This document shows, one piece after another, positions 1-64,000 of a DNA stretch of 64,000 nucleotides. The translations under genes were made by a program, and so were the position numbers. This DNA comes from an uncultured Alphaproteobacteria bacterium (GTDB lineage Bacteria > Pseudomonadota > Alphaproteobacteria > CAAHEQ01 > UBA3637), in contig CALXXX010000019.1 in the NCBI GenBank assembly GCA_944392795.1, forward strand, positions 15,916-79,915, in the 5' to 3' direction. Each line of letters starts with the position of its first letter. Within the stretch, counting starts at the first letter, position 1. Under the pieces are notes generated by a model. The model saw only the letters and a program-made list of their open reading frames with translations. It had not been told where the DNA came from and did no database searches.

Positions 1-1264
1 CTTAACCGATACTTTTTTTATCGGTCAAACCGGGAATGCAAATATGGTGGCATCTATTGCTTTGGCTATGCCGTTTGCCATGTTGATACAAGCATTCGGA
101 AATATATTTGCCATCGGTGGCGCATCATATATTTCTCGGCAGTTGGGCGCTAAGAATTATGATGAAGCGAAAAGGACGACGGCGACCGTTTTTTATTTGT
201 CTATTTTGTCGGGCGTTATTATCACAATTGTTGTTTTCTTTTTGATGAAGCCTGTTTTGACGATTTTAGGAACGTCTCCTGCGACACGAGACTATACACA
301 ATCTTATTTATCTATTTTGACAATGTTTAGCTTTGTTCAAATATTACAAGTCGTATTGGCGGGGCTCATTCGTTCTGAAGGTGCTACTCGTCAAGCGATG
401 AATGGTATTTTTATCGGAACGGGTTTGAATATTGTTTTGGATTACTTGTTTATTCTAAGATGGGGGTGGGGTGTAGAAGGAGCCGCTTGGGCAACACTTG
501 CAGGAAATGCGTGTGGTGTTTTGTATTATTTATTTTATTTTGTTGGAAAAAGAAGCTTATTAACACTTTCTATTCACTATTGGGGGCCGGATAAACGGAT
601 GATGTTTGAGGTTTTGGCTATTGGGCTTCCTGCCGCTTTAAACGCGCTTGTGATGAGTGTTTCACACGTTCTGACAAATAATATAGCTGTGCAATACGGA
701 GACGAAACAATTGCGGCGAATGGGATTATGATGCGTATTGTTGGGATTGTTTTATTTTTGATTATGGGGATTTCTCAAGGGTATCAGCCTTTCGCCGGAT
801 ATAATTACGGAGCGGGGAATTTTGAAAGATTGAAAAAGGCTTTTCATGTGACTTTAGGGTATGCGTCCGGTCTTGCGTTGATTTTTTGTGGTTTATTTTA
901 TCTTTATCGGAATCAGTTGTTTTTATGGTTTTTGCCAAATCAGGAAGTGGCTCATATCGGCTCACAAATGTTAAGCGCATTTTTAATCGCTATTCCTTTG
1001 TTCGGTCTTCATTTTACAATTGCGATGACTTTCCAGGCAACGGGAAAAGCATTATTGGCATTTTTAATCGTTCTGGCTCGGCAATGTTTGCTTTTTATCC
1101 CGTTTTTGTTTCTCTTTAATGCGTGGTGGGGGTTCGAAGGATATATTTGGGCTCAACCCATTGCAGATGTTGCAACGGTTATTTTGTCCGTTTGTTTCTT
1201 CGTTTATTTCCTACATCATTTGCCTAATTCGCATACTGCAGCCGAGTCGTCCCGTCCGTCGTAA
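1..1264 (+). CDS. MATE family multidrug/oligosaccharidyl-lipid efflux transporter (5' end outside window)
   Basis: ORF 44..1264. Its frame stays open back to nt 2, and the upstream in-frame residues (..TDTFFIGQTG..) match the conserved MATE N-terminal motif. The hydrophobic profile fits about 12 TM segments. Confidence 0.8.
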   Translation, partial: LTDTFFIGQTGNANMVASIALAMPFAMLIQAFGNIFAIGGASYISRQLGAKNYDEAKRTTATVFYLSILSGVIITIVVFFLMKPVLTILGTSPATRDYTQSYLSILTMFSFVQILQVVLAGLIRSEGATRQAMNGIFIGTGLNIVLDYLFILRWGWGVEGAAWATLAGNACGVLYYLFYFVGKRSLLTLSIHYWGPDKRMMFEVLAIGLPAALNALVMSVSHVLTNNIAVQYGDETIAANGIMMRIVGIVLFLIMGISQGYQPFAGYNYGAGNFERLKKAFHVTLGYASGLALIFCGLFYLYRNQLFLWFLPNQEVAHIGSQMLSAFLIAIPLFGLHFTIAMTFQATGKALLAFLIVLARQCLLFIPFLFLFNAWWGFEGYIWAQPIADVATVILSVCFFVYFLHHLPNSHTAAESSRPS

Positions 1265-1676
1265 TCAAAAGAACTTTATCTCCCACTCGGAAATGCAATT
1301 CATTGGACTGCACAACCGCCGTTGTTTGACCATTCGAGAGTTGAACAATAAACTGCATGGCCGTATCTTTTGTTATTTCGCTTTCAACGGCGCTTCCGAT
1401 TATTCCCCCTAACAGAGCGCCTGCCGTTCCTCCGATAATATTCACGGCTGTGTTGCCACCTATCATAGAACCGGCGGCTCCGCCGGCGACAGCGCCTCCA
1501 ATAGCGCCAATTGTGCCTGTTCCTTCTATGTTAACCGGCTTCATTGACAGAATAATGCCTTCTCGAACAATCGCGGCTTGGCCGATGTCTCCTCGAGAAT
1601 AGGTTGTGTTTGTTTCTCCGACTCCGCAAGCCATTAAGGCTAAACAGAGACATAAAATAACGCTCTTTCTTTTCAC
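1224..1676 (-). CDS. glycine-zipper outer-membrane lipoprotein (SlyB / 17-kDa-antigen-like)
   Basis: Basic N-terminus followed by the lipobox LMAC. Gly-rich GxxxG zipper segment (GAIGGAVAGGAAGSMIGG...IIGGTAGALLGGIIG). The 3' end overlaps the MATE gene 3' end by about 40 nt (convergent). Confidence 0.7.
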   Translation of the reverse strand: MKRKSVILCLCLALMACGVGETNTTYSRGDIGQAAIVREGIILSMKPVNIEGTGTIGAIGGAVAGGAAGSMIGGNTAVNIIGGTAGALLGGIIGSAVESEITKDTAMQFIVQLSNGQTTAVVQSNELHFRVGDKVLLITTDGTTRLQYAN

Positions 1677-1764
1677 TTTCCCCTCCCTTATGAAAAAAGC
1701 TTTTGCCTTTTGCTTTTTTTCACGCTATAACAAACATATTCCCTCATGACAAAAGAACGGAAGA

Positions 1765-2367
1765 ATGTTTGTAAAACTATATAATAAAACGATTAAAAGA
1801 ATATATGATTGGGCTTTACATATTTCAAGTAAGCCTAATGCTGTTTGGTTGTTAGTTGCTATTTCATTTATGGAGAGTTCTTTTTTCCCGATTCCACCAG
1901 ATGTTGTCTTAATTCCACTCGTGTTAGCGCAGCGAGAAAAGGCATTTCGATTGGCTATGTATTGCACAGTTGCAAGTGTTATTGGTGGATACTTCGGATA
2001 CTTTATCGGTTGGGTTTTGGACGAGTCGGTCTTAAATCCGATTTTGGTACGTTATGGCATGATGGATGCGTTCAACACATTTAAAGGTTGGTATCATGAG
2101 TTTGGTGCTTGGATTGTCTTTACGGCCGGATTAACGCCGTTTCCGTATAAGGTTGTTACGATTGCATCCGGGGCAGTCGATTTAAATTTGGGTGTTTTTA
2201 CGATTGCTTCCGTTTTATCTCGTGGCGGTCGTTTCTTTTTGGTGGCTTGGTTGCTCTGGAGATGGGGCGCGCCGATGAAAGCGTATATTGAAAAGAATTT
2301 AGGATGGTTATCTATCCTGTTTGTTGTTCTTCTCATCGGTAGCTTCTTTTTAATTAAACTTATGTAA
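1765..2367 (+). CDS. YqaA/DedA-like inner membrane protein
   Basis: 200-aa polytopic membrane ORF with a DedA/SNARE-associated-like pattern (FFPIPPDVVLIPL..G..GA). Confidence 0.6.
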   Translation: MFVKLYNKTIKRIYDWALHISSKPNAVWLLVAISFMESSFFPIPPDVVLIPLVLAQREKAFRLAMYCTVASVIGGYFGYFIGWVLDESVLNPILVRYGMMDAFNTFKGWYHEFGAWIVFTAGLTPFPYKVVTIASGAVDLNLGVFTIASVLSRGGRFFLVAWLLWRWGAPMKAYIEKNLGWLSILFVVLLIGSFFLIKLM

Positions 2368-2448
2368 AGAATTTTTAACTTTTTTGTTGACATTTTGTTT
2401 AAAAGCGTGTAAAAGGAACGCCTAGGTTTTATTTAATGAAAGGATTTC

Positions 2449-2745
2449 ATGATGGCAAAACGTTGCCTCGTCACCGGGAAGGGTGTACAAACTGGAAATA
2501 CGGTTAGTCATGCAAAAAATAGAAAAAGACGCCGTTTTATGCCGAATTTACAAAATGTTTCTTTAATGAGCGAAACTTTGGGAAACGTTATTCGCCTTCG
2601 GATTTCAACCCGTGGTTTGCGGACGCTGGAACACAACGGCGGATTGGATGCTTATTTATTGTCAACGCCTAATAGCCGTTTGACAAAAGAAGCTAAGGAA
2701 ATCAAACAACGTATTCAAAATGCTTCTGCTCAAGAAACAGCGTAG
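2449..2745 (+). CDS. rpmB: 50S ribosomal protein L28
   Basis: N-terminus MAKRCLVTGKG..GN.VSHA.N..KRRF.PNLQ is the canonical L28 signature. Followed by a strong hairpin plus T-tract. Confidence 0.9.
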   Translation: MMAKRCLVTGKGVQTGNTVSHAKNRKRRRFMPNLQNVSLMSETLGNVIRLRISTRGLRTLEHNGGLDAYLLSTPNSRLTKEAKEIKQRIQNASAQETA

Positions 2746-2765
2746 TCTGTTGCAGATTTAATTTT

Positions 2766-2796
2766 AAAAGGCCTTCCTACGGGAAGGTCTTTTTGT
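2766..2796 (+). terminator. intrinsic terminator after rpmB
   Basis: GGCCTTCC-tac-GGGAAGGTC hairpin followed by TTTTTGT. Confidence 0.6.
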
Positions 2797-2879
2797 ATTT
2801 GTACTAAATTTGATAAAAGTTAAATTTTATGATATAATAACTAAGTTCACTATTAGTAAGACAACAAAGGAGTTTTCTA

Positions 2880-3544
2880 TGACGGATTTAGAACGAGCTC
2901 AGATGAAAATGAGTAGCGAAGATTGTGAAACAATAACAAAAAAAATATTGTCTAAAAGAAAATCAACATCAGTTGATTTAACAATCTTTGATGCTATGAA
3001 AACAGCTTCTGAATATTGCTATGGCGGCGATACTCTTTTTGTTCGCGATTTTAGAAGAGGGCTTTATGAAAACTGTCTTCGGTATGTGAATGCCGGCGCG
3101 GATGATTTTAATTCTGAAACACAAAAAGCTTCATCAGATTCTGTTTCTCTTTGTCCATCTATTATGGTTGCTCATCAATATGAAGATATTTTATCTCGCA
3201 TTCAACAAATTAAGCAAAAATATCCCAAAATAGATTCTATGATGGATGATAAAACAATTTCACAAAAAGGCGTTTGTGCTGAATATGGGGATTGTTGTGA
3301 AAGATTGAATGACTTTTTATATATTTATAGGAAATTGAAAACATCTCCTAAAGGTTTAAATATGAAATGTATTGAAAATTGGTGTAAAGTTTATCCCGAA
3401 CAAGCTGTGCAAGTTGAAAAAGGTTTAAAAGAAATGGAAAAAATGCTCCCAATTTCAGAACAAGAACGGTGGAAAAGGACAACCGAAAAGAAGATTGCTC
3501 CTTCTTTTTTTCAAAAAATTTTAGGAAAGGGATTGAAGCGATAA
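2880..3544 (+). CDS. hypothetical protein (AT-rich, Cys-containing, no signal peptide)
   Basis: ORF 2810..3544. The start was moved to ATG 2880 (MTDLERAQ), which is preceded by AAGGAG. No recognisable family. Codon usage is markedly more AT-rich than the neighbours, and the gene lies next to tRNA-Met. Confidence 0.5.
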
Positions 3545-3567
3545 AAAGTTGACGAGCTTTTTATAAT

Positions 3568-3600
3568 AAAAAAACACTCTTATTAGAGTGTTTTTTTTTG
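3568..3600. terminator. bidirectional intrinsic terminator (A-tract / ACACTCT-tatt-AGAGTGT / T9)
   Basis: Perfect 7-bp stem flanked by an A-run and a 9-T run, between a + strand ORF and the - strand tRNA. Confidence 0.6.
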
Positions 3601-3602
3601 AT

Positions 3603-3679
3603 TGGTAGCGAGGGGGGGATTCGAACCCTCGACACGCGGATTATGATTCCGCTGCTCTAGCCAACTGAGCTACCCCGCC
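3603..3679 (-). tRNA. tRNA with anticodon CAU (elongator tRNA-Met; tRNA-Ile2/lysidine cannot be excluded)
   Basis: The reverse complement folds as a cloverleaf. Acceptor stem GGCGGGG/CCTCGCT, D-arm TAGCTCAGTTGGCTAGAGCA, anticodon stem-loop GCGGA-ATCATAA-TCCGC, T-loop GGTTCGAATCC, 3' CCA encoded. The D-arm is elongator-type. Confidence 0.85.
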
Positions 3680-3911
3680 ATAAGAACAACCGCTTTTATA
3701 CCTTTTCTTTTCTAAAAAGTCAATACTTATTTTAAATTAGGCAATAATATCATTCTTCTTGTTTAAGTCTTTGTCTCTTTTGGATAAGAGAAAAAGGGAA
3801 GTATTTTTTGTTTTCTTTTTAAAATCAATAACTTGTTAGATTTTTCTTGATTTTCTCTCCTGCTTTTATGTTATTATAAAAAACAACAATATGAGAATAA
3901 AGGAAAAAAAA

Positions 3912-4589
3912 ATGACAGAACTTTTTTTAACCGGACCGGCTGGACGATTGGAGGCCAGATATCATGCTGCGGAAAAACCAGATGCTCCAATCGCTTTGAT
4001 TTTACATCCCAATCCACAATTAGGCGGAACAATGAACAATAAGGTTGTTTATACGCTTTATCAGGCTTTTGTTCAGTTAGGCTTTTCTGTTTTAAGGTTC
4101 AATTTTCGAGGCGTTGGTAAATCTCAAGGTGTTTTTGACGGAGATTCCAATAATGAATTGGCAGATACATTAGCGGCATTGGATTTTTTAAAGTCTATGC
4201 ATCCTGAATCTTTGCATGCATGGGTGGCAGGTTACTCTTTTGGTGCTTTAGTTGGGTTATCTGTTTTAATGCGTCGTCCGGATATAAATGGTTTTGTTGC
4301 TGTTTCTCCACCAGCAAATGTTTGTGACTTTTCATTCTTAACCCCTTGTCCATCATCCGGATTGATTATTCAAGGGGGTGCGGATACGGTTGTTTCTGAG
4401 CCGGCAGTTGCAACTTTAGCTGAACGTTTGGATAGCTCACGAAAAGTTCAAGTTGATTATGTCCTATTACCGGATGCGGACCATTTGTATACCGGACAAT
4501 TAAAAGCGGTTTATGATGCTGTTTTAACGCATGTTCCTGAGCTGTTAATTTCTAAGAAGAAATCTGTAAAGAAGAAAAAGTCAGTCTAA
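3912..4589 (+). CDS. alpha/beta-fold hydrolase (COG2945-like)
   Basis: Nucleophile elbow GYSFG. About 225 aa, typical of small alpha/beta hydrolases. RBS-like AGGAAAAA before ATG 3912. Confidence 0.75.
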   Translation: MTELFLTGPAGRLEARYHAAEKPDAPIALILHPNPQLGGTMNNKVVYTLYQAFVQLGFSVLRFNFRGVGKSQGVFDGDSNNELADTLAALDFLKSMHPESLHAWVAGYSFGALVGLSVLMRRPDINGFVAVSPPANVCDFSFLTPCPSSGLIIQGGADTVVSEPAVATLAERLDSSRKVQVDYVLLPDADHLYTGQLKAVYDAVLTHVPELLISKKKSVKKKKSV

Positions 4590-4596
4590 AAAGAAA

Positions 4597-4632
4597 TAAA
4601 AAAGGAACTGCGGTGCAGTTCCTTTTTTTTTG
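4597..4632. terminator. bidirectional intrinsic terminator between hydrolase gene and rpsI
   Basis: A-run, GGAACTGC-ggtg-CAGTTCC, then T9. Confidence 0.65.
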
Positions 4633-4642
4633 TATATTCTCA

Positions 4643-5110
4643 TTAACGTTTAGAGAATTGATAAGAACGACGAGCTTTGGCCTTACCGTATTTTTTACGT
4701 TCGACCGCACGGCTATCGCGTGTTAAGAATCCACCACGACGTAAAATGGTGTGTAAGTCTGGCTCGAACAGATCTAAACAGCGAGAAATACCGTGACGCA
4801 CAGCACCTGCTTGACCAGATAAACCACCTCCTGCAACCGTGCAAACGACATCGAATTGTCCGACGCGTTCAGTCGCAACGAAGGGTTGATTGATAATCAT
4901 TTGAAGAACAGGACGAGAGAAATAATCTTTCATATCACGTCCATTAACGGTGATAACACCTTTTCCTAATTTTAACCATACACGAGCAATAGCATCTTTT
5001 CTTTTTCCTGTTGCATAAGAGCGGCCTTGTTTATCTTTTTTTGGCTCGCGTTTTGCGGCTTCTTCAGGAGCAGCAGTTTGAGTCTTTTTTAAATCGTCTA
5101 ATGTTGTCAT
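4643..5110 (-). CDS. rpsI: 30S ribosomal protein S9
   Basis: C-terminal ..[17 protein letters not shown].....LRRGG.LTRD.R.VERKK.G..KARR..QFSKR is the S9 signature. There is an N-terminal extension, as in alphaproteobacterial S9. 4-nt overlap with rplM. Confidence 0.92.
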
Positions 5111-5577
5111 TCTTCAATGCTCCTTTTATTTTTTCTGTTTTTCGCAGCAATATCTAAAGCGACTGGGTTTTGAGCCGTATGAGGATGTTCAGCACCTGTA
5201 TAGATGCGTAATTTTGTCATTTGAGCTCTTCCCAATTTATTCCGAGAAATCATACGTTCTACAGCTTTGTAGATTAAATCTTCAGGATGTTTTTCCATCA
5301 ATTTAGCCGCATTAACGGATTTTATACCGCCGATATATCCTGTATGATGATGATACATCTTTTTTTCCATTTTGTTGCCGGTCAGCGCTACTTTTTCAGC
5401 GTTGATGACAACGACATAATCGCCGCAATCCATATGAGGCGTATAACTTGGTTTATGTTTGCCACGCAAGATAGTTGCGATTTGGCTGGCAAGACGACCT
5501 AAGACCAAGTCTGTTGCATCGACCAAGTACCAATTTTTTTTGATATCAGCCGGTTTTGCACTTGTTGTTGTTTTCAT
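5107..5577 (-). CDS. rplM: 50S ribosomal protein L13
   Basis: WYLVDA..LGRLAS.IA..LRGKHKP.YTPH.D.GD.V.V signature. The rplM-rpsI operon order is conserved. Confidence 0.92.
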
Positions 5578-5862
5578 CTTTTTGTCCTTTTTGTTTAACA
5601 GAGGATGCTAATATATCATAAAATTTTGTTTTGTCAACGGCTTTTTTAAAGCTTTTTGAGAGAGGTATAATATTACCGTCTTTGAGAGATCTTTTAAAAA
5701 GCAGCTAAATGAACAAAAGAAAGGGTTGTATCTTTAAAGTGATATATTTTATTATTGCTATATATTTTTAACCCATTGAAAAGACTTGCGATGATGATGT
5801 TGCCTGATGAGAAGTTTTTAGATTAGCTAGACTTTTAGAGAAAAATCTGTTATCTTTTGTTT

Positions 5863-6221
5863 GTCAGAAGGTCAGGCAATCGCTGAGCAGTTTCATGCTT
5901 GGAGGAAAGTCCGGACTTCCTGGGAATAGAGTGACGGTTAACGACCGCCCGGGGCGACCCGAGGGAGAGTGCCACAGAAAATAAACCGCCTGTCTGTCGG
6001 CAGGTAAGGGTGAAACGGCGAGATAAGAGCTCACCGCTTTTCCGGTAACGGAAAAGGCAAGGTAAACCCCACTCGAAGCAAGACCAAGAAAGCGGCTCTG
6101 ATTAAATTCAGAAGGGACTGTTCCCATCCCGCCCAATAGGTAGGTCGCAAGAGGCGTTCAGTAATGGACGTCCTAGATGAATGATTGCCCGAGACAAAAT
6201 CCGGCTTATCGACCTTCTGAC
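5863..6221 (+). ncRNA. rnpB: RNase P RNA (bacterial type A)
   Basis: Universal motifs read directly: GGAGGAAAGTCCGGACTTCC, GCCACAGAAAA, CAGGTAAGGGTGAAACGGCGAGATAAGAGCTCACCG, GGTAAACCCCACTCGAAGCAAGACCAA, CTAGATGAATGATTGCCC, ATCCGGCTTATCG. The terminal P1 pairing is GTCAGAAGGTC...GACCTTCTGAC. The region contains only a spurious antisense ORF. Confidence 0.9.
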
Positions 6222-6222
6222 T

Positions 6223-7218
6223 TTAGAAACCTTCATCCTTAAAAGGACGACTGAGTAAATCTTCCATGGCTTGTTGAATGTTCATTCCATGAAATAACAC
6301 AGAGTGGACAGTTTCGCATATAGGCATATCAATTTTAACTTCCGATGCTCGTTTAAGAACGGCAGGGCAAGTTGACAATCCTTCTACGGTGCGAGTGTTT
6401 GTCTCTATTAATGTTTTTGCATTTCCAGCCATGCCAACTTCATAGCCAAAGCTAAAGTTACGTGATTGTGTGCAATTAGCGGTAAGAATTAAATCTCCAA
6501 GACCACACATACCCATCATGGTTCGGGCATGACCGCCAAGAGCTTTAGAAAGGCGGATCATTTCATTTAAACCTCGTGTAATTAAAGCTGCACGAGCATT
6601 ATCTCCTAAACCGGCTCCTTCTGCGATACCTGCTGCGATGGCAAGAACATTTTTAACAGCTCCTCCGATTTGTGGGGAAATGATATCGGTGGTAGAATAG
6701 GGGCGGAAAAATTTTGTGCCAAGCATTTCTGTTAAAGCTTGAGCGATTGTTAAATCTGCGCAAGCGATTGTGGTTGCTGTTGGCTTCATAAGCGCAACTT
6801 CATGAGCAAAGCCAGGGCCTGATAAAATAGCCGTTTGTGTGTCAGGAAGAATTTCAGCAGCGACTTCGCTTAACAACTGTCCTGTTTTATCTTCTATCCC
6901 TTTGGCGCACAAAACTAAAAGTGTTTCAGGACGAATAAAAGGCTTCATTTGTTCGAAGACAGAGCGATTAAATTGAGCTTTAATAGAAACCAGAACAATA
7001 TCAGCAAATTCAAGAACGTCTTTTATATTTTGTGTAGCTTGAATTGAATCTGGAAGCGGTAAATCTGGCATGTATAGCCGATTAACATGTAAAGCGTTGA
7101 TATCTCTGACGACATCTTCTTCTCGAGCCCAAGCTAAAACATGACATCCCGCACGTGCAGCCGTGATAGCTAACGCTGTTCCCCATACACCAGCACCGAT
7201 GAGACCGATTTTTTTCAT
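6223..7218 (-). CDS. gpsA: NAD(P)H-dependent glycerol-3-phosphate dehydrogenase
   Basis: N-terminal Rossmann motif GAGVWGTALA and a GpsA-like core (..NVLAIAAGI..G.G.GDN..AAL.TRGL.E...). Start placed at ATG 7218 (MKKIGLIGAG), preceded by AAAGGAGG. Confidence 0.9.
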   Translation of the reverse strand: MKKIGLIGAGVWGTALAITAARAGCHVLAWAREEDVVRDINALHVNRLYMPDLPLPDSIQATQNIKDVLEFADIVLVSIKAQFNRSVFEQMKPFIRPETLLVLCAKGIEDKTGQLLSEVAAEILPDTQTAILSGPGFAHEVALMKPTATTIACADLTIAQALTEMLGTKFFRPYSTTDIISPQIGGAVKNVLAIAAGIAEGAGLGDNARAALITRGLNEMIRLSKALGGHARTMMGMCGLGDLILTANCTQSRNFSFGYEVGMAGNAKTLIETNTRTVEGLSTCPAVLKRASEVKIDMPICETVHSVLFHGMNIQQAMEDLLSRPFKDEGF

Positions 7219-7327
7219 AACGCCTCCTTTTTTTCTTTTATAAAACAATTTTATTCGGAAAGCAAACGAGAAAATACTTGCGACTCAAAAGAAGTCCGTT
7301 ATAATGAGGCTAAAGAGGTTTTAAAAG

Positions 7328-8149
7328 ATGTATCCAGGTATTCCGTTTCCAAATTTTGATCCTATTTTATTTCAAATAGGATTTTTTGCTATTCGGTGGT
7401 ATTCACTGGCTTATATTGTTGGTCTTTTGTTGGCATGGTTATTGGTTCGACGGATGAGCCGTTTTACAAATTCGACTTTTACGGTTTTAAAAGTTGATGA
7501 TTTTTTAGTATGGGCAACGATAGGAATCGTGGCCGGCGGACGTTTAGGGTATGTTTTGTTTTATCAATTGCCTTATTTTTGTGAATATCCTTTGCAAATT
7601 TTTGCTTTATGGAAAGGAGGTATGTCATTCCACGGTGGTTTAGTGGGAATGATTATTGCGACATTATGGTTTTGTTGGAAAAAAGACATCAATGTGTTTA
7701 TGGTTGGAGATATGTTAGCTGCGGTGGCGCCGATAGGATTGTTTTTAGGACGATTAGCTAACTTTATTAACGGAGAGTTATGGGGACGAGTGACAACCTC
7801 TGTTCCTTGGGCTATGATATTTCCGGGAGCGGGTGATTTACCCAGACATCCGTCTCAACTATACGAAGCCTTAACAGAAGGGTTATTATTGTTTGTTATT
7901 TTAAATATTGTTTGGTGGAAGTCTGAAAAATATCGAAATCGTTATGGATTTACGTGTGGATTATTCTTTTTATTATATGGGCTGTTCCGGTTCGGCATAG
8001 AATTCTTCCGTGAACCAGATCCATTCTTAGGTTATTTTGCTGATTATTTGACAATGGGGCAGTTGTTATGTCTTCCTATGATTTTATTTGGTCTGTGGTG
8101 TATTGCTTTTTCATCACCAAAATTTCGCTTTAAAAAGCTGATGGAGTAA
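7328..8149 (+). CDS. lgt: prolipoprotein diacylglyceryl transferase
   Basis: Lgt signature (..I..GFFAIRWYSLAYI.G....W.....GGRLGYV.FY......P..IF..W.GGMSFHGG..G). Confidence 0.9.
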   Translation: MYPGIPFPNFDPILFQIGFFAIRWYSLAYIVGLLLAWLLVRRMSRFTNSTFTVLKVDDFLVWATIGIVAGGRLGYVLFYQLPYFCEYPLQIFALWKGGMSFHGGLVGMIIATLWFCWKKDINVFMVGDMLAAVAPIGLFLGRLANFINGELWGRVTTSVPWAMIFPGAGDLPRHPSQLYEALTEGLLLFVILNIVWWKSEKYRNRYGFTCGLFFLLYGLFRFGIEFFREPDPFLGYFADYLTMGQLLCLPMILFGLWCIAFSSPKFRFKKLME

Positions 8150-8151
8150 AA

Positions 8152-8790
8152 ATGAAAAAGAAAAGTTTATGGGAAGGTTTTGTTCGTTTATTAAACATGC
8201 GTTTAATTGTTCCCTTAAAACGTAGCCCTCATCCGCCGGAGTATACGGCTCGAGGCGTTCTTGTTGGAATGATGTGGGCAATGACGCCATTAGTCGGGAT
8301 ACAAATGACGACAGTTCTTTTAACTTGGATTGCGGCTAAGAAGATCTTTAAATGGCATTTTTCTCTTCCCATTGCAATTGCTTACACTTGGGTGACAAAT
8401 GTTTTTACCATGGGACCCGTCTATTATGTCTTTTATGTAACGGGCAAGGTGATGATGGGGGATTGGGGAAATATTAGCGCTTTTGCTAGCTTCTCTCACA
8501 TTATGCACGAGGCTTTTTCAGATGTTGGCTCTTTTTGGGAAATTACAAAAGCATTATTGATATTTGGGAAAGTTTTGTTACAAGAATGGGGATTAGCAAT
8601 GTCTTTGGGCTGCATTCCCTGGTCTATTTTCTCGGGATGGATTTCATATCGATTGACAATGAAGTGGCTTTTAAAAAGACAAGCCAAAAAAAACAAATCA
8701 GCAGAAAAACGTAAATACTGGCGTGAAAAATTACATTCGGTTGTACATCCGATTTCGGTTCATCAGGAAAAAAAGAATGAAAAAAAGTAA
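8152..8790 (+). CDS. DUF2062 domain membrane protein
   Basis: Pattern typical of DUF2062 (..P..RSPH..A.G.LVGMMWAMTPLVG.QM....). 212 aa. Immediately downstream of lgt. Confidence 0.6.
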   Translation: MKKKSLWEGFVRLLNMRLIVPLKRSPHPPEYTARGVLVGMMWAMTPLVGIQMTTVLLTWIAAKKIFKWHFSLPIAIAYTWVTNVFTMGPVYYVFYVTGKVMMGDWGNISAFASFSHIMHEAFSDVGSFWEITKALLIFGKVLLQEWGLAMSLGCIPWSIFSGWISYRLTMKWLLKRQAKKNKSAEKRKYWREKLHSVVHPISVHQEKKNEKK

Positions 8791-9409
8791 ACTTCTGACA
8801 CAAATTGATTATCTTGGTCATGCCTTTTATGATAAAGACGATTCAAGTAAATTAAAAAATCCTATTCTTTTAAAACAAATACACTCTTTTGAAGTTATTC
8901 GTGTCAAAAAAAACACAGATACTATGCAATCTGCCGATGCGCTGGTGACATGTGTTCCAGGATTAAAATTAACCCTTAGAACAGCAGATTGTGCCCCCGT
9001 TTTGTTGGCGGATAAAAAGCGAGGCGTTATTGGAGCAGCACATGCTGGTTGGAAAGGTGCTTTGAGTGGTGTTTTGGAAACAACGATTTTAGAAATGGTG
9101 CGTTTGGGCGCTTGGCCAAGTAATATTGTAGCCGCTATCGGTCCTTGTATTCATGTCGATAGTTATCCCGTTGATACAGATATGAAACGACTTTTTACAG
9201 AAAATGTTCAACCATTTTTTGTTTCGTATCCGGATGGAACGACACATTTTAATTTACCGGATTATGTTGCTTATCGGTTGCGCCGTGCTGGTGTTCAAAG
9301 TGTTGATTTAATTGATATCGATACTTATACAGACAAGCACTATAATAGTTATCGTCGTTCTCCGTCTGATCCTGCTCGTCAATTCAGTGCTATTTGGATA
9401 AAAGGTTAG
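8777..9409 (+). CDS. pgeF: peptidoglycan editing factor PgeF / YfiH-family laccase-domain protein (DUF152)
   Basis: ..TADCAPVLL.D..RGVIGAAHAGWKG...GV.E.T...M...G conserved YfiH core. Start moved to the internal ATG 8777 to remove a low-complexity N-extension. Confidence 0.8.
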   Translation: MKKSKLLTQIDYLGHAFYDKDDSSKLKNPILLKQIHSFEVIRVKKNTDTMQSADALVTCVPGLKLTLRTADCAPVLLADKKRGVIGAAHAGWKGALSGVLETTILEMVRLGAWPSNIVAAIGPCIHVDSYPVDTDMKRLFTENVQPFFVSYPDGTTHFNLPDYVAYRLRRAGVQSVDLIDIDTYTDKHYNSYRRSPSDPARQFSAIWIKG

Positions 9410-9569
9410 ATATCTTTTTTCTAAAAAGATAGGAAGCCTTATGCTTCCTATCTTATCGAACAATATTTACTTGTTTTTGTTTTATTTTTTTTGAATTTTA
9501 AAAAAATAGCTAAAAATATTGACAAAATAATATTTTTGAGGTAAACTCTTTCTTAAAAAAAAGGAAGGG

Positions 9570-10646
9570 ATGAAGATGGAATTATCAAGTATTGAAAATG
9601 AACTTTTTATGGCGATTGATCGAGGAAATGTTTCAGAGGTTGAGAAATATTTAAAGGCTGGAGCAGATTTAACCGTTGTTAATAATCAGAGAGATAATGT
9701 TTTACATACGTATTTTAAGTCACTTTTAACAGCCCGTAAACCGTTTGAAGTGAAACAAAGTTATTATGAAGCTAACGGAGGGACATCTCGAGAAGTAAGT
9801 GTGCTGAATACGAATTGGCAACGGGAATTAAATCGTCGTCGGTTAATTTTTGATGTGTTGCTTGAGCACGTTCCAGTTGAGTTATTAAATGCTCGAGATA
9901 AGGAAGGTTTTACGCCTCTTTTACGCGCTGTTGAGATGTCTTTTCCTTATGAAGCCAAACGGCTTTACTTTAAAGGTGCTGATTTATCTTTGCGGACATT
10001 AGATTATCATTTTGGTGTTTTGGAAATGGCGACTTATCAAAACGATCTTCCAATGTTGGACTTTTTTTATCAGGAGGTTCAAAAAGCAAAGGCTCAGCAA
10101 AGTTCTTTGTCAGAAGAAACGAAAAATATTCCGCAGTCGTCTTTTTACAGACATCGTAATTTAATGATGGTTGCTTGTATGAAAGGGAATATTGAGGCAT
10201 TAAAATATCTTTATCAGGCAGAGCCAGAGCGTGTAAATGATCAAGATTCCTATGGGGATACAGCAGCACAGGTATGCCTTAGAACAGATGCATACGGTTA
10301 TTGGGTTCGATTGCATGCAGCTTCGTTGGAACCAAAGGTGAGCCGAGGTCAGCTTTTATGCTTGGATTTTTTATTAAGTAAAGGCATTAGAGTAGATCTT
10401 AAAAATTTAGAGGGTCGAACGCTTTTAGACTGCGTTCGTTTCCAACAACTGCCCTGTCAAAGTCGTGTTGAAGAATTGTATAAAGCTCAAACAGGTTATT
10501 TACCAAAAGATGTGAGAGATATTCAGAAAATTCGTCAACAGCAAATAAATCGAGTGGCTGCTTTAAAACAAAATGAGATGGCTATTCAACGTCGTAAAGC
10601 GTATTTAGCTGCTTTGCGGAAAAGAAATCTAGAATATGGTGAATAA
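9570..10646 (+). CDS. ankyrin-repeat-containing protein
   Basis: Several ANK-like modules (LKAGADLTVVNNQRDNVLH; EGFTPLLRAVE; YFKGADLSL; LLSKGIRVDLKNLEGRTLLD). No signal peptide. Eukaryote-like repeat fold. Confidence 0.6.
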   Translation: MKMELSSIENELFMAIDRGNVSEVEKYLKAGADLTVVNNQRDNVLHTYFKSLLTARKPFEVKQSYYEANGGTSREVSVLNTNWQRELNRRRLIFDVLLEHVPVELLNARDKEGFTPLLRAVEMSFPYEAKRLYFKGADLSLRTLDYHFGVLEMATYQNDLPMLDFFYQEVQKAKAQQSSLSEETKNIPQSSFYRHRNLMMVACMKGNIEALKYLYQAEPERVNDQDSYGDTAAQVCLRTDAYGYWVRLHAASLEPKVSRGQLLCLDFLLSKGIRVDLKNLEGRTLLDCVRFQQLPCQSRVEELYKAQTGYLPKDVRDIQKIRQQQINRVAALKQNEMAIQRRKAYLAALRKRNLEYGE

Positions 10647-10680
10647 GAAACCAGCTCAAGGTTGTCCTTGAGCTGGTTCT
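10647..10680. other. perfect 13-bp inverted repeat (AACCAGCTCAAGG-ttgt-CCTTGAGCTGGTT) between convergent genes
   Basis: Seen directly. No flanking T-tract on either strand, so an intrinsic-terminator role is uncertain. Confidence 0.5.
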
Positions 10681-10713
10681 TACAGAGGAATGAGAATACG
10701 ATAAAATTAGATG

Positions 10714-11313
10714 TTAAAAGTAGTATTGCATACCGATTTTAACATCGCTGTATCTGACGTTTTCTTCTATTTTTGAGCCAGTTGCAACGGATTCAACCTT
10801 TGCTTTACCCAAATCAGAGAAGCGATACCCCAGATCTAATGTGACACAAGGTGTTAATGCATATTCTACACCAGCGCCAACATTCCAGGCAAAATTACTT
10901 TTGCCCTTCCCTTTATATGCGCCTTTGAAACTGTCAGTCTTGTTATAAGAATATCCGACGCCTCCGGTTGCATATACAGAGAACTTGTCATAGACAGGAT
11001 AGCTGGCATAAACATTTGCCATAGCTCCCATTGTCCACATATCAGCTTTGCCGACTTCTGTGTCAGCGTCTTTAAACTTTTGCTTGCCCCATGGACGCCA
11101 TTGAGCTGTTAAATCCGCTTTAAAGTATTCATTCATGCGGAAGCCGACACCAGCATCAAAAACAGCAGCTTCTTCAGTGTTTTTCATACCAATGGCGTAA
11201 CCACCATCAACCCGAACATACATATCATCAAAATATGTTGTTTGTGCGTTGGCTGATGAGGCCATCGTTATTGCTGCGACTGCAGCGAAAGTTGATAAAA
11301 GATACTTCTTCAT
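10714..11313 (-). CDS. 8-strand-type outer membrane beta-barrel protein (Omp25/Omp31/hemin-binding-protein-like porin family)
   Basis: Signal peptide ending ANA-Q. Alternating amphipathic beta-strands. C-terminal aromatic ..MQYYF. Size about 200 aa. Confidence 0.7.
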   Translation of the reverse strand: MKKYLLSTFAAVAAITMASSANAQTTYFDDMYVRVDGGYAIGMKNTEEAAVFDAGVGFRMNEYFKADLTAQWRPWGKQKFKDADTEVGKADMWTMGAMANVYASYPVYDKFSVYATGGVGYSYNKTDSFKGAYKGKGKSNFAWNVGAGVEYALTPCVTLDLGYRFSDLGKAKVESVATGSKIEENVRYSDVKIGMQYYF

Positions 11314-11530
11314 TTTTAACTCCTTTTTAAAATAAGATATGAAGTACAACACGGATTACTTTAACAATAAAAAAAAGAGCTTGTCTACTACAAAAAGTTG
11401 AAAAATTAAAAAATAATAGAAACTTATGCGTGTTGTCATATTGTGATATGAATTTTCTTTTTTCCCTTGCAGTTTTAGGGCTTTTTACATAAACTAGAAG
11501 GTGATATCGAGACAAAATAAGGAAATAAAA

Positions 11531-11980
11531 ATGAAAAATGAAGAAATTTTACGTCAGATGCTCGAATCTCAAGAGCAATTTTATTGGCAAGTAACAGGCT
11601 CTATTGCTGATTGGAAATATAACCCTTTTTATCTAATTTTGACGATTGCGACATTGGGGTTATTTTTAATTCCATTACATTTGTATCGGACATATCGATA
11701 TTATGTTTTAACTTCTACGCGGCTGATTGTTATTTCTGGGATTTTAGGTCGCACTGTTGATGAGATAGAATTATTTCGTATTGTTGACTCGAAAACAGTT
11801 CAGTCATTAACAGATCGATGGGCTAATCTGGGAACGATTATTGTTTCTTCAACGGATAAGACGGGCATTGCCGTTATGAAAAAAATACCTTTTCCGCACG
11901 ATGTTCGAGATTCTTTGCGAGCTATTTATTATGAGGCTCGAATGAAACAAGGCACAGTCTTATTAGAGCCGGCGAAATAG
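11531..11980 (+). CDS. PH-domain (bPH_2 / YdbS-YdbT-like, DUF304) membrane protein
   Basis: Two TM helices followed by the ..RTYRYYVLTSTRLIVISGILGRTVDEIELFRI.. motif typical of the bacterial PH domain. Confidence 0.55.
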   Translation: MKNEEILRQMLESQEQFYWQVTGSIADWKYNPFYLILTIATLGLFLIPLHLYRTYRYYVLTSTRLIVISGILGRTVDEIELFRIVDSKTVQSLTDRWANLGTIIVSSTDKTGIAVMKKIPFPHDVRDSLRAIYYEARMKQGTVLLEPAK

Positions 11981-11982
11981 AA

Positions 11983-12726
11983 TTAAGATTGGCGATTTAA
12001 CCAACTACCGATAGTAATTGGCGTTGGCAATAATTGAAATCGACTGTCATCGGGATAGTGAGTTTCGACGAAATCACGAGGCTCGCTCATAAACCAACGT
12101 TCATCAATACTACGATTACGGCGTTTACGGGTTGCTTCACGACTTCCGGCCTCTCTTTTTTTAATTTCGCGCTGATGTTGACGATCGGAGCCGACATCTT
12201 GCAGAGCATTGATGTCTCCGCGCATTGCCCATACAGGATCGACCAGTTCCCATTTTCCATTGATTTTTATAACATTCCAGTCATGACGGTATTCTTCCAT
12301 GTTGCGAGAAGAAATACCTCGTCCGGCATAACCAGAAACAGTCATAGAATCTAAACCAGCCATGCTTGCCATTCTTTGATATAACTCGGCAAAATCTTTT
12401 GCGACGCCGATACGAGTCACAAAGATATCACCTGTTGTTAAGTTCAGTTTGCGAGCCGCACGAGGGGTATAAGCATGTTCAATAATTGCTTTACTTTTGT
12501 ATGCATCATAATCAACATTATAAACAATCCAAGCCAACAAGATGCGCGCTTTATCCTCATCAGAGGTCAAATCTTTTGTTAAATAACTGACTAATTGAGG
12601 CAAGGTTTTTTCATATTGAGAGGGGACAGATTGTGCTTTTCTATCAATATTCCTGTAATTTTTGGCATAAGCCGGTATTGAGCTCAAGAAAATCAAAGAA
12701 AGTAGGACAAGAATATACTTTTTCAT
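11983..12726 (-). CDS. secreted transglutaminase-like superfamily protein
   Basis: Sec signal peptide. Core resembles a transglutaminase/Cys-protease-like fold (..D.A.LYQ.MA...G......GYA.G......H.WN..). Confidence 0.5.
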   Translation of the reverse strand: MKKYILVLLSLIFLSSIPAYAKNYRNIDRKAQSVPSQYEKTLPQLVSYLTKDLTSDEDKARILLAWIVYNVDYDAYKSKAIIEHAYTPRAARKLNLTTGDIFVTRIGVAKDFAELYQRMASMAGLDSMTVSGYAGRGISSRNMEEYRHDWNVIKINGKWELVDPVWAMRGDINALQDVGSDRQHQREIKKREAGSREATRKRRNRSIDERWFMSEPRDFVETHYPDDSRFQLLPTPITIGSWLNRQS

Positions 12727-13586
12727 AAATTTTCCTCTTGTTTTTTTGGCGTTCCGGTAATACGAATCCGGCGAATATGAGACGGATCCGAGCTTAAAAT
12801 AGTGAATTTAAGACCGCTGGACGGGTGATGAATGACTTCTCCTTTCGCCGGGACACGTCCGGCCAAGTTAGCAACCCATCCACCGATTGTATCAATATCT
12901 GGATTTTCTCGTTCTTCTTCTGTTGCGATCGGACCTAAAAGTTCTTCCACGTCTTCCAGGCGAGCTTTAGCATCAGCTTCAATGACACCTTTTTTGATTT
13001 CTTCGATAAGTGTTTCTGTCGGTTCATCATGTTCGTCATCTATTTCTCCTACAATCAGTTCCAATAAATCTTCCATGGAGACAAGACCATCTGCTCCGCC
13101 ATGTTCATCAATCACAATAGCCATTTGGATTTGGTGACTTTGCATTTCTTTTAATAAATCCAAAGCTCTCATTGCTGGAGAAATAAATAGAATGTCTGAT
13201 TGTATCAACTCTTTAACAGAAGCTTTCTTTTTTTCCATTAACGAAAATAAAATATCTTTTACATTTAAAATACCGACGATATTGTCTAAAGAACCTTCGA
13301 AAACGGGATAGCGTGTAAACTTTTCTTTTAAAATGTATTTATCAAGCTGAGCTCTTGTAATATTCGAAGGGACAGCAGCAATATCAACACGTGGTGTCAT
13401 AATGTCATGGACACGAACATCTCGTAAGCGAAAGATATTCTTTAACATTGGGATTTCACGTTGATCAATCAGTTGTTGTTCGCCTCTTTCTTCTCGTTCA
13501 TCAATGATTTGTTCTAAAGCGTCTAAAACAGAATCTTCTTCTTGTTTATGACGTCTATTTTCTCTCATTTTTTCAATAAATGACAT
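12723..13586 (-). CDS. corC: CBS-domain / CorC_HlyC transporter-associated protein (TlyC/CorC family)
   Basis: Tandem CBS pair followed by the CorC_HlyC C-terminal domain. Downstream of ybeY, as in the conserved phoH-ybeY-corC block. Confidence 0.85.
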   Translation of the reverse strand: MSFIEKMRENRRHKQEEDSVLDALEQIIDEREERGEQQLIDQREIPMLKNIFRLRDVRVHDIMTPRVDIAAVPSNITRAQLDKYILKEKFTRYPVFEGSLDNIVGILNVKDILFSLMEKKKASVKELIQSDILFISPAMRALDLLKEMQSHQIQMAIVIDEHGGADGLVSMEDLLELIVGEIDDEHDEPTETLIEEIKKGVIEADAKARLEDVEELLGPIATEEERENPDIDTIGGWVANLAGRVPAKGEVIHHPSSGLKFTILSSDPSHIRRIRITGTPKKQEENL

Positions 13587-14028
13587 TTTTTTCCTCTTGA
13601 TATGGATCGTTAAATCCCAGCTCTAACATTTTCAGAGTTTCTAGTTGTTCCATTTTCTCAGCGTCTTCTTCTAAGATATGGTCATATCCCAGCAAATGCA
13701 AGCCGCCATGCAGGATTAAATGGGCTGTGTGAGCCTCTAAAGTTAAGTTTTGTGTTTTCGCTTCTTTCTGACAGGTTTCTAAAGCGAGGATAATATCTCC
13801 TAAAGGCGCCATTGGTACATCTGTCGGAGGTAAAGGGAAACTCAGCACATTTGTTGGTTTGTCAACATGACGATAAGTTCGATTAAGCGTATGTACAAAA
13901 TCATCATCCGCCAGAACAACACTGACCTCATGTTGAGATAAGTCAATAATCGAGTCGAGAACACGGCGTACTAATGCTCGCACATGAGGTAATTTTTGTC
14001 GCCATGTTTTTTCTCGGAGTTGTATCAT
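13573..14028 (-). CDS. ybeY: endoribonuclease YbeY (rRNA maturation factor)
   Basis: H..LHG.LHLLGYDH metal-binding motif. Long ORF 13573..14223 trimmed to ATG 14028 (MIQLREK..) to give the canonical length of about 150 aa. Confidence 0.85.
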   Translation of the reverse strand: MIQLREKTWRQKLPHVRALVRRVLDSIIDLSQHEVSVVLADDDFVHTLNRTYRHVDKPTNVLSFPLPPTDVPMAPLGDIILALETCQKEAKTQNLTLEAHTAHLILHGGLHLLGYDHILEEDAEKMEQLETLKMLELGFNDPYQEEKNVIY

Positions 14029-14035
14029 CAAACCA

Positions 14036-14986
14036 TTATTCGGCATTTTGATTTTTGTTCCTAGCATCGTAAGCTTTAACAATTTTAGAGACGAGACCGT
14101 GTCTGACCACATCTTTTTCAGTAAATTCGATGACTTTAATTTCCGGGATATCACGGACGACTTGAACTGCATCGGCCAGACCGGAAGTGACCCCTCGCGG
14201 TAAATCGGTTTGAGATAAGTCACCGTTAATAACCATCCGAGAACCTTCTCCCAAACGAGTTAAGAACATTTTCATCTGCATAGGGGTTGTATTTTGGGCC
14301 TCATCTAAGATAACGACGGCATGAGCTAAAGTTCGTCCGCGCATATAAGCTAAAGGTGCGACCTCAATTTCACCACTTTCAAGTTTTTTATCGACTTGAT
14401 CTGCCGGCAACATATCATATAAAGCGTCATAAAGCGGGCGTAGATATGGGTCGATTTTTTCTTTTAAATCCCCCGGAAGGAAGCCTAAATTTTCTCCGGC
14501 TTCTACAGCAGGACGCGTTAAAATAATTTTTTCGGCGCGGCCTTCCAACATCATGGACACAGCTTTTGCGACAGCTAAGAAGGTTTTACCTGTTCCGGCT
14601 GGTCCTAAGCCGAATACCATTTCGTATTGATTCATGGCTTCGATAAAATCAGCTTGAGTTTGTGTGCGAGGATTGATGTGGCGTTTTTTCGTTCGGAGTG
14701 TTAAATCTTCCGAACCAGCAGATGAGGTTCCTCCCATAATTTTTTGAAGAGCTCGACCAATATCTTCATTTGTAATATCTCCGGCTGTTCGAGCTCGTTC
14801 GTATAACAAGTCTAACAAATCGGATACCATGGGGACATCACGAGAAGAACCTTCAATTGTCACCTGATTACCACGCATATGCATGGTGACACCCATATCT
14901 GTTTCGATTTGTTTTAAGTGACTGTTTTGTGGTCCTACAAGGCCTGAAAACGCGCGATTGTCTTGAAATTCTTTAGTAATTTGCAT
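14036..14986 (-). CDS. phoH: PhoH-like ATPase (YbeZ)
   Basis: Walker A GPAGTGKTFLAVA. PhoH family core. Conserved position between miaB and ybeY. Confidence 0.9.
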   Translation of the reverse strand: MQITKEFQDNRAFSGLVGPQNSHLKQIETDMGVTMHMRGNQVTIEGSSRDVPMVSDLLDLLYERARTAGDITNEDIGRALQKIMGGTSSAGSEDLTLRTKKRHINPRTQTQADFIEAMNQYEMVFGLGPAGTGKTFLAVAKAVSMMLEGRAEKIILTRPAVEAGENLGFLPGDLKEKIDPYLRPLYDALYDMLPADQVDKKLESGEIEVAPLAYMRGRTLAHAVVILDEAQNTTPMQMKMFLTRLGEGSRMVINGDLSQTDLPRGVTSGLADAVQVVRDIPEIKVIEFTEKDVVRHGLVSKIVKAYDARNKNQNAE

Positions 14987-15007
14987 GATATTTCCCTTTT
15001 TATATTA

Positions 15008-16336
15008 TCAAATAGTTTCTCCGGATAAGCTACTGGCAGTGGCAGCAGAAATATGTAATGTGACAATATCTCCCAGCCTGTCTTCCGGCAAAGAGACATG
15101 TACATTCTGAAGATAAGGGCTATAACCGTTGAGTTGCCCTTTTTGTTTGCCGCGTTCTGTAAGCAGAACAGGCAAATTTTTGCCGACAAAAGTTTGATTA
15201 TAGCTTTTTTGTAATTCCAAAAGTTTTGCTTGTAAAATTGAGAGGCGTTCTGTTTTAATAGCCTCTGGAACTTGATTTTTCATGAGACTAGCAGGAGTTC
15301 CGGGTCTTGGAGAATATTTAAAAGAATAACTTTGAGCATAGCGAACTTTATCTACCACAGCCAATGTTTGTTCAAAATCTGAATCGGTTTCGCCCGGGAA
15401 ACCAACGATAAAATCGGAAGAAATCGCGATATCCGGTCTGGCCTTACGTAATTTTTCAACGACTTCGAGATATTGCGCGACACAATAGCGACGGTTCATC
15501 TCTTTGAGGACTTTATCACTTCCGGCTTGAATAGGTAGGTGAATATAAGGCATTAACTTTGGAATATCTCGATGAGCCGCAATCATTTCATCCGTAATAT
15601 CGACTGGATAACTGGTTGTATAACGAATGCGTAAAAGGCCATCCATCTCAGCCAAACGTTCAATGAGTTGAGCTAAATGCCAAGTCTTACCATCAAGGCC
15701 TTCGCCATGCCAGCAGTCCACATTTTGTCCAAGCAGCATAATTTCTTTAGCTCCCGTATCAACTAATGCTCGTGCTTCGTTTAAGACAGCTTCAGCAGAG
15801 CGAGAGTACTCGCACCCTCGCGTATAGGGAACGACACAGTAAGAGCAAAAATTATCACATCCTTCTTGAATAGCTAAGAACGCCGTGCATCCATGAGAAG
15901 TTGGTTGAGCTAAAGCGTCAAATTTTTCAATACTGGTAAATTCGGCGATAGTTTTACGACCATTTTTACGATTGAATTGTGTGATAAGCTCTGGCAATTT
16001 ATGATATGACTGAGGTCCAACGGCAATATCGACACTATGTGCTTTTTTTAAAAAAGCGTCCCCCAAAGCTTGTACGACACATCCGGCGACTGCAATCAAT
16101 GTTTCTTGACCTTTCTTTTTGCGTTCTTGTTTGATTTCCTGAAAGCGTCCAAGGCAAGAAAATACTTTATCAGCTGCCTTTTCTCGAATATAACATGTGT
16201 TGACCATCAACAAATCTGCTTCTTCAGGTTTTTGAGTTTCTTCATAGCCTAGGATGGCTAACGCATCCAGTATTCGTGTACTGTCGTAGACATTCATTTG
16301 ACAGCCCATGGTATTCATAAAAACTTTTTTAGTCAT
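15008..16336 (-). CDS. miaB: tRNA-2-methylthio-N6-dimethylallyladenosine synthase
   Basis: MTTase N-terminal Cys triad. Radical-SAM motif CDNFCSYCVVPYTRG. C-terminal TRAM domain. Confidence 0.92.
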   Translation of the reverse strand: MTKKVFMNTMGCQMNVYDSTRILDALAILGYEETQKPEEADLLMVNTCYIREKAADKVFSCLGRFQEIKQERKKKGQETLIAVAGCVVQALGDAFLKKAHSVDIAVGPQSYHKLPELITQFNRKNGRKTIAEFTSIEKFDALAQPTSHGCTAFLAIQEGCDNFCSYCVVPYTRGCEYSRSAEAVLNEARALVDTGAKEIMLLGQNVDCWHGEGLDGKTWHLAQLIERLAEMDGLLRIRYTTSYPVDITDEMIAAHRDIPKLMPYIHLPIQAGSDKVLKEMNRRYCVAQYLEVVEKLRKARPDIAISSDFIVGFPGETDSDFEQTLAVVDKVRYAQSYSFKYSPRPGTPASLMKNQVPEAIKTERLSILQAKLLELQKSYNQTFVGKNLPVLLTERGKQKGQLNGYSPYLQNVHVSLPEDRLGDIVTLHISAATASSLSGETI

Positions 16337-17078
16337 TCGTTTGTCCTTCGCCTGTTATGCGTTGTTTAAGTTTGCTGACTTCCAGCAATCGACGAGCGGG
16401 ATCCGGTTTTCGTCCACGAGGATAAAGTGTATCTGAAAAAGAAGCAAATTCTTTTTCGGAAAGGACATTTTTAGCCGTTTGTAGCAGTTTATCTTCTTTC
16501 CAGGCAGAGGCTTGTCGTATGGCTTGTTCTCGGGCAGACTTACCATATCGACTTTCTAATGTTGGTAAAAGGCGAACGGCTTCTGGGTCTTGTGTTGCGC
16601 CGGCGGGATAGAACCATTTATTATCGGCTTTTTCAGCGGCTAACAACATCCAAGCATAAGCAGACATTTCTCTTTTCTGAGGAGGTAAAACAGTATCAGT
16701 ATTTTGCGCTTTTAAATCTTGAATTTTATCTTCATATTCTTTTAAAGCGTTTTGTCCTGGCGCTCCCATGCGTTCTACTTCCATCATTAATTGAGCTAAT
16801 GCTCGTTGAGCAGAGGCTAAGCCATTTTCAGCGGCAAAACGATAGTAAAAGAGAGCCAGCATAATATTCTGTTGTGTTCCTGTCCCCGTTTGATACATTT
16901 TCCCCAAAGCGTATTGAGCATGTGGATCATTTTGTTCTTTTGCACAGTTTTCGTAAACTTGGCGAGCTTGTTTATGATGTCCGCGCTTTAAATAAGCATC
17001 TCCGAATAAACAAGCAGCATTTGCCGTTAAAGACAATATTGTAAAAGTTGAAAGGAATAACAGAAATCTTCTTTTCAT
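16329..17078 (-). CDS. Sel1/TPR-like repeat protein with signal peptide
   Basis: Sec signal. Sel1-like motifs (AQYALGKMYQTGTGTQQN...A..YYRFAAENG.ASAQRAL). Confidence 0.6.
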   Translation of the reverse strand: MKRRFLLFLSTFTILSLTANAACLFGDAYLKRGHHKQARQVYENCAKEQNDPHAQYALGKMYQTGTGTQQNIMLALFYYRFAAENGLASAQRALAQLMMEVERMGAPGQNALKEYEDKIQDLKAQNTDTVLPPQKREMSAYAWMLLAAEKADNKWFYPAGATQDPEAVRLLPTLESRYGKSAREQAIRQASAWKEDKLLQTAKNVLSEKEFASFSDTLYPRGRKPDPARRLLEVSKLKQRITGEGQTND

Positions 17079-17878
17079 GATGACTCAGCCTTTTTAAAGG
17101 TAATATCAATTCGACGTGTTTGTAAACTCATGGGTTTTATTTTGGTTTCGAAAGGCAAGACTTCTCCGGGGGAAACGATTTCTTTTACAGGAGCAAGAGT
17201 TTGTTCTCCTGTTTTTTCCCCGGTGCTGTTTGTTAGGATTAGATGGATAAAGGGCATTTTTCTATCTGTATCAGAGGTGTTAACGACGGCTCCTTTAACC
17301 AATAAAGTTGGTACATCATCTTCTTTCATGACGTCGAAAAAAGTGTCTTTAAAATCAAGTCCTGTCCCAACAGGTTCTGTCTGTAATCCGAAACGTTGAT
17401 AAAAAGGCTGAGTAAAGGGAAAACGTCGTGCAATATAAAATCGAGCGGCGATGATCAAAGACAAAAGCATGAGCAATATAAGAAAAAAAATGATCAATTT
17501 TTGACAATAATGATGTTTGGGTGTTGGTTCTTCTATTGGCATAAAAGCATCCGGCATTTCTGATAATGGTTCGGATAATGGATTTTCTGTCAGAAAGGAG
17601 GGTATTTTTTGAGTGAAACAAGGTTTTTGTTCTTCCTCGAGAACGGCGGCAACATCTTTTCGTTCATTTTCGTCTAATTGATCGGGCGTTACAGAAGATG
17701 TGGCAGGTTTTAAATTTTCTGCCAGAGCCGTTTGTGTCATATCTGGTTCTTCATCGGATTGTGTTGTTTGCTCAAAAGTATAATTACAGGCTTTGCAGTG
17801 AAAAACCTGTTTCCCCGGCTTGATTTTATCAGCTGGGACATCATAAATACGATGGCAATTTGGACACATTGTGAACAT
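17075..17878 (-). CDS. zinc-ribbon (MJ0042-type) / DUF3426 membrane protein
   Basis: N-terminal CPNCH..(x)..CKACN zinc ribbon. Central acidic/Pro-rich linker. One TM helix and a C-terminal DUF3426-like domain. Conserved position upstream of ftsE. Confidence 0.6.
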   Translation of the reverse strand: MFTMCPNCHRIYDVPADKIKPGKQVFHCKACNYTFEQTTQSDEEPDMTQTALAENLKPATSSVTPDQLDENERKDVAAVLEEEQKPCFTQKIPSFLTENPLSEPLSEMPDAFMPIEEPTPKHHYCQKLIIFFLILLMLLSLIIAARFYIARRFPFTQPFYQRFGLQTEPVGTGLDFKDTFFDVMKEDDVPTLLVKGAVVNTSDTDRKMPFIHLILTNSTGEKTGEQTLAPVKEIVSPGEVLPFETKIKPMSLQTRRIDITFKKAESS

Positions 17879-17963
17879 TAAAGTATTGCTCTTTTTTTTA
17901 AAATGTTTTACTGTCTTTATACGATAAATGAAAATAAAGCATTTGACAAGGGTGAAATAGAAA

Positions 17964-18692
17964 ATGTTGACAAGGTCCTCTTTGTTGCCGGTTGTGGACT
18001 TTCATCGGGTCTTTTTGAAGTATGAGAATGGCCCGGAAGTGTTAAAGAATATCCAATTTTCATTGGAACGAGGCTCTTTTCATTTTGTCACGGGGGATAG
18101 TGGGGCCGGTAAAACAACTTTACTGAGCTTAATGTATTTAGATCAGCGTCCGACATCGGGTCGTATTCAACTTTTCGGTCAAGATTTATCTGAAGTCAAA
18201 CGTCGTAAGATGCCTCTTTTGCGGCGGAGAATCGGCGTTGTTTTTCAGGATTTTAGATTATTGGATTATTTGACAACCTTTGATAATGTTGCATTACCTC
18301 TTCGAATCATTGGGATGCGAGAATCGGAAATAAAAAAACGAGTTCTTGAACTGTTGGCGTGGGTTGGTCTTGAAAAGTGTGTTGATCAATTTCCCGTAAC
18401 GTTATCTGGCGGAGAAAAACAACGAATTGCGATTGCACGTGCAGTTATCAATCAACCGGATTTATTATTAGCAGATGAGCCGACTGGTAATGTAGATGAT
18501 GCAATGGCCGGAAGAATTTTGCGATTGTTTTTAGAGTTAAACCGTCAAGGAACAACACTTTTAATAGCGACACATAATCAGTCTTTGATCCGTCAATTTG
18601 GTATGCCGCAATTACATTTGGCTCAAGGTCATTTAGAGCTGATACCACCCGCTTTGAGTTATCCAACGGAGGAAAATGATGTTCAGCCGTAA
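17964..18692 (+). CDS. ftsE: cell division ATP-binding protein FtsE
   Basis: Walker A GDSGAGKTT. ABC signature LSGGEKQR. Walker B LLLADEPTGN. Confidence 0.9.
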   Translation: MLTRSSLLPVVDFHRVFLKYENGPEVLKNIQFSLERGSFHFVTGDSGAGKTTLLSLMYLDQRPTSGRIQLFGQDLSEVKRRKMPLLRRRIGVVFQDFRLLDYLTTFDNVALPLRIIGMRESEIKKRVLELLAWVGLEKCVDQFPVTLSGGEKQRIAIARAVINQPDLLLADEPTGNVDDAMAGRILRLFLELNRQGTTLLIATHNQSLIRQFGMPQLHLAQGHLELIPPALSYPTEENDVQP

Positions 18693-19572
18693 ACGAGCTT
18701 TACCTTTTCATGAAAAATCCAGTTTCTTTTTATCTTGGATGACAATGTTGATGGTTTTTATTGCCTCTTTAACATTGTTTGGTAGTTTAAGTTTAACGAA
18801 TATTATCCAAACGTGGAACAGAGCTGTTGTTGGTTCTTTGACTATACAAGTTCCGACTTATGAAATTTCTGGAGAGCCTAGAGAAGAGGCCCTTCATACT
18901 GATTTAGAAGTTATTACCTCTCTTTTGGAAACAACGCCAGGTGTAGCCTCTTTTCATGTTCTGACGGATACAGAAATGGCTACTTTGATGGAACCATGGT
19001 TGGGAGTGCTTGATAAAGTTGAAGATTTGCCTCTTCCTAAGCTGATTGATGTCCGTTTTTCAAAAGAACAGCATTTTGATTTTGCCGCATTTCAACAAGC
19101 TTTAGAAACATCTGCTCCTGCGGCTCAGGTTGATTCCCATCGGATGTGGTTGACTCATTTGATTGAGATGGCTCGAGGCATTCAAAACATGATTTTATTT
19201 GTTTTAATTTTGTTAATTTTAACAACTTCTTTTACGGTTGTTTACACGACATTGTCGAGTCTGGCCGTTCAAGGGAGTGTTTTAAAGTTGCTTCATATGA
19301 TGGGGGCTAGAGATACTGCAATTGCTTTACAATATGCGGCGCGTAGTTTTGTAAAAGCATTTGTGGGCGGATGTGTTGGTTTTGTTTTAGCCTTACCCAT
19401 CGTGTGGGTTGTGTCAAGTATGATCAATCCCTTACAAGAGCCGCTTTTAGCTTCAGGTCGGTTTGAAGCCATACAATGGTTAATCGTGGCTTCTGTTCCG
19501 ATTTTGGCGGCTATTTTATCTTTTATAACCGCATTTATAACTGTGCTGAAAAATTTAAAGGCTGCAATATGA
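18676..19572 (+). CDS. ftsX: cell division permease-like protein FtsX
   Basis: Follows ftsE with overlap. N-terminal TM, periplasmic domain and a C-terminal 3-TM bundle. Confidence 0.8.
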   Translation: MMFSRKRALPFHEKSSFFLSWMTMLMVFIASLTLFGSLSLTNIIQTWNRAVVGSLTIQVPTYEISGEPREEALHTDLEVITSLLETTPGVASFHVLTDTEMATLMEPWLGVLDKVEDLPLPKLIDVRFSKEQHFDFAAFQQALETSAPAAQVDSHRMWLTHLIEMARGIQNMILFVLILLILTTSFTVVYTTLSSLAVQGSVLKLLHMMGARDTAIALQYAARSFVKAFVGGCVGFVLALPIVWVVSSMINPLQEPLLASGRFEAIQWLIVASVPILAAILSFITAFITVLKNLKAAI

Positions 19573-20144
19573 AGCTTAAGTCGTATGTTTTTTACGGAGG
19601 AGTTGTCGCATTAACCAGTTGGATTCTTGGCTTTTGTTTATTTTGCGTATATGCCTTTAGTTTAAAATATACAGCTGTTCCTAATGTGGATGCGATTGTG
19701 GTTTTGACCGGAGGAGCAGATCGTATCAGTCGAGCAGTTGATTTACTTCGAGAAGGGAAAGCAGAAATGCTGTTTATTTCTGGTGTTAATGCTAAAGTCT
19801 CGTTAGGCGCCTTGTTTTCCGAAGCCGATGATGATTTAATTCCACGAATACATCTGGGCTATCTAGCCGACAACACGTATGAGAATGCAATGGAAACAGA
19901 TATGTGGATTCAAAAAAATAATGTTCAATCAGTCCTATTGGTGACAAGCTTTTATCATATGCCTCGGAGCTTATTTGAGATTGAGACACGAATACCTCAG
20001 CTTGTTGTATATCCTTATCCAGTTTTCCCAAAGGAAATGGGGCCACAATTCGTTCGTACGCGTAGTTTTTGGTTATTATTTGTCGAATATAACAAGTTTT
20101 TAGTTGTCGTTTTAAGATCGTTTTTAAGGAGCTTATTTATATGA
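19569..20144 (+). CDS. YdcF/ElyC-like DUF218 family protein
   Basis: DUF218 motifs (IVVLTGG..R...A..L...G.....ISG; NTYENA). The ATG overlaps the ftsX stop (ATGA). Confidence 0.65.
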   Translation: MKLKSYVFYGGVVALTSWILGFCLFCVYAFSLKYTAVPNVDAIVVLTGGADRISRAVDLLREGKAEMLFISGVNAKVSLGALFSEADDDLIPRIHLGYLADNTYENAMETDMWIQKNNVQSVLLVTSFYHMPRSLFEIETRIPQLVVYPYPVFPKEMGPQFVRTRSFWLLFVEYNKFLVVVLRSFLRSLFI

Positions 20145-20860
20145 AAAAAGGCATCGTTGTTGTTCGTTCATTGATTTTTATGGTGTTGTTTTATAGTTAT
20201 ACTTTATTATGGGGTGTTGCGTGTGTAGTGGCCTTTTTTGGAACTGCAAAAGCCGCAAATTGGGTTCCCCGAAGTTGGGCGCACATGAATCGTTTTATGC
20301 TTCGTTGGGTGTGCGGCATACGGATAGAAATCAAAGGACTGGAAAATTTACCATCGCAAGATGGATATATTATTGCGTCGAAACACGAATCTGCGATGGA
20401 GACAGTTTTATTTCATATGATGGTTCCTAATGGCATTTATGTTTTGAAAAGAATATTACTTTGGATACCCATTGCCGGGTGGTATTTTTTTAAAACGGGG
20501 AGCATTGCCATAGATCGTAAAGCCGGAACAAAAGCTATGAGAGATTTATTGGAAAAATCTAAGGCAAGGTTAAGGGATGGGTTTAATATTATGATTTTTC
20601 CAGAGGGGACCCGTATGAAGCCGCGCGTTCCGACACATTATAATCCAGGTGTTGCTTTAATTTATGATGAATGTCATGTTCCGGTAGTTCCTGTTGCGTT
20701 GAATACAGGATATTTTTGGCCAAAAAATTCATTTTGGCGCTATCCAGGAGTGTGTACTTTTGAATTTCTCCCGCCGATAGAGCCTGGTCTGCCTCGGAGA
20801 GAGTTTTTGGTTAAACTGGAAAAACAAATAGAAGAAGCGTGTGCAGCGCTAAATCCTTGA
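20141..20860 (+). CDS. plsC: 1-acyl-sn-glycerol-3-phosphate acyltransferase family (lysophospholipid acyltransferase)
   Basis: Acyltransferase blocks (H(x4)E-like ..SKHESAMET; FPEGTR). Confidence 0.8.
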   Translation: MKKGIVVVRSLIFMVLFYSYTLLWGVACVVAFFGTAKAANWVPRSWAHMNRFMLRWVCGIRIEIKGLENLPSQDGYIIASKHESAMETVLFHMMVPNGIYVLKRILLWIPIAGWYFFKTGSIAIDRKAGTKAMRDLLEKSKARLRDGFNIMIFPEGTRMKPRVPTHYNPGVALIYDECHVPVVPVALNTGYFWPKNSFWRYPGVCTFEFLPPIEPGLPRREFLVKLEKQIEEACAALNP

Positions 20861-20914
20861 CAGTTTTTTAAAAGCTTTTTATCATAAAAAAATCTACATG
20901 AAAGGGAGGTTCTT

Positions 20915-21835
20915 ATGGTTCAAAAGAAAAATGAAAAGAAAACACTAGAAAAAGAAGAAACACAAGTATGTGAGCCCTCTTATAAAGGGTTGGCTTATTT
21001 GTTGGTTATTTTTCTATTATTCGAATTTATTGTATTGTGCGTCGTTGCATTTAAGTATGATGTCTCATTTAAGCCAAAAAATGAGTGTCGTTCTTATGTG
21101 ATGCAGGCACTTCGTCGAGAACAAATGCGTCGCATGCGCTCTCCGGAACAGATGTATCGTCATGAAAGACATGAAAAGGTTCGCTCCGTGCCAGGTGTGC
21201 GTCCAGGTGTTCATCATGGTCGTCCTGTCCCAGCGCCTCATGACGTGCGTTCAAAAGCTCGTCCAGGACATCCTGCACCGGTAGCTCATGGTATGCAACA
21301 AAAGGTGAAAAAGACGCCTCATCTTGTTCCACCTCAAAAAGCAGTGAAGAAACCTTTTACTGAAAAAGATATGCCGGCTGTTACAAGAAAAGCACCAGCC
21401 TGTCCTCCACCAGTTCCACGTAAGGCTAAGTATAATCCGGAGGAATATGCACCATATGCTCAAAAGGGAAACGCGTCTATCCAAGGAAAATTATGTTTCC
21501 CATTGGCGGATGGTTCAGAAAAATGCTTTGCTAATACAACAGTCTTTATCAATCCTGTGACGACTTATTCTGATGAATGGTATAATCGTGGTTGGGCCGG
21601 ACGGGAATACTTGGCAACAGCGGATAAGCGCGTTATTCCATTTAATAAAATGGTCAAAACAGATAAAGATGGAAACTTTGCTTTTAAAGATTTAGCGCCT
21701 GGTTCTTATTATGTCGGAACGATGGTCTGCTTACCAAAGACAAAGGATGCTAAGGCTTGCGCTTATACGCGTTGGGCAGCAAAAGTGACAATGAAGCGTA
21801 TGGTAAAGCCTACTTTCAAAAAGGTTTATCCGTAA
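20915..21835 (+). CDS. hypothetical membrane-anchored protein with a basic/Pro-rich linker and a C-terminal CarboxypepD_reg-like beta-sandwich
   Basis: Single N-terminal TM. Pro/His/Arg-rich low-complexity segment. C-terminal motif DGNFAFKDLAPGSYYV resembles carboxypeptidase-regulatory/transthyretin-like domains. Confidence 0.5.
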   Translation: MVQKKNEKKTLEKEETQVCEPSYKGLAYLLVIFLLFEFIVLCVVAFKYDVSFKPKNECRSYVMQALRREQMRRMRSPEQMYRHERHEKVRSVPGVRPGVHHGRPVPAPHDVRSKARPGHPAPVAHGMQQKVKKTPHLVPPQKAVKKPFTEKDMPAVTRKAPACPPPVPRKAKYNPEEYAPYAQKGNASIQGKLCFPLADGSEKCFANTTVFINPVTTYSDEWYNRGWAGREYLATADKRVIPFNKMVKTDKDGNFAFKDLAPGSYYVGTMVCLPKTKDAKACAYTRWAAKVTMKRMVKPTFKKVYP

Positions 21836-21852
21836 GCTTTTTGCTTTTTAAT

Positions 21853-21888
21853 AAAAAAGGACTCTGTTAAAAACAGAGTCCTTTTTGT
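21853..21888 (+). terminator. intrinsic terminator (GGACTCTGT-taaaaa-ACAGAGTCC + T5)
   Basis: Perfect 9-bp stem with a T-tract, directly after the 20915..21835 CDS. Confidence 0.7.
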
Positions 21889-21968
21889 ATAATTTTACAT
21901 AAAAAAATTGACTTGTGTTTTTTTTATGGTTACAAAAAAATAAGGTTGTTTTTTGTCAGGAGGTATGT

Positions 21969-22445
21969 ATGAAAAATACGATTTCTTCACCAATTTTAGA
22001 TAATACATTTATTTTTGACCTGTTCCAAAAGAAAATGAGGCGTGTATGGAAACAAATTCGTACAACTGTAAATTTACAATCAACAGATTGCCAAGGGTAT
22101 TCGTTACTTCACATGTCTGTTTTTTTAGGGCTGCGACCTTTGAGTGAATTTTTGATCCGTCAAGGAGCAGATGTTAATGCACGTAGTAAGACAAAATTTA
22201 CACCTCTTCATTTGGCCGCGCATCAGGCAAATGAAGAAATGATTAAAATGTTATTGGCCTATGGTGCACGAACCGATTTGAAAGATTATCTTCATCGGAC
22301 ACCTTTAGCGTACATGAAAACACTTGACTTCTCGGATAAAAGAAACGAAGCACGCGCTTGCATGGAATTATTAAAAAGAACGGTTCGCATTCAATCACAT
22401 GAAACAGCTCATTTAAGGAATAGGTTGTTAACGCATACACGTTAA
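21969..22445 (+). CDS. ankyrin-repeat protein
   Basis: Canonical ANK repeats (GYSLLHMSVFLGLRPLSEFLIRQGADVNARSKTKFTPLHLAAHQANEEMIKMLLAYGARTDLKD..RTPL). Start at ATG 21969, preceded by GGAGG. Confidence 0.7.
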   Translation: MKNTISSPILDNTFIFDLFQKKMRRVWKQIRTTVNLQSTDCQGYSLLHMSVFLGLRPLSEFLIRQGADVNARSKTKFTPLHLAAHQANEEMIKMLLAYGARTDLKDYLHRTPLAYMKTLDFSDKRNEARACMELLKRTVRIQSHETAHLRNRLLTHTR

Positions 22446-22888
22446 AAATGTATCCGCTCTTCAAGTAATTTTAATCCTTTTTGTGTCCACCGTTTTAAAA
22501 AAGATGGTTTTTCCTTGGCTTTGTTTTCTTTGAGCTCAAGCAATAACCGAGCATGATGATATCGCTCTAGATACAGTTTTCGCCAAGCGGCCATTTCTGA
22601 TAAACTTTTTTGTGTCAAATCAAAGAAACGAGGAGGGTTATTATACATTTTTTGAACAAGCTCCATCACTTTTTCTTTTGATATCCGTGAATGAATGCAA
22701 GTTCCATTTTTGGCAATTTCCTCGGCCTTACGTGTTGAGATTTGAGCACGTAAGTGTTTGTTTTGATTTTGAAGAGATTGAATTTCTTTTTGAATTTCGA
22801 CAAAGGATAAGTCCTCTGTTTGGGAAAGAACTTTTCTGACCGTCATCACAGCTTTCCCAACTGTGGGCGGTTTTGTATCGTGTATCAT
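22442..22888 (-). CDS. hypothetical protein (coiled-coil rich)
   Basis: 148-aa ORF with no recognisable family. Convergent with the ankyrin gene. Confidence 0.45.
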   Translation of the reverse strand: MIHDTKPPTVGKAVMTVRKVLSQTEDLSFVEIQKEIQSLQNQNKHLRAQISTRKAEEIAKNGTCIHSRISKEKVMELVQKMYNNPPRFFDLTQKSLSEMAAWRKLYLERYHHARLLLELKENKAKEKPSFLKRWTQKGLKLLEERIHF

Positions 22889-22975
22889 AAAAACTCCTTT
22901 AGAAGGACATTATAACACAAACTCTCTCAAAAATCAAGGGAGGTTCTCAAGTTTCTCGTTTTGCGCGTATGGCGT

Positions 22976-23557
22976 TTATTCCTCTTTTCGAGATACAATA
23001 ACTAAAGCTTCGCGTAGCACACGATCTCCACCAATTGTGTAGCCCTTTTGCCATTCTTGAAGAACGGTTCCATTCGGCTTCTCCGGATCAGAGATTTCTT
23101 GGATAGCTTTTTGGAAATTGGGATCAAAGGGTTTGCCGACGGATTCGATTTCTTTGACACCATTTTTTTCAAGAGCTGTTTGTAATTCTTTTTGCGTCAT
23201 GACAATCCCTTCAAAGAGACTTTTTAAATAAGCATTATTTTCTAGCTCTGTCGGGATAGGTAAGGCCAGAGCTCTTGCGAGATTATCTGCAACAGGTAAT
23301 AAAGCTAAGGCAAAGTCAGCAATGGCAATTTTGGCATTTTTTTCGATTTCAATTTGAGATCGCTTTTTCACATTTTCCATTTCAGCATAAGCTCTCATGA
23401 ACTTATCCCGGAGTTCGGTTGTCTCTTTTTCAAGCTTTTTAATTGTTTCCGCTTGATTGAATGAGGCGTTTTCCATTTTTTCTGACTGTTTTTTTTCAGG
23501 CTGTTCTAGTTTTTTTTCTTCTTTTTTGATGTGTTTTTCTTGATTTTTCTGTGTCAT
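22976..23557 (-). CDS. grpE: nucleotide exchange factor GrpE
   Basis: GrpE core (..R..AE.EN.KKR...E.......A.......LLPV.DNL.RAL...). Confidence 0.9.
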
Positions 23558-23644
23558 GGTTTATCCTTTTCAAAAAAACGACTTAAGACTATATGTAGGA
23601 AAAGTTTTCACATTTTGCAAGATTTATTATTAAAAGGATTAAAA

Positions 23645-24361
23645 ATGAGAGTAAATAATCGAAAATCAAATGAGTTGCGCTCTGTTACGCTAACACCGAA
23701 CGTTAATTGTTATGCAGAAGGTTCTTGTTTAATTAAATGCGGTCGAACACATGTTTTATGTATGGCTTCATTAGAAGAGCGCGTTCCTGCCTGGGTGAAA
23801 GGGAGCGGGACAGGTTGGGTAACGGCTGAGTATGGAATGTTGCCGCGAGCAACAGGGACACGGACAGACCGTGAAGCGAAAAAAGGACAAACCGGTCGAA
23901 CCCATGAGATACAAAGGTTGATAGGTCGAGCATTGCGTGCCGCTGTCGATTTAAAAGCCATGGGCGAGGTTTCTATCAAGGTTGATTGTGATGTGCTGCA
24001 AGCAGATGGTGGGACGCGAACAGCTTCTATTACGGGGGGCTTTGTGGCGTTGGCGTTAGCTTGTCATCAGCTTGTTCAAAAAGGGATCTTAAAACAAAAT
24101 CCGTTAATAACAACCGTTTCTGCTATTTCTTGCGGTATTTATGGTGGAGAAGCTCTGTTGGATTTAGATTATGAAGAGGATTCTCATGCGGATACAGATG
24201 CTAATTTCGTAATGACAGGAGATGGCGGTATTGTTGAAATTCAAGGAACAGCAGAAGGGAAACCTTTTTCAGAAACAGATTTTTTGAGGTTATTAGAATT
24301 AGCTAAAAAAGGCACTTCTGAATTGGCTCGATTGCAGCAAGAAATTTTGGAGGGCAAATAA
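23645..24361 (+). CDS. rph: ribonuclease PH
   Basis: R..R..NELR.V.......AEGS.L...G.T.VLC.AS... and [13 protein letters not shown] signature. Start moved to ATG 23645 ([12 protein letters not shown]). Confidence 0.92.
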
Positions 24362-24951
24362 TGACAAAACAGCTGATTTTTGCTTCTCGGAACGCGGGTA
24401 AGATTAAAGAAATTCGTTCTTTGTTGAAGCCGTTAGGTGTTGAAGTTCTATCGGCAATTGAAGCCGACTTACCAGAGGTTGAAGAAACAGGAGAAACTTT
24501 TGCAGAAAATGCCTCATTAAAAGCATCTTCTGCCGCTTTATCAGCAGGCCTTCCGGCATTAGCGGATGATTCTGGATTATGTATTCATGCTTTAAAAAAT
24601 GCGCCTGGTGTTCAAACAGCTAGATATGCACAGAAATGTGGAGGCTATGATTCAGCTTTTGCGGATATTTTAAAAAAGTTGGAGGGTAAGTCTGATTGGA
24701 CAGCTCATTTTTCTTGTGCTATTGCCTTAGCGTTTCCGAATGGAACGATAAAGACTTATGAAGGAAAATGTGAAGGGCGTATTGTTCAACCCAAAGGGAT
24801 AGACGGTTTTGGATTCGATCCGATTTTTGAGCCGAAAGGATATACGCAAACTTTTGCTGAATTACCGGAAGAGGTTAAAAACCAAATTTCTCATCGTGGT
24901 CGTGCGATGAGAGCCTTTTTGGCTGATTTTGAAAATCTTATTGAAATGTGA
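24361..24951 (+). CDS. rdgB: non-canonical purine NTP pyrophosphatase (dITP/XTP diphosphatase)
   Basis: Ham1 family motifs (FASRNAGKIKE; DDSGLC; GFGFDPIFEP). Conserved rph-rdgB adjacency. Confidence 0.9.
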   Translation: MTKQLIFASRNAGKIKEIRSLLKPLGVEVLSAIEADLPEVEETGETFAENASLKASSAALSAGLPALADDSGLCIHALKNAPGVQTARYAQKCGGYDSAFADILKKLEGKSDWTAHFSCAIALAFPNGTIKTYEGKCEGRIVQPKGIDGFGFDPIFEPKGYTQTFAELPEEVKNQISHRGRAMRAFLADFENLIEM

Positions 24952-25405
24952 TGGTTAAGGTTTTGTTTTCCCCGCTGGACGTGCAATTACCACTTCCAGT
25001 TCCACAAGTGACGCTTGTTGCATAAGGCCAATCACGCGCAGTCAAAAGGGTGCACTCATCGGCTGGTATTTCAGACGCACTGACAGTTAAAGAGTCTGGG
25101 GTGCTGCTGAGACAATAAGAACCATCAAAAGGATTTGCGTTCGGAACATTATCAGTACATCCTTCTGGGAAAATATCATTTTCGCAAAGTTGTTTTAAGT
25201 TGATGGCGGGATAAGAGCGTCTCCAAGAATAAAGTTTAGCGGTTTCGTCACCTATATAAGAAATGGAATCATGTAACTGACTGCTTTTAAGTTTCAAACG
25301 AGCTTGTCCGAAGCCGGCTAAAGCGCCAATAGAAATAATACCGATAATCATTAAAACGGCCAGCATTTCAATCATGCTTCGTCCATATTGTGTCGCTTGT
25401 GTCAT
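24938..25405 (-). CDS. pilin-like protein with prepilin-type N-terminal cleavage/methylation-like domain (paralog 1)
   Basis: Short leader MTQATQYG, then RSMIEMLAVLMIIGIISIGALAGF (Glu at +5, hydrophobic helix), which is the class-III signal architecture. Strong RBS AAAAGGAGAAAAAAT before ATG 25405. Cys-containing C-terminal globular part. Confidence 0.6.
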   Translation of the reverse strand: MTQATQYGRSMIEMLAVLMIIGIISIGALAGFGQARLKLKSSQLHDSISYIGDETAKLYSWRRSYPAINLKQLCENDIFPEGCTDNVPNANPFDGSYCLSSTPDSLTVSASEIPADECTLLTARDWPYATSVTCGTGSGNCTSSGENKTLTITFQ

Positions 25406-25430
25406 ATTTTTTCTCCTTTTTTTAGTCAGT

Positions 25431-26567
25431 TTAACGCGAAAGCGCTTGAAATACAACTTCTTTTTCAGAAGGGCACCCTAGGTTTAGCCATATTTCTTTA
25501 TAGTATTTAAAAGCCTGGTTTAACTCTTTTTCAGTTGTTTTCCCTTGTCGAAGCATGTCTTCTACCCTAAAGGGGAACTTAGGTTCTTTCCATTTTTGAA
25601 TATCTTGAAAGCTTTTTTGTGTCATGTGACGGCGACAGATGAGTTCTTTTCGCTGAACGGCTTGAGCTCCATAAAGAAAAAGGGCTTTTTGTCTGTTTGG
25701 TTCTTGTAACGCTTTTCTGAGAGCTGTTAAAGCTCGTCGTTCTTTGTTTTGGAGCCATGTCGGTGCGGGACTTTGAGGGATAAAAGCACACAAACGTGCA
25801 ATGATATCCGGTTTGTTTAATAAATTTAATCGTCTTTCTCGTGCAATCACTCGACGTAAAGCTTTAAAATTCCAAGGTCCGCTAATCATTTCTTTTAAAA
25901 CGCCTGTTCGAGCCATATAACGTAAAACGATATCCGCTCGTGGTAAAGCGAAGATTTTCATCATTTCATCATGTAGCCTTTGCAAAGAAAGGATACTTAT
26001 TTTTTTGCGTGCTGTGTGACAAGCGTGTAAGGCTTTTTTATCCGGTTTTCCTTTTCCGAAGCGCCCCCAAAATCTGAAAAAGCGCAAAATACGCAAATAG
26101 TCTTCTTCGATACGTTTTGTTGGTTCACCGATAAAACGAACATGTCCTTTTTTTAAATCTCGCAACCCATGAAAAAAATCTAAAATATCACCAGTCTGAT
26201 TCATATAGAGAGCGTTTATTGTAAAATCTCGACGAGCTGCATCTTCCTTGATTGAAGTGCCAAAGGTAACTTCAGCATGTCGACCATCGGTGTGAATGTC
26301 TTTCCGAAAAGTTGTTAATTCCACATGATGCTTTTTATAAATAACCGTTACGGTTCCAAAAGCTAAACCGGTCGGAACCACACAACAACCGGCAGCTTTT
26401 AACTTTTTAGTCGCTTCCTCGGGTAAAAGAGGGGTTGCCATATCAATATCATTTCCGGAGATATGCAGAATTTTATCTCGAACGGCTCCTCCGACGAAGT
26501 AAACCTGTTCAGCAAGTGTTTCTAAAACTTTTTGTGCGGCTTTATTGTCTAAAAAATTTTTGTTCAT
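25431..26567 (-). CDS. cca: CCA tRNA nucleotidyltransferase (poly(A) polymerase/CCA-adding family)
   Basis: Pol-beta-like NT motif (..YFVGGAVRDKIL.....DIDMAT). Confidence 0.85.
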   Translation of the reverse strand: MNKNFLDNKAAQKVLETLAEQVYFVGGAVRDKILHISGNDIDMATPLLPEEATKKLKAAGCCVVPTGLAFGTVTVIYKKHHVELTTFRKDIHTDGRHAEVTFGTSIKEDAARRDFTINALYMNQTGDILDFFHGLRDLKKGHVRFIGEPTKRIEEDYLRILRFFRFWGRFGKGKPDKKALHACHTARKKISILSLQRLHDEMMKIFALPRADIVLRYMARTGVLKEMISGPWNFKALRRVIARERRLNLLNKPDIIARLCAFIPQSPAPTWLQNKERRALTALRKALQEPNRQKALFLYGAQAVQRKELICRRHMTQKSFQDIQKWKEPKFPFRVEDMLRQGKTTEKELNQAFKYYKEIWLNLGCPSEKEVVFQALSR

Positions 26568-26809
26568 AATCTTATTCTAGCCTTTTTCTTCTTAAAAGCC
26601 GAGTCGTTTTTTTATTTTGATTCAAATTTATGCGAAAATGAAAATTTATCTTCTTTTAATGAGTCCTTTTAACTTAAAACAGCTGTTTTTAAATACTATA
26701 GGTTGTGGTTTATTGTTTCTAAAGATACTAAATTTGACTTTTGGTTAAAAATGTGTTAATAAATAATTCCATGTTATGTATACCTCTAAATTTCTAGAAA
26801 GGCCATACC

Positions 26810-27547
26810 ATGATTTCTATCCAGAAACTATCTCCTGAATTTCAACTTCTACAACATGACACCTCACTTTTTTCCTCCGAGACGGAGGCTCGCGTTAACG
26901 AGTTATGGCAGGCGGCTCTTTCGACATCGAATAGCCGCCTTTTTAATGGTCTCGTCTTTTCGGCGGATACAGTGAAGCCAGACTGTATTTCCGGTTCTTT
27001 TGTCGAATATCGTTATTTAATTGCGCAGAGAATGGATCCTCGATTAAAACAAGTTTTAAATATCAATCCTGTTTCAGTGATGGGTTTTTTAAGCTGTAAA
27101 GATGGTGTTTTGTTCGGAAAACGTCCTGAATGGGTTGCGACGCGTCCGAATGAATGGGGTTTTTTACCGTCTAGCTATATAAAACCGGATGTTTTTTCTC
27201 ATGACGGTTGTCTTGACTATGTTAAGTCATTTTTAGTTGAGTTGAAAAACGAGTTGAATATTGAAGCACAAGACTTAAATGATTTTTCTCATCATTCATT
27301 GGTTGTGGAGAGGACTTTGGAAGGAGATCACTACGCCTTAGTGATGAAAGCAGATGTGGCATTGTCCGTCTTTAGCATTAAAAATGCGCATTTAAATGCT
27401 TCAGAAGACGAATATGCAGATGTTGTCGCGGTTCATCCGTATGAGTTGGATTCTTTTATGGCAGATAAAACCGGACGAGATATATCCATTGCCGCCAGCT
27501 TATTAGCAGATGAGGGATATTTAGCTCTTGAATCTGATTGCGCATAA
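26810..27547 (+). CDS. hypothetical protein (possibly degenerate NUDIX-like fold)
   Basis: 245-aa cytosolic ORF with no canonical Nudix box. Placement next to cca resembles alphaproteobacterial nudix-cca neighbourhoods. Confidence 0.45.
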   Translation: MISIQKLSPEFQLLQHDTSLFSSETEARVNELWQAALSTSNSRLFNGLVFSADTVKPDCISGSFVEYRYLIAQRMDPRLKQVLNINPVSVMGFLSCKDGVLFGKRPEWVATRPNEWGFLPSSYIKPDVFSHDGCLDYVKSFLVELKNELNIEAQDLNDFSHHSLVVERTLEGDHYALVMKADVALSVFSIKNAHLNASEDEYADVVAVHPYELDSFMADKTGRDISIAASLLADEGYLALESDCA

Positions 27548-27562
27548 GCGTATAACAAAAAT

Positions 27563-28720
27563 ATGATGATTGATACAAATGAAAAACTGGCGGCTTTGTG
27601 CGCTCGTTTGGAGCGTTCGCCTTTTATTACAGTTGACACGGAATTTATTCGTGAAAAGACATATTGGCCTGAATTATGTCTGATTCAAATTGCCGATGAA
27701 AAAGAAGCAGCGTGTGTTGATCCGTTAGCTTCGGGATTAGACTTATCTCCTCTTTTGTCATTGATGCAAAATCCTCGTGTTTTGAAGGTTTTTCACTCCG
27801 GTCGACAAGATATTGAAATTTTTTATCATTTAATGCATGCAGTTCCGGCTCCTGTGTTTGATACACAAATCGGTGCGATGGTTCTGGGGCTTGGAGAGAG
27901 TGTGTCGTATCAGGCTTTAGTTCACTCTTTTTTAAAAATAGAGCTTGATAAGTCTGCTCGATTTACGGATTGGTCGCATCGTCCGCTGACAAAAAAGCAG
28001 GTGGAATATGCCCTGTCTGACGTGGTTCATTTAGTTCCCATTTATCAAAAAATGATACAGCGTTTAGATGAGCAAAAAAGAACTTCGTGGGTACAAAATG
28101 AAATGGATCATTTGATTGATCCGAGTTTATATGATGTGGATCCCATGGAGGTTTATAAACGCGTTAAACGCACAACGGATCAGCCTCTTTTTGTCGCGTT
28201 ATTGCAGGCGTTGTGTGCTTGGAGAGAGCGATTAGCACAAAGTTTAAATCGTCCTCGTCGATTGATTTTGAAGGATGAAGCTTTGTTAGAATTGGCAGCT
28301 TCTCGACCTCAGACTTTGGAAGATTTATCCCAGATGCGTCAAATGCCCTCGGGCATCATTAAAAAGCACGGGGAGGAAATTTTAACGGTAATAAAAGAGG
28401 TTTTATCTTCGCCTTCAGAAAAATGGCCTCATCTCATTAAAGTAAAGCCATTAAGCTCTGCTCAAAAGAATATAAAAGAAATGCTGCGGCTTTTGTTGAC
28501 AATTGTGTGTGAGCAAGCCGGAGTTGCTCCTAAAGTTGTGGCTTCAAATGAGGATTTGGAAGCATTGGCTCGTTCTGAAAATCCGGATATTCCGGCGATG
28601 AAAGGTTTTCGATATGAGCTTTTTGGTCGTTCGGCACAGGCTTTTAAAGCGGGACAACTCGCACTGGTGTTTGATCCTAAAAGTCATAAAATGCTTTTTA
28701 TGGAGCGGCAGAAAATATAA
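27563..28720 (+). CDS. rnd: ribonuclease D
   Basis: DEDDy 3'-5' exonuclease motifs (ITVDTEF; HSGRQDIE; YALSDV) plus an HRDC-like C-terminus. Confidence 0.85.
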   Translation: MMIDTNEKLAALCARLERSPFITVDTEFIREKTYWPELCLIQIADEKEAACVDPLASGLDLSPLLSLMQNPRVLKVFHSGRQDIEIFYHLMHAVPAPVFDTQIGAMVLGLGESVSYQALVHSFLKIELDKSARFTDWSHRPLTKKQVEYALSDVVHLVPIYQKMIQRLDEQKRTSWVQNEMDHLIDPSLYDVDPMEVYKRVKRTTDQPLFVALLQALCAWRERLAQSLNRPRRLILKDEALLELAASRPQTLEDLSQMRQMPSGIIKKHGEEILTVIKEVLSSPSEKWPHLIKVKPLSSAQKNIKEMLRLLLTIVCEQAGVAPKVVASNEDLEALARSENPDIPAMKGFRYELFGRSAQAFKAGQLALVFDPKSHKMLFMERQKI

Positions 28721-28737
28721 TAAAAAGGAGAAAAACT

Positions 28738-29250
28738 ATGGATGCTATGACAAATTTACTGACCCATCGTTCAGTTCGAGCCTATCGCTCTGGTCAAAAA
28801 ATCCCAAAAGAAAAGTTGGAGAGTATTTTAAAAGCAGGTATGTATGCTCCATCAGCAATGCATAAAAGTCCTTGGGCTTTTGTTGTTATTCAAGATCCTC
28901 AAAAATTGGAAGAAATAACACATATTCATCCGCATGCACATTTTGTGACGGAGGCGGGATGTGCAATTGTTGTTTGTGCCGATAAATCTGCCGCTTATGA
29001 AGATTATTGGTGTGTAGATCCTTTGTTGGCCGCTCAAAATATTTTGTTAGCGGCGCATGCAGAAGGTTTTGGAACGTGTTGGTGTGGTGTATATCCGACT
29101 AAAGAACGAATGGCTGCTTTTTCGATATTGCTTTCATTGCCGGCTCATATTCAACCGATGGCTTTGATAGCTCTTGGTGTTCCGAAAGATAAAGCAGCTC
29201 AACCAAAGGATCAATTTAATCCGACGCTTATTCATCAGGAACAGTGGTAA
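28738..29250 (+). CDS. nitroreductase family protein
   Basis: HRSVRAY.......E....IL.AG..APSA...PW.FVV motif of the NfsB/FRase family. Confidence 0.75.
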   Translation: MDAMTNLLTHRSVRAYRSGQKIPKEKLESILKAGMYAPSAMHKSPWAFVVIQDPQKLEEITHIHPHAHFVTEAGCAIVVCADKSAAYEDYWCVDPLLAAQNILLAAHAEGFGTCWCGVYPTKERMAAFSILLSLPAHIQPMALIALGVPKDKAAQPKDQFNPTLIHQEQW

Positions 29251-29252
29251 GC

Positions 29253-29666
29253 TTATTCTGTGTAAGTGAAAGATACTGTAACGTCTTCTTGATTTCCGCA
29301 GATATCTGTACTTCCAGTAAACAGAGCGTCGTTAGCATGGATTGTATGTGTTTTTTCAAGCTTGGGTAAGACGGCTCGACAAACCTTCCATGGAACTTGG
29401 GTTGTCATGGTGAAGCGATAAGGTGTTTCTATTGTGATATTCAGGATGTCTACATCGGATAGCTTATAAGAGCTGCCGGCAGAGAGGCCTCGCCAATCAT
29501 CGCGCAGGACCATTTCTTTTGTCGCATAGCTGACTTCTGAGGCAATATGAATAGCTTGTCCACTGGTTCTTGCTTGAACTAATCCCCATAGGCCGCCGAT
29601 TGACAAAGCTCCCATGATGGCTAGGACAGCTAACATTTCCAGCATTGAACGTCCGAGTTGTGTCAT
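29253..29666 (-). CDS. pilin-like protein with prepilin-type N-terminal domain (paralog 2)
   Basis: Leader MTQLG, then RSMLEMLAVLAIMGALSIGGLWG. The RBS context (AAAGGAGAAAAAATGAC) is nearly identical to that of paralog 1. Confidence 0.6.
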   Translation of the reverse strand: MTQLGRSMLEMLAVLAIMGALSIGGLWGLVQARTSGQAIHIASEVSYATKEMVLRDDWRGLSAGSSYKLSDVDILNITIETPYRFTMTTQVPWKVCRAVLPKLEKTHTIHANDALFTGSTDICGNQEDVTVSFTYTE

Positions 29667-29754
29667 TTTTTCTCCTTTAAAATAAAATAAGATATTTCTA
29701 GGGTTGTTTCAAGAGCAAAGATAATTTTGCAAGAAAAAAGTAATTACTTTGTTA

Positions 29755-30609
29755 TTACTTTTTGATTAAATTTTCAGAAAAATCAGCAGCTTCTAAGGTT
29801 ATATCAGGCTGCATTTGATGTCTAAACCATGTCGATTGTCGTTTAGCATAATTGCGGGTCATTTGTTGAGCGTGTTCAATCGCTTTGCTTTCAGATAAAG
29901 AACCTTCCAGAACTTGTGTTAATTCGGCTACGCCGATAGCTTGAAACACACCGCCGGTTTTGTTTGGATTTTTATTTAACAACTCGGCGACTTGTTGTAA
30001 GGCGCCTGCGGCCATCATCTGTGTGAAACGGTAATTACATTGTATATACAGTTTTTCTCTTGGGGGAAGAATGAGAAAGGTGTAAAAATCTCCTGAAATC
30101 AATGGCTTTGATGGAATTGATTGCCATTCGAATATTGTTTTTCCTGTTGTTAGTTCAACTTCTAAGGCACGACGCAATCGTTGTGGGTCTGAAAAACGTT
30201 TATCTCTGACTTTCGCTTGCACCTCATCAATAGGCATTTGACGAACGGAACGGCGAATTTCTTCAGGAATGTCGGGAAGAGAAGTTAAACCTTTCGTCAG
30301 AGCCTTGATATAAAGTCCTGTTCCTCCAACAAAAATAGGCGTTTCAATGTCTGAAATAATTTGTTTGACTTTTTCCAGCCATAAGGCGACGGAACTTTTT
30401 TGAAAAGCATTTAAAAAACCATAGAGTAAATGAGGAATATTCTCTTGCTCTTCTGGCGTGGGGCGAGCCGTTAAAATGGGAACGTCTTCATAGACTTGTA
30501 AAGAATCTGCATTGATGATTGTCCCGTTGACGGCTTTGGCTAAACGGAGACTGAAAGCAGATTTACCGGAAGCGGTTGGTCCGGCGACCACATACATTTT
30601 TCTTTTCAT
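29755..30609 (-). CDS. miaA: tRNA dimethylallyltransferase
   Basis: P-loop GPTASGKS and an IPT-family core. Confidence 0.9.
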   Translation of the reverse strand: MKRKMYVVAGPTASGKSAFSLRLAKAVNGTIINADSLQVYEDVPILTARPTPEEQENIPHLLYGFLNAFQKSSVALWLEKVKQIISDIETPIFVGGTGLYIKALTKGLTSLPDIPEEIRRSVRQMPIDEVQAKVRDKRFSDPQRLRRALEVELTTGKTIFEWQSIPSKPLISGDFYTFLILPPREKLYIQCNYRFTQMMAAGALQQVAELLNKNPNKTGGVFQAIGVAELTQVLEGSLSESKAIEHAQQMTRNYAKRQSTWFRHQMQPDITLEAADFSENLIKK

Positions 30610-30668
30610 GATGTTATTTTATGTTCTTTTTATTTAAAAAATCATTAAAATGAATTATACTCATCGAT

Positions 30669-31415
30669 ATGACAGATAGATATGCTTTTAGATATGTTGA
30701 AACAACTGTTCAGTCGTCTTGGCGGAACAGCTTTTGGGCTGAGGGGAAAAACCTTTTGGATGACGTGTCCGCACGATTTAAGGGGGAAAAAGTTATTTTC
30801 AAAGATATATCCGCACCGGCCCTTTACTGGGGTGTTTTAACGCCTGTCTGCGAAGAAAAACCAGCCTTTGAACTGGTTGATAGCTATGGTGCCGATGCGG
30901 TTCGATTAGCAATGCTTCAACCGGGAGGTCTGTCCGAACAGACATTGACGGGAGCTTGGCGACTGATGAACGCATTATGGTTGGGGCTTCGGGATAAAAC
31001 AGAAATGGTTTCTGATTGGAATGATAAGGAATTGGTTCCGGCTTTGCATGCTTTACAGAAAGAGGACTTTTCTGATTTGTTGATACACCTAAAAAGTCTT
31101 TTTCACAAAGGTCCAAGAGCATCTTTGCTTCCGTTATTATATCCGTTTATACCACACTTAATAACGCATTTGATTCCGGATATACAGGCACATATGCATG
31201 CTTTTTCTCAAAAATGGAAAACTCAATGTTTGCCGCCCGTCTTATTTATTGAAGTAAACGGAGAACGTCTGGCTGATTTTGTGCCGAATAGTTTAGAAAA
31301 CGAGGAAATAAAAAAAGAAGCCTTGTCTTTTCCAGTCGTTCAACATAAAATAAGTGGACGTCCAGTACGTGATGTTAAAATAATACCGTTAAAGGGAGTG
31401 AATTTTGTCGTTTAA
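30669..31415 (+). pseudogene. leuS: leucyl-tRNA synthetase 3' remnant (about 250 codons, post-KMSKS / anticodon-binding / C-terminal domain only)
   Basis: ..SYGADAVRLAML.. matches the conserved YGAD(T/A)(V/L)RL motif that follows KMSKS in class-I LeuRS. The C-terminal ..VNGE.......V........E.......V.......GR.V..V..IP.K.VN.VV matches the LeuRS C-terminus. The catalytic domain is absent. Position upstream of lptE-holA is the canonical leuS locus. Confidence 0.6.
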
Positions 31416-31914
31416 GTCTGTTATATGTGTTTGTTTGTTGGTTCTAACGGCAGCTTGTGGATGGACGCCGGTATATATGAAAAATAAACAAGATATTTCC
31501 GTTCTGAATGAAACGGCTCAAATTCGTGTCGCAAAGGTGCCTGAAGAAACAGGACGTATTTTGGTGCGAACATTAAAAAATGCGTTAAATCCGAATAATC
31601 AAGATGTTTCTAAAAAATATGAGTTGCAAATTAACTTATCTGAAACATTAAACACCGATCAAGGAATTCTAGGAGATAACACGGCGACACGAGCGACTAT
31701 GCAGTTAACTGCTAAATATAAGTTAGTCGAGTTAGAGACGAATCGTGTTCTTTTATCAGATTCGGCATATACAATCTCAAGCTATAATATTTTGACGGCG
31801 CCTTATGCAACTTTAACGGCTGAGCAAACAACGCGTCGACGCTTGGCAGAGCTTTTGGGTGATGCTATTGCTCTTAGAATGGCCAGTTATTTCAAAGGAA
31901 AGAGCTTGCCATGA
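31405..31914 (+). CDS. lptE: LPS-assembly lipoprotein LptE
   Basis: Lipobox LTAACGW. Size about 170 aa. Conserved position between leuS and holA. Confidence 0.7.
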   Translation: MSFKSVICVCLLVLTAACGWTPVYMKNKQDISVLNETAQIRVAKVPEETGRILVRTLKNALNPNNQDVSKKYELQINLSETLNTDQGILGDNTATRATMQLTAKYKLVELETNRVLLSDSAYTISSYNILTAPYATLTAEQTTRRRLAELLGDAIALRMASYFKGKSLP

Positions 31915-32945
31915 AAGTGAAGGCTGGGCAACTGAAAGCATTGGCTCCTGAGATTAGTTCTTCTTTTAAAGCTTTCCTGATTTATGGAACAGATGTCGGC
32001 GCTATTGATGAAACGGCTGCTCGTATTCAAAAAATGTTATCGGATAAAAAGCCGTTGGCGGTGACAGAATTGACTGTTGAGCGATTGCGAGAAACGCCAA
32101 CTTTATTTTGGGATGAAGTTGGTGCATTATCTATGTTTGGCGATCGTCATCTTATTCGAATGAAAAATCCGACGGATACTTTTGCCAAGGAGTTGGAAAC
32201 ATATTTATCGTCAGATACGGGAGATGTATTTGTTTTAATCACCGCAGATAATTTGAATACAAAATCAGCTTTAGTTAAATTATGTGATAGCGCTGTTGGT
32301 GTCGGTGCTTTAGGTTGTTATCCGCAGGAAGAAAGTGATATTCGTGCAACGATTTCTGGAATTTTATCAGAGAATGGTTTTGTGATTGCACCAGAAGCAT
32401 TAACTTTTTTGTCTCAGAATTTAGGAGCGGACAAAGGTATTACTTTATCGGAAATAGATAAGTTAATGCTTTATATGGGAGATGAAAAACAAGTGAGCTT
32501 AGCCGATGCTGAAGCAGTGATTGGAAATGGTTCTGCAGTTTCTATGGATGATTTAATGATGCATGTTTTATCTGGGCAAGCTTCTTTAGCACAGAAGGAT
32601 TTTGATTTATTGCAACAAGAAGGAGTTGCAGCAGCACAGATAACGCGCGCTTTTGTTTTAAAGATAAATCAACTGCTTTTGGTTTTGTCGAAGATGAAAA
32701 AAGGAGAGCCGGTCGATACAGCTATTCGTGGGACGCCGCCGTTTATTCCTTTTAAGTATAGCTCATTGTGGAAACGTATTGTCTTAAGTTGGCCTGAAAG
32801 TTATACCATGGATGCTTTGAATATTATGTTGACAGCGGAGAAAGAGACTAAGATAGGTTTACCGGCAGATTTGATATGCAATCGGGCCTTAACGAGCTTA
32901 ACAGCCGCTGGGAAAAAATTTTTAATGGGCAAAGATCGGAAATGA
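31911..32945 (+). CDS. holA: DNA polymerase III subunit delta
   Basis: Length and AAA-lid-like organisation. Conserved leuS-lptE-holA synteny. Confidence 0.8.
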   Translation: MKVKAGQLKALAPEISSSFKAFLIYGTDVGAIDETAARIQKMLSDKKPLAVTELTVERLRETPTLFWDEVGALSMFGDRHLIRMKNPTDTFAKELETYLSSDTGDVFVLITADNLNTKSALVKLCDSAVGVGALGCYPQEESDIRATISGILSENGFVIAPEALTFLSQNLGADKGITLSEIDKLMLYMGDEKQVSLADAEAVIGNGSAVSMDDLMMHVLSGQASLAQKDFDLLQQEGVAAAQITRAFVLKINQLLLVLSKMKKGEPVDTAIRGTPPFIPFKYSSLWKRIVLSWPESYTMDALNIMLTAEKETKIGLPADLICNRALTSLTAAGKKFLMGKDRK

Positions 32946-32950
32946 TTGAA

Positions 32951-32978
32951 AAAAAACGCCCCGACCGGAGCGTTTTCA
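32951..32978. terminator. putative bidirectional terminator between holA and rpmJ
   Basis: A7, then ACGC..GCGT stem with an internal CCGG, then T4. Weaker than the other terminators. Confidence 0.35.
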
Positions 32979-32994
32979 TCTTAACAATCGCGTT

Positions 32995-33135
32995 TATTTT
33001 TTGGTCGGTTTACCCTGACGCGCTTTATAACGCGGATTTACTTTGTTAATAATAAAGACACGCCCTTTTCTTTTAACGATTTTGTTATTTTTGTCGCGTT
33101 TAAAAGCCGCCTTTAAAGAGTTAACGATTTTCATA
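32995..33135 (-). CDS. rpmJ: 50S ribosomal protein L36 (Cys-less, YkgO-type)
   Basis: Not in the ORF track because it is below the length cutoff. Reverse-strand translation gives [46 protein letters not shown], matching the L36 pattern MK(V/I).(N/S)SLK.......(C/N).(I/V)(V/I)(K/R)R.GR(V/L)(Y/F)(V/I)I(N/C)K.NP..K(A/Q)RQG. Confidence 0.8.
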
Positions 33136-33212
33136 ATACCACCTTACTTCATTTTATCGGAAACTTGAGAGGGTAAAATACAGGATTTTAAAATACTTGT
33201 CAACAAGAATCT

Positions 33213-34199
33213 TTATTTATCAAAAAAACCGACGACTTCAATGTGTTTTGAATAAATAAATTGATCAATGGGAATGACTTTTTGCAGCATCCATCCGCCG
33301 GCAGTTAAAAGAGCTGCATCACGTGCAAAAGTTTGAGGATTACAGGAAACCATTATAATGCGTTTCAAATCAAGGTCTGCCAATATTTGACATTGTGCTT
33401 CAGCACCAGCACGAGGCGGATCCAAAACAACAGCCTCTACATTTGAGAACTCATGCGATGTTAACGGATTACGGAATAAATCTCGTTTTTCGGCAGGTAT
33501 GTTTTGCTGCTGGAGTGCAGCAATCGATTCGTCAGTAGAATCATACCCTTTAACGATAAAACCAGCCTGATGCAACGGTCGTGTAAAAGTTCCTTGTCCA
33601 CAAAACAAATCTAAGACATGTGAACAGCCGTTAACGCCTTTTAACACAAGCTTGACTAGAGTTTCTTCTCCAATTTGAGACGGTTGTAGAAAAACATCTG
33701 GAGGAAAAGGCAGTGTATGGATCTGATAAATCAGTTCATCGTGATAATGAAAACGCACAATGGAATTATTTTGGCAGAAAGTTGTGAGTGCTTCTAACTT
33801 TGCAAGAGGAAGTTTATGTTCTTTGTCTTTCCAAACAATATCGATCCCCCAGTCAGTGTCTGTGACGGCAATATCTCCTGAAGAATGCAACGCTTTAACA
33901 AGTTCTCTGAGTGATGGTATTAGTTTTTCCAAAGAGGGTGTCAGAACTAAGCAGGAAGTAATAGGGATAATTGTGTGGCTTTTAAAGGCGTTAAATCCCA
34001 ATACTCCATTTTTCATAGCAAAAGTTGCGCGCCGACGTGTTCCTGACGGAAGAGCGATGACATCATCGACTGGCGGTGTTAAATCTCGATGTCGTAAAGC
34101 CTCTATAACGACATTCTTTTTCATTATAAGATAATCAGATGGTTGTAAGTCTTGAAATAAACATCCGCCACATTTGCCAAAAAAAGGACATTGTCTCAT
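33213..34199 (-). CDS. class I SAM-dependent RNA (uracil-5-)-methyltransferase family protein (RlmD/TrmA-like, no TRAM domain)
   Basis: N-terminal Cys cluster CPFFGKCGGC. SAM fold motif DLFCGQGTF. Catalytic ..DPPRAG. and the C-terminal nucleophile region. Confidence 0.75.
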   Translation of the reverse strand: MRQCPFFGKCGGCLFQDLQPSDYLIMKKNVVIEALRHRDLTPPVDDVIALPSGTRRRATFAMKNGVLGFNAFKSHTIIPITSCLVLTPSLEKLIPSLRELVKALHSSGDIAVTDTDWGIDIVWKDKEHKLPLAKLEALTTFCQNNSIVRFHYHDELIYQIHTLPFPPDVFLQPSQIGEETLVKLVLKGVNGCSHVLDLFCGQGTFTRPLHQAGFIVKGYDSTDESIAALQQQNIPAEKRDLFRNPLTSHEFSNVEAVVLDPPRAGAEAQCQILADLDLKRIIMVSCNPQTFARDAALLTAGGWMLQKVIPIDQFIYSKHIEVVGFFDK

Positions 34200-34930
34200 T
34201 TATCGCTCCGAGTTTTGGCCGCAATCATACCGGCAAAGTACATGAAGAAAAAGAATAAATAAACACGTACGATTAAATCAAAGATGAGCAATAGTAAATT
34301 TACAGACCAAAAAAGTGTGGATTGTCCTAAATCGACTAAAGAAAAAGAAATCCAATTTAAAAATTGTCCCCAATAGGAGAAAAATAAACTTAATACAACA
34401 GCAGCACCTGTAATATCTAGGACATGTAGCCAGTTTTTTTTGAAATATTCAAAAGTGTGCCGGAATGCTGGTAATTTATTTTCAGGAAGTCGTTGAATGA
34501 AAAGAAGGTTGTAAGGAGTAACAATTATCAGCAAGTAAGCCAGTAAAATAAAAGCAGCTAAATGAGGAGTCGTCATTGTAAAGGGAAGAATCAAGCAAAT
34601 TCCCAGAACGGTTAATCCGGCTTGACAAAAGAGGAAAGATAAACCGGTAGTAAAGAGCTTTTTAAAAGATATTGCTTGCCAGGGATTTTTTTTGCTTTCC
34701 ATAACATGAACAGAAAACATTAATCCATGTCCTATAAAGAAAACAAAAAGGAACAGAAAGATGAAAGAAGTTATCAATTGCTGAATGAATAAAGTTTCTA
34801 TTGAAAAATCACGGAAAAAGGCTCGAGAAAAAAGGAAAAAGAAGAAAGCATAAACAAAGAGCAAACAGGCCGTCCAAACGAGAATAGAACGTCCCCAAGT
34901 TTCTTTTAACATTTTTTTTAAAAAAGACAT
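34196..34930 (-). CDS. hypothetical polytopic membrane protein (Phe/Leu-rich)
   Basis: Start at ATG 34930, preceded by AGGAGG. 6-7 predicted TM helices. No family recognised. Confidence 0.5.
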   Translation of the reverse strand: MSFLKKMLKETWGRSILVWTACLLFVYAFFFFLFSRAFFRDFSIETLFIQQLITSFIFLFLFVFFIGHGLMFSVHVMESKKNPWQAISFKKLFTTGLSFLFCQAGLTVLGICLILPFTMTTPHLAAFILLAYLLIIVTPYNLLFIQRLPENKLPAFRHTFEYFKKNWLHVLDITGAAVVLSLFFSYWGQFLNWISFSLVDLGQSTLFWSVNLLLLIFDLIVRVYLFFFFMYFAGMIAAKTRSDK

Positions 34931-34940
34931 AGTTCCTCCT

Positions 34941-36077
34941 TTAAAGTTTATGAAAATAATTATCTTGCTCTTTGTTGTTGTGTGCATTTAAAAAGATATC
35001 ATATTGTTCTTCGATAGGAGCTAGACGCTCAGGATTGGAAGCTTTAACATCACTTTGAGGTGTTTTTTGTTTTTGATAGACAAAGCCTGTTTGAGCAAAT
35101 AAATGAGCGATTGTTGCAAAATAAGCGCTCCATAGGAAGAAAAAGAAAAATAAACCAAAAACATTTATCATCAGAGGAATGATTAAATCGTTTGACCACA
35201 TAGGTAGATAATGTGTTAATATCAGCCATAAAAACGCAAACGGGATTGTCGGCAGGAAAAACCATAATCTGGCCGGAGAAAATAAGACCATCATTAACAC
35301 GTAAGATACCATAAAAAAGAAGCAAACAGTTAAATTATCTGAATGTTTGAGAACCAGGATAATTAAAGTTTGTAATCCAGCAAAGATAAATGTCGTCAGG
35401 AAAGTCCAACCTAATAATTCGGCAAAGGTTCGTCTATTCTCAAAAACGGTCTTCAGATTAACCACATTTTTAAAAGCGAACCGTTGAGCAAATAAAGGAT
35501 AAGCATAGGCGAAATAAACTAAGACACCGATGGCGACACAAAGGAAAATCCATATTCCAAAGGGTTGTGGCAAAAAGTCGCCTGCAGCAGAGGAGGGGGG
35601 CGCCGTTAGAGTGAAAATACGTCTGACTTGTTCATCGAGTAAAGCATAAATTCCGGCGAGGACAGGAAAGCTGAAAAGTAGAGCTTTCCCAAGTAGTTTT
35701 AGGAAAAACAGGAAATGAATTGTCGGCGGATATTGAAACAAATCTCTTTTGGCTCTGGCGAAATAATAATTAAAGAAAATTAAATGTATTAAAGCCATAA
35801 AGAAAGACATTAAAACGACTATTTGCAAGAAAATGAAAATTAAATATGTGTTTTCTGAAATAATGACAAAAAAGCCGAAGATAAATTGTAATAAGGCTGT
35901 TTCGGAATCGAATGGTATAGAAATAAGATACCTGAATGCAGGAACTTTCATTAACACTCCCCAACTGATGGAAGCATTTAAGAAAAAGAAAATAATAAAC
36001 ACCCAAGTCATCCAAAAGCCGCCTTGAAAGGTGCGTTTATGAACTGCAAATTTTGCGGCATCATAAAATGAAAGCAT
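34941..36077 (-). CDS. hypothetical polytopic membrane protein (Phe/Leu-rich)
   Basis: Start at ATG 36077, preceded by GGAGG. About 10 TM helices. Tandem with the previous gene. Confidence 0.5.
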   Translation of the reverse strand: MLSFYDAAKFAVHKRTFQGGFWMTWVFIIFFFLNASISWGVLMKVPAFRYLISIPFDSETALLQFIFGFFVIISENTYLIFIFLQIVVLMSFFMALIHLIFFNYYFARAKRDLFQYPPTIHFLFFLKLLGKALLFSFPVLAGIYALLDEQVRRIFTLTAPPSSAAGDFLPQPFGIWIFLCVAIGVLVYFAYAYPLFAQRFAFKNVVNLKTVFENRRTFAELLGWTFLTTFIFAGLQTLIILVLKHSDNLTVCFFFMVSYVLMMVLFSPARLWFFLPTIPFAFLWLILTHYLPMWSNDLIIPLMINVFGLFFFFFLWSAYFATIAHLFAQTGFVYQKQKTPQSDVKASNPERLAPIEEQYDIFLNAHNNKEQDNYFHKL

Positions 36078-36256
36078 TTTTCCTCCGTTTTTTTTCGTAT
36101 CACTATACTTGTTTTTAGTCTTGTTTTCAACAAAATAACACATAAAGTCGGTTTTGCTTTGTTTAAAAAGATAAAAATCATGTTTCTTTCGTAATAAAAT
36201 ATTGACGAATGTGAGAAAAATGCTAGGATAGGAGGAAAAGAAAGGAATAGTGAAAA

Positions 36257-37741
36257 ATGACAACTGAAAATAGTAATTTAGCTGGTTTGGATCAACGTAC
36301 CATTCGGATAGAGAAGCTTAAAAAACTAGAAAATATGGGTATTAATGCGTACCCTCATATTTTTAATCCGGATTTTACATCTAAAGCTTTAAATGAAAAG
36401 TATGCAACATTGGCGAATGAAGAACAAACAGAAGATGAAGTGAAAGTTGCAGGGCGTATTCGTGCTATTCGTAATTCTGGTATGTTTATGGATTTATATG
36501 ACGATACCGGGAAAATCCAAATTTTTTCGTCTTTAGAGAACTTGCCACAAAGTGAAAAAGATGTGTTAGCATTGTTGGATTTGGGAGATATTATAGGTGT
36601 GACTGGGACTGTTCGCCGCACGAAACGGGGAGAGCTTTCTGTTGCAACAAAGCATTTAGATGTTTTGGCTAAGTCATTACAGGTTTTGCCGGAAAAATTC
36701 CACGGTTTACAAGATCAAGATACAAAATATCGTCAACGTTATTTAGATATGATGATCAATCCTGACACAACACGAACGTTGATTATGCGGAGCCAAATTA
36801 TTTCAGCTATTCGTGAATTTTTGAACGGATTAGGTTTTTTGGAAGTGGAAACGCCTATTTTGCATCCTATTTTGGGGGGAGCAAATGCGAAGCCTTTTAT
36901 TACACATCATAATACATTAGATATGGATTTATATTTGCGAATTGCTCCGGAATTGTATTTAAAAAGACTGATTATCGGTGGCTTGCCGGCCGTATATGAA
37001 ATTGGTCGTAATTTCCGCAACGAGGGAATGGATACGCGGCATAACCCGGAATTTACGATGATGGAATTATATTGGGTTTATAAAGACTATAATGATATGA
37101 TGGATTTGTTCGAACAAATTGTTCAGTATGCCGCTATGAAAGTGTTGGGAACAACAACAGTCTCTTTTGATGGAAAAACTTTCGAGTTGGGAGGACATTG
37201 GCCTCGTCGTTCGATGTTGGATTTGGTTAAAGAAGAAACAGGTATTGATTTTGATGCTTTTGAGACAAATGGAGAGGCCATTGAGGCTGCTAAAAAATTG
37301 CATGTAGAGGTTCCAGAAAATGCTTCTTGGGGACTTGTTGTCTCTACTGTTTTTGAAGAAAAATGCGAACATAAACTGATGGGACCGATTTTCGTTATTG
37401 ATCATCCTAAGGATATTTCACCGTTAACAAAAGAACACCGTGCTAATAAACGTTTGGTGGAACGGTTTGAGCCTTTTATCAATACTTGGGAGGTCGGTAA
37501 TGCTTATTCAGAACTTACCAACCCGCTGGACCAACGCGAGCGGCTGGAAGAGCAAGTCAAAGCCCGTGAAGCTGGCGATGATGAGGCAAATATGATGGAT
37601 GAAGATTTCGTCACGGCGTTGGAACATGGTATGCCGCCCACAGGGGGACTTGGCATGGGGATTGATCGGATTGTGATGATTTTAACCGGTTCTTTATCTA
37701 TTCGGGATGTTATCGCTTTCCCAACAATGCGTAAAAAATAA
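36257..37741 (+). CDS. lysS: lysyl-tRNA synthetase, class II
   Basis: OB anticodon-binding domain plus class-II motifs 1-3 (..FRNEG....HNPEFT..E.Y; GGLGMGIDR). Confidence 0.92.
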   Translation: MTTENSNLAGLDQRTIRIEKLKKLENMGINAYPHIFNPDFTSKALNEKYATLANEEQTEDEVKVAGRIRAIRNSGMFMDLYDDTGKIQIFSSLENLPQSEKDVLALLDLGDIIGVTGTVRRTKRGELSVATKHLDVLAKSLQVLPEKFHGLQDQDTKYRQRYLDMMINPDTTRTLIMRSQIISAIREFLNGLGFLEVETPILHPILGGANAKPFITHHNTLDMDLYLRIAPELYLKRLIIGGLPAVYEIGRNFRNEGMDTRHNPEFTMMELYWVYKDYNDMMDLFEQIVQYAAMKVLGTTTVSFDGKTFELGGHWPRRSMLDLVKEETGIDFDAFETNGEAIEAAKKLHVEVPENASWGLVVSTVFEEKCEHKLMGPIFVIDHPKDISPLTKEHRANKRLVERFEPFINTWEVGNAYSELTNPLDQRERLEEQVKAREAGDDEANMMDEDFVTALEHGMPPTGGLGMGIDRIVMILTGSLSIRDVIAFPTMRKK

Positions 37742-37752
37742 AGGAGAAACTC

Positions 37753-38121
37753 ATGGAAAAAACAAAATTCGACTTTAAAAAAGAAGCTAAGAAAGTCACT
37801 GATTTTTTAGCTCAGTTTAAGGATGTAAAAGAACCGATTTTAACATCTAAAATCGGCCCTATATTAAAAGCGCACATTGCAGTTGTTTACATGATTGGTT
37901 TAATCGTGTTAGCAATTTATGCTTTGGTTGCTTTATTTAGATTTCCAAATGTTTCTGCGATGTTAGGCGGATTTTTAAGTGTTTTTGTTGCTTTTGTCGT
38001 TTTCAGAATGCTCTGTGAAATTTTGGCGGGAGCTCCAGAAAAAAAATCTGAGCCAAAGGCTTTACCAGCTGTTGTTTCAAAAGCAAAAACAGCTTCTAAA
38101 TCAACGCCTAAGAAAAAATAA
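37753..38121 (+). CDS. small hypothetical membrane protein (2 TM, Lys-rich tail)
   Basis: 122-aa ORF immediately after lysS, followed by a strong terminator. Confidence 0.45.
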   Translation: MEKTKFDFKKEAKKVTDFLAQFKDVKEPILTSKIGPILKAHIAVVYMIGLIVLAIYALVALFRFPNVSAMLGGFLSVFVAFVVFRMLCEILAGAPEKKSEPKALPAVVSKAKTASKSTPKKK

Positions 38122-38144
38122 AATATACGTTGTTTAAAAGACAT

Positions 38145-38183
38145 CTCCTGCTCCTGTTAAGAACAGAAGCAGGAGTTTTTTTT
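38145..38183 (+). terminator. intrinsic terminator (CTCCTGCTCCTGTT-aag-AACAGAAGCAGGAG + T8)
   Basis: Long GC-rich stem with a T8 run. Confidence 0.7.
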
Positions 38184-38255
38184 GAAAATTTATTAAAAAA
38201 ACTTGACTGAGAGTATACTCTAAGTTTTATGCTTTAAAAAGCAAAGGAGGGAAAC

Positions 38256-39257
38256 ATGAAAAGACGTGATTTTTTAAAATTGACATCTAGCTTTCTTTTT
38301 TTAGGTTTGATAGGCAAAACTTTTGGTATAAAAAGTGCTGTTGCGGCGGCTGGTTCTGCTTCTGCAGAGCAAAAGTTGTCTGATACGGGAAAGGCAACGG
38401 TTTATTTTTCTAGAGACATTAGTCCGAAAAGTCTTGTAAAATTATATGATAAAATCAGTCAAAATATTGGTGGAAAAGTCGCTATTAAATGGCATTCAGG
38501 AGAGCCTCATGGTCCAAACATTATTCCACGTGAGATGGTAAAGGCGCTTCAAGAGCATATTCCTAATAGCACACTTGTAGAAACAAACACGCTTTATGTC
38601 GGAGAACGACAGACAACACAGCAACATAGAGAAACTTTAAAAACAAATGGATGGGATTTTTGTAAAGTGGATATTATGGATGAAGACGGAGCTGTGATGT
38701 TGCCGATTAAAAATGGTAAGCACTTTAAAGAAATGTCTGTTGGAAAACATATGTTGGATTATGATTCAATGGTCGTTTTGACGCATTTTAAGGGCCATGC
38801 GATGGGAGGCTTTGGCGGTTCTATGAAAAACATAGCTATTGGTTGTGCGGATGGTCCTATCGGCAAAAAAATGATACATGAAGCACCGGACGATCATGAT
38901 TATTCAAAATGGCGTTCAGGAGCTCGTTTTATGGAAAATATGGCGGATTCTGCAAAGGCAACGGTTGATTATTTTTCTCCACGCATTGTTTATATCAATG
39001 TTTTGCGCAATATGAGTGTCGATTGTGATTGTGCTGGAGTGGGAGCGGCGCCACCAAAAGCAAGAAATATCGGTATTCTAGCGTCAACTGATTTGTTAGC
39101 TGTTGATAAGGCCTCTATAGATTTAGTTTATCAATTACCAGAAAATGAATTGCATGATTTAAAAGAGCGGATTGAAAGTCGAGAGGGGTTACATCAATTA
39201 ACGGCTATGAAAGAGTTGGGGTTAGGAACTGATGTGTATGAATTAGTCGAAGTCTGA
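38256..39257 (+). CDS. TAT-exported DUF362 domain protein
   Basis: Twin-arginine motif RRDFLKL followed by a hydrophobic region and AxA. The core resembles DUF362 (PF04015-like), with conserved Cys in ..NVLRNMSVDCDCAGVGA. Confidence 0.65.
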   Translation: MKRRDFLKLTSSFLFLGLIGKTFGIKSAVAAAGSASAEQKLSDTGKATVYFSRDISPKSLVKLYDKISQNIGGKVAIKWHSGEPHGPNIIPREMVKALQEHIPNSTLVETNTLYVGERQTTQQHRETLKTNGWDFCKVDIMDEDGAVMLPIKNGKHFKEMSVGKHMLDYDSMVVLTHFKGHAMGGFGGSMKNIAIGCADGPIGKKMIHEAPDDHDYSKWRSGARFMENMADSAKATVDYFSPRIVYINVLRNMSVDCDCAGVGAAPPKARNIGILASTDLLAVDKASIDLVYQLPENELHDLKERIESREGLHQLTAMKELGLGTDVYELVEV

Positions 39258-39285
39258 CATTCTTTATGAGGGAAAGAGAAAAAAG

Positions 39286-39831
39286 ATGAAAAAAATATTT
39301 TTATTTTTAATGGCTTTGTTAACATTAGGTATAACAAAAGGAGAAGCAGAAATGATATCGTCAAAAACACTGATAGCATATTATTCATGGAGCGGTAATA
39401 CACGTGCGGTCGCAGAAGAAATACAAAAGCAGGTAGGTGGAACTTTATTTGAAATTCAAACAAAAACTCCCTATCCTGAGGCATATCAAGCAACAGTTGA
39501 TCAGGCAAAGAAAGAAATTGCCGAAGGCTATCGGCCAGACTTGGTTCAACCTCTTCCAGATATGTCGGGATATGATGTCATTTTTATCGGTAGTCCTAAT
39601 TGGTGGGGAACAATTGCTCCAGCCGTCTCCAGCTTTTTAGCTTCAACAGATTTACAGGGTAAAAAAGTTATTCCGTTTATCACTCATGGAGGGGGATATG
39701 CTCAAAATACTGTTAAAGATTTAACAGCTCAATGTAAAGGATGTCAAGTAGAAGAAGCTTTTATTGGACATGGAACATCTTCACCAAACAAGGAAGATAT
39801 AGAAGAATGGCTAAAGAAAGTTAATTATTAA
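39286..39831 (+). CDS. exported flavodoxin-like protein (Flavodoxin_4-like, with Sec signal peptide)
   Basis: Signal peptide. Flavodoxin motifs (LIAYYSWSGNTRAVAEEI; VIFIGSPNWWG; PFITHGGGY). Confidence 0.7.
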   Translation: MKKIFLFLMALLTLGITKGEAEMISSKTLIAYYSWSGNTRAVAEEIQKQVGGTLFEIQTKTPYPEAYQATVDQAKKEIAEGYRPDLVQPLPDMSGYDVIFIGSPNWWGTIAPAVSSFLASTDLQGKKVIPFITHGGGYAQNTVKDLTAQCKGCQVEEAFIGHGTSSPNKEDIEEWLKKVNY

Positions 39832-39840
39832 AAGCCCTAT

Positions 39841-39871
39841 GAAGCCTATTTTTAAAATAGGCTTCTTTTTT
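39841..39871 (+). terminator. intrinsic terminator after flavodoxin gene
   Basis: GAAGCCTAT-ttttaaa-ATAGGCTTC + T6. Confidence 0.65.
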
Positions 39872-39993
39872 AATGAGAGAAAGGAATATACAGAAATTTA
39901 TTTTTTTATATTCAGAAATACTAATTTTTTACATTGACACATTTAATTTAATATAGATATATAACTTAACCAATCGAGTGAGTGTGTCATAAA

Positions 39994-41166
39994 ATGTCGT
40001 TAATAAGGAAATTATTTTTCAAGTCTTGTTGTGGACGAAGTATGATAGAAATGCTTGGCATGTTGGCGATTGTGTCACTGCTAAGTTTAGGGTCATTTTG
40101 GGGGATAAGACAGCTTCGTATTCATGAAAAGGCAAACGAGCTTGCCTTTACTTGTACTCAAATCAGTCAAGACGTGTTGACTTCTGAGAAGATACAAAAT
40201 CTTCCGGAAGGGAGCTTGATTGAAGAAGTTGATTCAATACAAGTTTTCTCTGTCTCCTCAGATGCTTTTGTATTATCTCTGCCGCCGGTATCTGAGCCAA
40301 TTTGTCGTGTTTTATTGCCCTTATTTCAAAATGATTATCGTGTCTGGATAGAAGATACATTATGGAATGGAAATGAAGCTGCTTGTGTCGGGGAAGCTAT
40401 TCAAATTCAATTAGAAAGAAGTATCTCCGGTATATGGGATGAGCTGGATTCTTGTGAGGCGGGAAAAGTTCCTTTATTCTCTGGAGGGTGCGGATGTCCT
40501 GCAGATAAACCATTGTTAGTTGAGGGAGAATGTTCTGCGTCTTGTCCTCCTGAGCAAAAAGCGGGAAGTAATGGATTATGTTGTGCGGAACTGAATGAAG
40601 AGGGGAAGTGTTGTCAAACATTTTATGATTATGATAAGGCCACGGTCTGTTGCGAAAAAGGGGAAACAGCCTATACAAATGCTTATAACAAAGCTATGTG
40701 TTGTCCGGCCTCTTCAAAATTATCTGAGGTTGGCGTTTCTTGTTGGGGTGAGCAAATAAAAGCGTGTTGTCCCGTTGGTTTTTCTCCGCTGATGAAAAAC
40801 TGTAATCAACCTAAATGTTGTGTAGATGAACATTTCTATGATCTTTCAAAAAATGTTGTCTACTCGATCTGTTGTGCAGATGGATATATTGGGTACTCTC
40901 CTGAGGCTAATAGCTATTGTTGTCCTGTTCATTTAAATTATCATTTAGATATTGTTATCTCAAAAGATGAAGGATGCTGGTATGTTGATTTGAAAACTTG
41001 TTGTCCTGAGGGATATAGTGGCTATCTTTCTGAAACAGATATGAATAATCGATGTTCCCGAGAAAAAAGATGTTGTCCCGTTCAAAATTTGGTAGATGGT
41101 CATTGTTCTGGCGGCGATATTGAGACCTATAGAGGTGCTCCAAACGGTCAAATGATAGATGGTTGA
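39994..41166 (+). CDS. pilin-like protein (paralog 3) fused to a large paired-cysteine (CC-dyad) C-terminal domain
   Basis: Leader ..KSCCG, then RSMIEMLGMLAIVSLLSLGSFWG. A C-terminal region of about 250 aa carries at least 12 CC dyads (CCAELNEEGKCC..VCCEKGE..MCCPASS..ACCPVGF..KCCVDEH..ICCADGY..YCCPVH..TCCPEGY..RCCPVQN). The ORF track starts at GTG 39982; the first ATG is at 39994. Confidence 0.6.
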   Translation: MSLIRKLFFKSCCGRSMIEMLGMLAIVSLLSLGSFWGIRQLRIHEKANELAFTCTQISQDVLTSEKIQNLPEGSLIEEVDSIQVFSVSSDAFVLSLPPVSEPICRVLLPLFQNDYRVWIEDTLWNGNEAACVGEAIQIQLERSISGIWDELDSCEAGKVPLFSGGCGCPADKPLLVEGECSASCPPEQKAGSNGLCCAELNEEGKCCQTFYDYDKATVCCEKGETAYTNAYNKAMCCPASSKLSEVGVSCWGEQIKACCPVGFSPLMKNCNQPKCCVDEHFYDLSKNVVYSICCADGYIGYSPEANSYCCPVHLNYHLDIVISKDEGCWYVDLKTCCPEGYSGYLSETDMNNRCSREKRCCPVQNLVDGHCSGGDIETYRGAPNGQMIDG

Positions 41167-41242
41167 ACAATATCTTTTAAAAAGGCTTGAAAAAAAGATT
41201 GCTTTCTTTTAAAACAACAAGAATATAATTTTATGTTATATT

Positions 41243-42601
41243 TTGGGAGTAAAAGAGTATATGCGTCACCCAAAAGTCTATTTAATCCGGCTCAGCTTTG
41301 CTTTTATTATCGGCGTTTTTTTTCTATTTGCTTTTATGGGGGTCAAACATATAACGCCTTTTTTGAAAGGGCAATTTGGTCCGGCATTGTTGCACTTTAT
41401 TTCTCAGCCAAAACTGATTATTGGTGGAATCGTTTTAGGATGGATATTGATAACGCTTTTGTTCGGTCGGTTTTATTGTAGTTTGTTTTGTCCTCTTGGA
41501 TTAGCACAAGAAATTGAAATGTTGCTTTTTCATCGGACAAAAGGAATAAAGAAAAATAGTTTACTTTTGCGTTGGGCTTTGGCGTTAATATTTTGGGGAA
41601 GCTTTTTAGGAGGGACAACCGCACTTTTACGATTTGTCGAGCCTTATTCTCTTATCGGAAATATCTTGTCGTTTGGAATCGTCGGTTTGTGCATTGTCTC
41701 TTTTATTTTAATTTTAGCTTTGCCGTTTGGGCGCTTTTTTTGCACACATGTGTGTCCTGTCGGGGCTATTTTGGGAGGTTTATCTAAATTTTCGTATTAT
41801 CGACTTCATATCGGTGACAAATGTGTTCATTGCGGGCGATGTGAGCAAAATTGCCCCGCAGGGTGCATGCGCCAGGCAGTATATTCGATTGATAATACGC
41901 GGTGTGTTCGTTGTTTAAAATGTGTGTCGAATTGTCCTGTTGGAGCCATAAGCCTGGCGCATGTAAAAAAAGCGCCCGTTATTTCATCAAAAGAAGCTTT
42001 AAAAGGGGAAGTGTCTTATAAAGCGTTAAATCTAAATCGGCGTCGGTTATTGAAGAGTGCTGGATTAGGTGTTTTATGTGCTGGTGCAATAGCAACAGGA
42101 CGTTGGATTAAACAGACAGCTCGAAGTGTAAAGTTGCGTATTCTACCTCCGGGAGCCGGTTCGGTCGAACGATTTTTAAATCGTTGTACAAACTGTAATG
42201 CTTGTGTTGAAAATTGTCCGCAGGGCATTATTCGAAAGGCAGATCAAGATTTCGCAAGACCCTTTATTGAGTTTGATAAAAGTTTTTGTCGATTTAAGTG
42301 CCATCGTTGTTCAAGTGTTTGTCCGACAGGAGCTTTACGAAAGCTTGCATTATCAGAAAAACAAAAGACACGAATCAGTATCATGAATATTAATAGAGAT
42401 CGCTGTGTCGGTTGCTATGGATGTGTTCAGGCTTGTCCCAAGAAAGCTCTTTCTGTCGTGCGAGGACAACGCGTTCCGGCGTATGATGTTTTGTCTTGTA
42501 TCGGCTGTGGTAAATGTCAGAGTGTTTGCCCGATGGGTGCCATTACGGCAGCAGCGATTCCCGAACAAGTTTTATTGACACAATCTTTGTCGGATAGCTG
42601 A
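41243..42601 (+). CDS. NapH-like / NapG-like fused polyferredoxin (membrane quinol dehydrogenase-type iron-sulfur protein)
   Basis: N-terminal 4-TM domain with two CxxCP motifs (CSLFCPLG; CTHVCPVG) as in NapH/MauN. Two ferredoxin-type CxxCxxCxxxCP sites follow. An internal twin-arginine-like segment (NRRRLLKSAGLGVLCAGAIATG) precedes four more CxxCxxCxxxCP sites, as in the TAT-exported ferredoxin NapG. Confidence 0.7.
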   Translation: MGVKEYMRHPKVYLIRLSFAFIIGVFFLFAFMGVKHITPFLKGQFGPALLHFISQPKLIIGGIVLGWILITLLFGRFYCSLFCPLGLAQEIEMLLFHRTKGIKKNSLLLRWALALIFWGSFLGGTTALLRFVEPYSLIGNILSFGIVGLCIVSFILILALPFGRFFCTHVCPVGAILGGLSKFSYYRLHIGDKCVHCGRCEQNCPAGCMRQAVYSIDNTRCVRCLKCVSNCPVGAISLAHVKKAPVISSKEALKGEVSYKALNLNRRRLLKSAGLGVLCAGAIATGRWIKQTARSVKLRILPPGAGSVERFLNRCTNCNACVENCPQGIIRKADQDFARPFIEFDKSFCRFKCHRCSSVCPTGALRKLALSEKQKTRISIMNINRDRCVGCYGCVQACPKKALSVVRGQRVPAYDVLSCIGCGKCQSVCPMGAITAAAIPEQVLLTQSLSDS

Positions 42602-42658
42602 CTTTTTCCTGGACAATGATAGCTTTTTTCTTTTATGATAAGAAAAAAAGGAAGAAGA

Positions 42659-43303
42659 ATGACACCCGTAAAACTTTTTGATTTAAATATGGGAGAGTTG
42701 CCCACGAAAATCCCCTTGCTTAGTTTGCCAGGGACGGTTCTAATGCCGTGCGGTAAGTTATCCATTCGATTGATTGATCCAAAACAAATGATGATGGTTT
42801 TTGATTCATTGGCTCATGGCCGAATGATAGGGATTGTTCAGAAGAAAGAGCAAGGGAAAGGCTTTTATGATGTTGGATGTGCAGGTCGGATTGCCGGATT
42901 TATGGAAGGAGAAACAGATTCTTTAATGTTGCATTTGGTGGGTGTCTGTCGTTTTCGTGTTTTAAGCTGTTTTAAGTATGAAGATCATGATATGGCAGAA
43001 GTGACATATGCTCCATTTCAAAAGGATTTTCAAGAAATAAAGCCATTATTTGACACAGAGGCTGTTTTATTTGCCTTAGATATATATGCGCGGGCTAAGA
43101 GGCTTGATCTTGATTCAGATCTATTTCGAGGTCTATCGGCACAGCGGTTGATTGCTGTTTTAGTTTCTTTATTACCATTTGACCCATCTGAAAAACAAGC
43201 GCTTATGGAAAAAGAAGATTTAAACGAATGTGCAGCGACGCTTTTGACGATTTTGAAGATGGAGGCTGTTCCTGATACAGGGAAAGGACACAGGGTATGT
43301 TAA
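42659..43303 (+). CDS. stand-alone Lon N-terminal (LON substrate-binding) domain protein
   Basis: ..LP.LPL.GTVL.P...L.L.IFEPRY-like Lon-N motif (LPLLSLPGTVLMPCGKLSIRL). About 215 aa with no ATPase or protease domain. Start at ATG 42659, preceded by AAGGAAG. Confidence 0.65.
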   Translation: MTPVKLFDLNMGELPTKIPLLSLPGTVLMPCGKLSIRLIDPKQMMMVFDSLAHGRMIGIVQKKEQGKGFYDVGCAGRIAGFMEGETDSLMLHLVGVCRFRVLSCFKYEDHDMAEVTYAPFQKDFQEIKPLFDTEAVLFALDIYARAKRLDLDSDLFRGLSAQRLIAVLVSLLPFDPSEKQALMEKEDLNECAATLLTILKMEAVPDTGKGHRVC

Positions 43304-45426
43304 AACAAATAGTGAAATGGTTAAGAGCTTGTCTTTGGGTTGTTGTCGGCGTTTTTATCGGCATTTCGTTGTTTAGTTACCATCCGACAGATCCGTCGTT
43401 AAATACAATAAGTGGTTCTATTGTACAAAATTGGGCGGGTTTACCTGGTTCTTATTTATCAGATTTTTTAATACAAGGTTTCGGGTGGGCATCATGGTTA
43501 ATTGTTGTTGGCTTTGTTGTGAAAGGCATGTGGATTTTCCGGAACTTTCCTTTGAAATATCCATTTTGTCATTTTTTTGGTTTTTTTGTATTGCTTTTAT
43601 CATGTTCTGTTCTTTTGGGCCCGTTGGATAAAGGGGGTGTTGTTGGTTTCTTTAGTTTTAGATTCTTGCCGTATATTCCGAAAGTGGGACAGTTTATTTT
43701 ATGGACGGTCTGGATTTGTTTAGCTTTATTTGTTTTCCAAATTCCTGTTGGTTCTATGGTTCGTCGTTTGACTGGGCTAAAGCTTCCGCATTTTTCTATG
43801 CCGTTTCTTTTAAAGAAAACAGAGGATAAAACCATTGCAAAAGTTGAGCCTGTTTCATCTCAGAAAAAGACAGCAAAAAGTTCTTCTAAACCATCTGCCC
43901 AGATAAAAAAGAAACATCCCAAAGATGGATTTAATTTACCTCCGGTATCTTTGTTAGACGATCCTAAAGCTCAAAACAAAGAGTCATTAACGAAAGATAT
44001 GATGGATAATATTTCTCGTCGCTTGGAGGCAGTTTTGGGTCAGTTTGGTGTAAAAGGGACGATTCAACGTGTAAGTCCTGGTCCGGTTGTGACACTTTAT
44101 GAGTTTGAGCCAGCAGCAGGAGTGAAAACTGCACGCGTGATAGGATTGGCAGAGGATATTGCACGTGCCATGAGTGTTGTTTCGGTTCGTATGGCTGTTA
44201 TACCAGGTTCATCTGTGATTGGCATTGAGATGCCGAATAAAAATAGGCAGACAGTTTTTATTAAAGAATTAATAGATTTACCGGCGTTTGCAGAGCATAC
44301 GGGAGCGCTTCCATTAATTTTAGGAAAGAATATTGGAGGTAATCCTTATTTTGCTGATTTAGCTAAAATGCCTCATTTGTTGGTTGCCGGTACAACCGGT
44401 TCAGGGAAATCAGTTGGCATCAATACAATGATTTTATCTCTGTTGTATCGTTTTACGCCTGATGAATGTCGCCTCATTATGGTTGATCCTAAGATGTTGG
44501 AATTATCCGTTTACAATGGTATTCCTCATTTATTGACGCCTGTTGTGACAGAATCTGGCAAAGCTGTTGTTGCATTGAAGTGGACGGTTCGAGAGATGGA
44601 TGATCGTTATCGTCAAATGGCTAATTTAGGTGTTCGTAATATAGAACTTTACAATAAAAAAATTGCAGAAACATTGGCCGCAGGGAAAACATTAACACGA
44701 CAAGTTCAAACAGGTTTTGATCCAGAAACGGGTCGTCCGATTATTGAGACACAAGATATGGATTTAACTCCAATGCCTTATATCGTTGTTATCGTAGATG
44801 AAATGGCAGATTTGATGTTGACGGCGGGTAAAGATATTGAAATAGCTGTCAGCCGGATTGCAGCTAAGGCACGAGCGGCAGGTATTCATATGATTATGGC
44901 GACGCAGCGTCCATCTGTGGATGTCATTACCGGCACGATTAAAGCGAATTTTCCATCTCGGATAGCTTTCCAAGTGACCAGTAAGTTTGATAGTGTGACG
45001 ATTATAGGTGATAAAGGAGCTGAACAATTATTGGGTCGAGGAGACATGTTGTTTATGGCAGCGGGGATGCGCCCTGTTCGTTTACATGGTCCTTTTGTCA
45101 GTGACGAAGAAGTGGAACGGGTCGTTTCTTTCTTGAAAGAGCAAGGAGAAGCGCAATATGTTGAGGCTGTTATGGAAGAAGAGGAAGAAAGTTTTGATGA
45201 AGGCGCTGTTTTTGATCGTTCTCAGATGGGTGGGGAAGGCGATTTATATGAGAAAGCAAAAGCAATTGTTCTACGTGATAAAAAGCCATCCATCAGCTAT
45301 GTTCAGCGTCAGCTTCGGATAGGTTATAATCGAGCGGCGGATTTAATTGACAGGATGGAGGCTGAGGGAGTTGTTTCAAAAGCCTCTCCGACCGGGCGGC
45401 GAGAGATTTTGACAGGAGATAACTAA
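43297..45426 (+). CDS. ftsK: DNA translocase FtsK
   Basis: N-terminal 4-TM domain, linker, and motor domain with Walker A GTTGSGKS. C-terminal gamma wHTH. Confidence 0.92.
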   Translation: MLKQIVKWLRACLWVVVGVFIGISLFSYHPTDPSLNTISGSIVQNWAGLPGSYLSDFLIQGFGWASWLIVVGFVVKGMWIFRNFPLKYPFCHFFGFFVLLLSCSVLLGPLDKGGVVGFFSFRFLPYIPKVGQFILWTVWICLALFVFQIPVGSMVRRLTGLKLPHFSMPFLLKKTEDKTIAKVEPVSSQKKTAKSSSKPSAQIKKKHPKDGFNLPPVSLLDDPKAQNKESLTKDMMDNISRRLEAVLGQFGVKGTIQRVSPGPVVTLYEFEPAAGVKTARVIGLAEDIARAMSVVSVRMAVIPGSSVIGIEMPNKNRQTVFIKELIDLPAFAEHTGALPLILGKNIGGNPYFADLAKMPHLLVAGTTGSGKSVGINTMILSLLYRFTPDECRLIMVDPKMLELSVYNGIPHLLTPVVTESGKAVVALKWTVREMDDRYRQMANLGVRNIELYNKKIAETLAAGKTLTRQVQTGFDPETGRPIIETQDMDLTPMPYIVVIVDEMADLMLTAGKDIEIAVSRIAAKARAAGIHMIMATQRPSVDVITGTIKANFPSRIAFQVTSKFDSVTIIGDKGAEQLLGRGDMLFMAAGMRPVRLHGPFVSDEEVERVVSFLKEQGEAQYVEAVMEEEEESFDEGAVFDRSQMGGEGDLYEKAKAIVLRDKKPSISYVQRQLRIGYNRAADLIDRMEAEGVVSKASPTGRREILTGDN

Positions 45427-45508
45427 TATTAAAACAGTTCATAAAAAAAGGCTGTTTGATGTTGTGCAATATGTATTCATCATCAAACTTTGAATAGGAG
45501 AAAAAAAG

Positions 45509-46126
45509 ATGAAAAAGTATTTATTTATAATCCTTTTAATGCTCTGTGTAACATCTGTCCAAGCAGATGTTCTTCCAGAATTACAAACAGCTGAGAACAA
45601 AGCTATTTTGACAAAAGTTGAAAAGTTGTTAGATGGGATTACGACCATGAAAAGTCGTTTTTCCGAGTTTTCGTCCAAAGACGGAGACTATATGAAACAT
45701 GGAGATTTTTATCTGGCCCGCCCCAATCGAATGAGATTAGTGTATGATGCGCCGACGCAATTAGAGTTTATTGCAGATGGACAATATTTTATCTATCATG
45801 ATAAAGATTTTGATCAGGTTTCTTATCTAGAAATTAACCAGACACCGGCGGCGATTTTGTTGAAACCCGGATTTTCATTTGAGGATCCTGAATTTTTAGT
45901 GACGAATGTGCAAGAGGATTTGGATGAATATCGTATTACGGCGATTAAGAAAGATGAACCGGAGTTAGGGGAATTAACTTTGATTGTTTCTCAAGACCCC
46001 GTTGAATTGAAGCAGTGGGAGCTTGTGGATATGAAAGGTATTAAGTCAACAGTTGGTTTATATGAGATAGAAGAGAACATTCCTATCAAAGCAGATTTAT
46101 TTGTTTTTGTTCCTCCCAAGGATTAA
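45509..46126 (+). CDS. lolA: outer-membrane lipoprotein carrier protein LolA
   Basis: Signal peptide. LolA-like beta-barrel motifs (..F.Q.......G..Y...P...R..Y..P). Confidence 0.75.
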   Translation: MKKYLFIILLMLCVTSVQADVLPELQTAENKAILTKVEKLLDGITTMKSRFSEFSSKDGDYMKHGDFYLARPNRMRLVYDAPTQLEFIADGQYFIYHDKDFDQVSYLEINQTPAAILLKPGFSFEDPEFLVTNVQEDLDEYRITAIKKDEPELGELTLIVSQDPVELKQWELVDMKGIKSTVGLYEIEENIPIKADLFVFVPPKD

Positions 46127-46179
46127 GCTTTTATGTGAAAAATTTATACGGGAAAGAAAAAGGTTTCTTTCCTGTATAG

Positions 46180-47673
46180 TTAACTTAAAAAAGTGATGGT
46201 TTGTTTACGAAAGTTATATAAGGACCATCCGATTGCCAGTAAGCATAATAACAAAGGAATAAGATTTCCCATTCTTCCATATAAAGTTGGTGGTAATGCT
46301 CGAGGTAAATCCGCGTCAAGGATACCTTCCAATCCAAGGGGAAGAGAATCGATGATTTCCCCTGTCGGAGATATAACGGCACTAATGCCTGTTCCGGCAG
46401 CTCGTACGACAGGTAAGCCTTCTTCAATGGCACGCATTTGAGCTGCAGCCAAATGTTGATAAGGTCCTGCACTTAATCCATACCAACCGTCATTTGTCAC
46501 ATTGATAAGCCATTCCGGGCGATATTTTTTTTGAACAACGTGCCCTGGGAAAATAACTTCATAACAAACCAACATCCCAGCCGGCGGAGCATTTGGAACA
46601 CGAACTGTTCGAACATGAGGGCCTTCTGCGAAATCAGAATGTATTGGTACAATTTTATCGAATGGCAGAATTCCTCGTAGAGGGACATATTCTCCAAAAG
46701 GGACTAAATGAGCTTTATCATAAGTACTTTTAATTTCTCCCATATCGTTTAAGACAAAAATACTATTAGCAAGTTGGCGTGTTTTAGGGTCTGTTAATCG
46801 TAAGCCTCCAGTAATTAAAGTTCCTCCTTGAGGAACGGCGCTAATTGTCATGGCTCTTGCCTCTATATCAACATTTAACAGATAAGGGATAGCAGATTCT
46901 GGCCATATCACATGTGTGACTTGTTTTTGCCCGGCTTTTTTACTTAACCGAATGTGCTTCATTAGATTTTCTTCTCGAGCAATTGGATCCCACTTGAGTG
47001 TTTGAGAGATGTTGGGTTGCACCAAACGTAATCGAACACCCCAGACAGTTTCGTCTTCTGAGGCAGCTAAACGAGCTGTTCCAATCGCTAATACTAATAG
47101 GAAAGAGACAGAAATTGCTGCTAAGAGATTTTTCTTTTTATAAAAATAAGGTGCAGCGAACCAAAAAACAGAAGCAAAAGTTAGACCATATACACCAGTA
47201 ATAGAGGCGAGTTGTGCGACAGGAAGACAGGAAATCCAAACAGAACCTAATAAATTCCAAGGAAAGCCTGTGAAAATCCAAGAGCGTATCCATTCAAAGA
47301 GCGTTAATGAACCGGCTAACATGATCAACCGAGGAAAACCGGGACGGCTCCAATAACATAAAAGTGTCGGGATTGCCCAAAAAATACCAAAAATCAGTCC
47401 AAATCCAATCGGAACAATAGGTAAAGCCCATACAAAAGAGCCATTATCAATCATCAAAGCGTTGGTTAACCAAAACATTGAGGCGGCGCCCATACCGGCT
47501 CCAAAGCTAAAGCCTAATCCAAATAAAACTTTTTTATTTTGAGCTTGATTGATAAATGCAAACCAGACAGGAAATAAAACAAACATCAACCAAAATAGAC
47601 CGGCAGGGACAAAACCAAGCGCTGAAATAAGTCCCATTCCGAAGCTAATAAATAATTGTTTCTTTATTTTCAT
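46180..47673 (-). CDS. lnt: apolipoprotein N-acyltransferase
   Basis: N-terminal multi-TM domain plus a CN-hydrolase domain (..WPESA.P; catalytic Cys region ..LVCYE..FP). Confidence 0.85.
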   Translation of the reverse strand: MKIKKQLFISFGMGLISALGFVPAGLFWLMFVLFPVWFAFINQAQNKKVLFGLGFSFGAGMGAASMFWLTNALMIDNGSFVWALPIVPIGFGLIFGIFWAIPTLLCYWSRPGFPRLIMLAGSLTLFEWIRSWIFTGFPWNLLGSVWISCLPVAQLASITGVYGLTFASVFWFAAPYFYKKKNLLAAISVSFLLVLAIGTARLAASEDETVWGVRLRLVQPNISQTLKWDPIAREENLMKHIRLSKKAGQKQVTHVIWPESAIPYLLNVDIEARAMTISAVPQGGTLITGGLRLTDPKTRQLANSIFVLNDMGEIKSTYDKAHLVPFGEYVPLRGILPFDKIVPIHSDFAEGPHVRTVRVPNAPPAGMLVCYEVIFPGHVVQKKYRPEWLINVTNDGWYGLSAGPYQHLAAAQMRAIEEGLPVVRAAGTGISAVISPTGEIIDSLPLGLEGILDADLPRALPPTLYGRMGNLIPLLLCLLAIGWSLYNFRKQTITFLS

Positions 47674-47729
47674 GAAAGGCTCCTTTTTTATTCAGCCTAA
47701 CAGACTTTTTTTGAAATTCAAATGAGATT

Positions 47730-48977
47730 TTAAATAGAACGGCTATTTTTTGTGTGAAGGGTATCAGCGACTTTCAACTCTTTGGGTGAGTTGGACATTT
47801 GTTTTGCTCCTATTGCGATTTTTTCTTTAGCTGTGGGTGTCCAAATATACTCGTTACCATTTTTCTTTCGTTCCGTGTCAATGATGTAATACATTTCCTC
47901 TAGTGTTTTAATTTTTCCATGGACAAAATCTCTTAGAGCCGGTTCTACAATTTTATGCGCATCATATTCCATTCTATCAGGGTTGCTGTAATTATTAAGT
48001 TGTGCTTTCGGCGTAAAACCGATGCTTTTAAAAGTTAAAATATCTTTTAATCCATCACCGATGAATTGTGTCGCCTCTCCGAATACGTTGTTTTTGTGGC
48101 GAAAGGCATGAGCTATTTCAGGGAGAAGATAATCTACATTTGCTTCAGCGTTAAATGTTTCGTGACCTAAGAAATGTTCAGGAATGAGATAAACCGTATC
48201 TTTGCCATATAAAGAAGGTTTAAAATGAGCAGTTTTCCCATGGCGATTGTATTCAATTATACGTCCCATGAGGGTCATATTTTCTTCTGTTTGATTGCGA
48301 ATTTCTGGATATCCACATACGCGCCAAAGTTGGTATAGTCGATCTTTCATTTCTAATTCTTCTGAGGGTTTTGAAGTATATAATTGTGCATATTCGTTTA
48401 GATATTTTTTGCTTTCTTCGTCTTGAGGCGCCAGAACTTCTTCATATGTATTTCCAAAAACGTTCATTTGTTCTTGAAGAGGATAATAAGAGCAGGCTTT
48501 TTTCTCTTCGTCCATAAATGTATATGTCGCTTTTCCTGCTTTTCGAGCAGCTTTTAGTTGTTGATTTTCTGCATAAGCTGTTTCTGTTTGATAAGTAACG
48601 CCATCAAAAACAAATGAAGATTTTTTTTCTTTATATGCACGATAAAGTTCAAAATCAAAGCTAGCGCCGTAAGAATAATCAATGTAATATTTGTGTCCCT
48701 CTTTTGTTGTATAAGTTGCGTTTTTTTGATCTCTTGCTTGGCATTCTAACTGAAAATGTTCTTGCATTTCTTCAGGAGATAAAAATGTTGTGGAACCTGT
48801 TTCTTCATTTATATCAGAATTAACTTGAGGTGTTTGTTCTTTGTTCTCCGTCATGGTAATCTTTTCATGGGACACCGGTTCTTCTATATTAGGTTCACCT
48901 CCCAATAAGGCACTGCCAGCAGTCATACCGGCTAAAGAAGCACTTAATAATTTTTCTTTCAGACCCATAACAATCAC
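47730..48977 (-). CDS. hypothetical secreted protein
   Basis: N-terminal signal-like region. 415 aa. No family recognised. Confidence 0.5.
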   Translation of the reverse strand: MIVMGLKEKLLSASLAGMTAGSALLGGEPNIEEPVSHEKITMTENKEQTPQVNSDINEETGSTTFLSPEEMQEHFQLECQARDQKNATYTTKEGHKYYIDYSYGASFDFELYRAYKEKKSSFVFDGVTYQTETAYAENQQLKAARKAGKATYTFMDEEKKACSYYPLQEQMNVFGNTYEEVLAPQDEESKKYLNEYAQLYTSKPSEELEMKDRLYQLWRVCGYPEIRNQTEENMTLMGRIIEYNRHGKTAHFKPSLYGKDTVYLIPEHFLGHETFNAEANVDYLLPEIAHAFRHKNNVFGEATQFIGDGLKDILTFKSIGFTPKAQLNNYSNPDRMEYDAHKIVEPALRDFVHGKIKTLEEMYYIIDTERKKNGNEYIWTPTAKEKIAIGAKQMSNSPKELKVADTLHTKNSRSI

Positions 48978-49084
48978 CTTCTTTTATTATATCAAAAGAT
49001 GTTATTTCTGTCAAAAAGAGGTCTGAAAGTTTTTAAAAACAGGTCTTGCTTTTTTAAATAAAATCGTGTATAAAATGGCGGTGC

Positions 49085-49160
<76 letters not shown>

Positions 49161-49341
49161 TTTTAAAAATAAGGTCTTTTAAACATCAAAAATGTAAGTA
49201 TGTTGAAAGACCTTTTTTCTATGAACTAATCCGAAACTGACGCAAAATTTTGTCTATACTCTTGAAACATTTTCTTGTGTTTGAAATTGCTTTTTTACAT
49301 TTTTGTAATATAATACTTCTTAATTAACATTAAAGGAAAAA

Positions 49342-50250
49342 ATGAGAGAATTAAGATTATTGTTAACAAGCAGCTGTAATTATAATTGTTTCTTTTGTCA
49401 TCATGAGGGATTACAAGAAAGGAAACAACGTCCTATTTTCGACGCTGAAGATTATACATATCTTTATAAAGCATTTAGAGATTTGTATTTATCTGATGAA
49501 ATTACTGCTACCGGTGGTGAGCCTCTTATTCGAAGTGATATTTTTGATATTTTAAAATCTTTAAAAGCAGCTCAGTCAAAAACAACATTGGTGACAAATG
49601 GATCTTTGTTAGGAAACTTTTATCAAGTTGGGAAATATGTAGACAGGATAAATATTTCTTTACATTCATTAAATTCTGATATTTACTCATCCATCGTTGC
49701 TTCTAATCCGGACGCTTTATCGAAAGTAATAAAAGGAATTCATAAAGTAGCTTCAAAATTTCCAAACGCTCAAATTCGCTTTAACACGACTGTTCTTAAA
49801 GGCGTAAATGATGACTCTGATAGCATTGGTTCTATTGTAGATTTTGCACAAGATGTTCATGCATCTGTAAAATTTATAGAACTCTATCCATCCTCAACAA
49901 CGGGTTTTGTTCCGTTGTCTGATGTTGAAGATAGATTAAAAGAGCTTCGTTTTAAAAAAAATCAAGAAAACGCACGTCAAACCATTTATTCAAGAGATAA
50001 TGCGATAACTGTTGCCGTCACAAGAATTTTCTGTGCTCACGCCATAAGAACTCAAGATCCAAGTGGATATTGTCGTGCGAATCAAGATTTATTTATTACT
50101 CCAGATGGTGGAATAAAAACTTGTATGAATACATCAGAAGAAGTTCCTATTTCTGAAGCAGTAAAAAGACGTGATTTAAAGAGAATTTCTTATCAATTTA
50201 TGTCAGCAATCAACCAAATGGGTAGGCATTGTTATCAAAGAAAGGATTAA
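49342..50250 (+). CDS. MoaA/viperin-like radical SAM protein (CxxxCxxC; GGEPL; NGSLL; GVNDD)
   Basis: CNYNCFFCHH cluster motif. SAM-binding TATGGEPLIR. VTNGSLL. VLKGVNDDS..I..FA......V.FIELYP and the C-terminal ..DLFITPDGGIKTC resemble MoaA (..RVSATGKLHLC..). The MoaA auxiliary CxxCx13C cluster is not intact. Markedly AT-rich. Confidence 0.75.
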   Translation: MRELRLLLTSSCNYNCFFCHHEGLQERKQRPIFDAEDYTYLYKAFRDLYLSDEITATGGEPLIRSDIFDILKSLKAAQSKTTLVTNGSLLGNFYQVGKYVDRINISLHSLNSDIYSSIVASNPDALSKVIKGIHKVASKFPNAQIRFNTTVLKGVNDDSDSIGSIVDFAQDVHASVKFIELYPSSTTGFVPLSDVEDRLKELRFKKNQENARQTIYSRDNAITVAVTRIFCAHAIRTQDPSGYCRANQDLFITPDGGIKTCMNTSEEVPISEAVKRRDLKRISYQFMSAINQMGRHCYQRKD

Positions 50251-50252
50251 AA

Positions 50253-50819
50253 ATGGCCAATCGTAATTTACTTTTAAGGGCTTTAAAAACATATAAAACA
50301 AATTATGAATCAGAGCAGGGTTTTATTCAAGAGATGATAGATTTCATAGAAAAAAATCCGAATTGCTTTGAACGTTCTAATTTATCAGGACATGTTAATG
50401 GGTCTGCTTGGGTTTTAAGCCCTGATGAAAAGAAAGTTTTATTAACACATCATAAAAAGCTTAATCGCTGGTTGCAGTTGGGTGGTCATTCGGATGGAGA
50501 AGACAATACTTGGAATGTAGCTCTTCGAGAAGCAACTGAAGAATCTGGAATTTCCAACATCCAATTTGTAATGAAAGAGATTTTTGATATTGATATTCAT
50601 ACTATTCCAGAAAATCCGAAAAAAAATGAGCCAGAACATAAACATTATGATGTACGTTTCCTATTAAAGGCTCCTACAGAGGAATTTGTGATGAGTGAGG
50701 AATCAAATTCTTTAAAGTGGGTCAGTGCATCAGAACTATCATCGATGGCTTCCAAAGGAGAAATATCTTTAGCTATGGTTCGTATGATGGATAAATGGTT
50801 AAATAGAAAAGAAAAATAA
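50253..50819 (+). CDS. NUDIX hydrolase
   Basis: Complete Nudix box GGHSDGEDNTWNVALREATEESGI (Gx5Ex7REUxEExGU). The ATG follows the radical-SAM stop by 2 nt, giving operon structure. Confidence 0.8.
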   Translation: MANRNLLLRALKTYKTNYESEQGFIQEMIDFIEKNPNCFERSNLSGHVNGSAWVLSPDEKKVLLTHHKKLNRWLQLGGHSDGEDNTWNVALREATEESGISNIQFVMKEIFDIDIHTIPENPKKNEPEHKHYDVRFLLKAPTEEFVMSEESNSLKWVSASELSSMASKGEISLAMVRMMDKWLNRKEK

Positions 50820-50867
50820 CATTTACTCTGCTCCATACTTTAAAATCAATTCTGCTAAATAGCTAAG

Positions 50868-50950
50868 CAAAAAAACTATGTTTTACATGAAATTGTGTAT
50901 AACAAAGCGATTGTAGATTCTTTTTTAAAAAAAACGGCGCTTATGATATT
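50868..50950 (+). other. about 80-nt degenerate duplicate of an internal ispH segment (matches ispH nt 51474-51560 at roughly 85%)
   Basis: Direct comparison: CTATGTTTTACATGAAATTGTGTATAACAAAGCGATTGTAGATTCTTTT... versus ispH CTATGTTTTACATGAAATTGTGCATAACAAAGTGATTATAGATTTTTTC... Confidence 0.6.
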
Positions 50951-51326
50951 GTTGGCTTTGATTTCTTGATGGGAAAAGGTTTTTATGAAATAGCTTAGAG
51001 CGCATTAACAGATTCTCTATTAACAAAATAGAGTTATGTTTTTCGATAGAGAAGATGAGATGCAACGTATTTAAGAATTATTAAAAAGATACATATACAC
51101 TGATACTTAGAAAATCTTACAGCTATTAGATTGGATTATTCAAAGAGATCATGTATGCACAATAGAAAATGGTTATGAGTTCATAAAAATATTATAGTCA
51201 TTATGATGGATTAGATGATTGTTATAAAGAGTTTGTTAAATTGAGTTTATTTTGTGCTTGACATTTGCTTGAAAACGGCGTAGTTCAAAGGAAAAGCCGT
51301 TTTATTGTGAATGCAAAGTCTATCGG

Positions 51327-51375
51327 TTCTTAATCAGCAGGTTCAGAGTTCATGTCTCTGAATACCCACCATTTT
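51327..51375 (+). repeat. direct repeat of the 3' half of tRNA-Lys (anticodon loop to CCA plus ATTTT), attR-like
   Basis: TCTTAATCAGCAGGTTCAGAGTTCATGTCTCTGAATACCCACCATTTT versus tRNA CTCTTAATCAGCGGGCCCAGAGTTCGAGTCTCTGATCACCCACCATTTT. Located 2.2 kb downstream of the intact tRNA-Lys and immediately upstream of ispH. Confidence 0.75.
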
Positions 51376-51388
51376 CCAAAAGGTATGT

Positions 51389-52210
51389 GTGATGAAAACA
51401 ATTTTAATTGAACCTCGAGGTTTTTGCTTTGGCGTTCGACGGGCGCTTGCCTTATTGGAAAAAGCATTACCTCAAAAGCCCTATGTTTTACATGAAATTG
51501 TGCATAACAAAGTGATTATAGATTTTTTCAAAGAAAAAGGCGCTTGTTTTGTTGAGGATTTATCAGAGGTTCCTGATGGTTCTACAGTTGTTTTTTCCGC
51601 ACATGGTGTTGGAAAAGAGATAGAAAGTTTGGCGGCTCAAAAAAAATTAAGAGTCATTGATACAACGTGTCCGTTTGTGAAAAAAGTTCATGCACATGTC
51701 GAGCAGTTGGAAAAAGAAGATTATCATATTCTTTTAATTGGTAAAAAAGGTCATGCGGAAGTTATAGGGACTTTAGGGCGTTTATCTTCCGAAACATCCG
51801 TATTTGTGATTGAAAAAAAAGAGGATATTCCTCAGAAGCTTGATAAAGTCGGCGTTGCAATGCAAACAACGCTTTCTCAAGATGAAACAGATGTTTTATT
51901 AAAGCGCATTCAACAACTTTATCCAAATGCTATTCTAGAAAATGGAATTTGTTTTGCAACAACGGAACGGCAAACGGCAGTTAAGAATTGTTCTTGTCCT
52001 ACAGTATTAGTTGTCGGCGATACACATTCTTCCAATGCCAAACGATTAGTAGAAGTCGCAAAAGCAAGTGGTAAAAAAGCCTATTTAATTGAAACTCCGG
52101 CAGATTTACGTGGATTGAATTTACAAGAGCCTATTGGAATAACAGCAGCCGCTTCAGCACCTGAGAGCATGGTTCAAGCTGTTTATCAGATTCTTTCCGA
52201 TATGTCATAA
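51389..52210 (+). CDS. ispH: 4-hydroxy-3-methylbut-2-enyl diphosphate reductase
   Basis: IspH motifs (..PRGFCFGV.RA; HEIVHN; SAHGV; TCPFV.KVH; three conserved Cys). Confidence 0.88.
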   Translation: MMKTILIEPRGFCFGVRRALALLEKALPQKPYVLHEIVHNKVIIDFFKEKGACFVEDLSEVPDGSTVVFSAHGVGKEIESLAAQKKLRVIDTTCPFVKKVHAHVEQLEKEDYHILLIGKKGHAEVIGTLGRLSSETSVFVIEKKEDIPQKLDKVGVAMQTTLSQDETDVLLKRIQQLYPNAILENGICFATTERQTAVKNCSCPTVLVVGDTHSSNAKRLVEVAKASGKKAYLIETPADLRGLNLQEPIGITAAASAPESMVQAVYQILSDMS

Positions 52211-52350
52211 TTTTTACTTGTTTATTTTTAATTTTTTGAGAGCTCTTGTGTATTTTTTTTCTTTTTCTGCGATTCTGAAAAGAAAGCTAGCAACATCGTG
52301 GAATATGTGGTAAATAAAAAAGAGAATGAATAGCAGAGGATGAAAACACA

Positions 52351-55300
52351 ATGGGAAATATTTTAAAAGAAAAGAAGGTAATGCCTTTATTGACAGCACA
52401 TGCACTAGGGGCTTTTAATGATAATTTAATCAAGCATATTTTTGTTTTTTTGACAGCTATTCATTTGACAGCAGGTAGTATATATTGGCAAAGTATTGCT
52501 TTTGTGCTTTATGGTATGGCATTTTTAGCAACAGCTTTGTTTGCTGGACCTTGCTCGGATAAGATAGAGCGAGATCGTTTAATTCAATGGATTAAACTGG
52601 CGGAAATTGGCGTGATGGCTTTAACGATGACTTCAGTTGCTTATGAAAGTCGTTTGTTGATGTTAGCCGCATTGACTTTATTGGGAGGATGTACATCGTT
52701 TACTCGAATTGTGAAATATGCCATGATACCTAATTTGGTAAAAGATAAAAATCTTTTAGCGGTAGATGCTTTTTTTAAGGGCATAACTTTTTTCGCAGCA
52801 ATTATTGCGAGTTTATTATTTTTAGTATTGGTCCCTTGGCGAGATGTTCTTCCTATTTTAGGTGGCTTTTTGATCGTTTCTTCTATTTTAAGTTATTTAG
52901 CTGTTTTGCGGTTGCCGCATTTAAAATCAGCAGATGCAGGACTTATGATTTCTGGTAATCCTTGGAATTATTTATCCTCCTTTAGTAGCTTTGTTGAAAA
53001 AGTTCCTCAGTTTAAGTTTTATCTGATTGCAATGGCATGGTATTGGCTTTTGGGGAGTATTGTTTTATTTTTTGCTGTTGATTTTTTAACAGATATTCTT
53101 GGTGTCCAAAAATCAGTTTTGATTTTGTTGACGGTTTTATTCTCTGCTGGTTATATAGTTGGTTCTTTTTTATGCACTTATCTTATCAATAGACGTCATT
53201 GGCAAAGCCTAGCTCCGCTTTCTGCTTTAGGTATTTCCTTATTTTTGATGGATACTTTATGGGCGGCCGTATCATTGGAGCCTCATACGGTTCAGTTGAC
53301 ATTAGGGCAATTTTTAGACTTAGGCTTAGGTGTTAGCCGATTGATGTTTGATATTTTTGCAATGGCATTATGTGGTGCCTGTTTTATTATTCCGTTTTAT
53401 CCTTTGATACAGCGAGCAACGCCTGATAAATTCCGTGGTCGTATGTTCGGCTTTTCTAGCGTATTGGGAAGTATGGCTGTTTTAGGGGGCGTTTTGATTG
53501 TTGCGTCACTGACATTATTACATGTGTCTATTTTAGTGACTTTTTCAGCTTTGGCTGTTTTGAATGCGTTTTTTGCTATTTATGTTGCTCAGATTTTGCC
53601 GTTTGAAACACGGCAACGGTTATGTCGTCGTCTTTTGAAATTTTTCTTTAAAGTAAAAGTAGAGGGATTAGAGAATTTGAAAAAAGCCGGACCTCGTGTT
53701 TTAATGATTCCTAATCATACTTCTTACTTGGATGCCTTATTGATTTCGGCATTTGTAGATCAAAAAATTACTTTTTCTTTAACCAATGAACTGTCAGACA
53801 AATGGTGGGTTCGGTTGCTATGTAATTTAATGGATGTGAAAGCGCTAGATCCTCAAAGTCCATTGGCTGTTAAAACGATGGTCGGAGAAATTAAAGCCGG
53901 TAAATTATGTATGATTTTTACTGAAAGTCGTATAGCAAATGGCAATACGCAAATGAAAATTTATGAAGGGCCGGCGTTAATGGCCGAAAAAGCATCAGCT
54001 TGTATTTTGCCCATACAAATTTTAGGCGCTGAACATGCTTTTTTGACACGGATGAAAGGTCGTTCAGAACGTCGTTTTTTACCACAAATTACTTTGAAGT
54101 TTCTGCCGGCAGTTGATTTTACGCCTAAAGCTGGTCTTTCTTTCCGAGAAGCACGACGTATTTCTAGCAATAAGTTGTATGATATGCTTTCGTTGATGGC
54201 ATTTGAGTCTTATAATTTAGACAGAACTTTGTTGGAAGCCATGATACACACCATGCATGCGGTTGGTCGTCGTAAACCGATGTTGGAGGATACTGAACGA
54301 AAACCCTTGACTTACCAACAAGTCTTTATGAGAGCTTTTGCATTAGGAGGCTTGATCAATAAAGCTCTTCCAAATGAAAAAATGTTAGGCGTTATGCTAC
54401 CGACTTCAAATGCTGCGGCTTTAACGGTTCTGGGATTACATGCGTATGGGAAAATACCTGCCATGATTAATTTTACTTCTGGACCAAAGCAGGTCATATC
54501 AACTTGTCGAACAGCACAAGTTAAAACAATTTTAACAGCTCGTAAAGTTGTAGCGCTTGGAAAACTGGATACTTTGATTGATTGTTTAATAAAGGAAAAT
54601 ATTCAAATTGTCTATTTAGAAGATTTGAAAAAGTATTTAACGCTTAAAGATAAGTTATTTGCTTTATATGCTATGTTCTTCCCGATGAAAGCCTATCATC
54701 GGACATCTGGAGATGTTAAGCCTTCAGATCCTGCTGTTGTTTTATTTACCTCAGGTTCAGAGGGGCTTCCTAAGGCCGTTTTATTAAGCCATCGCAACTT
54801 TTTGGGTAATATCTGTCAAGTTCCTTGTATGATTGATATTTTTCCTCATGATGTTATGTTGAACTGTTTGCCAATGTTCCATTCTTTTGGGTTGATGGCT
54901 GGAACTTTTTTACCGCTTGTTATTGGTTTTAAGACGGTTTTGTACCCAACTCCATTACATTATCGTATTATTCCAGAATTATGTAGTTCAACACGGGCGA
55001 CTATTTTATTCGGGACAGATACTTTCTTGGCTGGATATGCTAAATGTGCAAACCCGTATGATTTTAACAGCTTGCGTGTTGTTGTGGCAGGCGCTGAAAA
55101 GCTAAAAGATGAGACACGTCGGCTTTGGTCTGAAAAATTCGGGCTCCGTATTTTGGAAGGTTATGGTGCAACGGAATGTTCTCCTGTTATCGCGGTTAAT
55201 ACTTTTATGCATAACAGATTAGGTTCTGTTGGACAACTTATGACCGGTATGAGCTATCGGTTGAAAAATGTTCCCGGGATTAAAGAGGGAAAAGAATTAG

Positions 55301-55758
55301 TCGTCAAGGGACCTAATATTATGTTGGGATATATGCGTCCTGAGAAACCCGGTGTTTTACAACCGCCAAAAGATGGTTGGTATGAAACAGGTGATATTGT
55401 AGATATTGATACGGATGGTTTTGTCTTTATTAAAGGTCGTTCCAAGCGGTTTGCTAAGATTGGCGGTGAGATGGTCTCTTTATTAGCTGTTGAGCAAGTC
55501 ATAGAAAAGAAATGGCCTGGTTTTATCAGCGGTGCTGTTTCAGTTCCTGATCCTAAGAAAGGTGAGCAAATTATTTTGATTACAACATGCGGTGACATTA
55601 ATCAAGAAGGGTTAATTCTCGCTTTTAAAGAAGCAGGAATTAGCGAATTGGCTATTCCCAAAAAGATTATTCTAACAGATACGCCTCCTTTGTTAGGGAC
55701 AGGGAAATTTGACTACGTGAGTGCTCAAGATATGGCGCAAAAGGCAGTTGTTGGATAG
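52351..55758 (+). CDS. aas: fused lysophospholipid transporter (LplT-like MFS) / 2-acylglycerophosphoethanolamine acyltransferase / acyl-[ACP] synthetase (Aas)
   Basis: N-terminal region of about 400 aa with 12 TM (MFS-like). PlsC-type acyltransferase block (PNHTSYLDAL; FTESR). C-terminal AMP-binding domain (FTSGSEGLPKAV; GYGATE; ETGD). A single ORF of 1135 aa. Confidence 0.85.
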   Translation: MGNILKEKKVMPLLTAHALGAFNDNLIKHIFVFLTAIHLTAGSIYWQSIAFVLYGMAFLATALFAGPCSDKIERDRLIQWIKLAEIGVMALTMTSVAYESRLLMLAALTLLGGCTSFTRIVKYAMIPNLVKDKNLLAVDAFFKGITFFAAIIASLLFLVLVPWRDVLPILGGFLIVSSILSYLAVLRLPHLKSADAGLMISGNPWNYLSSFSSFVEKVPQFKFYLIAMAWYWLLGSIVLFFAVDFLTDILGVQKSVLILLTVLFSAGYIVGSFLCTYLINRRHWQSLAPLSALGISLFLMDTLWAAVSLEPHTVQLTLGQFLDLGLGVSRLMFDIFAMALCGACFIIPFYPLIQRATPDKFRGRMFGFSSVLGSMAVLGGVLIVASLTLLHVSILVTFSALAVLNAFFAIYVAQILPFETRQRLCRRLLKFFFKVKVEGLENLKKAGPRVLMIPNHTSYLDALLISAFVDQKITFSLTNELSDKWWVRLLCNLMDVKALDPQSPLAVKTMVGEIKAGKLCMIFTESRIANGNTQMKIYEGPALMAEKASACILPIQILGAEHAFLTRMKGRSERRFLPQITLKFLPAVDFTPKAGLSFREARRISSNKLYDMLSLMAFESYNLDRTLLEAMIHTMHAVGRRKPMLEDTERKPLTYQQVFMRAFALGGLINKALPNEKMLGVMLPTSNAAALTVLGLHAYGKIPAMINFTSGPKQVISTCRTAQVKTILTARKVVALGKLDTLIDCLIKENIQIVYLEDLKKYLTLKDKLFALYAMFFPMKAYHRTSGDVKPSDPAVVLFTSGSEGLPKAVLLSHRNFLGNICQVPCMIDIFPHDVMLNCLPMFHSFGLMAGTFLPLVIGFKTVLYPTPLHYRIIPELCSSTRATILFGTDTFLAGYAKCANPYDFNSLRVVVAGAEKLKDETRRLWSEKFGLRILEGYGATECSPVIAVNTFMHNRLGSVGQLMTGMSYRLKNVPGIKEGKELVVKGPNIMLGYMRPEKPGVLQPPKDGWYETGDIVDIDTDGFVFIKGRSKRFAKIGGEMVSLLAVEQVIEKKWPGFISGAVSVPDPKKGEQIILITTCGDINQEGLILAFKEAGISELAIPKKIILTDTPPLLGTGKFDYVSAQDMAQKAVVG

Positions 55759-55773
55759 TTTTTATTCACATAA

Positions 55774-55806
55774 GAAAAGCCCCTCGGAAGAGGGGCTTTT
55801 CTTTAT
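55774..55806. terminator. bidirectional terminator between aas and eno
   Basis: AAAAGCCCCTC-ggaag-AGGGGCTTTT. Confidence 0.7.
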
Positions 55807-55815
55807 TAATTTTTC

Positions 55816-57132
<1,317 letters not shown>

Positions 57133-57409
57133 TTAAAAACATATCTTTCCTTGTATCTCGAAATTAACAAAGTTTCAAGTTTTTTTTATAAAAAAGCTCT
57201 TAAAGAGACTTGTACTTCTGTTCAAGATACAGCAAGATAATACTAATTTGAAGATTATTGAAAAAGTTTCTCCCAAAATGACTATATAGAGGATAAAAAA
57301 GCAGCTGTTTTTTTATTTAAAAAAATATTTACAAATCGACTATTATTTTGTTATTCTAACTTAAAGAATATACAAAAGGAGTTTAATATGTCTATTTTAG
57401 CTAAAGTTA

Positions 57410-57421
57410 CCCCCCCCCCCC
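57410..57421 (+). repeat. homopolymeric poly-C tract (12 C), candidate slipped-strand phase-variation switch
   Basis: Twelve consecutive C in an AT-rich genome. The tract sits 22 nt downstream of an ATG (57388) that has a good RBS (AAAAGGAGTTTAAT), and separates that start by +1 from the downstream CC-dyad ORF. Confidence 0.9.
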
Positions 57422-57502
57422 ATATTAATTAATTGTTTTAATTATATAATCCTCTTTTCTATTCTTGCTTTACCTGCTTCTGCTAAAGTTGTTCAAAGAA
57501 AA

Positions 57503-58036
57503 ATGTATATGGTTTGTGAAGAGCATGAAAAAGCCTATTGGAATGGTTCAAAGGGTGTGTGTTGCAATGGTAATGTTTATCAAAAAGCTGAAAATGAGTA
57601 TGCTTGTTGTCCTGTCGGGCAATTTGTCAAAAATATCAGCGGTTCTTCTTACCAAATTTGCTGCGCGGAAGATTATCTGAGTGGATATATTCTTGATGAT
57701 GTCGTTATGTGTTGTTCGAATAATCCGAATGCTGCAGGTCAGGAAAAGCAATGCTGTACGAACGGTGGAGAATGGATTTTAACACAACAAACTGGTTCCT
57801 GTAACTGTAACAATGGAAATGCACCTGCCGAAATTAATATACAAGAAACAATTTATTCTTGTGGCGGACAACAATATTGTGATGTCAATAGCCCTGGTTC
57901 ACAATGGCTGTTATCTGCTGAACTCTGTACATACGGTCCATTATATTTTAAAAGATATGATTGTATACAAGAAGAACAATTAACGAGCTGTGATAATTTT
58001 TCCAGCTATGACTGTTGTGGATATTTTTATCAATAA
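57503..58036 (+). CDS. secreted CC-dyad cysteine-rich protein, paralog of the C-terminal domain of the 39994..41166 pilin-like gene (probably translated from ATG 57388 only when the poly-C tract is 11 or 14 nt)
   Basis: The ORF contains VCCNG..ACCPVGQ..ICCAEDY..MCCSNNP..QCCTNGG..CNC. repeats. The in-frame upstream extension back to the poly-C encodes a signal-peptide-like ILINCFNYIILFSILALPASA. Confidence 0.55.
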   Translation: MYMVCEEHEKAYWNGSKGVCCNGNVYQKAENEYACCPVGQFVKNISGSSYQICCAEDYLSGYILDDVVMCCSNNPNAAGQEKQCCTNGGEWILTQQTGSCNCNNGNAPAEINIQETIYSCGGQQYCDVNSPGSQWLLSAELCTYGPLYFKRYDCIQEEQLTSCDNFSSYDCCGYFYQ

Positions 58037-58111
58037 AAAACTTTCAAAAAAATATTTTGACGGATTTAATTTTTTTTGTGTTGTATGAATTATGCGACTG
58101 AAATGATAATT

Positions 58112-58936
58112 TTATAAATCGGTTTTTGCTACACAATCAAACGCCATCATTTTTTTCAATAAGTTTTCCAACTCAGCAAAAACAATCATATTAGGACCAT
58201 CACTGGGAGCTTTGTCCGGATCTTTGTGTGTTTCGACAAATACACCGGCTATTCCGGTCGTCAGAGCAGCATTTGCTATAACGGGTGCAAACCGTCTGTC
58301 TCCGCCAGAAGAGGAACCCTGTCCTCCGGGTTGTTGTACCGCATGCGTTGCGTCAATAATCACAGGATATCCTGTTTCTTTCATAATAGGTAAACTCCGC
58401 ATATCAACGATCAAGGTGTTATATCCAAAAGAAACGCCTCTCTCCGTTAATAAGATATTCTGATTGCCAGAATCGGCAATTTTAGCGGCGACATTTTTCA
58501 TATCCCAAGGCGCTAAGAACTGTCCTTTTTTGACATTGATGACAGAGCCTGTTCGAGCTGCGGCGACAAGTAAATCCGTTTGTCGACATAAAAAAGCCGG
58601 AATTTGTAAAATATCCACAACTTCTGATGCTGGAAGACATTGAGCGGGTTCATGGATATCTGTTAAAGTTAAGCAGCCGACTTGTTCCTTAATCTCTTGA
58701 AAAGCAGACAATCCTTTTTCTAATCCTAATCCGCGTTTCCCGGATAAAGAGGTGCGATTAGCTTTATCAAAAGAGGCTTTAAATACAAAAGGGATTCCAA
58801 GACGGTCTGTCAATTCTTTCAAAGCAGTGGCCATTTCAAGCCCATGCTCCCGACTTTCCATTTGACAAGGACCAGCAATCAAAACAAACGGTAAATCATT
58901 ACCGAATGTAACATTTTTAACAGAAACATGTTTCAT
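58112..58936 (-). CDS. kdsA: 3-deoxy-8-phosphooctulonate synthase
   Basis: KdsA motifs (..LPFVLIAGPCQMES; KASFDKANR.S; conserved HxH region). Start moved to ATG 58936 (MKHVSVKN). Confidence 0.9.
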   Translation of the reverse strand: MKHVSVKNVTFGNDLPFVLIAGPCQMESREHGLEMATALKELTDRLGIPFVFKASFDKANRTSLSGKRGLGLEKGLSAFQEIKEQVGCLTLTDIHEPAQCLPASEVVDILQIPAFLCRQTDLLVAAARTGSVINVKKGQFLAPWDMKNVAAKIADSGNQNILLTERGVSFGYNTLIVDMRSLPIMKETGYPVIIDATHAVQQPGGQGSSSGGDRRFAPVIANAALTTGIAGVFVETHKDPDKAPSDGPNMIVFAELENLLKKMMAFDCVAKTDL

Positions 58937-58940
58937 CAAA

Positions 58941-59231
58941 TTATTCCTGAACTGGAGCTTCAATAGGAACGGTCGTTGTCACCATACTGGTTCTTTGCAA
59001 GTCACGTTTTGCTAAAATACCTAATGTGAGTGTTGTTACAACAAAGCAAAAAGCTAAAATAGCTGTCAAACGAGTGAGCATGTTTCCGACAGAACGACCT
59101 GTCATAAAGCTGGTTGCTGCTGTTCCGCCGCCTAAGCCTCCTAAAGCACCGCCTTCAGAACGCTGTAATAAGACTAAGGCGCACAAAAATACGGCTAAAA
59201 TAATATCAATAACAAGAACGACAGTATACAT
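58941..59231 (-). CDS. secG: preprotein translocase subunit SecG
   Basis: Two TM helices with the Gly-rich loop (LLQRSEGGALGGLGGG) typical of SecG. Conserved tpiA-secG adjacency. Confidence 0.8.
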   Translation of the reverse strand: MYTVVLVIDIILAVFLCALVLLQRSEGGALGGLGGGTAATSFMTGRSVGNMLTRLTAILAFCFVVTTLTLGILAKRDLQRTSMVTTTVPIEAPVQE

Positions 59232-59290
59232 TTGTTTTCCTTTCTTTTTCTTTTGCCTCTGTCAAATAGGTTTTAAGAGGATTTTTGTAT

Positions 59291-60055
59291 TTATTTTTGT
59301 AATTGTGTTTCGGCAATTGCCCAAAAATCATCTGCTTTTAAGCTGGCACCGCCAATAAGTGCTCCGTCTACATCCGGCAAGCTTAATAACTCTGCTGCAT
59401 TGTTGGGCTTGACGGAACCACCATAAAGCAGTTGCATCTTTTGAGCCGTTTCTGAACCGAGCATATTAGTTAAAGTTTGGCGCATAAAAGCATGCATTTC
59501 TTGAACATCAGCGCTGGTGGGCGTTTTACCTGTTCCAATTGCCCAAACTGGTTCATAGGCAATCACAACTTTGCCAGCTTCGGCTTCTTCAGGAACAGAA
59601 CCTTTTAATTGTTGACCAACGACGGCTAATGCTTGACCGGCCTCTCGTTCTTGGAGTGTTTCTCCAACACAAATAATGACACCTAAACCGGCTCTGAGAG
59701 CCGCTTTTGCTTTTTCTTTGACTAAAGTATCAGTTTCTCCGTGATCAGCACGACGTTCTGAGTGACCGACAATTACGCCGCCACAGCCTAAATCTTTAAT
59801 CATTTCCGGACTGACATCCCCGGTGTGAGCTCCTTTTTCTTCAACAGCGCAGTCTTGTGCTCCAATCCATACACCTGTTGCTTTTGTTGCTTGCACAACT
59901 GCATCCAGCAATGTAAAAGGAGGAGCCATGAATACATCAAAAGAGGGCGTAGACAATGCTTTATATCGACGAGCAATTTCTAACGCTAAAGAAACTCCAG
60001 CTTCTTTATAGCAATTCATTTTCCAATTTCCGGCAATTAATTTTCTTCTTGTCAT
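59291..60055 (-). CDS. tpiA: triose-phosphate isomerase
   Basis: ..LIAGNWKMN; catalytic ..AYEPVWAIGTG; GGS.K..N. Start moved to ATG 60055. Confidence 0.9.
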   Translation of the reverse strand: MTRRKLIAGNWKMNCYKEAGVSLALEIARRYKALSTPSFDVFMAPPFTLLDAVVQATKATGVWIGAQDCAVEEKGAHTGDVSPEMIKDLGCGGVIVGHSERRADHGETDTLVKEKAKAALRAGLGVIICVGETLQEREAGQALAVVGQQLKGSVPEEAEAGKVVIAYEPVWAIGTGKTPTSADVQEMHAFMRQTLTNMLGSETAQKMQLLYGGSVKPNNAAELLSLPDVDGALIGGASLKADDFWAIAETQLQK

Positions 60056-60135
60056 TTTATGATCCTTTATTTGTGTTAAACACCTGTCTGTATTCTTAGC
60101 AGATTCTTCCGATTTTTCAAGTATTATCTTTATCA

Positions 60136-60166
60136 TAAAAAAGCCGGAGATGCTCTCCGGCTTTTT
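60136..60166 (-). terminator. intrinsic terminator downstream of the 60183..62498 gene
   Basis: A5, then AGCCGGAG-atgct-CTCCGGCT, then T5 (bidirectional-capable). Confidence 0.7.
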
Positions 60167-60182
60167 AAAATAAGGTTAAATC

Positions 60183-62498
60183 TTAACCACGACCGTTTGA
60201 TAATTTTTGCTTTAAAAGGGAAGTTGTCGATACGGCAACGGATTTTTCTCCTTCTTCCAAACCTAAGCCCTTTCCGCTCCATTTTAACTGAGCACGTTTA
60301 GCTTCTTTGTTTGCTAATGTCAAAGCTTTTTGAATATCTTCATCAGACAGACCTTTAGATTTTAAGAACTCTGCCAATGTCTGAGGATTTTTTTGTGATT
60401 GTTGCACTTGTTCTTTTTTCTCAGAGACAGCAGGTTGTTTTCCTTCTGCTTCTGGTTTGAAAGCACTTACAGTAATATTGACGTCCTCAGCACCTGTTCC
60501 GACATAAGTGTAAGCTTCCACAGGCTTTGTTTCATCTGCTTTGACTTCGGCGGTTTGCTGTTCTTTTTCAGAAGTAAACAATCCGGATACTTTTTCAACA
60601 CTTTTTTGCGCAAAATTTGAAACATCTCCAGGTAAGTCTTTGACGACTTGAGCTGTTCCATCCACCATTTTGTTAAACCCTTCTTTTGTCGTAAAGGCAT
60701 CAGCAACAACATGTCCTGCATCTTTGACTTTATCATAAGCTGCAGCAATTTGATCACCTGTTCGTTGCATAAATGTTTTGGGATGAGGGTTCATTTCAGG
60801 CGGCAAAGCGACAGGTAAAGCGCCGAATGTAGGTGTTACAATGGTTACGATATAAGGATCTGGTTCAAACTGTCGAACAGTCCAATTTTTTGCATCCGTT
60901 AAAGCGTCTCCCATGTAATCATAAGCTGTTTGTGCTCCGGCTTTTGTCGATTGCCAGACGCTATCCATTGTTGTTCCTTTTTCGAAGGTGAGATTATCTA
61001 CAAAGCGATTCCATCCTTCTTGAGTAGGTGTAACTGCATCTAAAGCTTCTTCTAATAATGTTGGATCAGCAGCTTCTGCAGAAGGTTTTTCTGTTTGAGC
61101 AATTTGTGCGTTTTCTTTTTGAGCAGGTGTAAGCGCATCTATAACAGAATTAAATCCACCTTTGACACTTTGCCATACACCATCCGTTGTGGTGCCATCT
61201 TTGAAAGTCAAATTATCAACAAAAGTATTCCAGCCTTTTTCTAATGAGTTTGGCCCGGTTGCTTCTTGAGTAGTCGTTTCTGCTTGAGCAACTTCAGGTT
61301 TTGCAACTTCTTCTTGAACGGATGTTGTTTTAGTCGCCTCTTGAGCAATTTGTGCGTTTTCTTTTTGAGCAGGTGTAAGCGCATCTACAACAGAGTTAAC
61401 TCCTCCTTTGACACTTTGCCACATACCGTCGGTTGTTGTCCCTTTTTCAAAAGTAAGATTATCTCCGATAACCTGCATTGTTTCTTTTGATGGCGTGACA
61501 TAATCAACTGTGTCAGAAGCAATTTGAACAGTGCCATTCCAAATTTTTTGTAAACCTTCTTGTGTCGGCGTAATAGCATCTAAAGCATCTCCGACTTGTT
61601 GTTGACTTGGTAAGATGGAAGAAACAACATCAATCGTTCCATTCCAAGCTCCCTTGGTTTCTTGAATGATGGTGTCTGTGACTTTTTCTAATCCGGTTTT
61701 TTCGTCGAAACCATAAGTTTGATATTCTCCATTTTCATCTAAGTACATACCAAAACCTTTTGGTATATTTGTCTCATCATCCATTCCCATCATGGCATTG
61801 AGCTGTTCTAATGTTTCTCGTTCTTGTGCCATATAGCGGCCGATCGCTTTTAAAGCTTCTTTTTGTTCGCTCTCTGTTAATCGTTGTTGTTCTGGGTTTT
61901 GTGGAGCCACTTCGGAAGGTGCAGAAGAAGGTGTTTCAACATTGGATTCTTGTTGAACGGTTGGTGTTTGTTCTACTGTTGAAGAAGATTGCTCAGCTAC
62001 TTGAGTTTGCACTTGAATTCCGGTTGTTCCATTTGCTCGATTTTGACGCGCCAAAGCCATCACTTCCTCAAAAGACTGTGGATTTTGGGGAGCTGGAGTG
62101 TTTTCCGTTGACGATTGTCCGGGCATTCCGATACCTGCAGCTGTGATTTTATCGTTAATCGTAGAAGGGGCTTCATTAGAAACTTGAACTTCAATTCCAG
62201 ATGTGTTTGTTCCATAACCGGAAGCGGCTAATCGCCCTTGTTCCAGGACTTGCTCAAAGGCAGAAGCAGCAGAGTTTTCAATACGATTTTGCTGTGCTTG
62301 TGCAATATTTAAACCAGATTGGTCAGAACGAACTTCAACGCGTTCTTGAGCTTGTCGTGCGGCTTTTGCAAAAGGAGACTCATACTCATATCCTGTATAA
62401 TGACGAAGCATGGCATTGCCACCCATTAAAATACCTGCGCAAGCAATTAAAGATAATAATTTATGATTTTTGATGAAACGTGAAACAACACTGGCCAT
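60183..62498 (-). CDS. large lineage-specific repetitive protein (N-terminal TM anchor, Gln/Thr/Glu-rich low-complexity segments, tandem 81-aa repeats)
   Basis: 771-aa ORF with a single N-terminal hydrophobic segment. Repeated module ..(F/I)VDNLTF(K/E)(D/K)GTT(T/M)D(G/S)(V/M)WQS(V/T)K(G/A)G.NSV(I/V)DALTPAQKENAQIAQ.. in at least 3 copies. No family recognised. Confidence 0.6.
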   Translation of the reverse strand: MASVVSRFIKNHKLLSLIACAGILMGGNAMLRHYTGYEYESPFAKAARQAQERVEVRSDQSGLNIAQAQQNRIENSAASAFEQVLEQGRLAASGYGTNTSGIEVQVSNEAPSTINDKITAAGIGMPGQSSTENTPAPQNPQSFEEVMALARQNRANGTTGIQVQTQVAEQSSSTVEQTPTVQQESNVETPSSAPSEVAPQNPEQQRLTESEQKEALKAIGRYMAQERETLEQLNAMMGMDDETNIPKGFGMYLDENGEYQTYGFDEKTGLEKVTDTIIQETKGAWNGTIDVVSSILPSQQQVGDALDAITPTQEGLQKIWNGTVQIASDTVDYVTPSKETMQVIGDNLTFEKGTTTDGMWQSVKGGVNSVVDALTPAQKENAQIAQEATKTTSVQEEVAKPEVAQAETTTQEATGPNSLEKGWNTFVDNLTFKDGTTTDGVWQSVKGGFNSVIDALTPAQKENAQIAQTEKPSAEAADPTLLEEALDAVTPTQEGWNRFVDNLTFEKGTTMDSVWQSTKAGAQTAYDYMGDALTDAKNWTVRQFEPDPYIVTIVTPTFGALPVALPPEMNPHPKTFMQRTGDQIAAAYDKVKDAGHVVADAFTTKEGFNKMVDGTAQVVKDLPGDVSNFAQKSVEKVSGLFTSEKEQQTAEVKADETKPVEAYTYVGTGAEDVNITVSAFKPEAEGKQPAVSEKKEQVQQSQKNPQTLAEFLKSKGLSDEDIQKALTLANKEAKRAQLKWSGKGLGLEEGEKSVAVSTTSLLKQKLSNGRG
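60900..61500 (-). repeat. intragenic tandem repeat, period about 243 bp (81 codons), at least 3 copies
   Basis: Near-identical nucleotide stretches, e.g. 61100-61220 and 61343-61465 (CAATTTGTGCGTTTTCTTTTTGAGCAGGTGTAAGCGCATCTA(T/C)AACAGA...TTTGACACTTTGCCA(T/C)A(C/T)ACC(A/G)TC(C/G)GTTGT), with a third more diverged copy at about 60900-61020. Confidence 0.7.
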
Positions 62499-62665
62499 GA
62501 TAACTTTTCCTTTCTTCCCCTTAATTTAGTGTATATCTTTATTTATAGCATATTTTGATATCTTTGTCAAATTTTTTGTCCTTGTTTGAAGGGCGAAAAA
62601 TTCTTTTATAAGATGATGCTTTATTAAGGCGGATTTTAATCAAAAAAGATAAAAATTTACTTAAA

Positions 62666-62704
62666 ATAAAAAGCCGGAACAGTTTTTGTTCCGGCTTATT
62701 TTTG
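62666..62704 (-). terminator. intrinsic terminator downstream of cysS
   Basis: AGCCGGAAC-agttttt-GTTCCGGCT flanked by A/T runs. Confidence 0.65.
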
Positions 62705-64000
62705 TTAAGAGATAAATTTGACGACGGGACCAGTTGGCGTATCTTTTATTTCAATACCCATTTCAGCCAATTGAGCTTTCAAGGCATCTGCTTTAGCCCA
62801 ATCTTTTGCCAGTCGATATTTCTGGCGTTCGTCAATCAGAGCTTGTTGTTCGGAGGTTAATTGTTGTTCTTTGGCTTTTTCCAGTAAGCCTAAGACCGTG
62901 TCAAATTTTTCCATCGTTTGACGCACACAAGCCGCATTGTCAGAAGAAAGCTCGGCAAAAGCTCGATTTACTTCACTCATAAAATCAAAGACGGCAGCTA
63001 AAGCTTCTGGTGTGTTTAAGTCATTATCCATACCCGCTTCGAATTTTTCAATCGCTTTTTGAATCACTTCATTGCAAGCTGACCAACCCGCTCCGGATGC
63101 TTGTCCCAAGCGTTCCATAAAGTTATTTAATCTATCAATGACGGATTGATTTCCGGGCATGTTTTCTTCTTTGAAATCCATTGTCTGACGGTAATGAGAA
63201 CGCAGCATTTCATAGCGTATGGCTCTCGGTGTATATCCTTTATTTAACAAATCTCGTAAGGTGTAGAAATTATGCTTTGATTTGGACATCTTTTGTCCGT
63301 TAACCATCAGATGAGCGTTATGCATGAAAAAGTTGCAGAACAGTGTACCATAAGCACATTCGGATTGCGCAATTTCATTTGTATGATGCGGGAAAATTAA
63401 ATCTACGCCGCCCACATGAATATCAAAAGGTTGACCTAAATGTTTATGGCTGATGGTTGAGCATTCAATATGCCATCCCGGACGACCGCGTCCTAACGGC
63501 GTATCCCAGTAAACATCTCCATCCGCTTCTGTCCATGCTTTCCAAAGAGCAAAGTCCTGTGCATCTTCTTTTTCATATTCATCAGCCAGGCGTCCATCTG
63601 CATTTACTTTTAACTTGCTGGCGTCAATGTTAGCCATTTCACCATAAGCGGGGAAAGAGCTAATTTTAAAGAATACATCACCGGTTTCTGTTTGGTAAGC
63701 ATGTCCTTTTTGCATCAGCAATTGAATTGTTTCGACCATTGCGTCAATTTCATCGGTTGCGCGAATCACTTTATCGGGGCGAGAAATGTTGAGCGTTGTT
63801 AAATCTTCAAAGAATTTATCGGCGTAAATTGTCGTAAAATCTCGGATAGGTTGCCCGGCTTCTCGAGAACCGCGTATTGTTTTGTCATCGACATCTGTTA
63901 AATTCATTGCAAAGGTGACATCAAAACCTTTGTATTTTAGATAACGATACAATAAATTGTAAAAAACATAAGCGCGTAAATTGCCGATATGAGCATAATT
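62705..64000 (-). CDS. cysS: cysteinyl-tRNA synthetase (5' end outside window)
   Basis: The frame stays open to the window edge, where the reverse-strand translation reads ..NYAHIGNLRAYVFYNLLYRYLKY.. (class-I HIGH motif as HIGN). The ORF track's first Met (MYRYLKY..) is internal. CysRS Zn-binding and anticodon-binding regions are present, and KMSKS is present as KMSKSK. Confidence 0.9.
   Translation of the reverse strand, partial: NYAHIGNLRAYVFYNLLYRYLKYKGFDVTFAMNLTDVDDKTIRGSREAGQPIRDFTTIYADKFFEDLTTLNISRPDKVIRATDEIDAMVETIQLLMQKGHAYQTETGDVFFKISSFPAYGEMANIDASKLKVNADGRLADEYEKEDAQDFALWKAWTEADGDVYWDTPLGRGRPGWHIECSTISHKHLGQPFDIHVGGVDLIFPHHTNEIAQSECAYGTLFCNFFMHNAHLMVNGQKMSKSKHNFYTLRDLLNKGYTPRAIRYEMLRSHYRQTMDFKEENMPGNQSVIDRLNNFMERLGQASGAGWSACNEVIQKAIEKFEAGMDNDLNTPEALAAVFDFMSEVNRAFAELSSDNAACVRQTMEKFDTVLGLLEKAKEQQLTSEQQALIDERQKYRLAKDWAKADALKAQLAEMGIEIKDTPTGPVVKFIS

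Follow-up and report, generated by a model that had tools for sequence, protein, structure and literature searches.

Candidate type IVb prepilins with arginine at mature position +1 in uncultured gut Alphaproteobacteria

We identified three genes in a 64-kb stretch of DNA from an uncultured alphaproteobacterium (hereafter, the window) that encode probable prepilins, which we name pil1, pil2 and pil3. Within the type IVb pilin family (bundlin/TcpA/CofA/PilS-like), these proteins likely belong to a branch specific to their lineage. The family that they define is a large, undescribed type IVb pilin branch, characterized by a short leader and by an Arg at +1 that is invariant among the listed matches. 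A literature search found no paper on the motif, or on pili in this clade (RF32/Alphaproteobacteria).

Three dispersed genes and their N-terminal signal

The original prediction described three dispersed open reading frames, each encoding a leader that ends in Gly, followed by RSM(I/L)EML and a hydrophobic helix of ~20 residues. We verified the coordinates and the motif (Table 1) and found an uncharged stretch of 19–22 residues past Glu+5 in each protein. Class III signals are defined by a leader that ends in Gly (or Ala) at −1 (PMC10191384, PMC4471445). The leaders of pil1, pil2 and pil3 – 8, 5 and 14 amino acids, respectively – are neutral/hydrophilic and all end in Gly at −1, and each predicted mature protein has Ser+2 and Glu+5 (R-S-M-I/L-E). 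A six-frame regular-expression scan of the window found G-R-S-M-[IL]-E-M-L at these three sites only, against a chance expectation of 5.2e-6 calculated from the window's residue frequencies.

Table 1. Positions of the pil genes, their parts and adjacent tRNA genes in the window (↓, predicted cleavage site).
Feature	Position	Strand	Description
pil1 prepilin	24938..25405	-	155 aa; MTQATQYG↓RSMIEMLAVLMIIGIISIGALAGFGQA... (begins RSMIEML); open reading frame and motif
pil1 leader MTQATQYG	25405-25382	-	predicted cleavage G8↓R9; Glu at +5
cca (tRNA nucleotidyltransferase)	25431..26567	-	listed with Pfam PolyA_pol in the gene tables for identical loci
pil2 prepilin	29253..29666	-	137 aa; MTQLG↓RSMLEMLAVLAIMGALSIGGLWGLVQA... 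(begins RSMLEML); open reading frame and motif
pil2 leader MTQLG	29666-29652	-	predicted cleavage G5↓R6; Glu at +5
miaA (tRNA isopentenyltransferase)	29755..30609	-	Pfam IPPT in gene tables
pil3 modular prepilin	39994..41166	+	390 aa; MSLIRKLFFKSCCG↓RSMIEMLGMLAIVSLLSLGSFWGI... (begins RSMIEML); open reading frame and motif
pil3 leader (14 aa)	39994-40035	+	predicted cleavage G14↓R15
pil3 pilin module	to ~residue 145 (~40428)	+	aligns with pil2
pil3 C-terminal module	~40441-41163	+	Cys-rich, CC-repeat, beta-rich; ~240 residues

Standard detectors miss this signal. The N_methyl model PF07963 scores pil1 at 15.9 bits (cutoff 21.2) and gives no score for pil2 or pil3. Both detectors that the original prediction had proposed applying come out negative: TIGR02532 scores reach 14.2 and 15.8 (the latter for pil2) against a cutoff of 16.3, and the three proteins all fail the PilFind regular expression. 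An in-silico R9F substitution in pil1 alone raises its PF07963 score to 23.1 bits, past the cutoff, showing that the Arg hides the pil1 signal from this model. A bona fide E. coli bundlin-type pilin is also sub-cutoff, at 17.7 bits. The PilFind motif, [GAS]-[ACFGILMNPQSTVWY]4-[DE], excludes Arg at +1 (PMC3244431), and pil1, pil2 and pil3 pass once R is permitted; the motif thus rejects them because of Arg+1. We also rejected a GspH/type II secretion pseudopilin assignment, for which the sole match covers the N-terminal helix and scores 17.9 bits, far short of the cutoff of 80.

We found that pil1 is a conserved single-copy ortholog between cca and rdgB. The gene order cca-pil1-rdgB-rph-grpE is shared by related loci (L001, L002, L173, L177, L179) and persists in relatives whose pil1 identity falls to 39–54%, with GRSMIEML kept in all of the pil1 orthologs. 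The original prediction had placed pil1 26 nt downstream of cca in the same orientation; strand and adjacency stand, and the distance from the cca stop (25431-25433) to the pil1 ATG is 25 nt. The two genes are probably co-transcribed, and in L177 the stop codon of cca and the start codon of the pilin gene overlap. We assigned the pil1 start to the ATG at 25405 in preference to an upstream TTG because this ATG has a GGAG ribosome-binding site, and the orthologs and independent gene calls all begin at the equivalent ATG. The protein consists of an alpha-1 helix and a small alpha/beta head. Two cysteines in its C-terminal region, Cys118 and Cys141, are invariant in 70 family sequences and have aligned cysteines in pil2 and pil3. 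These positions are where pilins usually have the D-region disulfide, and a Cys118-Cys141 bond may form here.

The pil2 gene follows miaA on the same strand after a gap of 88 nt. The intergenic region contains a promoter-like site (29712-29684); counts of such sites in the window were no higher than in shuffled sequence, and the promoter and terminator scans together gave no clear unit structure. This gene is lineage-specific, being missing from the corresponding site in two related loci (L179/L180). NCBI assembly GCA_949282845.1 and many metagenomes contain a protein identical to pil2; exact-protein matches identify that assembly and several metagenomes as the same species as the window. The exact-protein matches to the window came from overlapping contigs, none longer than 54 kb, that belong either to this species or to a sister species.

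We consider pil3 best described as a modular pilin. Its pilin module is similar to the pil2 head (28% identity, E 3e-15), and the CC-rich module that follows has no Pfam match. The homolog search recovered only two pil3 homologs (94% and 59% identical), the more distant of which likewise has a 14-aa leader. The AlphaFold2 (AF2) model of pil3 – a helix at 17–63 and a small sheet, then beta-hairpins – is of low confidence (pLDDT 58.9) and was left out of the fold search. On their own, the heads of pil2 and pil3 gave no match to pilin-head models; judged from sequence, the tie of these two proteins to type IVb pilins runs solely through the common N-terminus and the similarity of the two to each other.

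The original prediction also inferred recent paralogy, citing a nearly identical ribosome-binding site and 5' coding sequence in pil1 and pil2. Neither part held. Only GGAGAAAAAAT and ATGACACAA around the start are common to the two genes, their Arg-Ser codons differ (CGA AGC versus CGT TCA) and the proteins are 33% identical, so the pil1/pil2 similarity is no sign of recent duplication. Gene positions kept across species, strong purifying selection and saturated synonymous sites likewise argue against recent paralogy. In a sister species pil1, pil2 and pil3 all occupy matching positions, and G-1, R+1, S+2 and E+5 are intact in the orthologs of all three. Because dS is saturated in this comparison, only dN relative to neighbouring genes is usable: values of 0.109 for pil1 and 0.117 for pil2, and 0.325 for the faster-evolving pil3, compare with 0.047–0.247 for neighbouring housekeeping genes. 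That the pil genes are old, fixed and constrained argues for a retained function and, by extension, a retained machine.

The three mature N-termini in the window are only 50–57% identical in pairwise comparisons, compared with ~100% in relatives, which makes co-assembly into one filament less obvious here. The window lineage also has shorter heads than its relatives (132–147 versus ~195 residues) and fewer, more divergent copies. Pfam scans of ~40 larger open reading frames showed that the window otherwise contains the housekeeping genes of a diderm; Lgt, Lnt, LolA, LptE and an OMP beta-barrel point to an outer membrane, in keeping with a pilus that depends on a secretin. Ankyrin and Sel1 proteins are also encoded in the window.

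A family related to type IVb pilins

The family is large. A word-indexed search using a family alignment yielded 2365 clusters at 90% identity, and an exhaustive HMMER search returned 6422 representatives at 50% identity with E ≤1e-3 (1129 at ≤1e-10). Across 185,579 species genomes we observed QxGRSM[IL]EM in more than 591 places, 561 of them confirmed, and nearly all confirmed sites came from metagenome-assembled genomes of uncultured gut/rumen Alphaproteobacteria. Members are abundant in human-gut and rumen metagenomes, and those listed carry the NCBI name 'hypothetical protein'.

Conservation centres on the predicted cleavage site. Arg+1 is present in every listed match that has a G-x4-E motif, and G-1, R+1, S/T+2 and E+5 are conserved in 119/119 motif-bearing matches listed from the word-indexed search and in 136/136 listed from HMMER. 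In a logo of short-leader members, Gly-1, Glu+5 and Ser or Thr+2 each occur in 223/223 sequences, and the family consensus reads N-[Q/E]-S-G↓R-S-M-I-E-M-L-G-V-L-A-I-I-G-V-L-S-V-G-G-I-A-G-Y-S-K-A-M. Among the bacterial pili with solved structures, no residues other than Thr/Ser2 and Glu5 are invariant (PMC10710030), and the Arg+1 family retains both. Leaders are mostly 6–12 aa in the family (5, 8 and 14 aa in the window), shorter than the ~15–30 aa of classical type IVb prepilins, though leader length is not discriminatory for the type IVb class (PMC10191384).

Some genomes carry many copies. Counting within sampled loci only, and thus as lower bounds, we found at least 28 full-length copies in JAFUSA01 and at least 21 in JAZNJJ01. 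The first 28 mature residues of these paralogs are identical (median), whereas their heads are 38–52% identical (median). Codons for identical residues nonetheless differ between paralogs at 38–52% of sites within the relatives' genomes and at 53–71% in the window, and the differences in the relatives include CGN/AGA and TCN/AGY switches. Such identity of peptide with different codons shows that the N-terminus is held by purifying selection, and these codon differences rule out recent paralogy or gene conversion as its source. A few members are long and modular (pil3, 390 aa; P0133, 664 aa; P0201, 614 aa).

Consistent with a type IVb identity, a family profile built from 70 members matched TcpA (3.5e-11), bundlin BfpA (1zwt; 2.9e-9) and the CFA/III pilin CofA (4.3e-6) in the PDB, with a value of 0.014 for S. 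Typhi PilS. In the alignment, R+1 coincides with the Met1 that begins mature TcpA, and E+5 with Glu5. The PilS model PF08805 scores pil1 at 19.6 bits against a cutoff of 22, while PF08805 and the Bundlin model PF05307 are both above cutoff in many family members and in the operon pilins described below. In its AF2 model (pLDDT 82.7, pTM 0.68), pil1 has a 52-residue helix (7–58) and a four-stranded sheet, the predicted structure being the pilin "lollipop" fold. The best PDB matches of this model in Foldseek were CofA (9iuf, 3s0t) and TcpA (8uhf, 1oqv), followed by C. difficile PilA1, at an identity to the CofA and TcpA structures of only 14–17%. The claim that the three proteins resemble type IV pilins but have an atypical Arg+1 was thus borne out by the TcpA/bundlin profile matches, the CofA/TcpA fold and same-motif pilins in relatives' pilus operons.

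Pilus operons in related genomes

The original prediction noted that the window lacks a prepilin peptidase, secretin or pilus ATPase gene, and our searches agree. Using phmmer with clade-specific queries against all stop-to-stop open reading frames ≥60 aa, together with the Pfam scans, we found no gene in the 64-kb window for a TcpQ, secretin, PilO, PilP-like, ATPase, platform, PilT-like or A24 peptidase protein.

Relatives encode such a machine. We observed a type IVb operon with two GRSMIEML pilins in six species-representative genomes (L030, L031, L035, L050, L073, L075). It encodes, in order, a TcpQ-domain protein (PF10671), a secretin (PF00263; best NCBIfam match TIGR02520, PilN-family type IVB, 2e-80), PilO (PF06864), a PilP-like protein (TIGR03021, weak), a GspE-class ATPase (PF00437, 3e-65), a GspF-class platform (PF00482), a bundlin-like membrane protein that lacks the motif, the GRSMIEML pilins and, last, a PilT-like ATPase. 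A metagenome scan with the operon ATPase recovered 80 loci, mostly from human gut, with the same order and 1–3 motif pilins; the operon and motif pilins occur together on ~60 metagenome contigs. In L073, 6 kb separate the pilus operon from homologs of the window genes at 17961-20857, and the opposite flank is not conserved. The original prediction had proposed substrates of a divergent type IV machine; we find that type IV substrates are likely, but the operon in relatives is of the ordinary BFP/PilN type.

In the alphaproteobacterial loci examined, there was no A24 peptidase within 10 kb of the ATPase. The single example that we observed, in L046 (14016-14729), is encoded 2.7 kb from tandem pilins and has the Peptidase_A24 domain only, without A24_N_bact, a domain that scores 80.6 bits in an E. 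coli BFP-like control peptidase. The suggestion that Arg+1 would affect N-methylation fits this one peptidase of the clade, which has no methylase domain, though the loss of methylation itself is inferred.

Comparison with known systems places these operons closest to several type IVb pili. Bundlin of the enteropathogenic E. coli BFP shares head homology with the family (Pfam Bundlin, PDB 1zwt), and the best tblastn plasmid matches, in BFP and related plasmid clusters (e.g. NZ_CP024150.1), are BfpA and 'type 4 pilus major pilin'. BFP-type clusters agree with the alphaproteobacterial operons in both their parts and the order of these: TcpQ-domain protein, secretin, PilO-type protein, small protein, ATPase, platform and a second, retraction-type ATPase. 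The E. coli plasmid cluster runs pilin, TcpQ, secretin, PilO2, small open reading frame, ATPase, platform, second ATPase, A24 peptidase and transglycosylase. Pilin genes thus lead the operon in E. coli BFP, whereas they follow the platform gene in the alphaproteobacterial operons. The E. coli peptidase is encoded inside the operon and has A24_N_bact, unlike the peptidase from L046. An E. coli prepilin (L176) has a leader of ~37 aa and Leu+1, in contrast to the 5–14 aa and Arg+1 of the window proteins, and the alphaproteobacterial relatives have dozens of additional pilin genes scattered round the chromosome.

TcpA of the Vibrio cholerae toxin-coregulated pilus (TCP) and CofA of enterotoxigenic E. 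coli CFA/III provide the top profile match (TcpA) and the top fold matches (9iuf, 8uhf, 3s0t). The TCP pilin has no Pro at +22 and a continuous alpha-1 (PMC10710030); the Arg+1 family logo likewise has Ser/Thr+2, Glu+5 and no Pro at +22. In TcpA and CofA the first mature residue is Met1, and its amine forms a pair with the Glu5 of the adjacent subunit (PMC10710030); in comparison, Arg1 brings a second positive charge.

The family and its operons resemble the thin pilus of IncI plasmid R64/Salmonella Typhi in their matches to the Pfam PilS_N, secretin (TIGR02520), PilO (PF06864) and PilP (TIGR03021) models. The alphaproteobacterial cluster differs in being chromosomal, with housekeeping flanks and an extra PilT-like ATPase, and no shufflon-type PilV was seen in it. 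The first mature residue of R64 PilS is Trp, not Arg. Modular pilins such as PilB/PilC of Streptococcus sanguinis resemble pil3, P0133 and P0201 in joining a large extra module to a pilin module, but the module of pil3 is a Cys-rich CC-repeat without a Pfam match, in a diderm type IVb context.

Proposed assembly, alternatives and significance

Type IV filament subunits are inserted by SRP/Sec, cut after Gly-1 by an A24 peptidase at the cytoplasmic face, and extracted and polymerized by the ATPase and platform (PMC10191384, PMC4471445). We consider it likely that pil1, pil2 and pil3 are type IVb prepilins that follow this route, with cleavage between Gly and Arg and assembly by a BFP/PilN-type machine encoded elsewhere in the genome. 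They would enter the inner membrane N-in through the class III signal peptide, and an A24 aspartic prepilin peptidase would cut after the invariant Gly-1, leaving a mature pilin that begins Arg1-Ser2-Met3-Ile4-Glu5. The clade's peptidase appears to lack the N-methyltransferase domain, and the mature N-terminus may thus stay unmethylated. The conserved alpha-1 N-terminal helix would then allow membrane extraction and polymerization by a machine presumed to comprise a TcpQ-domain protein, a PilN-like secretin, PilO, a PilP-like protein, a GspE-class ATPase, a GspF-class platform and a PilT-like retraction ATPase. In such a filament, pil1 may act as the deeply conserved core pilin and pil2 as a lineage-specific pilin, with pil3 a modular pilin that would show its Cys-rich, probably adhesive, module on the filament.

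We weighed two unlikely alternatives of similar standing. In the first, the class III signal would serve as a display or secretion tag for cargo or surface proteins, which the prepilin peptidase would process and the type IVb machine would handle as a short pseudopilus or surface array (cf. the Sulfolobus bindosome and the type II pseudopilus). Copy numbers as high as those in the sampled loci of JAFUSA01 and JAZNJJ01, diverse heads with long extra modules in pil3, P0133 and P0201, genes scattered amid housekeeping genes, and the precedent of class III signals outside filaments (PMC4471445) would all suit such a role. Yet nearly all members share the small bundlin/PilS-type head (170–250 aa) rather than resembling enzymes or binding proteins, the PilT-like retraction ATPase of the operon is typical of dynamic pili, and an alpha-1 N-terminal helix conserved to identity is expected of a shared filament core.

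The second holds that the machine was lost in this lineage and that the proteins, cleaved or not, have been kept for some other role, in the periplasm and anchored to the inner membrane. A 64-kb window devoid of machinery fits this idea, as do the reduced and divergent copies of the window lineage relative to those of its relatives and the ankyrin and Sel1 proteins, which hint at a specialized host-associated lifestyle. We nonetheless regard it as improbable: 64 kb is a small fraction of a genome, G-1, R+1, S+2 and E+5 are intact in the three genes and their sister-species orthologs, dN is as low as in housekeeping genes, and a membrane-buried Glu+5 is hard to explain without processing and assembly.

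It is far less probable still that these are ordinary Sec signal-anchors or type I signal peptides resembling prepilins by chance – an idea that gains from the sub-threshold scores of curated prepilin HMMs and from an Arg whose place beside the hydrophobic core suits the positive-inside rule, but that conflicts with three motifs where chance predicts 5e-6, with the head homology and fold of type IVb pilins, with same-motif genes inside pilus operons and with the single R-to-F change that takes PF07963 past its cutoff. This reading, which the original prediction had itself raised, is effectively refuted by the TcpA/CofA fold, the operon context and the TcpA/bundlin profile matches.

For a type IVb prepilin assembled by a BFP/PilN-type machine, Arg1 should be a positive charge beside the N-terminal amine, in a filament core that is supposedly hydrophobic. 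We propose that Arg1 may contribute to the contact with Glu5, or help the clade's peptidase to recognize its substrate. More tentatively, Arg1 might mark a distinct assembly chemistry, in which the guanidinium and/or amine of an unmethylated Arg would pair with the Glu5 of the neighbouring subunit. Dozens of paralogs scattered over the chromosome, with one invariant alpha-1 stalk and diversified heads, might then be swapped or mixed within a single filament, to yield a combinatorial or variable repertoire of adhesive pili in gut and rumen Alphaproteobacteria.

Type IV pili are central to colonization, aggregation and DNA exchange, and the tools that find pilins all rest on the N-terminal signal. 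A charged residue at +1 leaves thousands of pilin-like proteins below Pfam/TIGRFAM cutoffs and outside the PilFind motif – a blind spot of these detectors. The complement of at least 28 copies in one genome is far beyond that usual for pilins. An Arg at mature +1 is charged, a residue type not known at this position in pilins. If Gly-Arg cleavage is real, it would widen the known substrate range of prepilin peptidases, and the structural question would become how an extra positive charge and an unmethylated N-terminus fit into the filament core.

Pilin paralogs and broken copies

At least 28 pilin paralogs of genome JAFUSA01 share one identical 29-residue N-terminus, GRSMIEMLGVLAIIGVLSVGGIAGYSKAM, a count drawn from 11 sampled loci (L016, L038, L040, L045, L051, L059, L063, L067, L068, L071 and L077). 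About half of the codons of this N-terminus differ synonymously among the paralogs. Pilin head fragments that lack the N-terminal motif were found at four loci (see table) and are probably truncated or frameshifted pilin copies. The homolog searches also returned a 130-aa protein from an ENA contig, P0003, in which an XseB-like N-terminus (PF02609) is fused to the C-terminal 96 residues of the window prepilin pil1 – probably an assembly chimera.

Genes in and near the type IVb pilus operon

All type IVb pilus operons of the clade contain a gene for a bundlin-like protein, flanked by the platform gene on one side and by the pilins on the other. This protein matches PF05307 (30.5 bits) and has a membrane anchor at its N-terminus, without the G|RSMIEML cleavage motif.

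The pilus ATPases of L030, L031, L035 and L075, which come from four different species-representative genomes, are 96–98% identical, reflecting either recent transfer of the operon between the species or species that are very close. Upstream of the L112 operon, two genes encode small proteins that both have a signal peptide and a pair of hydrophobic segments. Their resemblance to conjugative pilins of the VirB2/TrbC type, judged by eye, makes them candidates for such pilins.

Coordinates of features in the window and at sampled loci
Feature	Locus	Position	Strand
Ankyrin-repeat protein	window	9570-10646	
Ankyrin-repeat protein	window	21969-22445	
Sel1-repeat protein	window	16329-17078	
248-aa ORF	window	30669-31415	+
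Two polytopic membrane proteins	window	34196-36263	-
415-aa ORF	window	47730-48977	-
771-aa ORF	window	60183-62498	-
Bundlin-like protein	L030	8477-9178	
Bundlin-like protein	L112	12602-13177	
Bundlin-like protein	L031, L035, L050, L075, L093-L171		
Pilus ATPase	L030, L031, L035, L075	about 5700-7450	
Small protein	L112	1455-1892	-
Small protein	L112	1943-2281	-
Pilin head fragment	L038	7455-7703	
Pilin head fragment	L042	496-915	
Pilin head fragment	L043	6554-6985	
Pilin head fragment	L059	16376-16588	

Other genes of the window

At the site where leuS normally precedes lptE-holA, the window carries a 248-aa ORF that has no Pfam family and is kept in the sister species. It aligns only weakly with leucyl-tRNA synthetase, in that enzyme's C-terminal domain (residues 710-813 of 5ah5_A; E 0.016), and could be a LeuRS C-terminal domain, either a remnant or free-standing. 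Some large minus-strand ORFs of the window gave no convincing Pfam family: one of 415 aa, one of 771 aa and those of two polytopic membrane proteins; the sole Pfam match of the 771-aa ORF was a tiny Pex14_N. The ankyrin-repeat and Sel1-repeat proteins are encoded amid housekeeping genes, and their presence hints at a host-associated lifestyle.

Follow-up and report, generated by a model that had tools for sequence, protein, structure and literature searches.

The short open reading frame (ORF) that lies between miaA and lptE in the window, the 64-kb stretch of DNA analyzed here, probably represents a translated and conserved non-catalytic protein that descends from the resident gene for LeuRS, leuS, and whose translation is coupled to lptE and holA; it may bind RNA. 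This protein, referred to below as mini-LeuRS, combines the two ends of LeuRS in the absence of the catalytic and editing core between them. The features of the locus are listed in Table 1.

Table 1. Features of the mini-LeuRS locus, in window coordinates
Feature	Position	Strand	Description and basis
miaA	29755..30609	-	divergent; TIGR00174, 198 bits
Promoter-like element TTTAAA-17-TATACT	30633..30661	+	consensus scan; inside the 59-bp intergenic region common with miaA
mini-LeuRS ORF	30669..31415	+	248 aa, ATG to TAA; LeuRS derivative judged by homology, motif absence and conservation
Retained LeuRS N-terminal segment	30669..30743	+	residues 1-25, MTDRYAFRYVETTVQSSWRNSFWAE; corresponds to E. 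coli LeuRS 1-24 (PSSM, hhalign, E-INS-i)
Probable remnant of post-HIGH helix	30753..30785	+	residues 29-39, LLDDVSARFKG; compared with E. coli 57-69, IGDVIARYQRMLG
Post-KMSKS segment and helical anticodon-binding-type bundle	30873..31223	+	residues 69-185; hhalign, PDB profile alignment, AF2
LeuRS C-terminal domain (beta-beta-alpha-alpha-beta-beta)	31236..31412	+	residues 190-248; TIGR00396, PDB, hhalign, AF2
lptE initiation region	31392..31407	+	Shine-Dalgarno AAGGGAG 31392-31398, 6-nt spacer, TTG 31405; within last mini-LeuRS codons
LptE-like lipoprotein gene	31405..31914	+	169 aa; position and lipoprotein signal
holA (DNA polymerase III delta subunit)	31911..32945	+	TIGR01128, 128 bits vs cut-off 80

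Homology to LeuRS

Several comparisons indicate that the ORF is real and derived from LeuRS. As the preliminary description of this DNA stated, it carries the motif YGADAVRL at the post-KMSKS position (residues 73-80, nt 30885-30908). The single protein had no match in a Pfam scan, including none to tRNA-synt_1. TIGR00396 matched it weakly (E 2.4e-4, 19.4 bits vs a cut-off of 548.4) and only at model positions 738-842, about the last 100, while the comparison with PDB 5AH5 gave an E-value of 0.016. The match of a five-sequence family profile to the LeuRS of T. thermophilus consisted of two colinear segments (651-730 and 776-876; E 3e-5). When a 15-member family alignment was compared with a LeuRS alignment by hhalign, the probability was 99.35% (E 5.5e-21), with family columns 38-253 corresponding to E. 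coli LeuRS 601-859 and the helical bundle lacking about 45 aa relative to its LeuRS counterpart.

The AlphaFold2 (AF2) model provides further evidence for this relationship. Overall confidence was good (pLDDT 80.3, pTM 0.77), the C-terminal 180 residues being mostly above 85; helices were predicted over residues 69-185 (pLDDT 76-92), and residues 190-248 reached pLDDT 88-93. The 25 best PDB matches of this model in Foldseek were all bacterial LeuRS (E 2e-8 to 4e-4), and the next match had an E-value of 0.4. By both hhalign and Foldseek, the protein possesses an anticodon-binding and a C-terminal domain of the LeuRS type. The retention of these two regions had been proposed from the sequence, and it is supported over the C-terminal ~210 aa by TIGR00396, the PDB profile, hhalign and Foldseek. 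Because the profile-profile and structural matches are LeuRS-specific, a different protein that merely shares a short motif is ruled out.

It is extremely unlikely that the ORF is an artefact, whether a misassembly, a frameshifted full-length leuS or an unrelated protein with a common short motif. The weak single-sequence match to TIGR00396 and the blank Pfam scan would fit such an explanation, but the hhalign and Foldseek matches are specific to LeuRS. Moreover, positions 21873-35104 of the window (13.2 kb) match, at 99.98% identity, a contig assembled from a different sample (ERZ24773405), which contains the same 248-aa ORF 59 bp from miaA; the exact protein occurs on three contigs. At least 14 further contigs, from other assemblies and different samples, share the architecture, and together with the independent contig they exclude the assembly error across the locus that had been named as a possible objection. 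There is also no space for missing exons, because the upstream intergenic region is 59 bp long.

Loss of the Catalytic and Editing Domains

Judged from its sequence, the mini-LeuRS is not a synthetase. Leucine activation, tRNA charging and editing are all impossible for a protein that has neither HIGH nor KMSKS and that also lacks the Rossmann-fold core, CP1 editing domain and leucine-specific domain. At 248 aa, compared with about 860 in LeuRS, the protein indeed falls short by roughly the 600 aa of catalytic and editing sequence that had been reported missing. HxGH (HIGH) was found in neither the window protein nor any of 28 mini-LeuRSs, and it was present in 7 of 14 LeuRS controls. KMSK was likewise absent from all 28, with KMSK(S) present in 11 of the 14 controls; controls without either motif are mostly fragments, which for HxGH are N-terminally incomplete. 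The position of KMSKS aligns in hhalign with WGVLTPV in the window protein and with lGIL in the family consensus. A functional LeuRS (EC 6.1.1.4, TIGR00396) is recognized by HIGH, KMSKS, and CP1 within a full-length architecture that reaches the family cut-off score, and the mini-LeuRS has none of these. The idea that the protein serves as a decoy, or confers immunity, against toxins that target LeuRS was considered and rejected, since there is no synthetic or editing site for such toxins to bind.

The N-Terminus and the Extent of the Deletion

The loss from leuS is internal, because the first ~25 residues correspond to the LeuRS N-terminus and the ancestral start is kept. In E. coli numbering, the missing parts are roughly residues 25-55 and 70-625. 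The family begins with the invariant pattern M-T-D-R-Y...E...Q..W, which can be superimposed gap-free and in a single register on each of the nine LeuRS N-termini compared, the in-register positions being Y5, E11, Q15 and W18. In an anchored PSSM test, each of these nine N-termini beat composition-preserving shuffles (p 0.0005-0.018), and none of the other N-termini, drawn from 75 ORFs of the window, scored as high as any of the nine. Additionally, the N-terminal 72 aa aligned in hhalign with E. coli LeuRS 1-92, with a gap placed exactly over the HIGH segment (E 6.3e-5), and the E-INS-i alignment agrees with both the placement and the gap. The support for this homology comes entirely from anchored or restricted tests; a database-wide PDB profile search with the N-terminal 50 aa returned no LeuRS, only a spurious match to somatoliberin. 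In relatives of ~350 aa from GC-rich genomes, LeuRS 1-97 corresponds colinearly to residues 4-94, and the HIGH motif within this stretch is no longer intact (93% probability, E 2.4e-7).

Residues 29-39 are probably a remnant of the helix that follows HIGH, the HIGH segment before it having been deleted. This assignment is tentative because hhalign of the whole protein gives a competing placement, in which the query from residue 33 (column 38) aligns with E. coli 601-625.

In the preliminary description, the ORF was regarded as a 3' remnant of leuS, with miaA occupying the place of the former 5' end. Both statements are contradicted by the PSSM, hhalign and E-INS-i results, which indicate that the 5' end of leuS is still present, its start codon 59 bp from that of miaA.

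Gene Neighborhood and Expression Signals

The mRNA of the mini-LeuRS may be leaderless or nearly so and transcribed from the putative promoter in Table 1. The -10 hexamer is followed, at a distance of 7 nt, by the ATG, and this gap contains no Shine-Dalgarno sequence. Conservation of a -10-like hexamer and an A/T tract extends from the window to four related loci (L008, L009, L010, and L007). The promoter scan gave 13 sites vs 10 expected, which is not significant alone, and neither the promoter nor the terminator scan exceeded the shuffled expectation.

Downstream, the TTG-started LptE-like protein has a signal peptide with the lipobox-like sequence LTAAC. The window protein itself has no Pfam match, and its orthologues match PF04390 (LptE) weakly. 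The stop codon of the mini-LeuRS (31413-31415) overlaps lptE as leuS does, although by 11 nt rather than the 10 given previously. Most relatives keep an overlap of 11-14 nt, which is likewise seen where leuS is full-length. The start of holA in turn overlaps the stop of lptE by 4 nt (ATGA).

Wherever a low-GC locus extended far enough to reveal the neighbors, the order was miaA (reverse strand), mini-LeuRS, lptE and holA. Among the low-GC carriers are three GTDB species representatives, annotated as uncultured Alphaproteobacteria and derived from metagenomes of the gut or rumen type. The idea that the mini-LeuRS is functionally linked to miaA was rejected, as GC-rich carriers have DUF3576 upstream instead.

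Conservation and Selection

The pattern of substitution indicates that the mini-LeuRS is under purifying selection along the whole ORF in several uncultured Alphaproteobacteria. A word-indexed search retrieved four homologues of 248-262 aa (92, 65, 37, and 34% identity), and an exhaustive profile search retrieved 20 representatives of clusters formed at 50% identity (E <= 1e-10), nearly all of 241-263 aa. About 15 of these representatives are complete proteins, and the ORF is intact in them and at all retrieved loci. Whole-gene omega by the method of Nei and Gojobori was 0.11-0.16 against L009, an orthologue with 66% identity, and 0.2-0.38 against deeper relatives, where dS is saturated. These values are comparable to those of the flanking miaA, lptE, and holA. 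When the ORF was divided into six segments, omega against L009 was 0.09-0.28 in the five where dS was estimable, and pN was 0.14-0.32 vs pS 0.49-0.86 across all six. Saturation of dS in most comparisons makes omega rough, and the difference between pN (~0.21) and pS (~0.66) is the robust measure. In the closest pair, omega exceeded 1 at residues 151-190, where there are few changes. Residues that never vary are distributed throughout the fold (R4, Y5, E11, D32, R36, G55, G74, D76, A77, R79, W97, P159, P162, and I214).

A pseudogene would show a broken or variable frame or a dN/dS near 1, and neither was observed, with dS saturated. If the term remnant is taken to mean a decaying pseudogene, it is contradicted by intact ORFs of constant length, by pN far below pS, and by the conserved synteny and lptE overlap. 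The intact ORFs and purifying selection favor instead the alternative raised at the outset, in which the fragment persists as a protein. An aaRS origin, the absence of an aminoacylation site and purifying selection are together the characteristics of a non-catalytic aaRS-derived protein, and the mini-LeuRS displays all three.

Relatives in GC-Rich Genomes and Intact leuS at the Locus

More distant LeuRS-like proteins, short but somewhat longer than those above, were found in alphaproteobacterial genomes of 48-72% GC, namely two of 282 aa (P0029 and P0120) and a further group of 286-362 aa. Their genes lie in the order DUF3576, mini-LeuRS, lptE, and holA, and their C-terminal 220 residues match LeuRS with 100% probability (E 8e-47). 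The full-length LeuRS genes most similar to them occupy the same locus, in the order DUF3576, leuS, lptE, and holA. The order leuS-lptE-holA is also found in E. coli, and a metagenome scan with a four-sequence holA alignment recovered two loci, one of which (30% GC) has intact leuS-lptE-holA. The earlier view of this site as the canonical leuS locus, and of the ORF as a descendant of leuS, is borne out by intact leuS at the same position in related genomes.

Neighbor-joining (NJ) analysis of 177 columns from the C-terminal alignment recovered the low-GC family as a monophyletic, long-branched group (100% bootstrap), with the GC-rich mini-LeuRSs (91%) nested among canonical alphaproteobacterial LeuRSs. 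A single clade of all mini-LeuRSs appeared in only 5% of replicates. This topology weakly suggests that leuS may have been hollowed out more than once, independently, to the same ends-only architecture.

Two apparent intermediates were dismissed. Locus L023, with a 396-aa ORF without a Pfam match and a 450-aa ORF, resembled a half-decayed leuS and is an ordinary leuS split by a scaffold gap, and P0156/L022 is a normal leuS of a marine alphaproteobacterium that gene calling had divided in two.

Search for a Full-Length LeuRS

LeuRS is universally essential, and from this we infer that another locus of the genome encodes a full-length LeuRS that carries out leucylation; as suggested in the preliminary description, it may have been acquired horizontally. 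Searches by ORF size, NCBIfam and tblastn recovered full-length leuS neither from the window nor from the sequence flanking the mini-LeuRS at the retrieved loci, and none lies within about 10 kb of the mini-LeuRS gene at any carrier locus. The largest window ORFs encode FtsK, an Aas-type acyltransferase/ligase, LysRS and one 771-aa protein. The only other class I synthetase signal in the window is cysS (62705-64000, reverse strand), which runs off the right end.

Proposed Origin and Function

In the reading favored here, the resident leuS of an alphaproteobacterial leuS-lptE-holA operon would have lost its catalytic core by excision. It would have kept the N-terminal ~25 residues, what is probably a fragment of the post-HIGH helix, and the last ~190 residues, which comprise the post-KMSKS segment, a shortened bundle of the anticodon-binding type and the C-terminal tRNA-binding domain. 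Through this retained body and C-terminal domain, the protein may act as a non-catalytic RNA-binding module. Its translation is also likely to be coupled to that of lptE and holA because the lptE Shine-Dalgarno sequence and start lie inside the last mini-LeuRS codons, so that the mini-LeuRS would be the first cistron driving two essential genes.

Binding of tRNA(Leu) or another structured RNA seems the most likely activity, and it is proposed only tentatively. The C-terminal domain of bacterial LeuRS contacts the elbow and variable arm of tRNA(Leu) and is needed for aminoacylation (PMC3561953). The pI of most family members is 8-10, compared with 4.9-6.6 for the same region of true LeuRS, and this basic character, together with the retained fold, argues weakly for RNA binding. 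In contrast, the window protein is not basic (pI 6.5), and two positions of the C-terminal domain that matter for tRNA(Leu) binding are changed in its clade, which argues against it. Specifically, the equivalent of Mtb Q915 and E. coli Q805 is mostly Glu, and the equivalent of E. coli R811 is hydrophobic, a position at which the GC-rich mini-LeuRSs keep Arg.

A broader proposal, which at present we consider rather unlikely, is that the ends of LeuRS have a second, non-catalytic role tied to the operon and were kept for it once leucylation had moved, perhaps with two or more independent origins. Such a role could consist of binding RNA or tRNA(Leu) and thereby linking translation status to envelope and replication genes, or of assisting a relocated or foreign LeuRS in trans. 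The candidate origins would be the low-GC gut clade and the GC-rich clade nesting among canonical LeuRSs.

Other explanations of the retained ORF were also considered. The gene could be a functionless leuS relic that, once the essential function had moved elsewhere, remained as an expression scaffold, providing a promoter and start and delivering ribosomes to lptE, so that the open frame is selected and the protein is not. The position of the lptE Shine-Dalgarno sequence and TTG inside the last codons, the conserved overlap, and its identical occurrence with full-length leuS are all consistent with this idea, as are the retention of exactly the two gene ends and the lack of conservation of key tRNA-contact positions in the window's clade. 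However, a scaffold predicts pN close to pS away from the last ~10 codons, whereas pN remained far below pS in each of the six segments. The dispersal of invariant residues over the fold, the confident predicted folding and a length that stays at 241-263 aa over saturating divergence also oppose it, and for these reasons we regard the scaffold as an improbable account of the family.

It is less probable still that the mini-LeuRS is the trans-acting subunit of a split LeuRS, supplying a tRNA-binding body and C-terminal domain to a catalytic LeuRS encoded elsewhere. The retained C-terminal part begins near the start of the Aquifex beta subunit, as a split enzyme would lead one to expect. The strong conservation fits an essential role, and bacterial LeuRS requires its C-terminal domain for aminoacylation (PMC3561953). 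The absence of KMSKS from every mini-LeuRS nevertheless stands against a split enzyme, as does the N-terminus of LeuRS, which would be needless in a C-terminal subunit. In addition, the window's clade has lost some of the residues that contact tRNA, and no partner gene was seen at the carrier loci. A conserved non-catalytic protein with a possible role in RNA binding is the reading retained here.

Comparison with Known LeuRS and aaRS-Derived Proteins

Like bacterial LeuRS (TIGR00396; E. coli 4AQ7, T. thermophilus 1H3N), the mini-LeuRS is encoded upstream of lptE-holA, overlapping it, and it shares with these enzymes a homologous N-terminus of ~25 aa, the post-KMSKS segment, the anticodon-binding-type domain and the C-terminal domain. 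In contrast, bacterial LeuRS is an enzyme with HIGH, KMSKS, the Rossmann core, CP1 and the leucine-specific domain, and the mini-LeuRS has none of them.

The beta subunit of the alpha-beta LeuRS of Aquifex aeolicus is similarly a separate protein of ~250-290 aa that contains the C-terminal tRNA-binding part of LeuRS. KMSKS is present in the Aquifex subunit, whose partner is a known alpha subunit. KMSKS, the mark of an Aquifex-type beta subunit, is missing from the mini-LeuRSs, which instead have the LeuRS N-terminus fused in front. The Aquifex subunit is reported to bind tRNA(Leu) through its C-terminal domain (cited in PMC3561953).

Divergent LeuRS copies with absent or weak charging are also known from archaea. 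LeuRS-I of the Sulfolobaceae and LeuRS2 of the Halobacteria both bind tRNA(Leu); the former makes Leu-AMP without aminoacylation, and the latter aminoacylates weakly (PMC9437257; PMC4005665). In contrast to the mini-LeuRS, which is bacterial, coreless and located at the ancestral leuS locus, these are near full-length extra copies that keep the catalytic domain. HisZ, Trbp111, and C-Ala are aaRS-derived proteins selected without aminoacylation, several of which bind tRNA or RNA or regulate (PMC9437257; PMC8887476). Unlike the mini-LeuRS, none of the three is derived from LeuRS or is an in-situ descendant of a housekeeping gene. A 2022 review of aaRS duplications lists only the archaeal LeuRS-I and LeuRS2 as odd LeuRS copies and contains no LeuRS-like protein (PMC9437257). 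No description of a short LeuRS-like protein or of a leuS-lptE remnant was found in the literature, and the mini-LeuRS appears to be an undescribed family among the aaRS-derived non-catalytic proteins.

Implications

Non-charging proteins derived from aaRSs, such as HisZ, YadB, and AlaX, have repeatedly been a source of new biology. In the present case, it is the housekeeping leuS itself that has lost its interior at its own locus and that selection has maintained in entire clades, which suggests that the N-terminus of LeuRS and its tRNA-binding body can form a viable and selectable stand-alone protein. The essential LeuRS of the carriers would have been relocated or replaced, making this a case of aaRS gene displacement.

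The family also matters for annotation. The 348-aa mini-LeuRS P0192 is labeled 'leucyl-tRNA synthetase' by JGI, and several partial C-terminal fragments of LeuRS are labeled 'class I tRNA ligase family protein, partial' by NCBI. Automated annotation will mislabel mini-LeuRSs as 'hypothetical', as 'leucyl-tRNA synthetase' or as a partial class I ligase, and this may distort the completeness and metabolic calls of MAGs.

If the ends of LeuRS do have a second role, the mini-LeuRS would be the first LeuRS-derived family of pseudo-synthetases, and it would provide a handle on the wide conservation of the leuS-lptE-holA linkage in Proteobacteria.

Gene content around the mini-LeuRS locus

The tRNA- and rRNA-related genes of the window are unusually concentrated about the locus of the mini-LeuRS, the 248-aa LeuRS-derived ORF at 30669-31415 (+), namely in 25431-37741 and 62705-64000. 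Besides the mini-LeuRS itself, this group takes in the genes for the CCA-adding enzyme, RNase D and the RlmD-like methyltransferase as well as miaA, lysS and cysS, with miaB and RNase P RNA elsewhere in the window, and in the loci of a distant carrier (L025/L026) hisS and thrS are found on the flanks of the mini-LeuRS.

Selected features of the window
Feature	Position	Strand	Remarks
RNase P RNA	5864-6224		
miaB	15008-16336		
CCA-adding enzyme	25431-26567		
245-aa protein	26810-27547	+	no NCBIfam match; adjoins rnd, arrangement conserved in relatives
RNase D	27563-28720		
137-aa ORF	29253-29666	-	weak TIGR02532 match (15.8 bits vs 16.3): prepilin-type N-terminal cleavage/methylation motif
RlmD-like methyltransferase	33213-34199		
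263-aa protein	34196-34987	-	strongly hydrophobic, Phe/Leu/Ile-rich; no NCBIfam match
440-aa protein	34941-36263	-	strongly hydrophobic, Phe/Leu/Ile-rich; no NCBIfam match
lysS	36257-37741		
1135-aa protein	52351-55758	+	scores 1184 bits with NF005291 (acyl-[ACP]--phospholipid O-acyltransferase), under the 1349-bit cut-off
771-aa protein	60183-62498	-	no NCBIfam match
cysS	62705-64000		continues past window end

TIGR02532 aside, the 137-aa ORF matched no family. It is kept beside miaA in four carrier loci (L001, L008, L009 and L012), and its sequence is possibly that of a pseudopilin-like protein. Among the four sizeable ORFs lacking an NCBIfam match, those of 263 and 440 aa are overlapping neighbours. 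The 1135-aa protein also matches the model of bifunctional Aas (acyltransferase/acyl-ACP synthetase); the host of this Aas-type protein has a small genome with 38.6% GC.

Start of lptE and variation of the mini-LeuRS termini

In public assemblies, gene callers place the start of lptE at an internal ATG (31477), yielding 145 aa, for example in the carrier loci L001, L012 and L013. With that start the protein loses its signal peptide and lipobox. Initiation is more plausible at the TTG of position 31405, which a Shine-Dalgarno sequence precedes at a distance of 6 nt. One 282-aa mini-LeuRS of the GC-rich relatives (P0029, loci L016/L017) is separated from lptE by 4 nt, the only non-overlapping case among the mini-LeuRS loci seen, and carries its N-terminal motif twice, MSERYNGKSWEDWKAEW... 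then DRYNFRTSERKWDSVW.

Mosaic divergence between close strains

When 24300-35300 was compared per 300 nt with the locus of a close strain (L008, CASDQF010000014.1), divergence proved to be mosaic. Identity was about 96-99% in most 300-nt segments from 24.3 to 30.9 kb, with two lower (86 and 92%), and miaA shared 99% amino acid identity with a dS of 0.03. From about 31.2 kb onward identity falls to 80-86%, and dS reaches 1.25 for lptE and 0.69 for holA. A second divergent patch (73-83% identity) lies at 21.9-23.4 kb.

Residues 151-190 of the mini-LeuRS (31119-31238) differ within this closest pair by seven amino acid changes with almost no synonymous ones (omega about 2.2); against L009, a carrier with an orthologue about 66% identical, omega is 0.22. 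The high value could reflect a recombination junction, local relaxation or the noise of few changes. Because the identity switch between the two close strains falls at about codon 110, the alignment suggests a homologous-recombination breakpoint inside the mini-LeuRS ORF.

Follow-up and report, generated by a model that had tools for sequence, protein, structure and literature searches.

We propose, with evenly balanced confidence, that the locus between lysS and ftsK in the 64,000-nt stretch of alphaproteobacterial DNA analyzed here (the window) is a conserved extracytoplasmic redox module, in which electrons would pass from a membrane polyferredoxin to a flavodoxin carrying FMN and on to an exported DUF362 hydride-transfer enzyme, probably equipped with the nickel-pincer cofactor NPN. 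If this is true, DUF362 may be the first exported nickel-pincer enzyme coupled to an electron chain, because it combines a nickel-pincer fold with what appear to be the key cofactor-binding residues. The features of the locus are as follows.

38145..38175, strand unassigned: terminator-like hairpin with a 14-bp stem (hairpin scan and sequence), dividing the unit of lysS and a 122-aa ORF from the module
38256..39257, + strand: DUF362 protein of 333 aa with LarA fold and export leader, a putative NPN hydride-transfer enzyme
38256..38366, + strand: twin-arginine leader of DUF362 (aa 1-37, MKRRDFLKL...GSASA before EQ), from the sequence and the RR motif in homologs
38796..38879, + strand: codons H181 ... 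K191 ... H208 of DUF362, putative NPN site, from a weak hhalign alignment to LarA and conservation
39286..39831, + strand: Flavodoxin_4 protein of 181 aa, non-covalent FMN type (PF12682; PDB 4J8P/3KLB homologs; DUF362 neighbourhood)
39286..39348, + strand: Sec-type signal peptide of the flavodoxin (aa 1-21), with an alternative start, Met23, at 39352
39841..39865, + strand: terminator-like hairpin 3' of the flavodoxin gene, closing the DUF362-flavodoxin unit (hairpin scan)
39994..41166, + strand: pilin-like Cys-rich orphan gene, with no Pfam match and few homologs
41261..42601, + strand: dual Sec/Tat-type polytopic polyferredoxin of 446 aa (Fer4_5/Fer4 domains; Tooke 2017 signature)
42032..42148, + strand: internal twin-arginine motif, weakly hydrophobic TMD5 and downstream basic stretch of the polyferredoxin (LNRRRLLKSAGLGVLCAGAIATGRWIKQTARSVKLRILP)

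An ORF check of the window confirmed the four co-directional genes described by an earlier, sequence-only reading, and its domain assignments were matched in a Pfam search: PF04015 in DUF362 (144 bits; cut-off 24), PF12682 in the flavodoxin (98.6 bits), and two Fer4_5 plus multiple Fer4 domains in the polyferredoxin. The four genes probably do not form one operon; the terminator-like hairpins at 38145-38175 and 39841-39865 indicate that DUF362 and the flavodoxin gene are a separate unit. Each feature of the module is kept in many homologs, which puts them far outside what chance would give.

As had been proposed, DUF362 begins with a twin-arginine leader, and 100 of its 120 best homologs share an RRxFLK-type motif. 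Tat-type leaders are the commonest on DUF362 in most phyla; Sec-lipoprotein leaders were found in 16 of 18 Elusimicrobia loci and on the DUF362 protein of Akkermansia L046, which is the tightest DUF362-larBCE operon. These Sec leaders clash with obligatory loading of the cofactor in the cytoplasm. The mature protein, with a pN of 0.06 (close to that of lysS), is under purifying selection.

DUF362 has the LarA fold, a point that had been missed. The LarA superfamily (DUF2088) consists of NPN-dependent 2-hydroxyacid racemases and epimerases (PDB 5HUQ, 6C1W, 7S91 and 9EIA), and the LarA site contains the catalytic His174, the tethering Lys184 and the Ni ligand His200 (PMC7583248). HMM searches of DUF362 against PDB sequences gave no match; hhalign placed H181, K191 and H208 of DUF362 on LarA H174, K184 and H200 in a weak alignment (probability 2.9%, E 0.015), a mapping that leaves out LarA D72, R75, H108 and K298. 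Among 85 divergent DUF362 representatives, 18 of them giant multidomain proteins, these residues were conserved in 79, 81 and 85 sequences, respectively (93–100%), and they are the most conserved of the family. C257-D-C259 is also conserved, and because only these two Cys are conserved among the representatives, a [4Fe-4S] site is unlikely. Lys191 would tether the NPN that DUF362 most likely carries, and His208 would ligate its Ni. Compared with LarA, mature DUF362 is shorter (about 290 versus about 420 aa), scores under the Pfam Lar_N cut-off (17 versus 23.3), is exported by Tat or Sec, has the extra CxC motif, and has a flavodoxin and a membrane polyferredoxin as partners. This pairing implies net redox chemistry rather than the internal hydride return of racemization.

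DUF362 is also recurrently linked to genes for nickel-pincer cofactor biosynthesis, which had likewise gone unnoticed. In a census of 80 DUF362 neighbourhoods from many phyla, larB/C/E (called above NCBIfam cut-offs) lay within 10 kb in 10 loci, mostly contiguous and co-directional. These ten span Alphaproteobacteria, Acidobacteriota, Geobacterales, Verrucomicrobiota and Fibrobacter; none has LarA near DUF362, eight have no AKR nearby, and in the four examined for this the flanks were housekeeping or unrelated genes. The gene order is DUF362-tatA-tatC-larB-larC-larE in Fibrobacter and FMN_red-DUF362-AKR/Fe-S-larC-larE-polyFd-CbiM-larB at L018. In the syntenic locus of a sister species (L090), larC1 (204 bits) lies between DUF362 and the flavodoxin gene; the window's lineage has lost it. 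Flavodoxin_4 (29/80), polyferredoxin (14/80) and tatA/tatC (~10/80) are further neighbours in the census. Non-LarA clients of LarB/C/E are known in the NphT-type aldo-keto reductases, a proven NPN fold found via lar adjacency and a His/Lys motif (Nat Chem 2026, PMC13524815). DUF362 would resemble them in hydride-transfer chemistry beyond racemization, whereas NphT is a TIM barrel described as cytoplasmic and DUF362 is LarA-fold and exported; the NphT paper makes no mention of DUF362, Tat, flavodoxin or Fe-S partners. An independent link between the nickel-pincer genes and the polyferredoxin comes from Tat-leader AKR/Fe-S proteins, which occur within larCEB clusters at L097 and L100 and adjoin polyferredoxin homologs at L004-L007.

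We consider it rather unlikely that the exported redox chain is real and DUF362 binds something else, such as a mono- or dinuclear metal at the conserved CxC/His/Asp or an organic cofactor, the lar adjacency then reflecting shared regulation or other clients such as AKR/Fe-S proteins. The database label of the family, "uncharacterized Fe-S center protein", and the C257-D-C259 motif point this way, but two Cys are too few for a [4Fe-4S] cluster, and it is the His/Lys/His aligned with the NPN site that is conserved most. The Sec leaders imply a cofactor gained after export. AKR/Fe-S genes adjoin the lar genes at L018 and L020 and could be the lar client there; however, eight of the ten lar-linked loci contain neither AKR nor LarA, and at L020 DUF362 itself is placed among the lar genes. 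In a census anchored on LarB (80 metagenome loci), LarB had DUF362 as a neighbour in only 1 locus, as against 6 loci with LarA and 3 with an AKR-type protein, and the window contains no larB/C/E, tatA/C or Ni transporter gene. Both results count against NPN, and the census and the missing lar genes fit a different cofactor.

The polyferredoxin retained the NapH/NapG-like architecture first assigned to it and not the length of 452 aa; it likely starts at ATG 41261 (446 aa, the gene callers' choice in L001) rather than at TTG 41243. Four strong TM segments (Kyte-Doolittle 1.5-2.8) are followed by the internal LNRRRLLKSAGLG and then by a weakly hydrophobic TMD5 (1.16), so that a NapH-like half with two cytoplasmic [4Fe-4S] motifs precedes a NapG-like, predicted periplasmic domain. 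The two motifs of the membrane half are Cx3CP (CSLFCP and CTHVCP) and not CxxCP as first read; three of the four C-terminal CxxCxxCxxxCP motifs are canonical and the fourth is a Cx3CxxCxxxCP variant. Such fusions, previously judged unusual, form a known and widespread class of dual Sec/Tat-inserted polyferredoxins in which Tat dependence of TMD5 was tested (Tooke et al. 2017, eLife, PMC5449189); we found 464 homologs at E<=1e-10, and the RR/TMD5/basic-stretch signature in 113 of 120. The likeness to the MLMS-1 PFD of that study is one of architecture, covering the four NapH-like TMDs, the cytoplasmic Fe-S motifs, the RR before TMD5, the basic residues after it and the four-cluster periplasmic domain. 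Whereas that class had no known physiological partners, here and in relatives it accompanies an exported flavodoxin, DUF362 and Tat AKR/Fe-S proteins. NapGH of nitrate reductase systems is alike in domain content, presumed topology and role as a quinol-linked transmembrane Fe-S conduit. In contrast, the window protein is a single polypeptide without napC and scores well under the curated equivalog cut-offs (NapH 84 vs 213, NapG 50 vs 269, NapF 78 vs 102). As first reported, napA and napB are absent from the window, and neither lies beside any examined homolog; nor does the window encode a NapA-sized molybdoenzyme, its only ORFs >700 aa being FtsK, an Aas-like protein and a 771-aa protein without a Pfam match.

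The flavodoxin N-terminus reads MKKIFLFLMALLTLGITKGEA followed by EM. The Sec signal peptide ascribed to it stood despite a rival start at Met23 (39352) with AAGGAG upstream: the diverged orthologs L090, L061 and L003 also have a signal-peptide-like leader, and pN < pS across it. Many flavodoxins beside DUF362 in other loci carry Tat (Tat-lipoprotein) or Sec leaders. Extracytosolic Flavodoxin_4 proteins, some ApbE-flavinylated and often found with DUF4405 cytochromes (mSystems 2024, PMC11334425), share PF12682, an export signal and an extracytosolic electron-transfer setting with the window protein, which differs in lacking the beta1-alpha1 insertion and [ST]GA[ST] flavinylation motif, with no apbE seen, and in its partners, DUF362 and the polyferredoxin. 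A DUF4405 gene adjoins the Fibrobacter cluster L071.

The recurrent neighbourhoods and exported flavodoxins thus uphold the exported-conduit part of the earlier reading, with the polyferredoxin plausibly feeding flavodoxin and DUF362. The polyferredoxin would be inserted through two pathways, Sec for TMD1-4 and Tat for TMD5, leaving two [4Fe-4S] clusters facing the cytoplasm and four facing the periplasm. As in NapGH, it would carry electrons between the periplasm and either the quinone pool or the cytoplasm. Flavodoxin_4 would take single electrons from the Fe-S chain and serve as a one-electron/two-electron converter. LarB/C/E would load NPN onto DUF362 in the cytoplasm before folded Tat export, and DUF362, presumably in contact with the flavodoxin, would pass hydride to or from both FMN and a substrate in the periplasm, perhaps the carbonyl, hydroxy-acid or sugar-type compound suggested by neighbour genes in other genomes. 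A protein-bound nicotinamide-like cofactor would thereby take the place of NAD(P)H, a molecule that one would not expect to find outside the cytoplasm.

The module is not foreign; its closest relatives are in gut Alphaproteobacteria. Its GC and GC3 match those of the flanking lysS and ftsK, its best genome matches are uncultured Alphaproteobacteria, and the sister species carries it at the same lysS-ftsK site. These results make improbable the first suggestion for the locus, in which an unusual NapH-NapG fusion forms the core of an extracellular-electron-transfer island gained by horizontal transfer from Firmicutes or Bacteroidetes. Homologs do occur in Negativicutes and Bacteroidota, and exported flavodoxins and NapH-like proteins do act in extracytosolic electron transfer (PMC11334425), but the window holds no multihaem cytochromes, ApbE or other hallmarks of such a system. 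Very improbable is an ordinary NapGH quinol dehydrogenase for a reductase encoded elsewhere, with DUF362 and a flavodoxin made cytoplasmic from Met23 unrelated to it: the weak Nap model matches, the good Shine-Dalgarno sequence before Met23 and the terminators dividing transcription units stand against scores far under cut-off, missing napA/napB, a conserved flavodoxin leader and the repeated co-occurrence of DUF362, flavodoxin and polyferredoxin across phyla.

The pilin-like gene, once counted within the module, is a lineage-specific insertion or orphan outside the conserved redox module, present at L010 and L090 only among the DUF362 loci examined. It encodes 35 Cys with 11 CC dyads and has only 2 homologs among 5.8 billion proteins. 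Its GRSM(I/L)EML N-terminus is common to two other ORFs of the window.

The four co-directional ORFs that the sequence-only reading had placed between lysS and ftsK are all real. They are given here with the neighbouring features.

37753 to 38121, plus strand, 122-aa membrane protein with a Lys/Ser-rich tail, directly after lysS
38145 to 38175, terminator-like hairpin (hairpin scan)
38256 to 39257, DUF362 protein
39286 to 39831, flavodoxin
39841 to 39865, terminator-like hairpin (hairpin scan)
39994 to 41166, plus strand, pilin-like ORF
41261 to 42601, polyferredoxin

The DUF362 ORF matched PF04015 with 144.3 bits against a cut-off of 24 (residues 75–289 on model positions 1–200 of 200), and the flavodoxin ORF matched PF12682 (Flavodoxin_4) with 98.6 bits against a cut-off of 24, so that both Pfam assignments suggested earlier lie above the gathering score. 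For the polyferredoxin, ATG 41261 is the most likely start (446 aa); gene callers used it on identical metagenome contigs. The two hairpins indicate that the DUF362 and flavodoxin genes form a separate two-gene unit. The 122-aa membrane protein is kept in the sister species (118 aa), has weak DUF4282 similarity only and is followed by a terminator before the module.

The N-terminus of the DUF362 protein, MKRRDFLKL...GSASA/EQ, combines a KRRDFLK motif, an h-region containing Lys and an ASA/E cleavage site, and the RR motif recurs in 100 of the 120 best homologs. No Pfam or TIGR Tat-signal HMM matched this leader at E<0.01. The twin-arginine leader recognized earlier has the motif, h-region and cleavage site of a Tat substrate, and Tat export is predicted from this conserved sequence. 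The subfamily of the 333-aa window protein shows 67–77% identity over its full length across phyla, with at least 597 matching stretches in species-representative genomes. In the window the gene is as constrained as lysS (pN 0.06 vs 0.044). Elusimicrobia carry Sec-lipoprotein leaders on DUF362, and a Sec-type leader is also found at L046, the Akkermansia locus whose lar operon is the tightest. The database label "Fe-S centre protein" was rejected for this subfamily, since only two Cys are conserved. The 341 cluster representatives that match at E≤1e-30 include some in which DUF362 is a domain within a protein of 1,000–2,900 aa; these giant proteins (P0265, P0286, P0296, P0304, P0321 and others) keep a His/Lys/His triad intact. 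Together with reported DUF362-CBM9-dockerin fusions (PMC5742341), they imply cell-surface or extracellular versions.

We then examined the genes around DUF362 in an unbiased census of 80 loci.

Neighbours of DUF362 genes (number of the 80 loci)
Flavodoxin_4: 29
CMD/cupin proteins: 22
FMN_red: 19
MerR regulators: 17
AKR (aldo-keto reductase): 15
Polyferredoxin: 14
Fe-ADH: 13
tatA/tatC: about 10
larB/larC/larE: about 10

The products of larB, larC and larE make the nickel-pincer nucleotide (NPN). Besides the 10 census loci, lar genes lie near DUF362 in the sister species (L090) and at L143. The lar genes at DUF362 loci scored above the NCBIfam cut-offs and are mostly contiguous and co-directional with DUF362, and the four of the 10 lar-linked loci that were checked have housekeeping or unrelated flanks.

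Gene order at lar-linked DUF362 loci
Akkermansia (L046): mutS, then DUF362-larB-larC-larE
Fibrobacter succinogenes (L072): DUF362-tatA-tatC-larB-larC-larE
Oryzomonas (L020): larE-DUF362-larB-larC
Holophagaceae (L019): larE-larB-larC-DUF362
Alphaproteobacterial MAG (L018): FMN_red-DUF362-AKR/Fe-S-larC-larE-(MerR)-polyferredoxin-CbiM-larB

The larC gene that adjoins DUF362 in loci of gut Alphaproteobacteria encodes a LarC1-only protein of 246–253 aa (10987–11727 in L013; 5924–6685 in L090), and no LarC2 CTP-binding domain was found near either of these short larC genes. The CbiM/PDGLE-type Ni/Co uptake component of L018 lies at 16122–17024, between the polyferredoxin gene and larB. Tandem DUF362 paralogs adjoin lar genes in a Fibrobacteraceae locus (L063, 11023–11913) and a Verrucomicrobiales locus (L084, 8852–9994); the L084 copy that best matches the window protein is without a leader and therefore appears cytoplasmic. 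Beside a Fibrobacter DUF362-tatAC-larBCE cluster (L071) are two further genes. One encodes a DUF4405 membrane protein (15101–15802, minus strand), of a cytochrome class described as extracytosolic, and the other is a 478-aa stop-to-stop ORF with a C-terminal Flavodoxin_4 domain (15818–17254, minus strand); they may form a membrane conduit that replaces the polyferredoxin.

The lar genes at L018 and L020 could serve an AKR instead of DUF362. Use of NPN by the AKR fold has been proven by experiment (PMC13524815) and both loci encode an AKR-domain protein; this explanation was rejected at 8 of the 10 lar-linked loci, where no AKR is nearby. Service to the lactate racemase LarA was rejected, as the 90 loci held one LarA homolog and the lar-containing loci none. 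A reverse census anchored on LarB (80 metagenome loci) gave LarA 6 times, AKR-type proteins 3 times and DUF362 once, and two proteins labelled polyferredoxin in it were small unrelated ferredoxins instead. The lar genes evidently seldom cluster with a client of any kind, and DUF362 is no more than one of several clients.

Six AKR-domain proteins (L097, 4662–5927; L100, 2053–3192; L006, 9433–10941; L004, 9331–10608; L018, 10932–12236; L020, 7727–8929) mostly have a C-terminal Fe-S domain, several have twin-arginine leaders, and they lie inside larC-larE-larB clusters or adjoin polyferredoxin homologs. Those at L097 and L100 have both a Tat leader and a position within a larC-larE-larB cluster. 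By these sequence features the six are candidate Tat-exported nickel-pincer AKRs, a type that the paper on NphT-type AKRs does not discuss (PMC13524815). As the same type partners polyferredoxin in other phyla, exported pincer enzymes with polyferredoxin may be a general theme.

Whether DUF362 itself resembles a pincer enzyme was addressed through its fold. An AF2 model built from a diverse 71-sequence alignment predicted a LarA-type fold for the DUF362 protein; a shallow alignment of ~70%-identical sequences gave a pLDDT of 56 and was discarded. By sequence, Lar_N scored 17 bits, under its 23.3 cut-off, NPN_racem_MAR scored 14.7 against 500, and phmmer and profile hmmsearch against PDB sequences returned no LarA and nothing meaningful. 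The sequences of four crystallised LarA proteins were rebuilt from alignments, with a numbering that reproduces the published D72, R75, H108, H174, K184 and H200. In LarA, Lys184 and His200 bind NPN and His174 is catalytic (PMC7583248). With a five-sequence LarA profile, hhalign placed H181, K191 and H208 of DUF362 on H174 (catalytic), K184 (NPN tether) and H200 (Ni ligand) with a weak probability of 2.9% (E 0.015), and a single LarA homolog gave 33 columns at 0.6% probability; because these statistics are weak, the alignment was taken for register only and not as proof of homology. Among 85 representatives that diverge from one another, H181, K191 and H208 are kept in 79, 81 and 85, respectively (93–100%), and all 18 giant proteins have the three. 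LarA residues D72, R75, H108 and K298 and the C-terminal substrate-binding domain fall outside the aligned region, and the DUF362 protein is ~130 aa shorter than LarA.

The closest solved relatives of the flavodoxin are the Bacteroides-type structures 4J8P (E 1e-21) and 3KLB (E 1e-19), and its scores with NCBIfam PRK07116 and PRK06934 are under the cut-offs. A rival start at Met23 has a good Shine-Dalgarno sequence and would remove the signal peptide claimed for this protein. Against this start, the 21-residue leader keeps its n/h/c-region character in L090, L061 and L003 while its sequence diverges, and pN is lower than pS across it, so the flavodoxin is probably exported. The leaders of Flavodoxin_4 neighbours of DUF362 are of the Tat-lipoprotein type at four loci (L064, L075, L077 and L081); in Elusimicrobia and Negativicutes they are Sec or lipoprotein leaders. 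A class of extracytosolic Flavodoxin_4 proteins has been described, some of them ApbE-flavinylated (PMC11334425); unlike the flavinylated proteins, which have an insertion after beta1 and a Ser/Thr motif, the window protein has neither the post-beta1 insertion nor [ST]GA[ST] and shows a plain SWSGNT loop.

Pfam identified two NapH-type Fer4_5 domains and many Fer4 domains in the polyferredoxin. The C-terminal poly-Fe-S half described earlier is present, with three canonical CxxCxxCxxxCP motifs and a Cx3CxxCxxxCP variant in place of the fourth, whereas the membrane half carries Cx3CP rather than CxxCP. Tooke et al. (2017) defined a signature for "NapH-NapG fusion" polyferredoxins inserted jointly by Sec and Tat, validated with reporter fusions (PMC5449189), and all of its features are found in the window protein: NapH-like TMD1–4, RR-TMD5, basic stretch and poly-Fe-S. 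RRRLLK is followed by TMD5, then by RWIKQTARSVKLR and four cluster motifs, and the Kyte-Doolittle value of TMD5 is 1.16 compared with 1.5–2.8 for TMD1–4. Among the 120 best homologs, 113 have the internal RR motif before a weakly hydrophobic TMD5, followed by a basic stretch and a conserved ILPPGAG. By its sequence the protein is a member of this known dual Sec/Tat class, with Tat insertion predicted. Contrary to what had been supposed, the fusion is not unusual: the full-length architecture is common to 464 homologs (E≤1e-10) from Alphaproteobacteria, Lentisphaeria, Kiritimatiellia and Bacteroidales. A Nap orthologue was ruled out: NCBIfam scores were far under the curated cut-offs (NapH, 84 and 82 bits against 213 and 234; NapG, 50 against 269; NapF, 78 against 102), and no NapA-type molybdoenzyme ORF was found in the 64-kb window, in agreement with the earlier statement that napA/napB are absent there. 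A polyferredoxin homolog adjoins tatA-tatC-Flavodoxin_4 at L003, and homologs in Lentisphaeria and Bacteroidales adjoin AKR/Fe-S fusion proteins, with a Tat leader in the Bacteroidales case. These neighbours suggest that the family serves exported redox proteins in general as a conduit.

Taken together, we tentatively propose, at somewhat short of even chances, that the DUF362 subfamily are widespread extracytoplasmic NPN enzymes which, with exported flavodoxins, dual Sec/Tat polyferredoxins and, in parallel, Tat-exported AKR/Fe-S proteins, form a respiratory-type chain in which tethered NPN replaces periplasmic NAD(P)H for net hydride redox on carbonyl, hydroxy-acid or sugar substrates. Free NAD(P)H is not generally expected in the periplasm. 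Electrons would pass from quinol or a cytoplasmic donor through the polyferredoxin Fe-S chain across the membrane to the flavodoxin FMN, which would act as a one-electron/two-electron adaptor to DUF362-bound NPN, an obligate hydride carrier, and thence to a periplasmic substrate, or in the reverse order. Such a chain would resemble the ferredoxin-FNR-NADP(H) chain with protein-bound cofactors. In this scheme we infer NPN use, the protein contacts, the direction of flow and the substrate. Cytoplasmic loading of the cofactor is consistent with the Tat leader and the dedicated tatAC genes. The substrates may be carbonyl or hydroxy compounds, as the recurrent MerR, AKR, ADH, aldehyde-dehydrogenase and CMD/cupin neighbours hint; the MerR, AKR, ADH and CMD/cupin genes suggest a regulon for carbonyl or electrophile stress. 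Counting against the proposal are the Sec leaders in Elusimicrobia and at the Akkermansia locus L046, the single DUF362 in the LarB-anchored census and the window itself, in which tblastn and phmmer found no larB/C/E or tatA/C and no CbiM or other Ni-uptake gene. These searches of the window were also negative for MerR, AKR, FMN_red, DUF4405 and LarA.

The components of the module are of known kinds; what is new is recognition of the module and the proposed link of DUF362 to NPN. Few nickel-pincer enzymes are established, namely LarA-type racemases/epimerases, NphT-type AKRs and a single ornithine cyclodeaminase; in each of them the hydride shuttling is self-contained. Many genomes have larB/C/E without a known client. 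A 2026 study in Nature Chemistry describes LarA-family chemistry as limited to racemisation and epimerisation and focuses on proteins without LarA homology (PMC13524815). In the literature searched, which included the main text of that paper, we found no prior description of DUF362, PF04015 or COG2006 linked to NPN, nor of a nickel-pincer enzyme that is exported or linked to the periplasm, Tat or flavodoxin. If DUF362 is an NPN client, a domain of unknown function would gain a function class, in a subfamily common in gut anaerobes (Akkermansia, Fibrobacter, Sutterella, Phascolarctobacterium and gut Alphaproteobacteria). If the chain is true, pincer chemistry would extend to net redox coupled to a membrane electron chain, the cofactor would have its first link to an electron-transport chain and its first to protein export, and the orphan dual Sec/Tat polyferredoxin class would have a physiological partner. 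How Tat, and apparently Sec in some lineages, exports an NPN enzyme would be a new question for cell biology. Even without NPN, polyferredoxin, flavodoxin and DUF362 constitute a conserved periplasmic module that is directly testable.

The locus has identical or 95%-identical counterparts on metagenome contigs of gut type and in a MAG labelled "uncultured Alphaproteobacteria" (L001, L002 and L010). The module genes have the same GC and GC3 as lysS and ftsK on either side, the best DUF362 genome matches among those listed are other uncultured Alphaproteobacteria, and in L090 the module occupies this site between lysS and ftsK as well, in collinear order and with 67–82% nucleotide identity. The foreign, horizontally acquired origin put forward in the sequence-only reading is thus without support, and recent transfer was rejected on composition, homolog taxonomy and synteny. 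L090 also has larC1 (204 bits, cut-off 90) between the DUF362 and flavodoxin genes, and FMN_red after flavodoxin; precisely these two genes are missing from the window, through two clean indels. In L090 gene calling divided the polyferredoxin into two genes (9259–9840 and 9863–10546; 193 and 227 aa) at the boundary of its NapH-like and NapG-like halves; the cause may be a frameshift or an assembly error, or the protein may truly be split. An ankyrin-repeat protein is encoded in the window (9570–10646, plus strand) and another at L084 (7736–9022, minus strand), adjoining the Verrucomicrobial DUF362-lar cluster; these proteins hint at a host-associated lifestyle.

The pilin-like ORF encodes 35 Cys and has the CC dyads noted earlier, 11 in number, and was rejected as a module component by the DUF362-locus census and by the near-absence of homologs (two among 5.8 billion proteins). 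It had no Pfam or NCBIfam match, N_methyl HMM included; its G/RSMIE(+5)MLGMLAIVSLL fits the prepilin leader pattern without HMM support. An unusual prepilin-type N-terminus, G-R-S-M-(I/L)-E-M-L, and a hydrophobic helix are common to this ORF and those at 24938–25477 and 29253–29708 (both minus strand), all three with Arg rather than Phe/Met at +1. A further Cys-rich ORF (57401–58036, plus strand) encodes 211 aa stop-to-stop with 21 Cys.

Follow-up and report, generated by a model that had tools for sequence, protein, structure and literature searches.

Our results indicate that p1, the protein encoded at 39994-41166 of the 64,000-nucleotide stretch of DNA analysed here (the window), which derives from an uncultured alphaproteobacterium of the human gut, is probably a modular, IVb-like type IV pilin carrying a di-cysteine (CC) ladder module for display on a filament, and that p2, a second cysteine-rich reading frame of the same window, belongs to a separate family of phase-variable secreted proteins; we assign this reading as a whole a probability of roughly 0.6. 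What is new is the occurrence of a di-cysteine ladder in bacteria and on a pilin, the architecture itself having been described before.

Should this reading hold, pilin genes that escape annotation would be numerous in uncultured Alphaproteobacteria of the human gut, this 64 kb window alone having three of them and metagenomes hundreds. Pilins of the G↓RSMxEML type (the arrow marking the predicted cleavage) would go undetected by current signatures, with the consequence that surveys of modular pilins undercount them. Further, the galaxin-type di-cysteine hairpin ladder, so far discussed for animal matrix proteins, would extend to bacteria, where it would constitute an extendable, disulfide-stiffened display scaffold, and the homopolymer switches would mark these genes as candidate determinants of host or phage interaction in a lineage without a cultured representative.

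Two cysteine-rich reading frames and their relationship

Both cysteine-rich reading frames pointed out by the initial annotation are present as described, and all the CC motifs quoted for them were found. The forward-strand frame of p1 (390 aa) contains 35 cysteines and 11 CC dyads, one of them in the leader; the remaining ten lie at residues 196, 206, 219, 236, 258, 275, 293, 309, 336 and 360 and are separated by 8-25 residues. Shuffling of residues 151-390 yielded a mean of 3.2 dyads, and ten or more were reached in 0 of 10,000 shuffles. The description of the C-terminal ~250 aa of p1 as cysteine-rich holds in kind, its extent being corrected to residues 154-371 (~220 aa), with the dyad array at 196-361. 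The p2 frame (57503-58036, forward strand; 177 aa) contains 20 cysteines and six dyads, a number reached in 12 of 10,000 shuffles (mean 1.9); the dyads, formerly said to run through most of this frame, are confined to residues 20-85, where five of them lie, and to residue 171. Elsewhere in the window, open reading frames of 100 aa or more contain one CC dyad at most. The positions of all features are given in Table 1; because a terminator-like hairpin follows the preceding flavodoxin gene, p1 appears to form its own transcription unit.

Table 1. Positions of p1, p2, their modules and the related pilin-like genes in the window.
Feature	Position	Strand	Remarks
Short pilin-like paralog, 155 aa	24938..25405	-	G↓RSMIEML; PilS_N E 0.001
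Short pilin-like paralog, 137 aa	29253..29666	-	MTQLG↓RSMLEML; aligns with p1 1-145
Terminator-like hairpin	39841..39865	+	3' of flavodoxin gene
TTGACA, -35-like hexamer	39943..39948	+	upstream of p1; read in sequence
p1 coding sequence	39994..41166	+	390 aa, bimodular pilin-like protein
p1 leader peptide, residues 1-14	39994..40035	+	MSLIRKLFFKSCCG; last residue conserved Gly
p1 type IV pilin module, residues 15-149	40036..40440	+	RSMIEML..., Glu5, alpha-1 helix 17-63, beta-sheet, conserved C104/C131
p1 Cys-rich linker, residues 150-195	40441..40578	+	single Cys 154, 166, 168, 180, 184
p1 ten-CC-dyad array, residues 196-361	40579..41076	+	gaps 8-25; four loop single Cys 250, 270, 328, 354
p1 C-terminal tail and stop codon	41077..41166	+	C371, 9 residues past last dyad
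p2 start codon and Sec signal-peptide codons	57388..57484	+	ATG 57388 (after AGGAG); out of frame here
Poly-C tract	57410..57421	+	12 C, OFF; between ATG and ORF
p2 ORF as listed	57503..58036	+	177 aa; mature protein would begin at K, position 57485
p2 di-cysteine ladder region	57515..57802	+	

The two proteins were formerly described as paralogs, a statement stronger than the comparisons allow. Pairwise BLASTP of p1 against p2 gave an E value of 0.001, and the Smith-Waterman score had a z of 6.2 against full shuffles, falling to 2.85 when the cysteine positions were kept fixed (observed score reached in 13 of 1000). All that links both proteins is a collinear match of three units, CE..E.AY.N....CC, ACCPVG and ICCA(D/E)(G/D)Y..GY. 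The first of them, generalized as C.E...AY.(N/D)...CC (a pattern drawn up with the sequences already in view), is shared by every p2-family protein and the p1 orthologs; a search of 146 proteins and of the six-frame translations of the window and 17 loci turned up no further occurrence. On the basis of these sequence matches, a common origin of p1 and p2 seems likely, if unproven. That both are instead unrelated, the CC pattern having arisen independently or representing a compositional style shared by distinct families, is possible but the less probable explanation: hhalign gave p1 and p2 a probability of 2.7%, BLASTP between the p2 and pilin families produced no match at E <0.01, the p2-family HMM did not score p1, the excess of the fixed-cysteine score was modest, and galaxin-like proteins themselves may have several origins (PMC12419799). 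Against it stand the three collinear units and the exclusiveness of the first one.

The pilin module and its relatives

A class III signal peptide is defined by a Gly, a Glu at +5 and a hydrophobic stretch (PMC4471445). The p1 N-terminus, MSLIRKLFFKSCCG followed by RSMIEMLGMLAIVSLLSLGSF, ends its leader in G14 and continues with ~21 mostly hydrophobic residues (15-35) including E19, the Glu at +5; G14 and E19 are invariant in a 25-sequence family alignment. By the class III rule (PMC4471445), the leader would be cleaved after G14, and the mature protein starting with RSMIEML would supply the long alpha-1 helix in a small pilin head (residues 15-149). In agreement, AlphaFold2 with 25 sequences modelled residues 1-149 of p1 at a pLDDT of 89.4, the head, an antiparallel beta-sheet, packing against a long N-terminal alpha-1 helix, and pilins were the best Foldseek matches of this model. 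The 155-aa paralog came close to Pfam PilS_N (E 0.001, 19.6 bits, cut-off 22). The model, the Foldseek matches and the near match of the paralog together give good support to a genuine type IV pilin module at the N-terminus of p1, bearing out what the initial annotation had proposed for it.

Furthermore, residues 1-145 of p1 align with the complete 137-aa paralog, and residues 150-390 are additional. Thus, p1 has the layout of a modular pilin in the sense of Raynaud et al. (2021), in which a module of ~240 residues built on ten CC dyads would have been grafted onto the pilin head. Pilins are well established as carriers of grafted functional modules (PMC8179133), and PilB and PilC of S. sanguinis and CofB of ETEC likewise consist of a pilin module and a grafted module. 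p1 differs from these proteins in that its grafted di-cysteine ladder has no domain-database signature, IPR012902/TIGR02532 is not reached, and the +1 residue is Arg. Searches of p1 against TIGR02532 and PF07963 (N_methyl) gave no match at E values up to 1, and its paralogs and relatives stayed below the cut-offs (13-16 bits against 16.3 for TIGR02532, and 13-17 bits against 21.2 for PF07963). Arg at +1, present in p1 and in nearly all the family members found, is unusual for pilins, whose N-methylated +1 residue is hydrophobic (Phe, Met, Leu and similar).

According to the model that we favour, p1 would be inserted in the inner membrane, its cysteines would be oxidised in the periplasm, and the protein would most likely be exposed on a type IV filament, or at the tip of one, its module facing host or ligand. 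Filament display is the most likely arrangement by analogy with known modular pilins; the alternative, that the pilin-like N-terminus is a mere inner-membrane anchor or export signal of membrane-tethered periplasmic or envelope proteins that never polymerise, seems unlikely to us. This alternative draws on the genomic context: the neighbours of both p1 and p2 are housekeeping genes in conserved synteny, among which the pilin-like genes are scattered; Pfam searches of the 64 kb window revealed no ATPase, platform, secretin or prepilin peptidase; and no filament ATPase or peptidase motifs were found in ~600 kb around 95 related genes, the search having detected them in a Verrucomicrobiota control (L009). 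The Arg at +1 and the sub-threshold pilin signatures point the same way. However, pilin genes commonly lie apart from those of the assembly machinery. Moreover, it is the whole pilin head that is conserved, rather than the helix alone, with a fold like those of CofA and TcpA, and the invariant Glu5 is a residue required for assembly and not for processing (PMC4471445).

The family to which the pilin module of p1 belongs is large. A profile (HMM) search, exhaustive over 1.84 billion representative proteins, returned 83 matches of 53-903 aa, nearly all starting with G↓RSM(I/V)EML, and a metagenome scan for motifs of this type yielded at least 477 confirmed relatives. We found no literature on this N-terminal motif or on RF32 Alphaproteobacteria with pili. 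Cysteine-rich C-terminal extensions are common among the long family members, and about one in ten contains several CC dyads, as many as 18 in P0027. Five proteins (P0012, P0016, P0037, P0064 and P0022) have in common a four-dyad cassette ending in CC(P/S)xDKP, and the linker of p1 echoes the CCPxDKP motifs of these relatives in its GCGCPADKPLL. A lectin-like nature had been surmised for the C-termini of P0015, P0019 and P0027 but was dropped, a PDB search with the C-terminus of P0027 having returned chance matches only.

The ten-dyad array of p1 itself was found in only three clusters at 90% identity, namely that of the window, P0001 (94%) and P0002 (59%). Between the window and locus L010, dS was 0 in the pilin module and 0.13 in the CC array, which points to recombination and to differing histories of both modules. 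Omega (dN/dS) was 0.1 in the pilin module; in the CC array it was 0.25-0.40, giving no sign of positive selection.

Paired cysteines and a proposed galaxin-type ladder

Across residues 151-375, all 30 cysteines are conserved between p1 and P0002 (overall identity 59%), against 52% of the other residues. Of the 36 p2-family proteins, 29 have an even number of cysteines in the mature form, and four of the remaining seven are fragments; among the pilin-family proteins the number is even for 57 of 69. A DsbA-like gene adjoins a p2-family gene of locus L017. From this conservation, the even counts and the DsbA-like gene, the cysteine-rich modules clearly read as being held by structural disulfides. 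Mature p1 has 33 cysteines, an odd number, so that one of them would be unpaired or paired between chains.

The initial annotation had offered a ladder of inter-repeat disulfides or metal sites as options, arguing that adjacent cysteines cannot form a disulfide with each other. As a premise this is too strict, since vicinal disulfides, although rare, can form; of its two options, the ladder stands as the best reading and the metal sites are disfavoured. Metal binding by the dyads, metallothionein-like or in clusters, could be invoked for the high cysteine density in a gut bacterium of anaerobe-like character, with ferredoxin and flavodoxin genes in the neighbourhood, but we consider it very improbable given the aromatic- and charged-rich regions with the long regular spacings typical of galaxin ladders and the DsbA-like gene in the lineage; the export signals on p1 and p2 and the cysteine parity led us to reject the metallothionein-like version.

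The domain was initially taken to be an undescribed one; this does not hold, given that the galaxin/calcarin architecture has been published and has a Pfam entry (PF24748, Galaxin_repeat). [quoted passage not shown] Related proteins (PTHR34490) have been reported from animals, other eukaryotes and archaea. The same arrangement of spaced dyads between single-cysteine caps, in an exported protein, is found in p2 (C5-x14-CC-x13-CC-x16-CC-x15-CC-x12-CC-x14-C100), which fits it exactly, and in p1 (C184-x11-ten CC with gaps of 8-25-x9-C371, plus four loop cysteines), which fits it with longer loops. Because the spacing and the single-cysteine caps match the published description, a chained-hairpin ladder of inter-repeat disulfides is the best model for the CC arrays. 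By this analogy, the dyads of p1 would fold into short beta-hairpins, each tied by a disulfide to the next, and we propose C184 as the upstream and C371 as the downstream cap; the connectivity of the dyads is what we infer from the galaxin models. Unlike galaxins, p1 and p2 are bacterial, are fused to a pilin or lie behind a phase-variable signal peptide, and have no link to biomineralisation.

Neither p1 nor p2 matched Galaxin_repeat, which is the sole non-pilin Pfam family recurring among 39 CC-rich relatives; it was weakly matched by three of them, all relatives of p2 and all under the 28-bit gathering score (best E 0.0015; P0114, E 0.08 and 13.3 bits; P0137, E 0.028 and 14.8 bits). Searches of Pfam, NCBIfam and PDB sequences assigned no significant family to p1 or p2, and PDB sequence searches with the CC region of p1, the CC cassette of a relative and the p2 profile returned chance matches only. 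The AlphaFold2 model of full-length p1 (three sequences) had a pLDDT of 46 overall and of 25-63 across the array, and at about 30-55 it is unusable for the CC module, so the ladder is read from the cysteine pattern itself.

Granulin was considered and rejected as a family for p1 and p2. In granulin/epithelin (PF00396), the CC dyads likewise belong to a stack of beta-hairpins bridged by a disulfide ladder (PMC7463432). As membership we took the twelve-cysteine framework C-C-CC-CC-CC-CC-C-C with spacings of 5-8 residues and a Pfam match; the p1 and p2 spacings (8-25) are far wider than these, and neither a Pfam Granulin nor a PDB sequence match was obtained. The cassettes of the five pilin-family members named above are arranged as CC-x9-CC-x7 to x12-CC-x5 or x6-CC(P/S), and cassettes of this CC-x9-CC type recall the granulin spacing.

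The p2 family and its putative homopolymer switch

A profile search assigned at least 35 protein clusters to the p2 family, which is predicted to be Sec-exported and is dispersed and multi-copy; two copies lie ~100 kb apart on one contig, and another is 5 kb from the p1 ortholog in locus L003. Its clusters have in common the signal peptide and the first ~25 mature residues, followed by hypervariable cysteine-rich ends, and about half of the gene calls include the signal peptide, the other half starting from an internal Met. According to the proposed model, these proteins would thus be exported through Sec with a conserved ladder at the start and a hypervariable cysteine-rich end, and slippage of the poly-C tract in the signal-peptide codons would toggle their expression.

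The suggestion that a poly-C tract gates a Sec signal peptide preceding the second cysteine-rich protein is supported by the tract in the window and by ON and OFF lengths across strains and orthologs. A tract of 11 or 14 C would put the p2 signal peptide in frame with the ORF and yield MSILAKVTPPP-ILINCFNYIILFSILALPASA, with predicted cleavage before KVVQRK and continuing as MYMVCEEHE, which is a standard Sec signal peptide. The tract has 12 C in the window (OFF), 10 C in L001 and L002 (OFF), 13 C in L015 (ON) and 14 C in L016 and L017 (OFF), and in L014 it is interrupted (C7TC6) and in frame (ON). The flanks are identical within lineages while the tract lengths differ. As in contingency genes, the length of a homopolymer of at least eight nucleotides, sited within the core promoter or the 5' part of the coding sequence, would determine spacing or frame, and it varies so as to give ON and OFF states; these sequences suggest that slippage of the poly-C tract switches p2-family expression on and off. 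The reading of p2 as a decaying pseudogene, its frameshift being mere damage, could appeal to the out-of-frame tract in the window and in L001/L002, but is very hard to sustain with an intact downstream frame of 177 codons that is 97% conserved between strains, OFF lengths of 10 and 12 C on either side of the ON length of 11, and orthologs and paralogs that share the signal peptide and are found in either state.

A G tract was found at the p1 ortholog. In L003/L004, a run of 13 G occupies the spacer between the -35 and -10 hexamers (TTGACA and TATACT), unlike the p1 promoter of the window, in which no homopolymer tract was read. Two independent contigs, L005 and L006, terminate at or within that G tract, a hint of switching within populations. 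Both the poly-C of the p2 family, in signal-peptide codons, and the poly-G of L003, in a promoter spacer, resemble homopolymer contingency loci. In Neisseria pilC, a poly-G tract likewise lies in signal-peptide codons. Contingency tracts of C are also found in the fim2, fim3 and fimX promoters of B. pertussis and in the opc promoter of N. meningitidis, and the interrupted tract of L014 resembles the C9TC8 of B. parapertussis (PMC1891110, PMC3960869). In contrast to the Bordetella fim and Neisseria opc systems, the switching proposed here is read from sequence, and the p1 promoter of the window is tract-free.

Taken together, p1 is probably a variable surface protein, for which an adhesin, antigenic or immune-evasion role may be inferred. 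A broader and more tentative proposal, which we consider rather unlikely, is that in gut Alphaproteobacteria hitherto unrecognised type IV filament subunits with Arg at +1 (G↓RSMxEML) bear interchangeable ladders, the first galaxin-like arrays in bacteria, and pair with phase-variable secreted ladder proteins sharing units with them in a system of surface variation and adhesion, the secreted proteins perhaps docking at the pilus tip in the way that CofJ binds CofB. Beyond the window, a 94% identical locus is present in CASDQF010000043.1, from an uncultured Alphaproteobacteria bacterium, and an ENA gut contig carries an identical p1.

Module divergence and promoter of the pilin-CC array protein

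The strain-to-strain divergence of p1 (window 39994-41166), which joins a pilin module to an array of paired cysteines (CC dyads), is mosaic in comparisons with the related loci L010 and L007. Relative to L010, synonymous sites are identical in the pilin module (dS 0) and the CC array displays a dS of 0.13, and relative to L007 the pattern is the opposite; because module divergence is mosaic and reversed between the two comparisons, these sequences suggest recombination between p1 modules. In a sister species, the promoter of the p1 ortholog carries a G13 tract between its -35 and -10 elements, with the layout TTGACA-tt-G13-taaag-TATACT in L003, and in two independent assemblies (L005 and L006) the contig ends fall at or within this tract.

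Coordinates of features in the window and in related loci
Feature	Location	Strand	Remark
Eukaryote-like repeat protein, ankyrin repeats	window 9570-10646	+	Pfam
Eukaryote-like repeat protein, Sel1 repeat	window 16329-17078	-	Pfam
Eukaryote-like repeat protein, ankyrin-like	window 21915-22445	+	judged by eye only
Short pilin-like gene	window 24938-25405	-	N-terminus as in p1
Short pilin-like gene	window 29253-29666	-	N-terminus as in p1
G13 tract in -35/-10 spacer, p1 ortholog	L003 5912-5945		also in L004
CC-dyad stretch ACCQEGTHSILIPSRGDSVCCP of a 386-aa protein with weak Sel1 match	L014 7794-7889		
DsbA-like thioredoxin-fold gene (PF01323)	L017 1616-2539		another MAG
Three pilin-like genes, ~310 aa each	L018 8621-9550, 9983-10942, 16519-17448		single metagenome contig

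Pilin-like genes

Three pilin-like genes with the G|RSM(I/L)EML N-terminus (bar, inferred cleavage) occur in the 64 kb, p1 included, and the two short ones are dispersed among housekeeping genes. Housekeeping genes are also interleaved between the three of L018, which have near-identical N-terminal halves and lie within 9 kb.

CC-dyad and repeat proteins

The family of exported CC-dyad proteins including p2 (window 57503-58036) appears mosaic in sequence: P0127 resembles a P0119 that has lost an internal stretch and is joined to a signal peptide of the P0126 type, and the CGGD.YC...G..W unit occurs four times in P0125 versus once in p2. The DsbA-like gene lies directly upstream of the L017 member. 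Since the L014 protein with the weak Sel1 match also contains a CC-dyad stretch, such dyads may occur in further protein contexts of this lineage. Eukaryote-like repeat proteins, of the kind tabulated for the window, are characteristic of host-associated bacteria.
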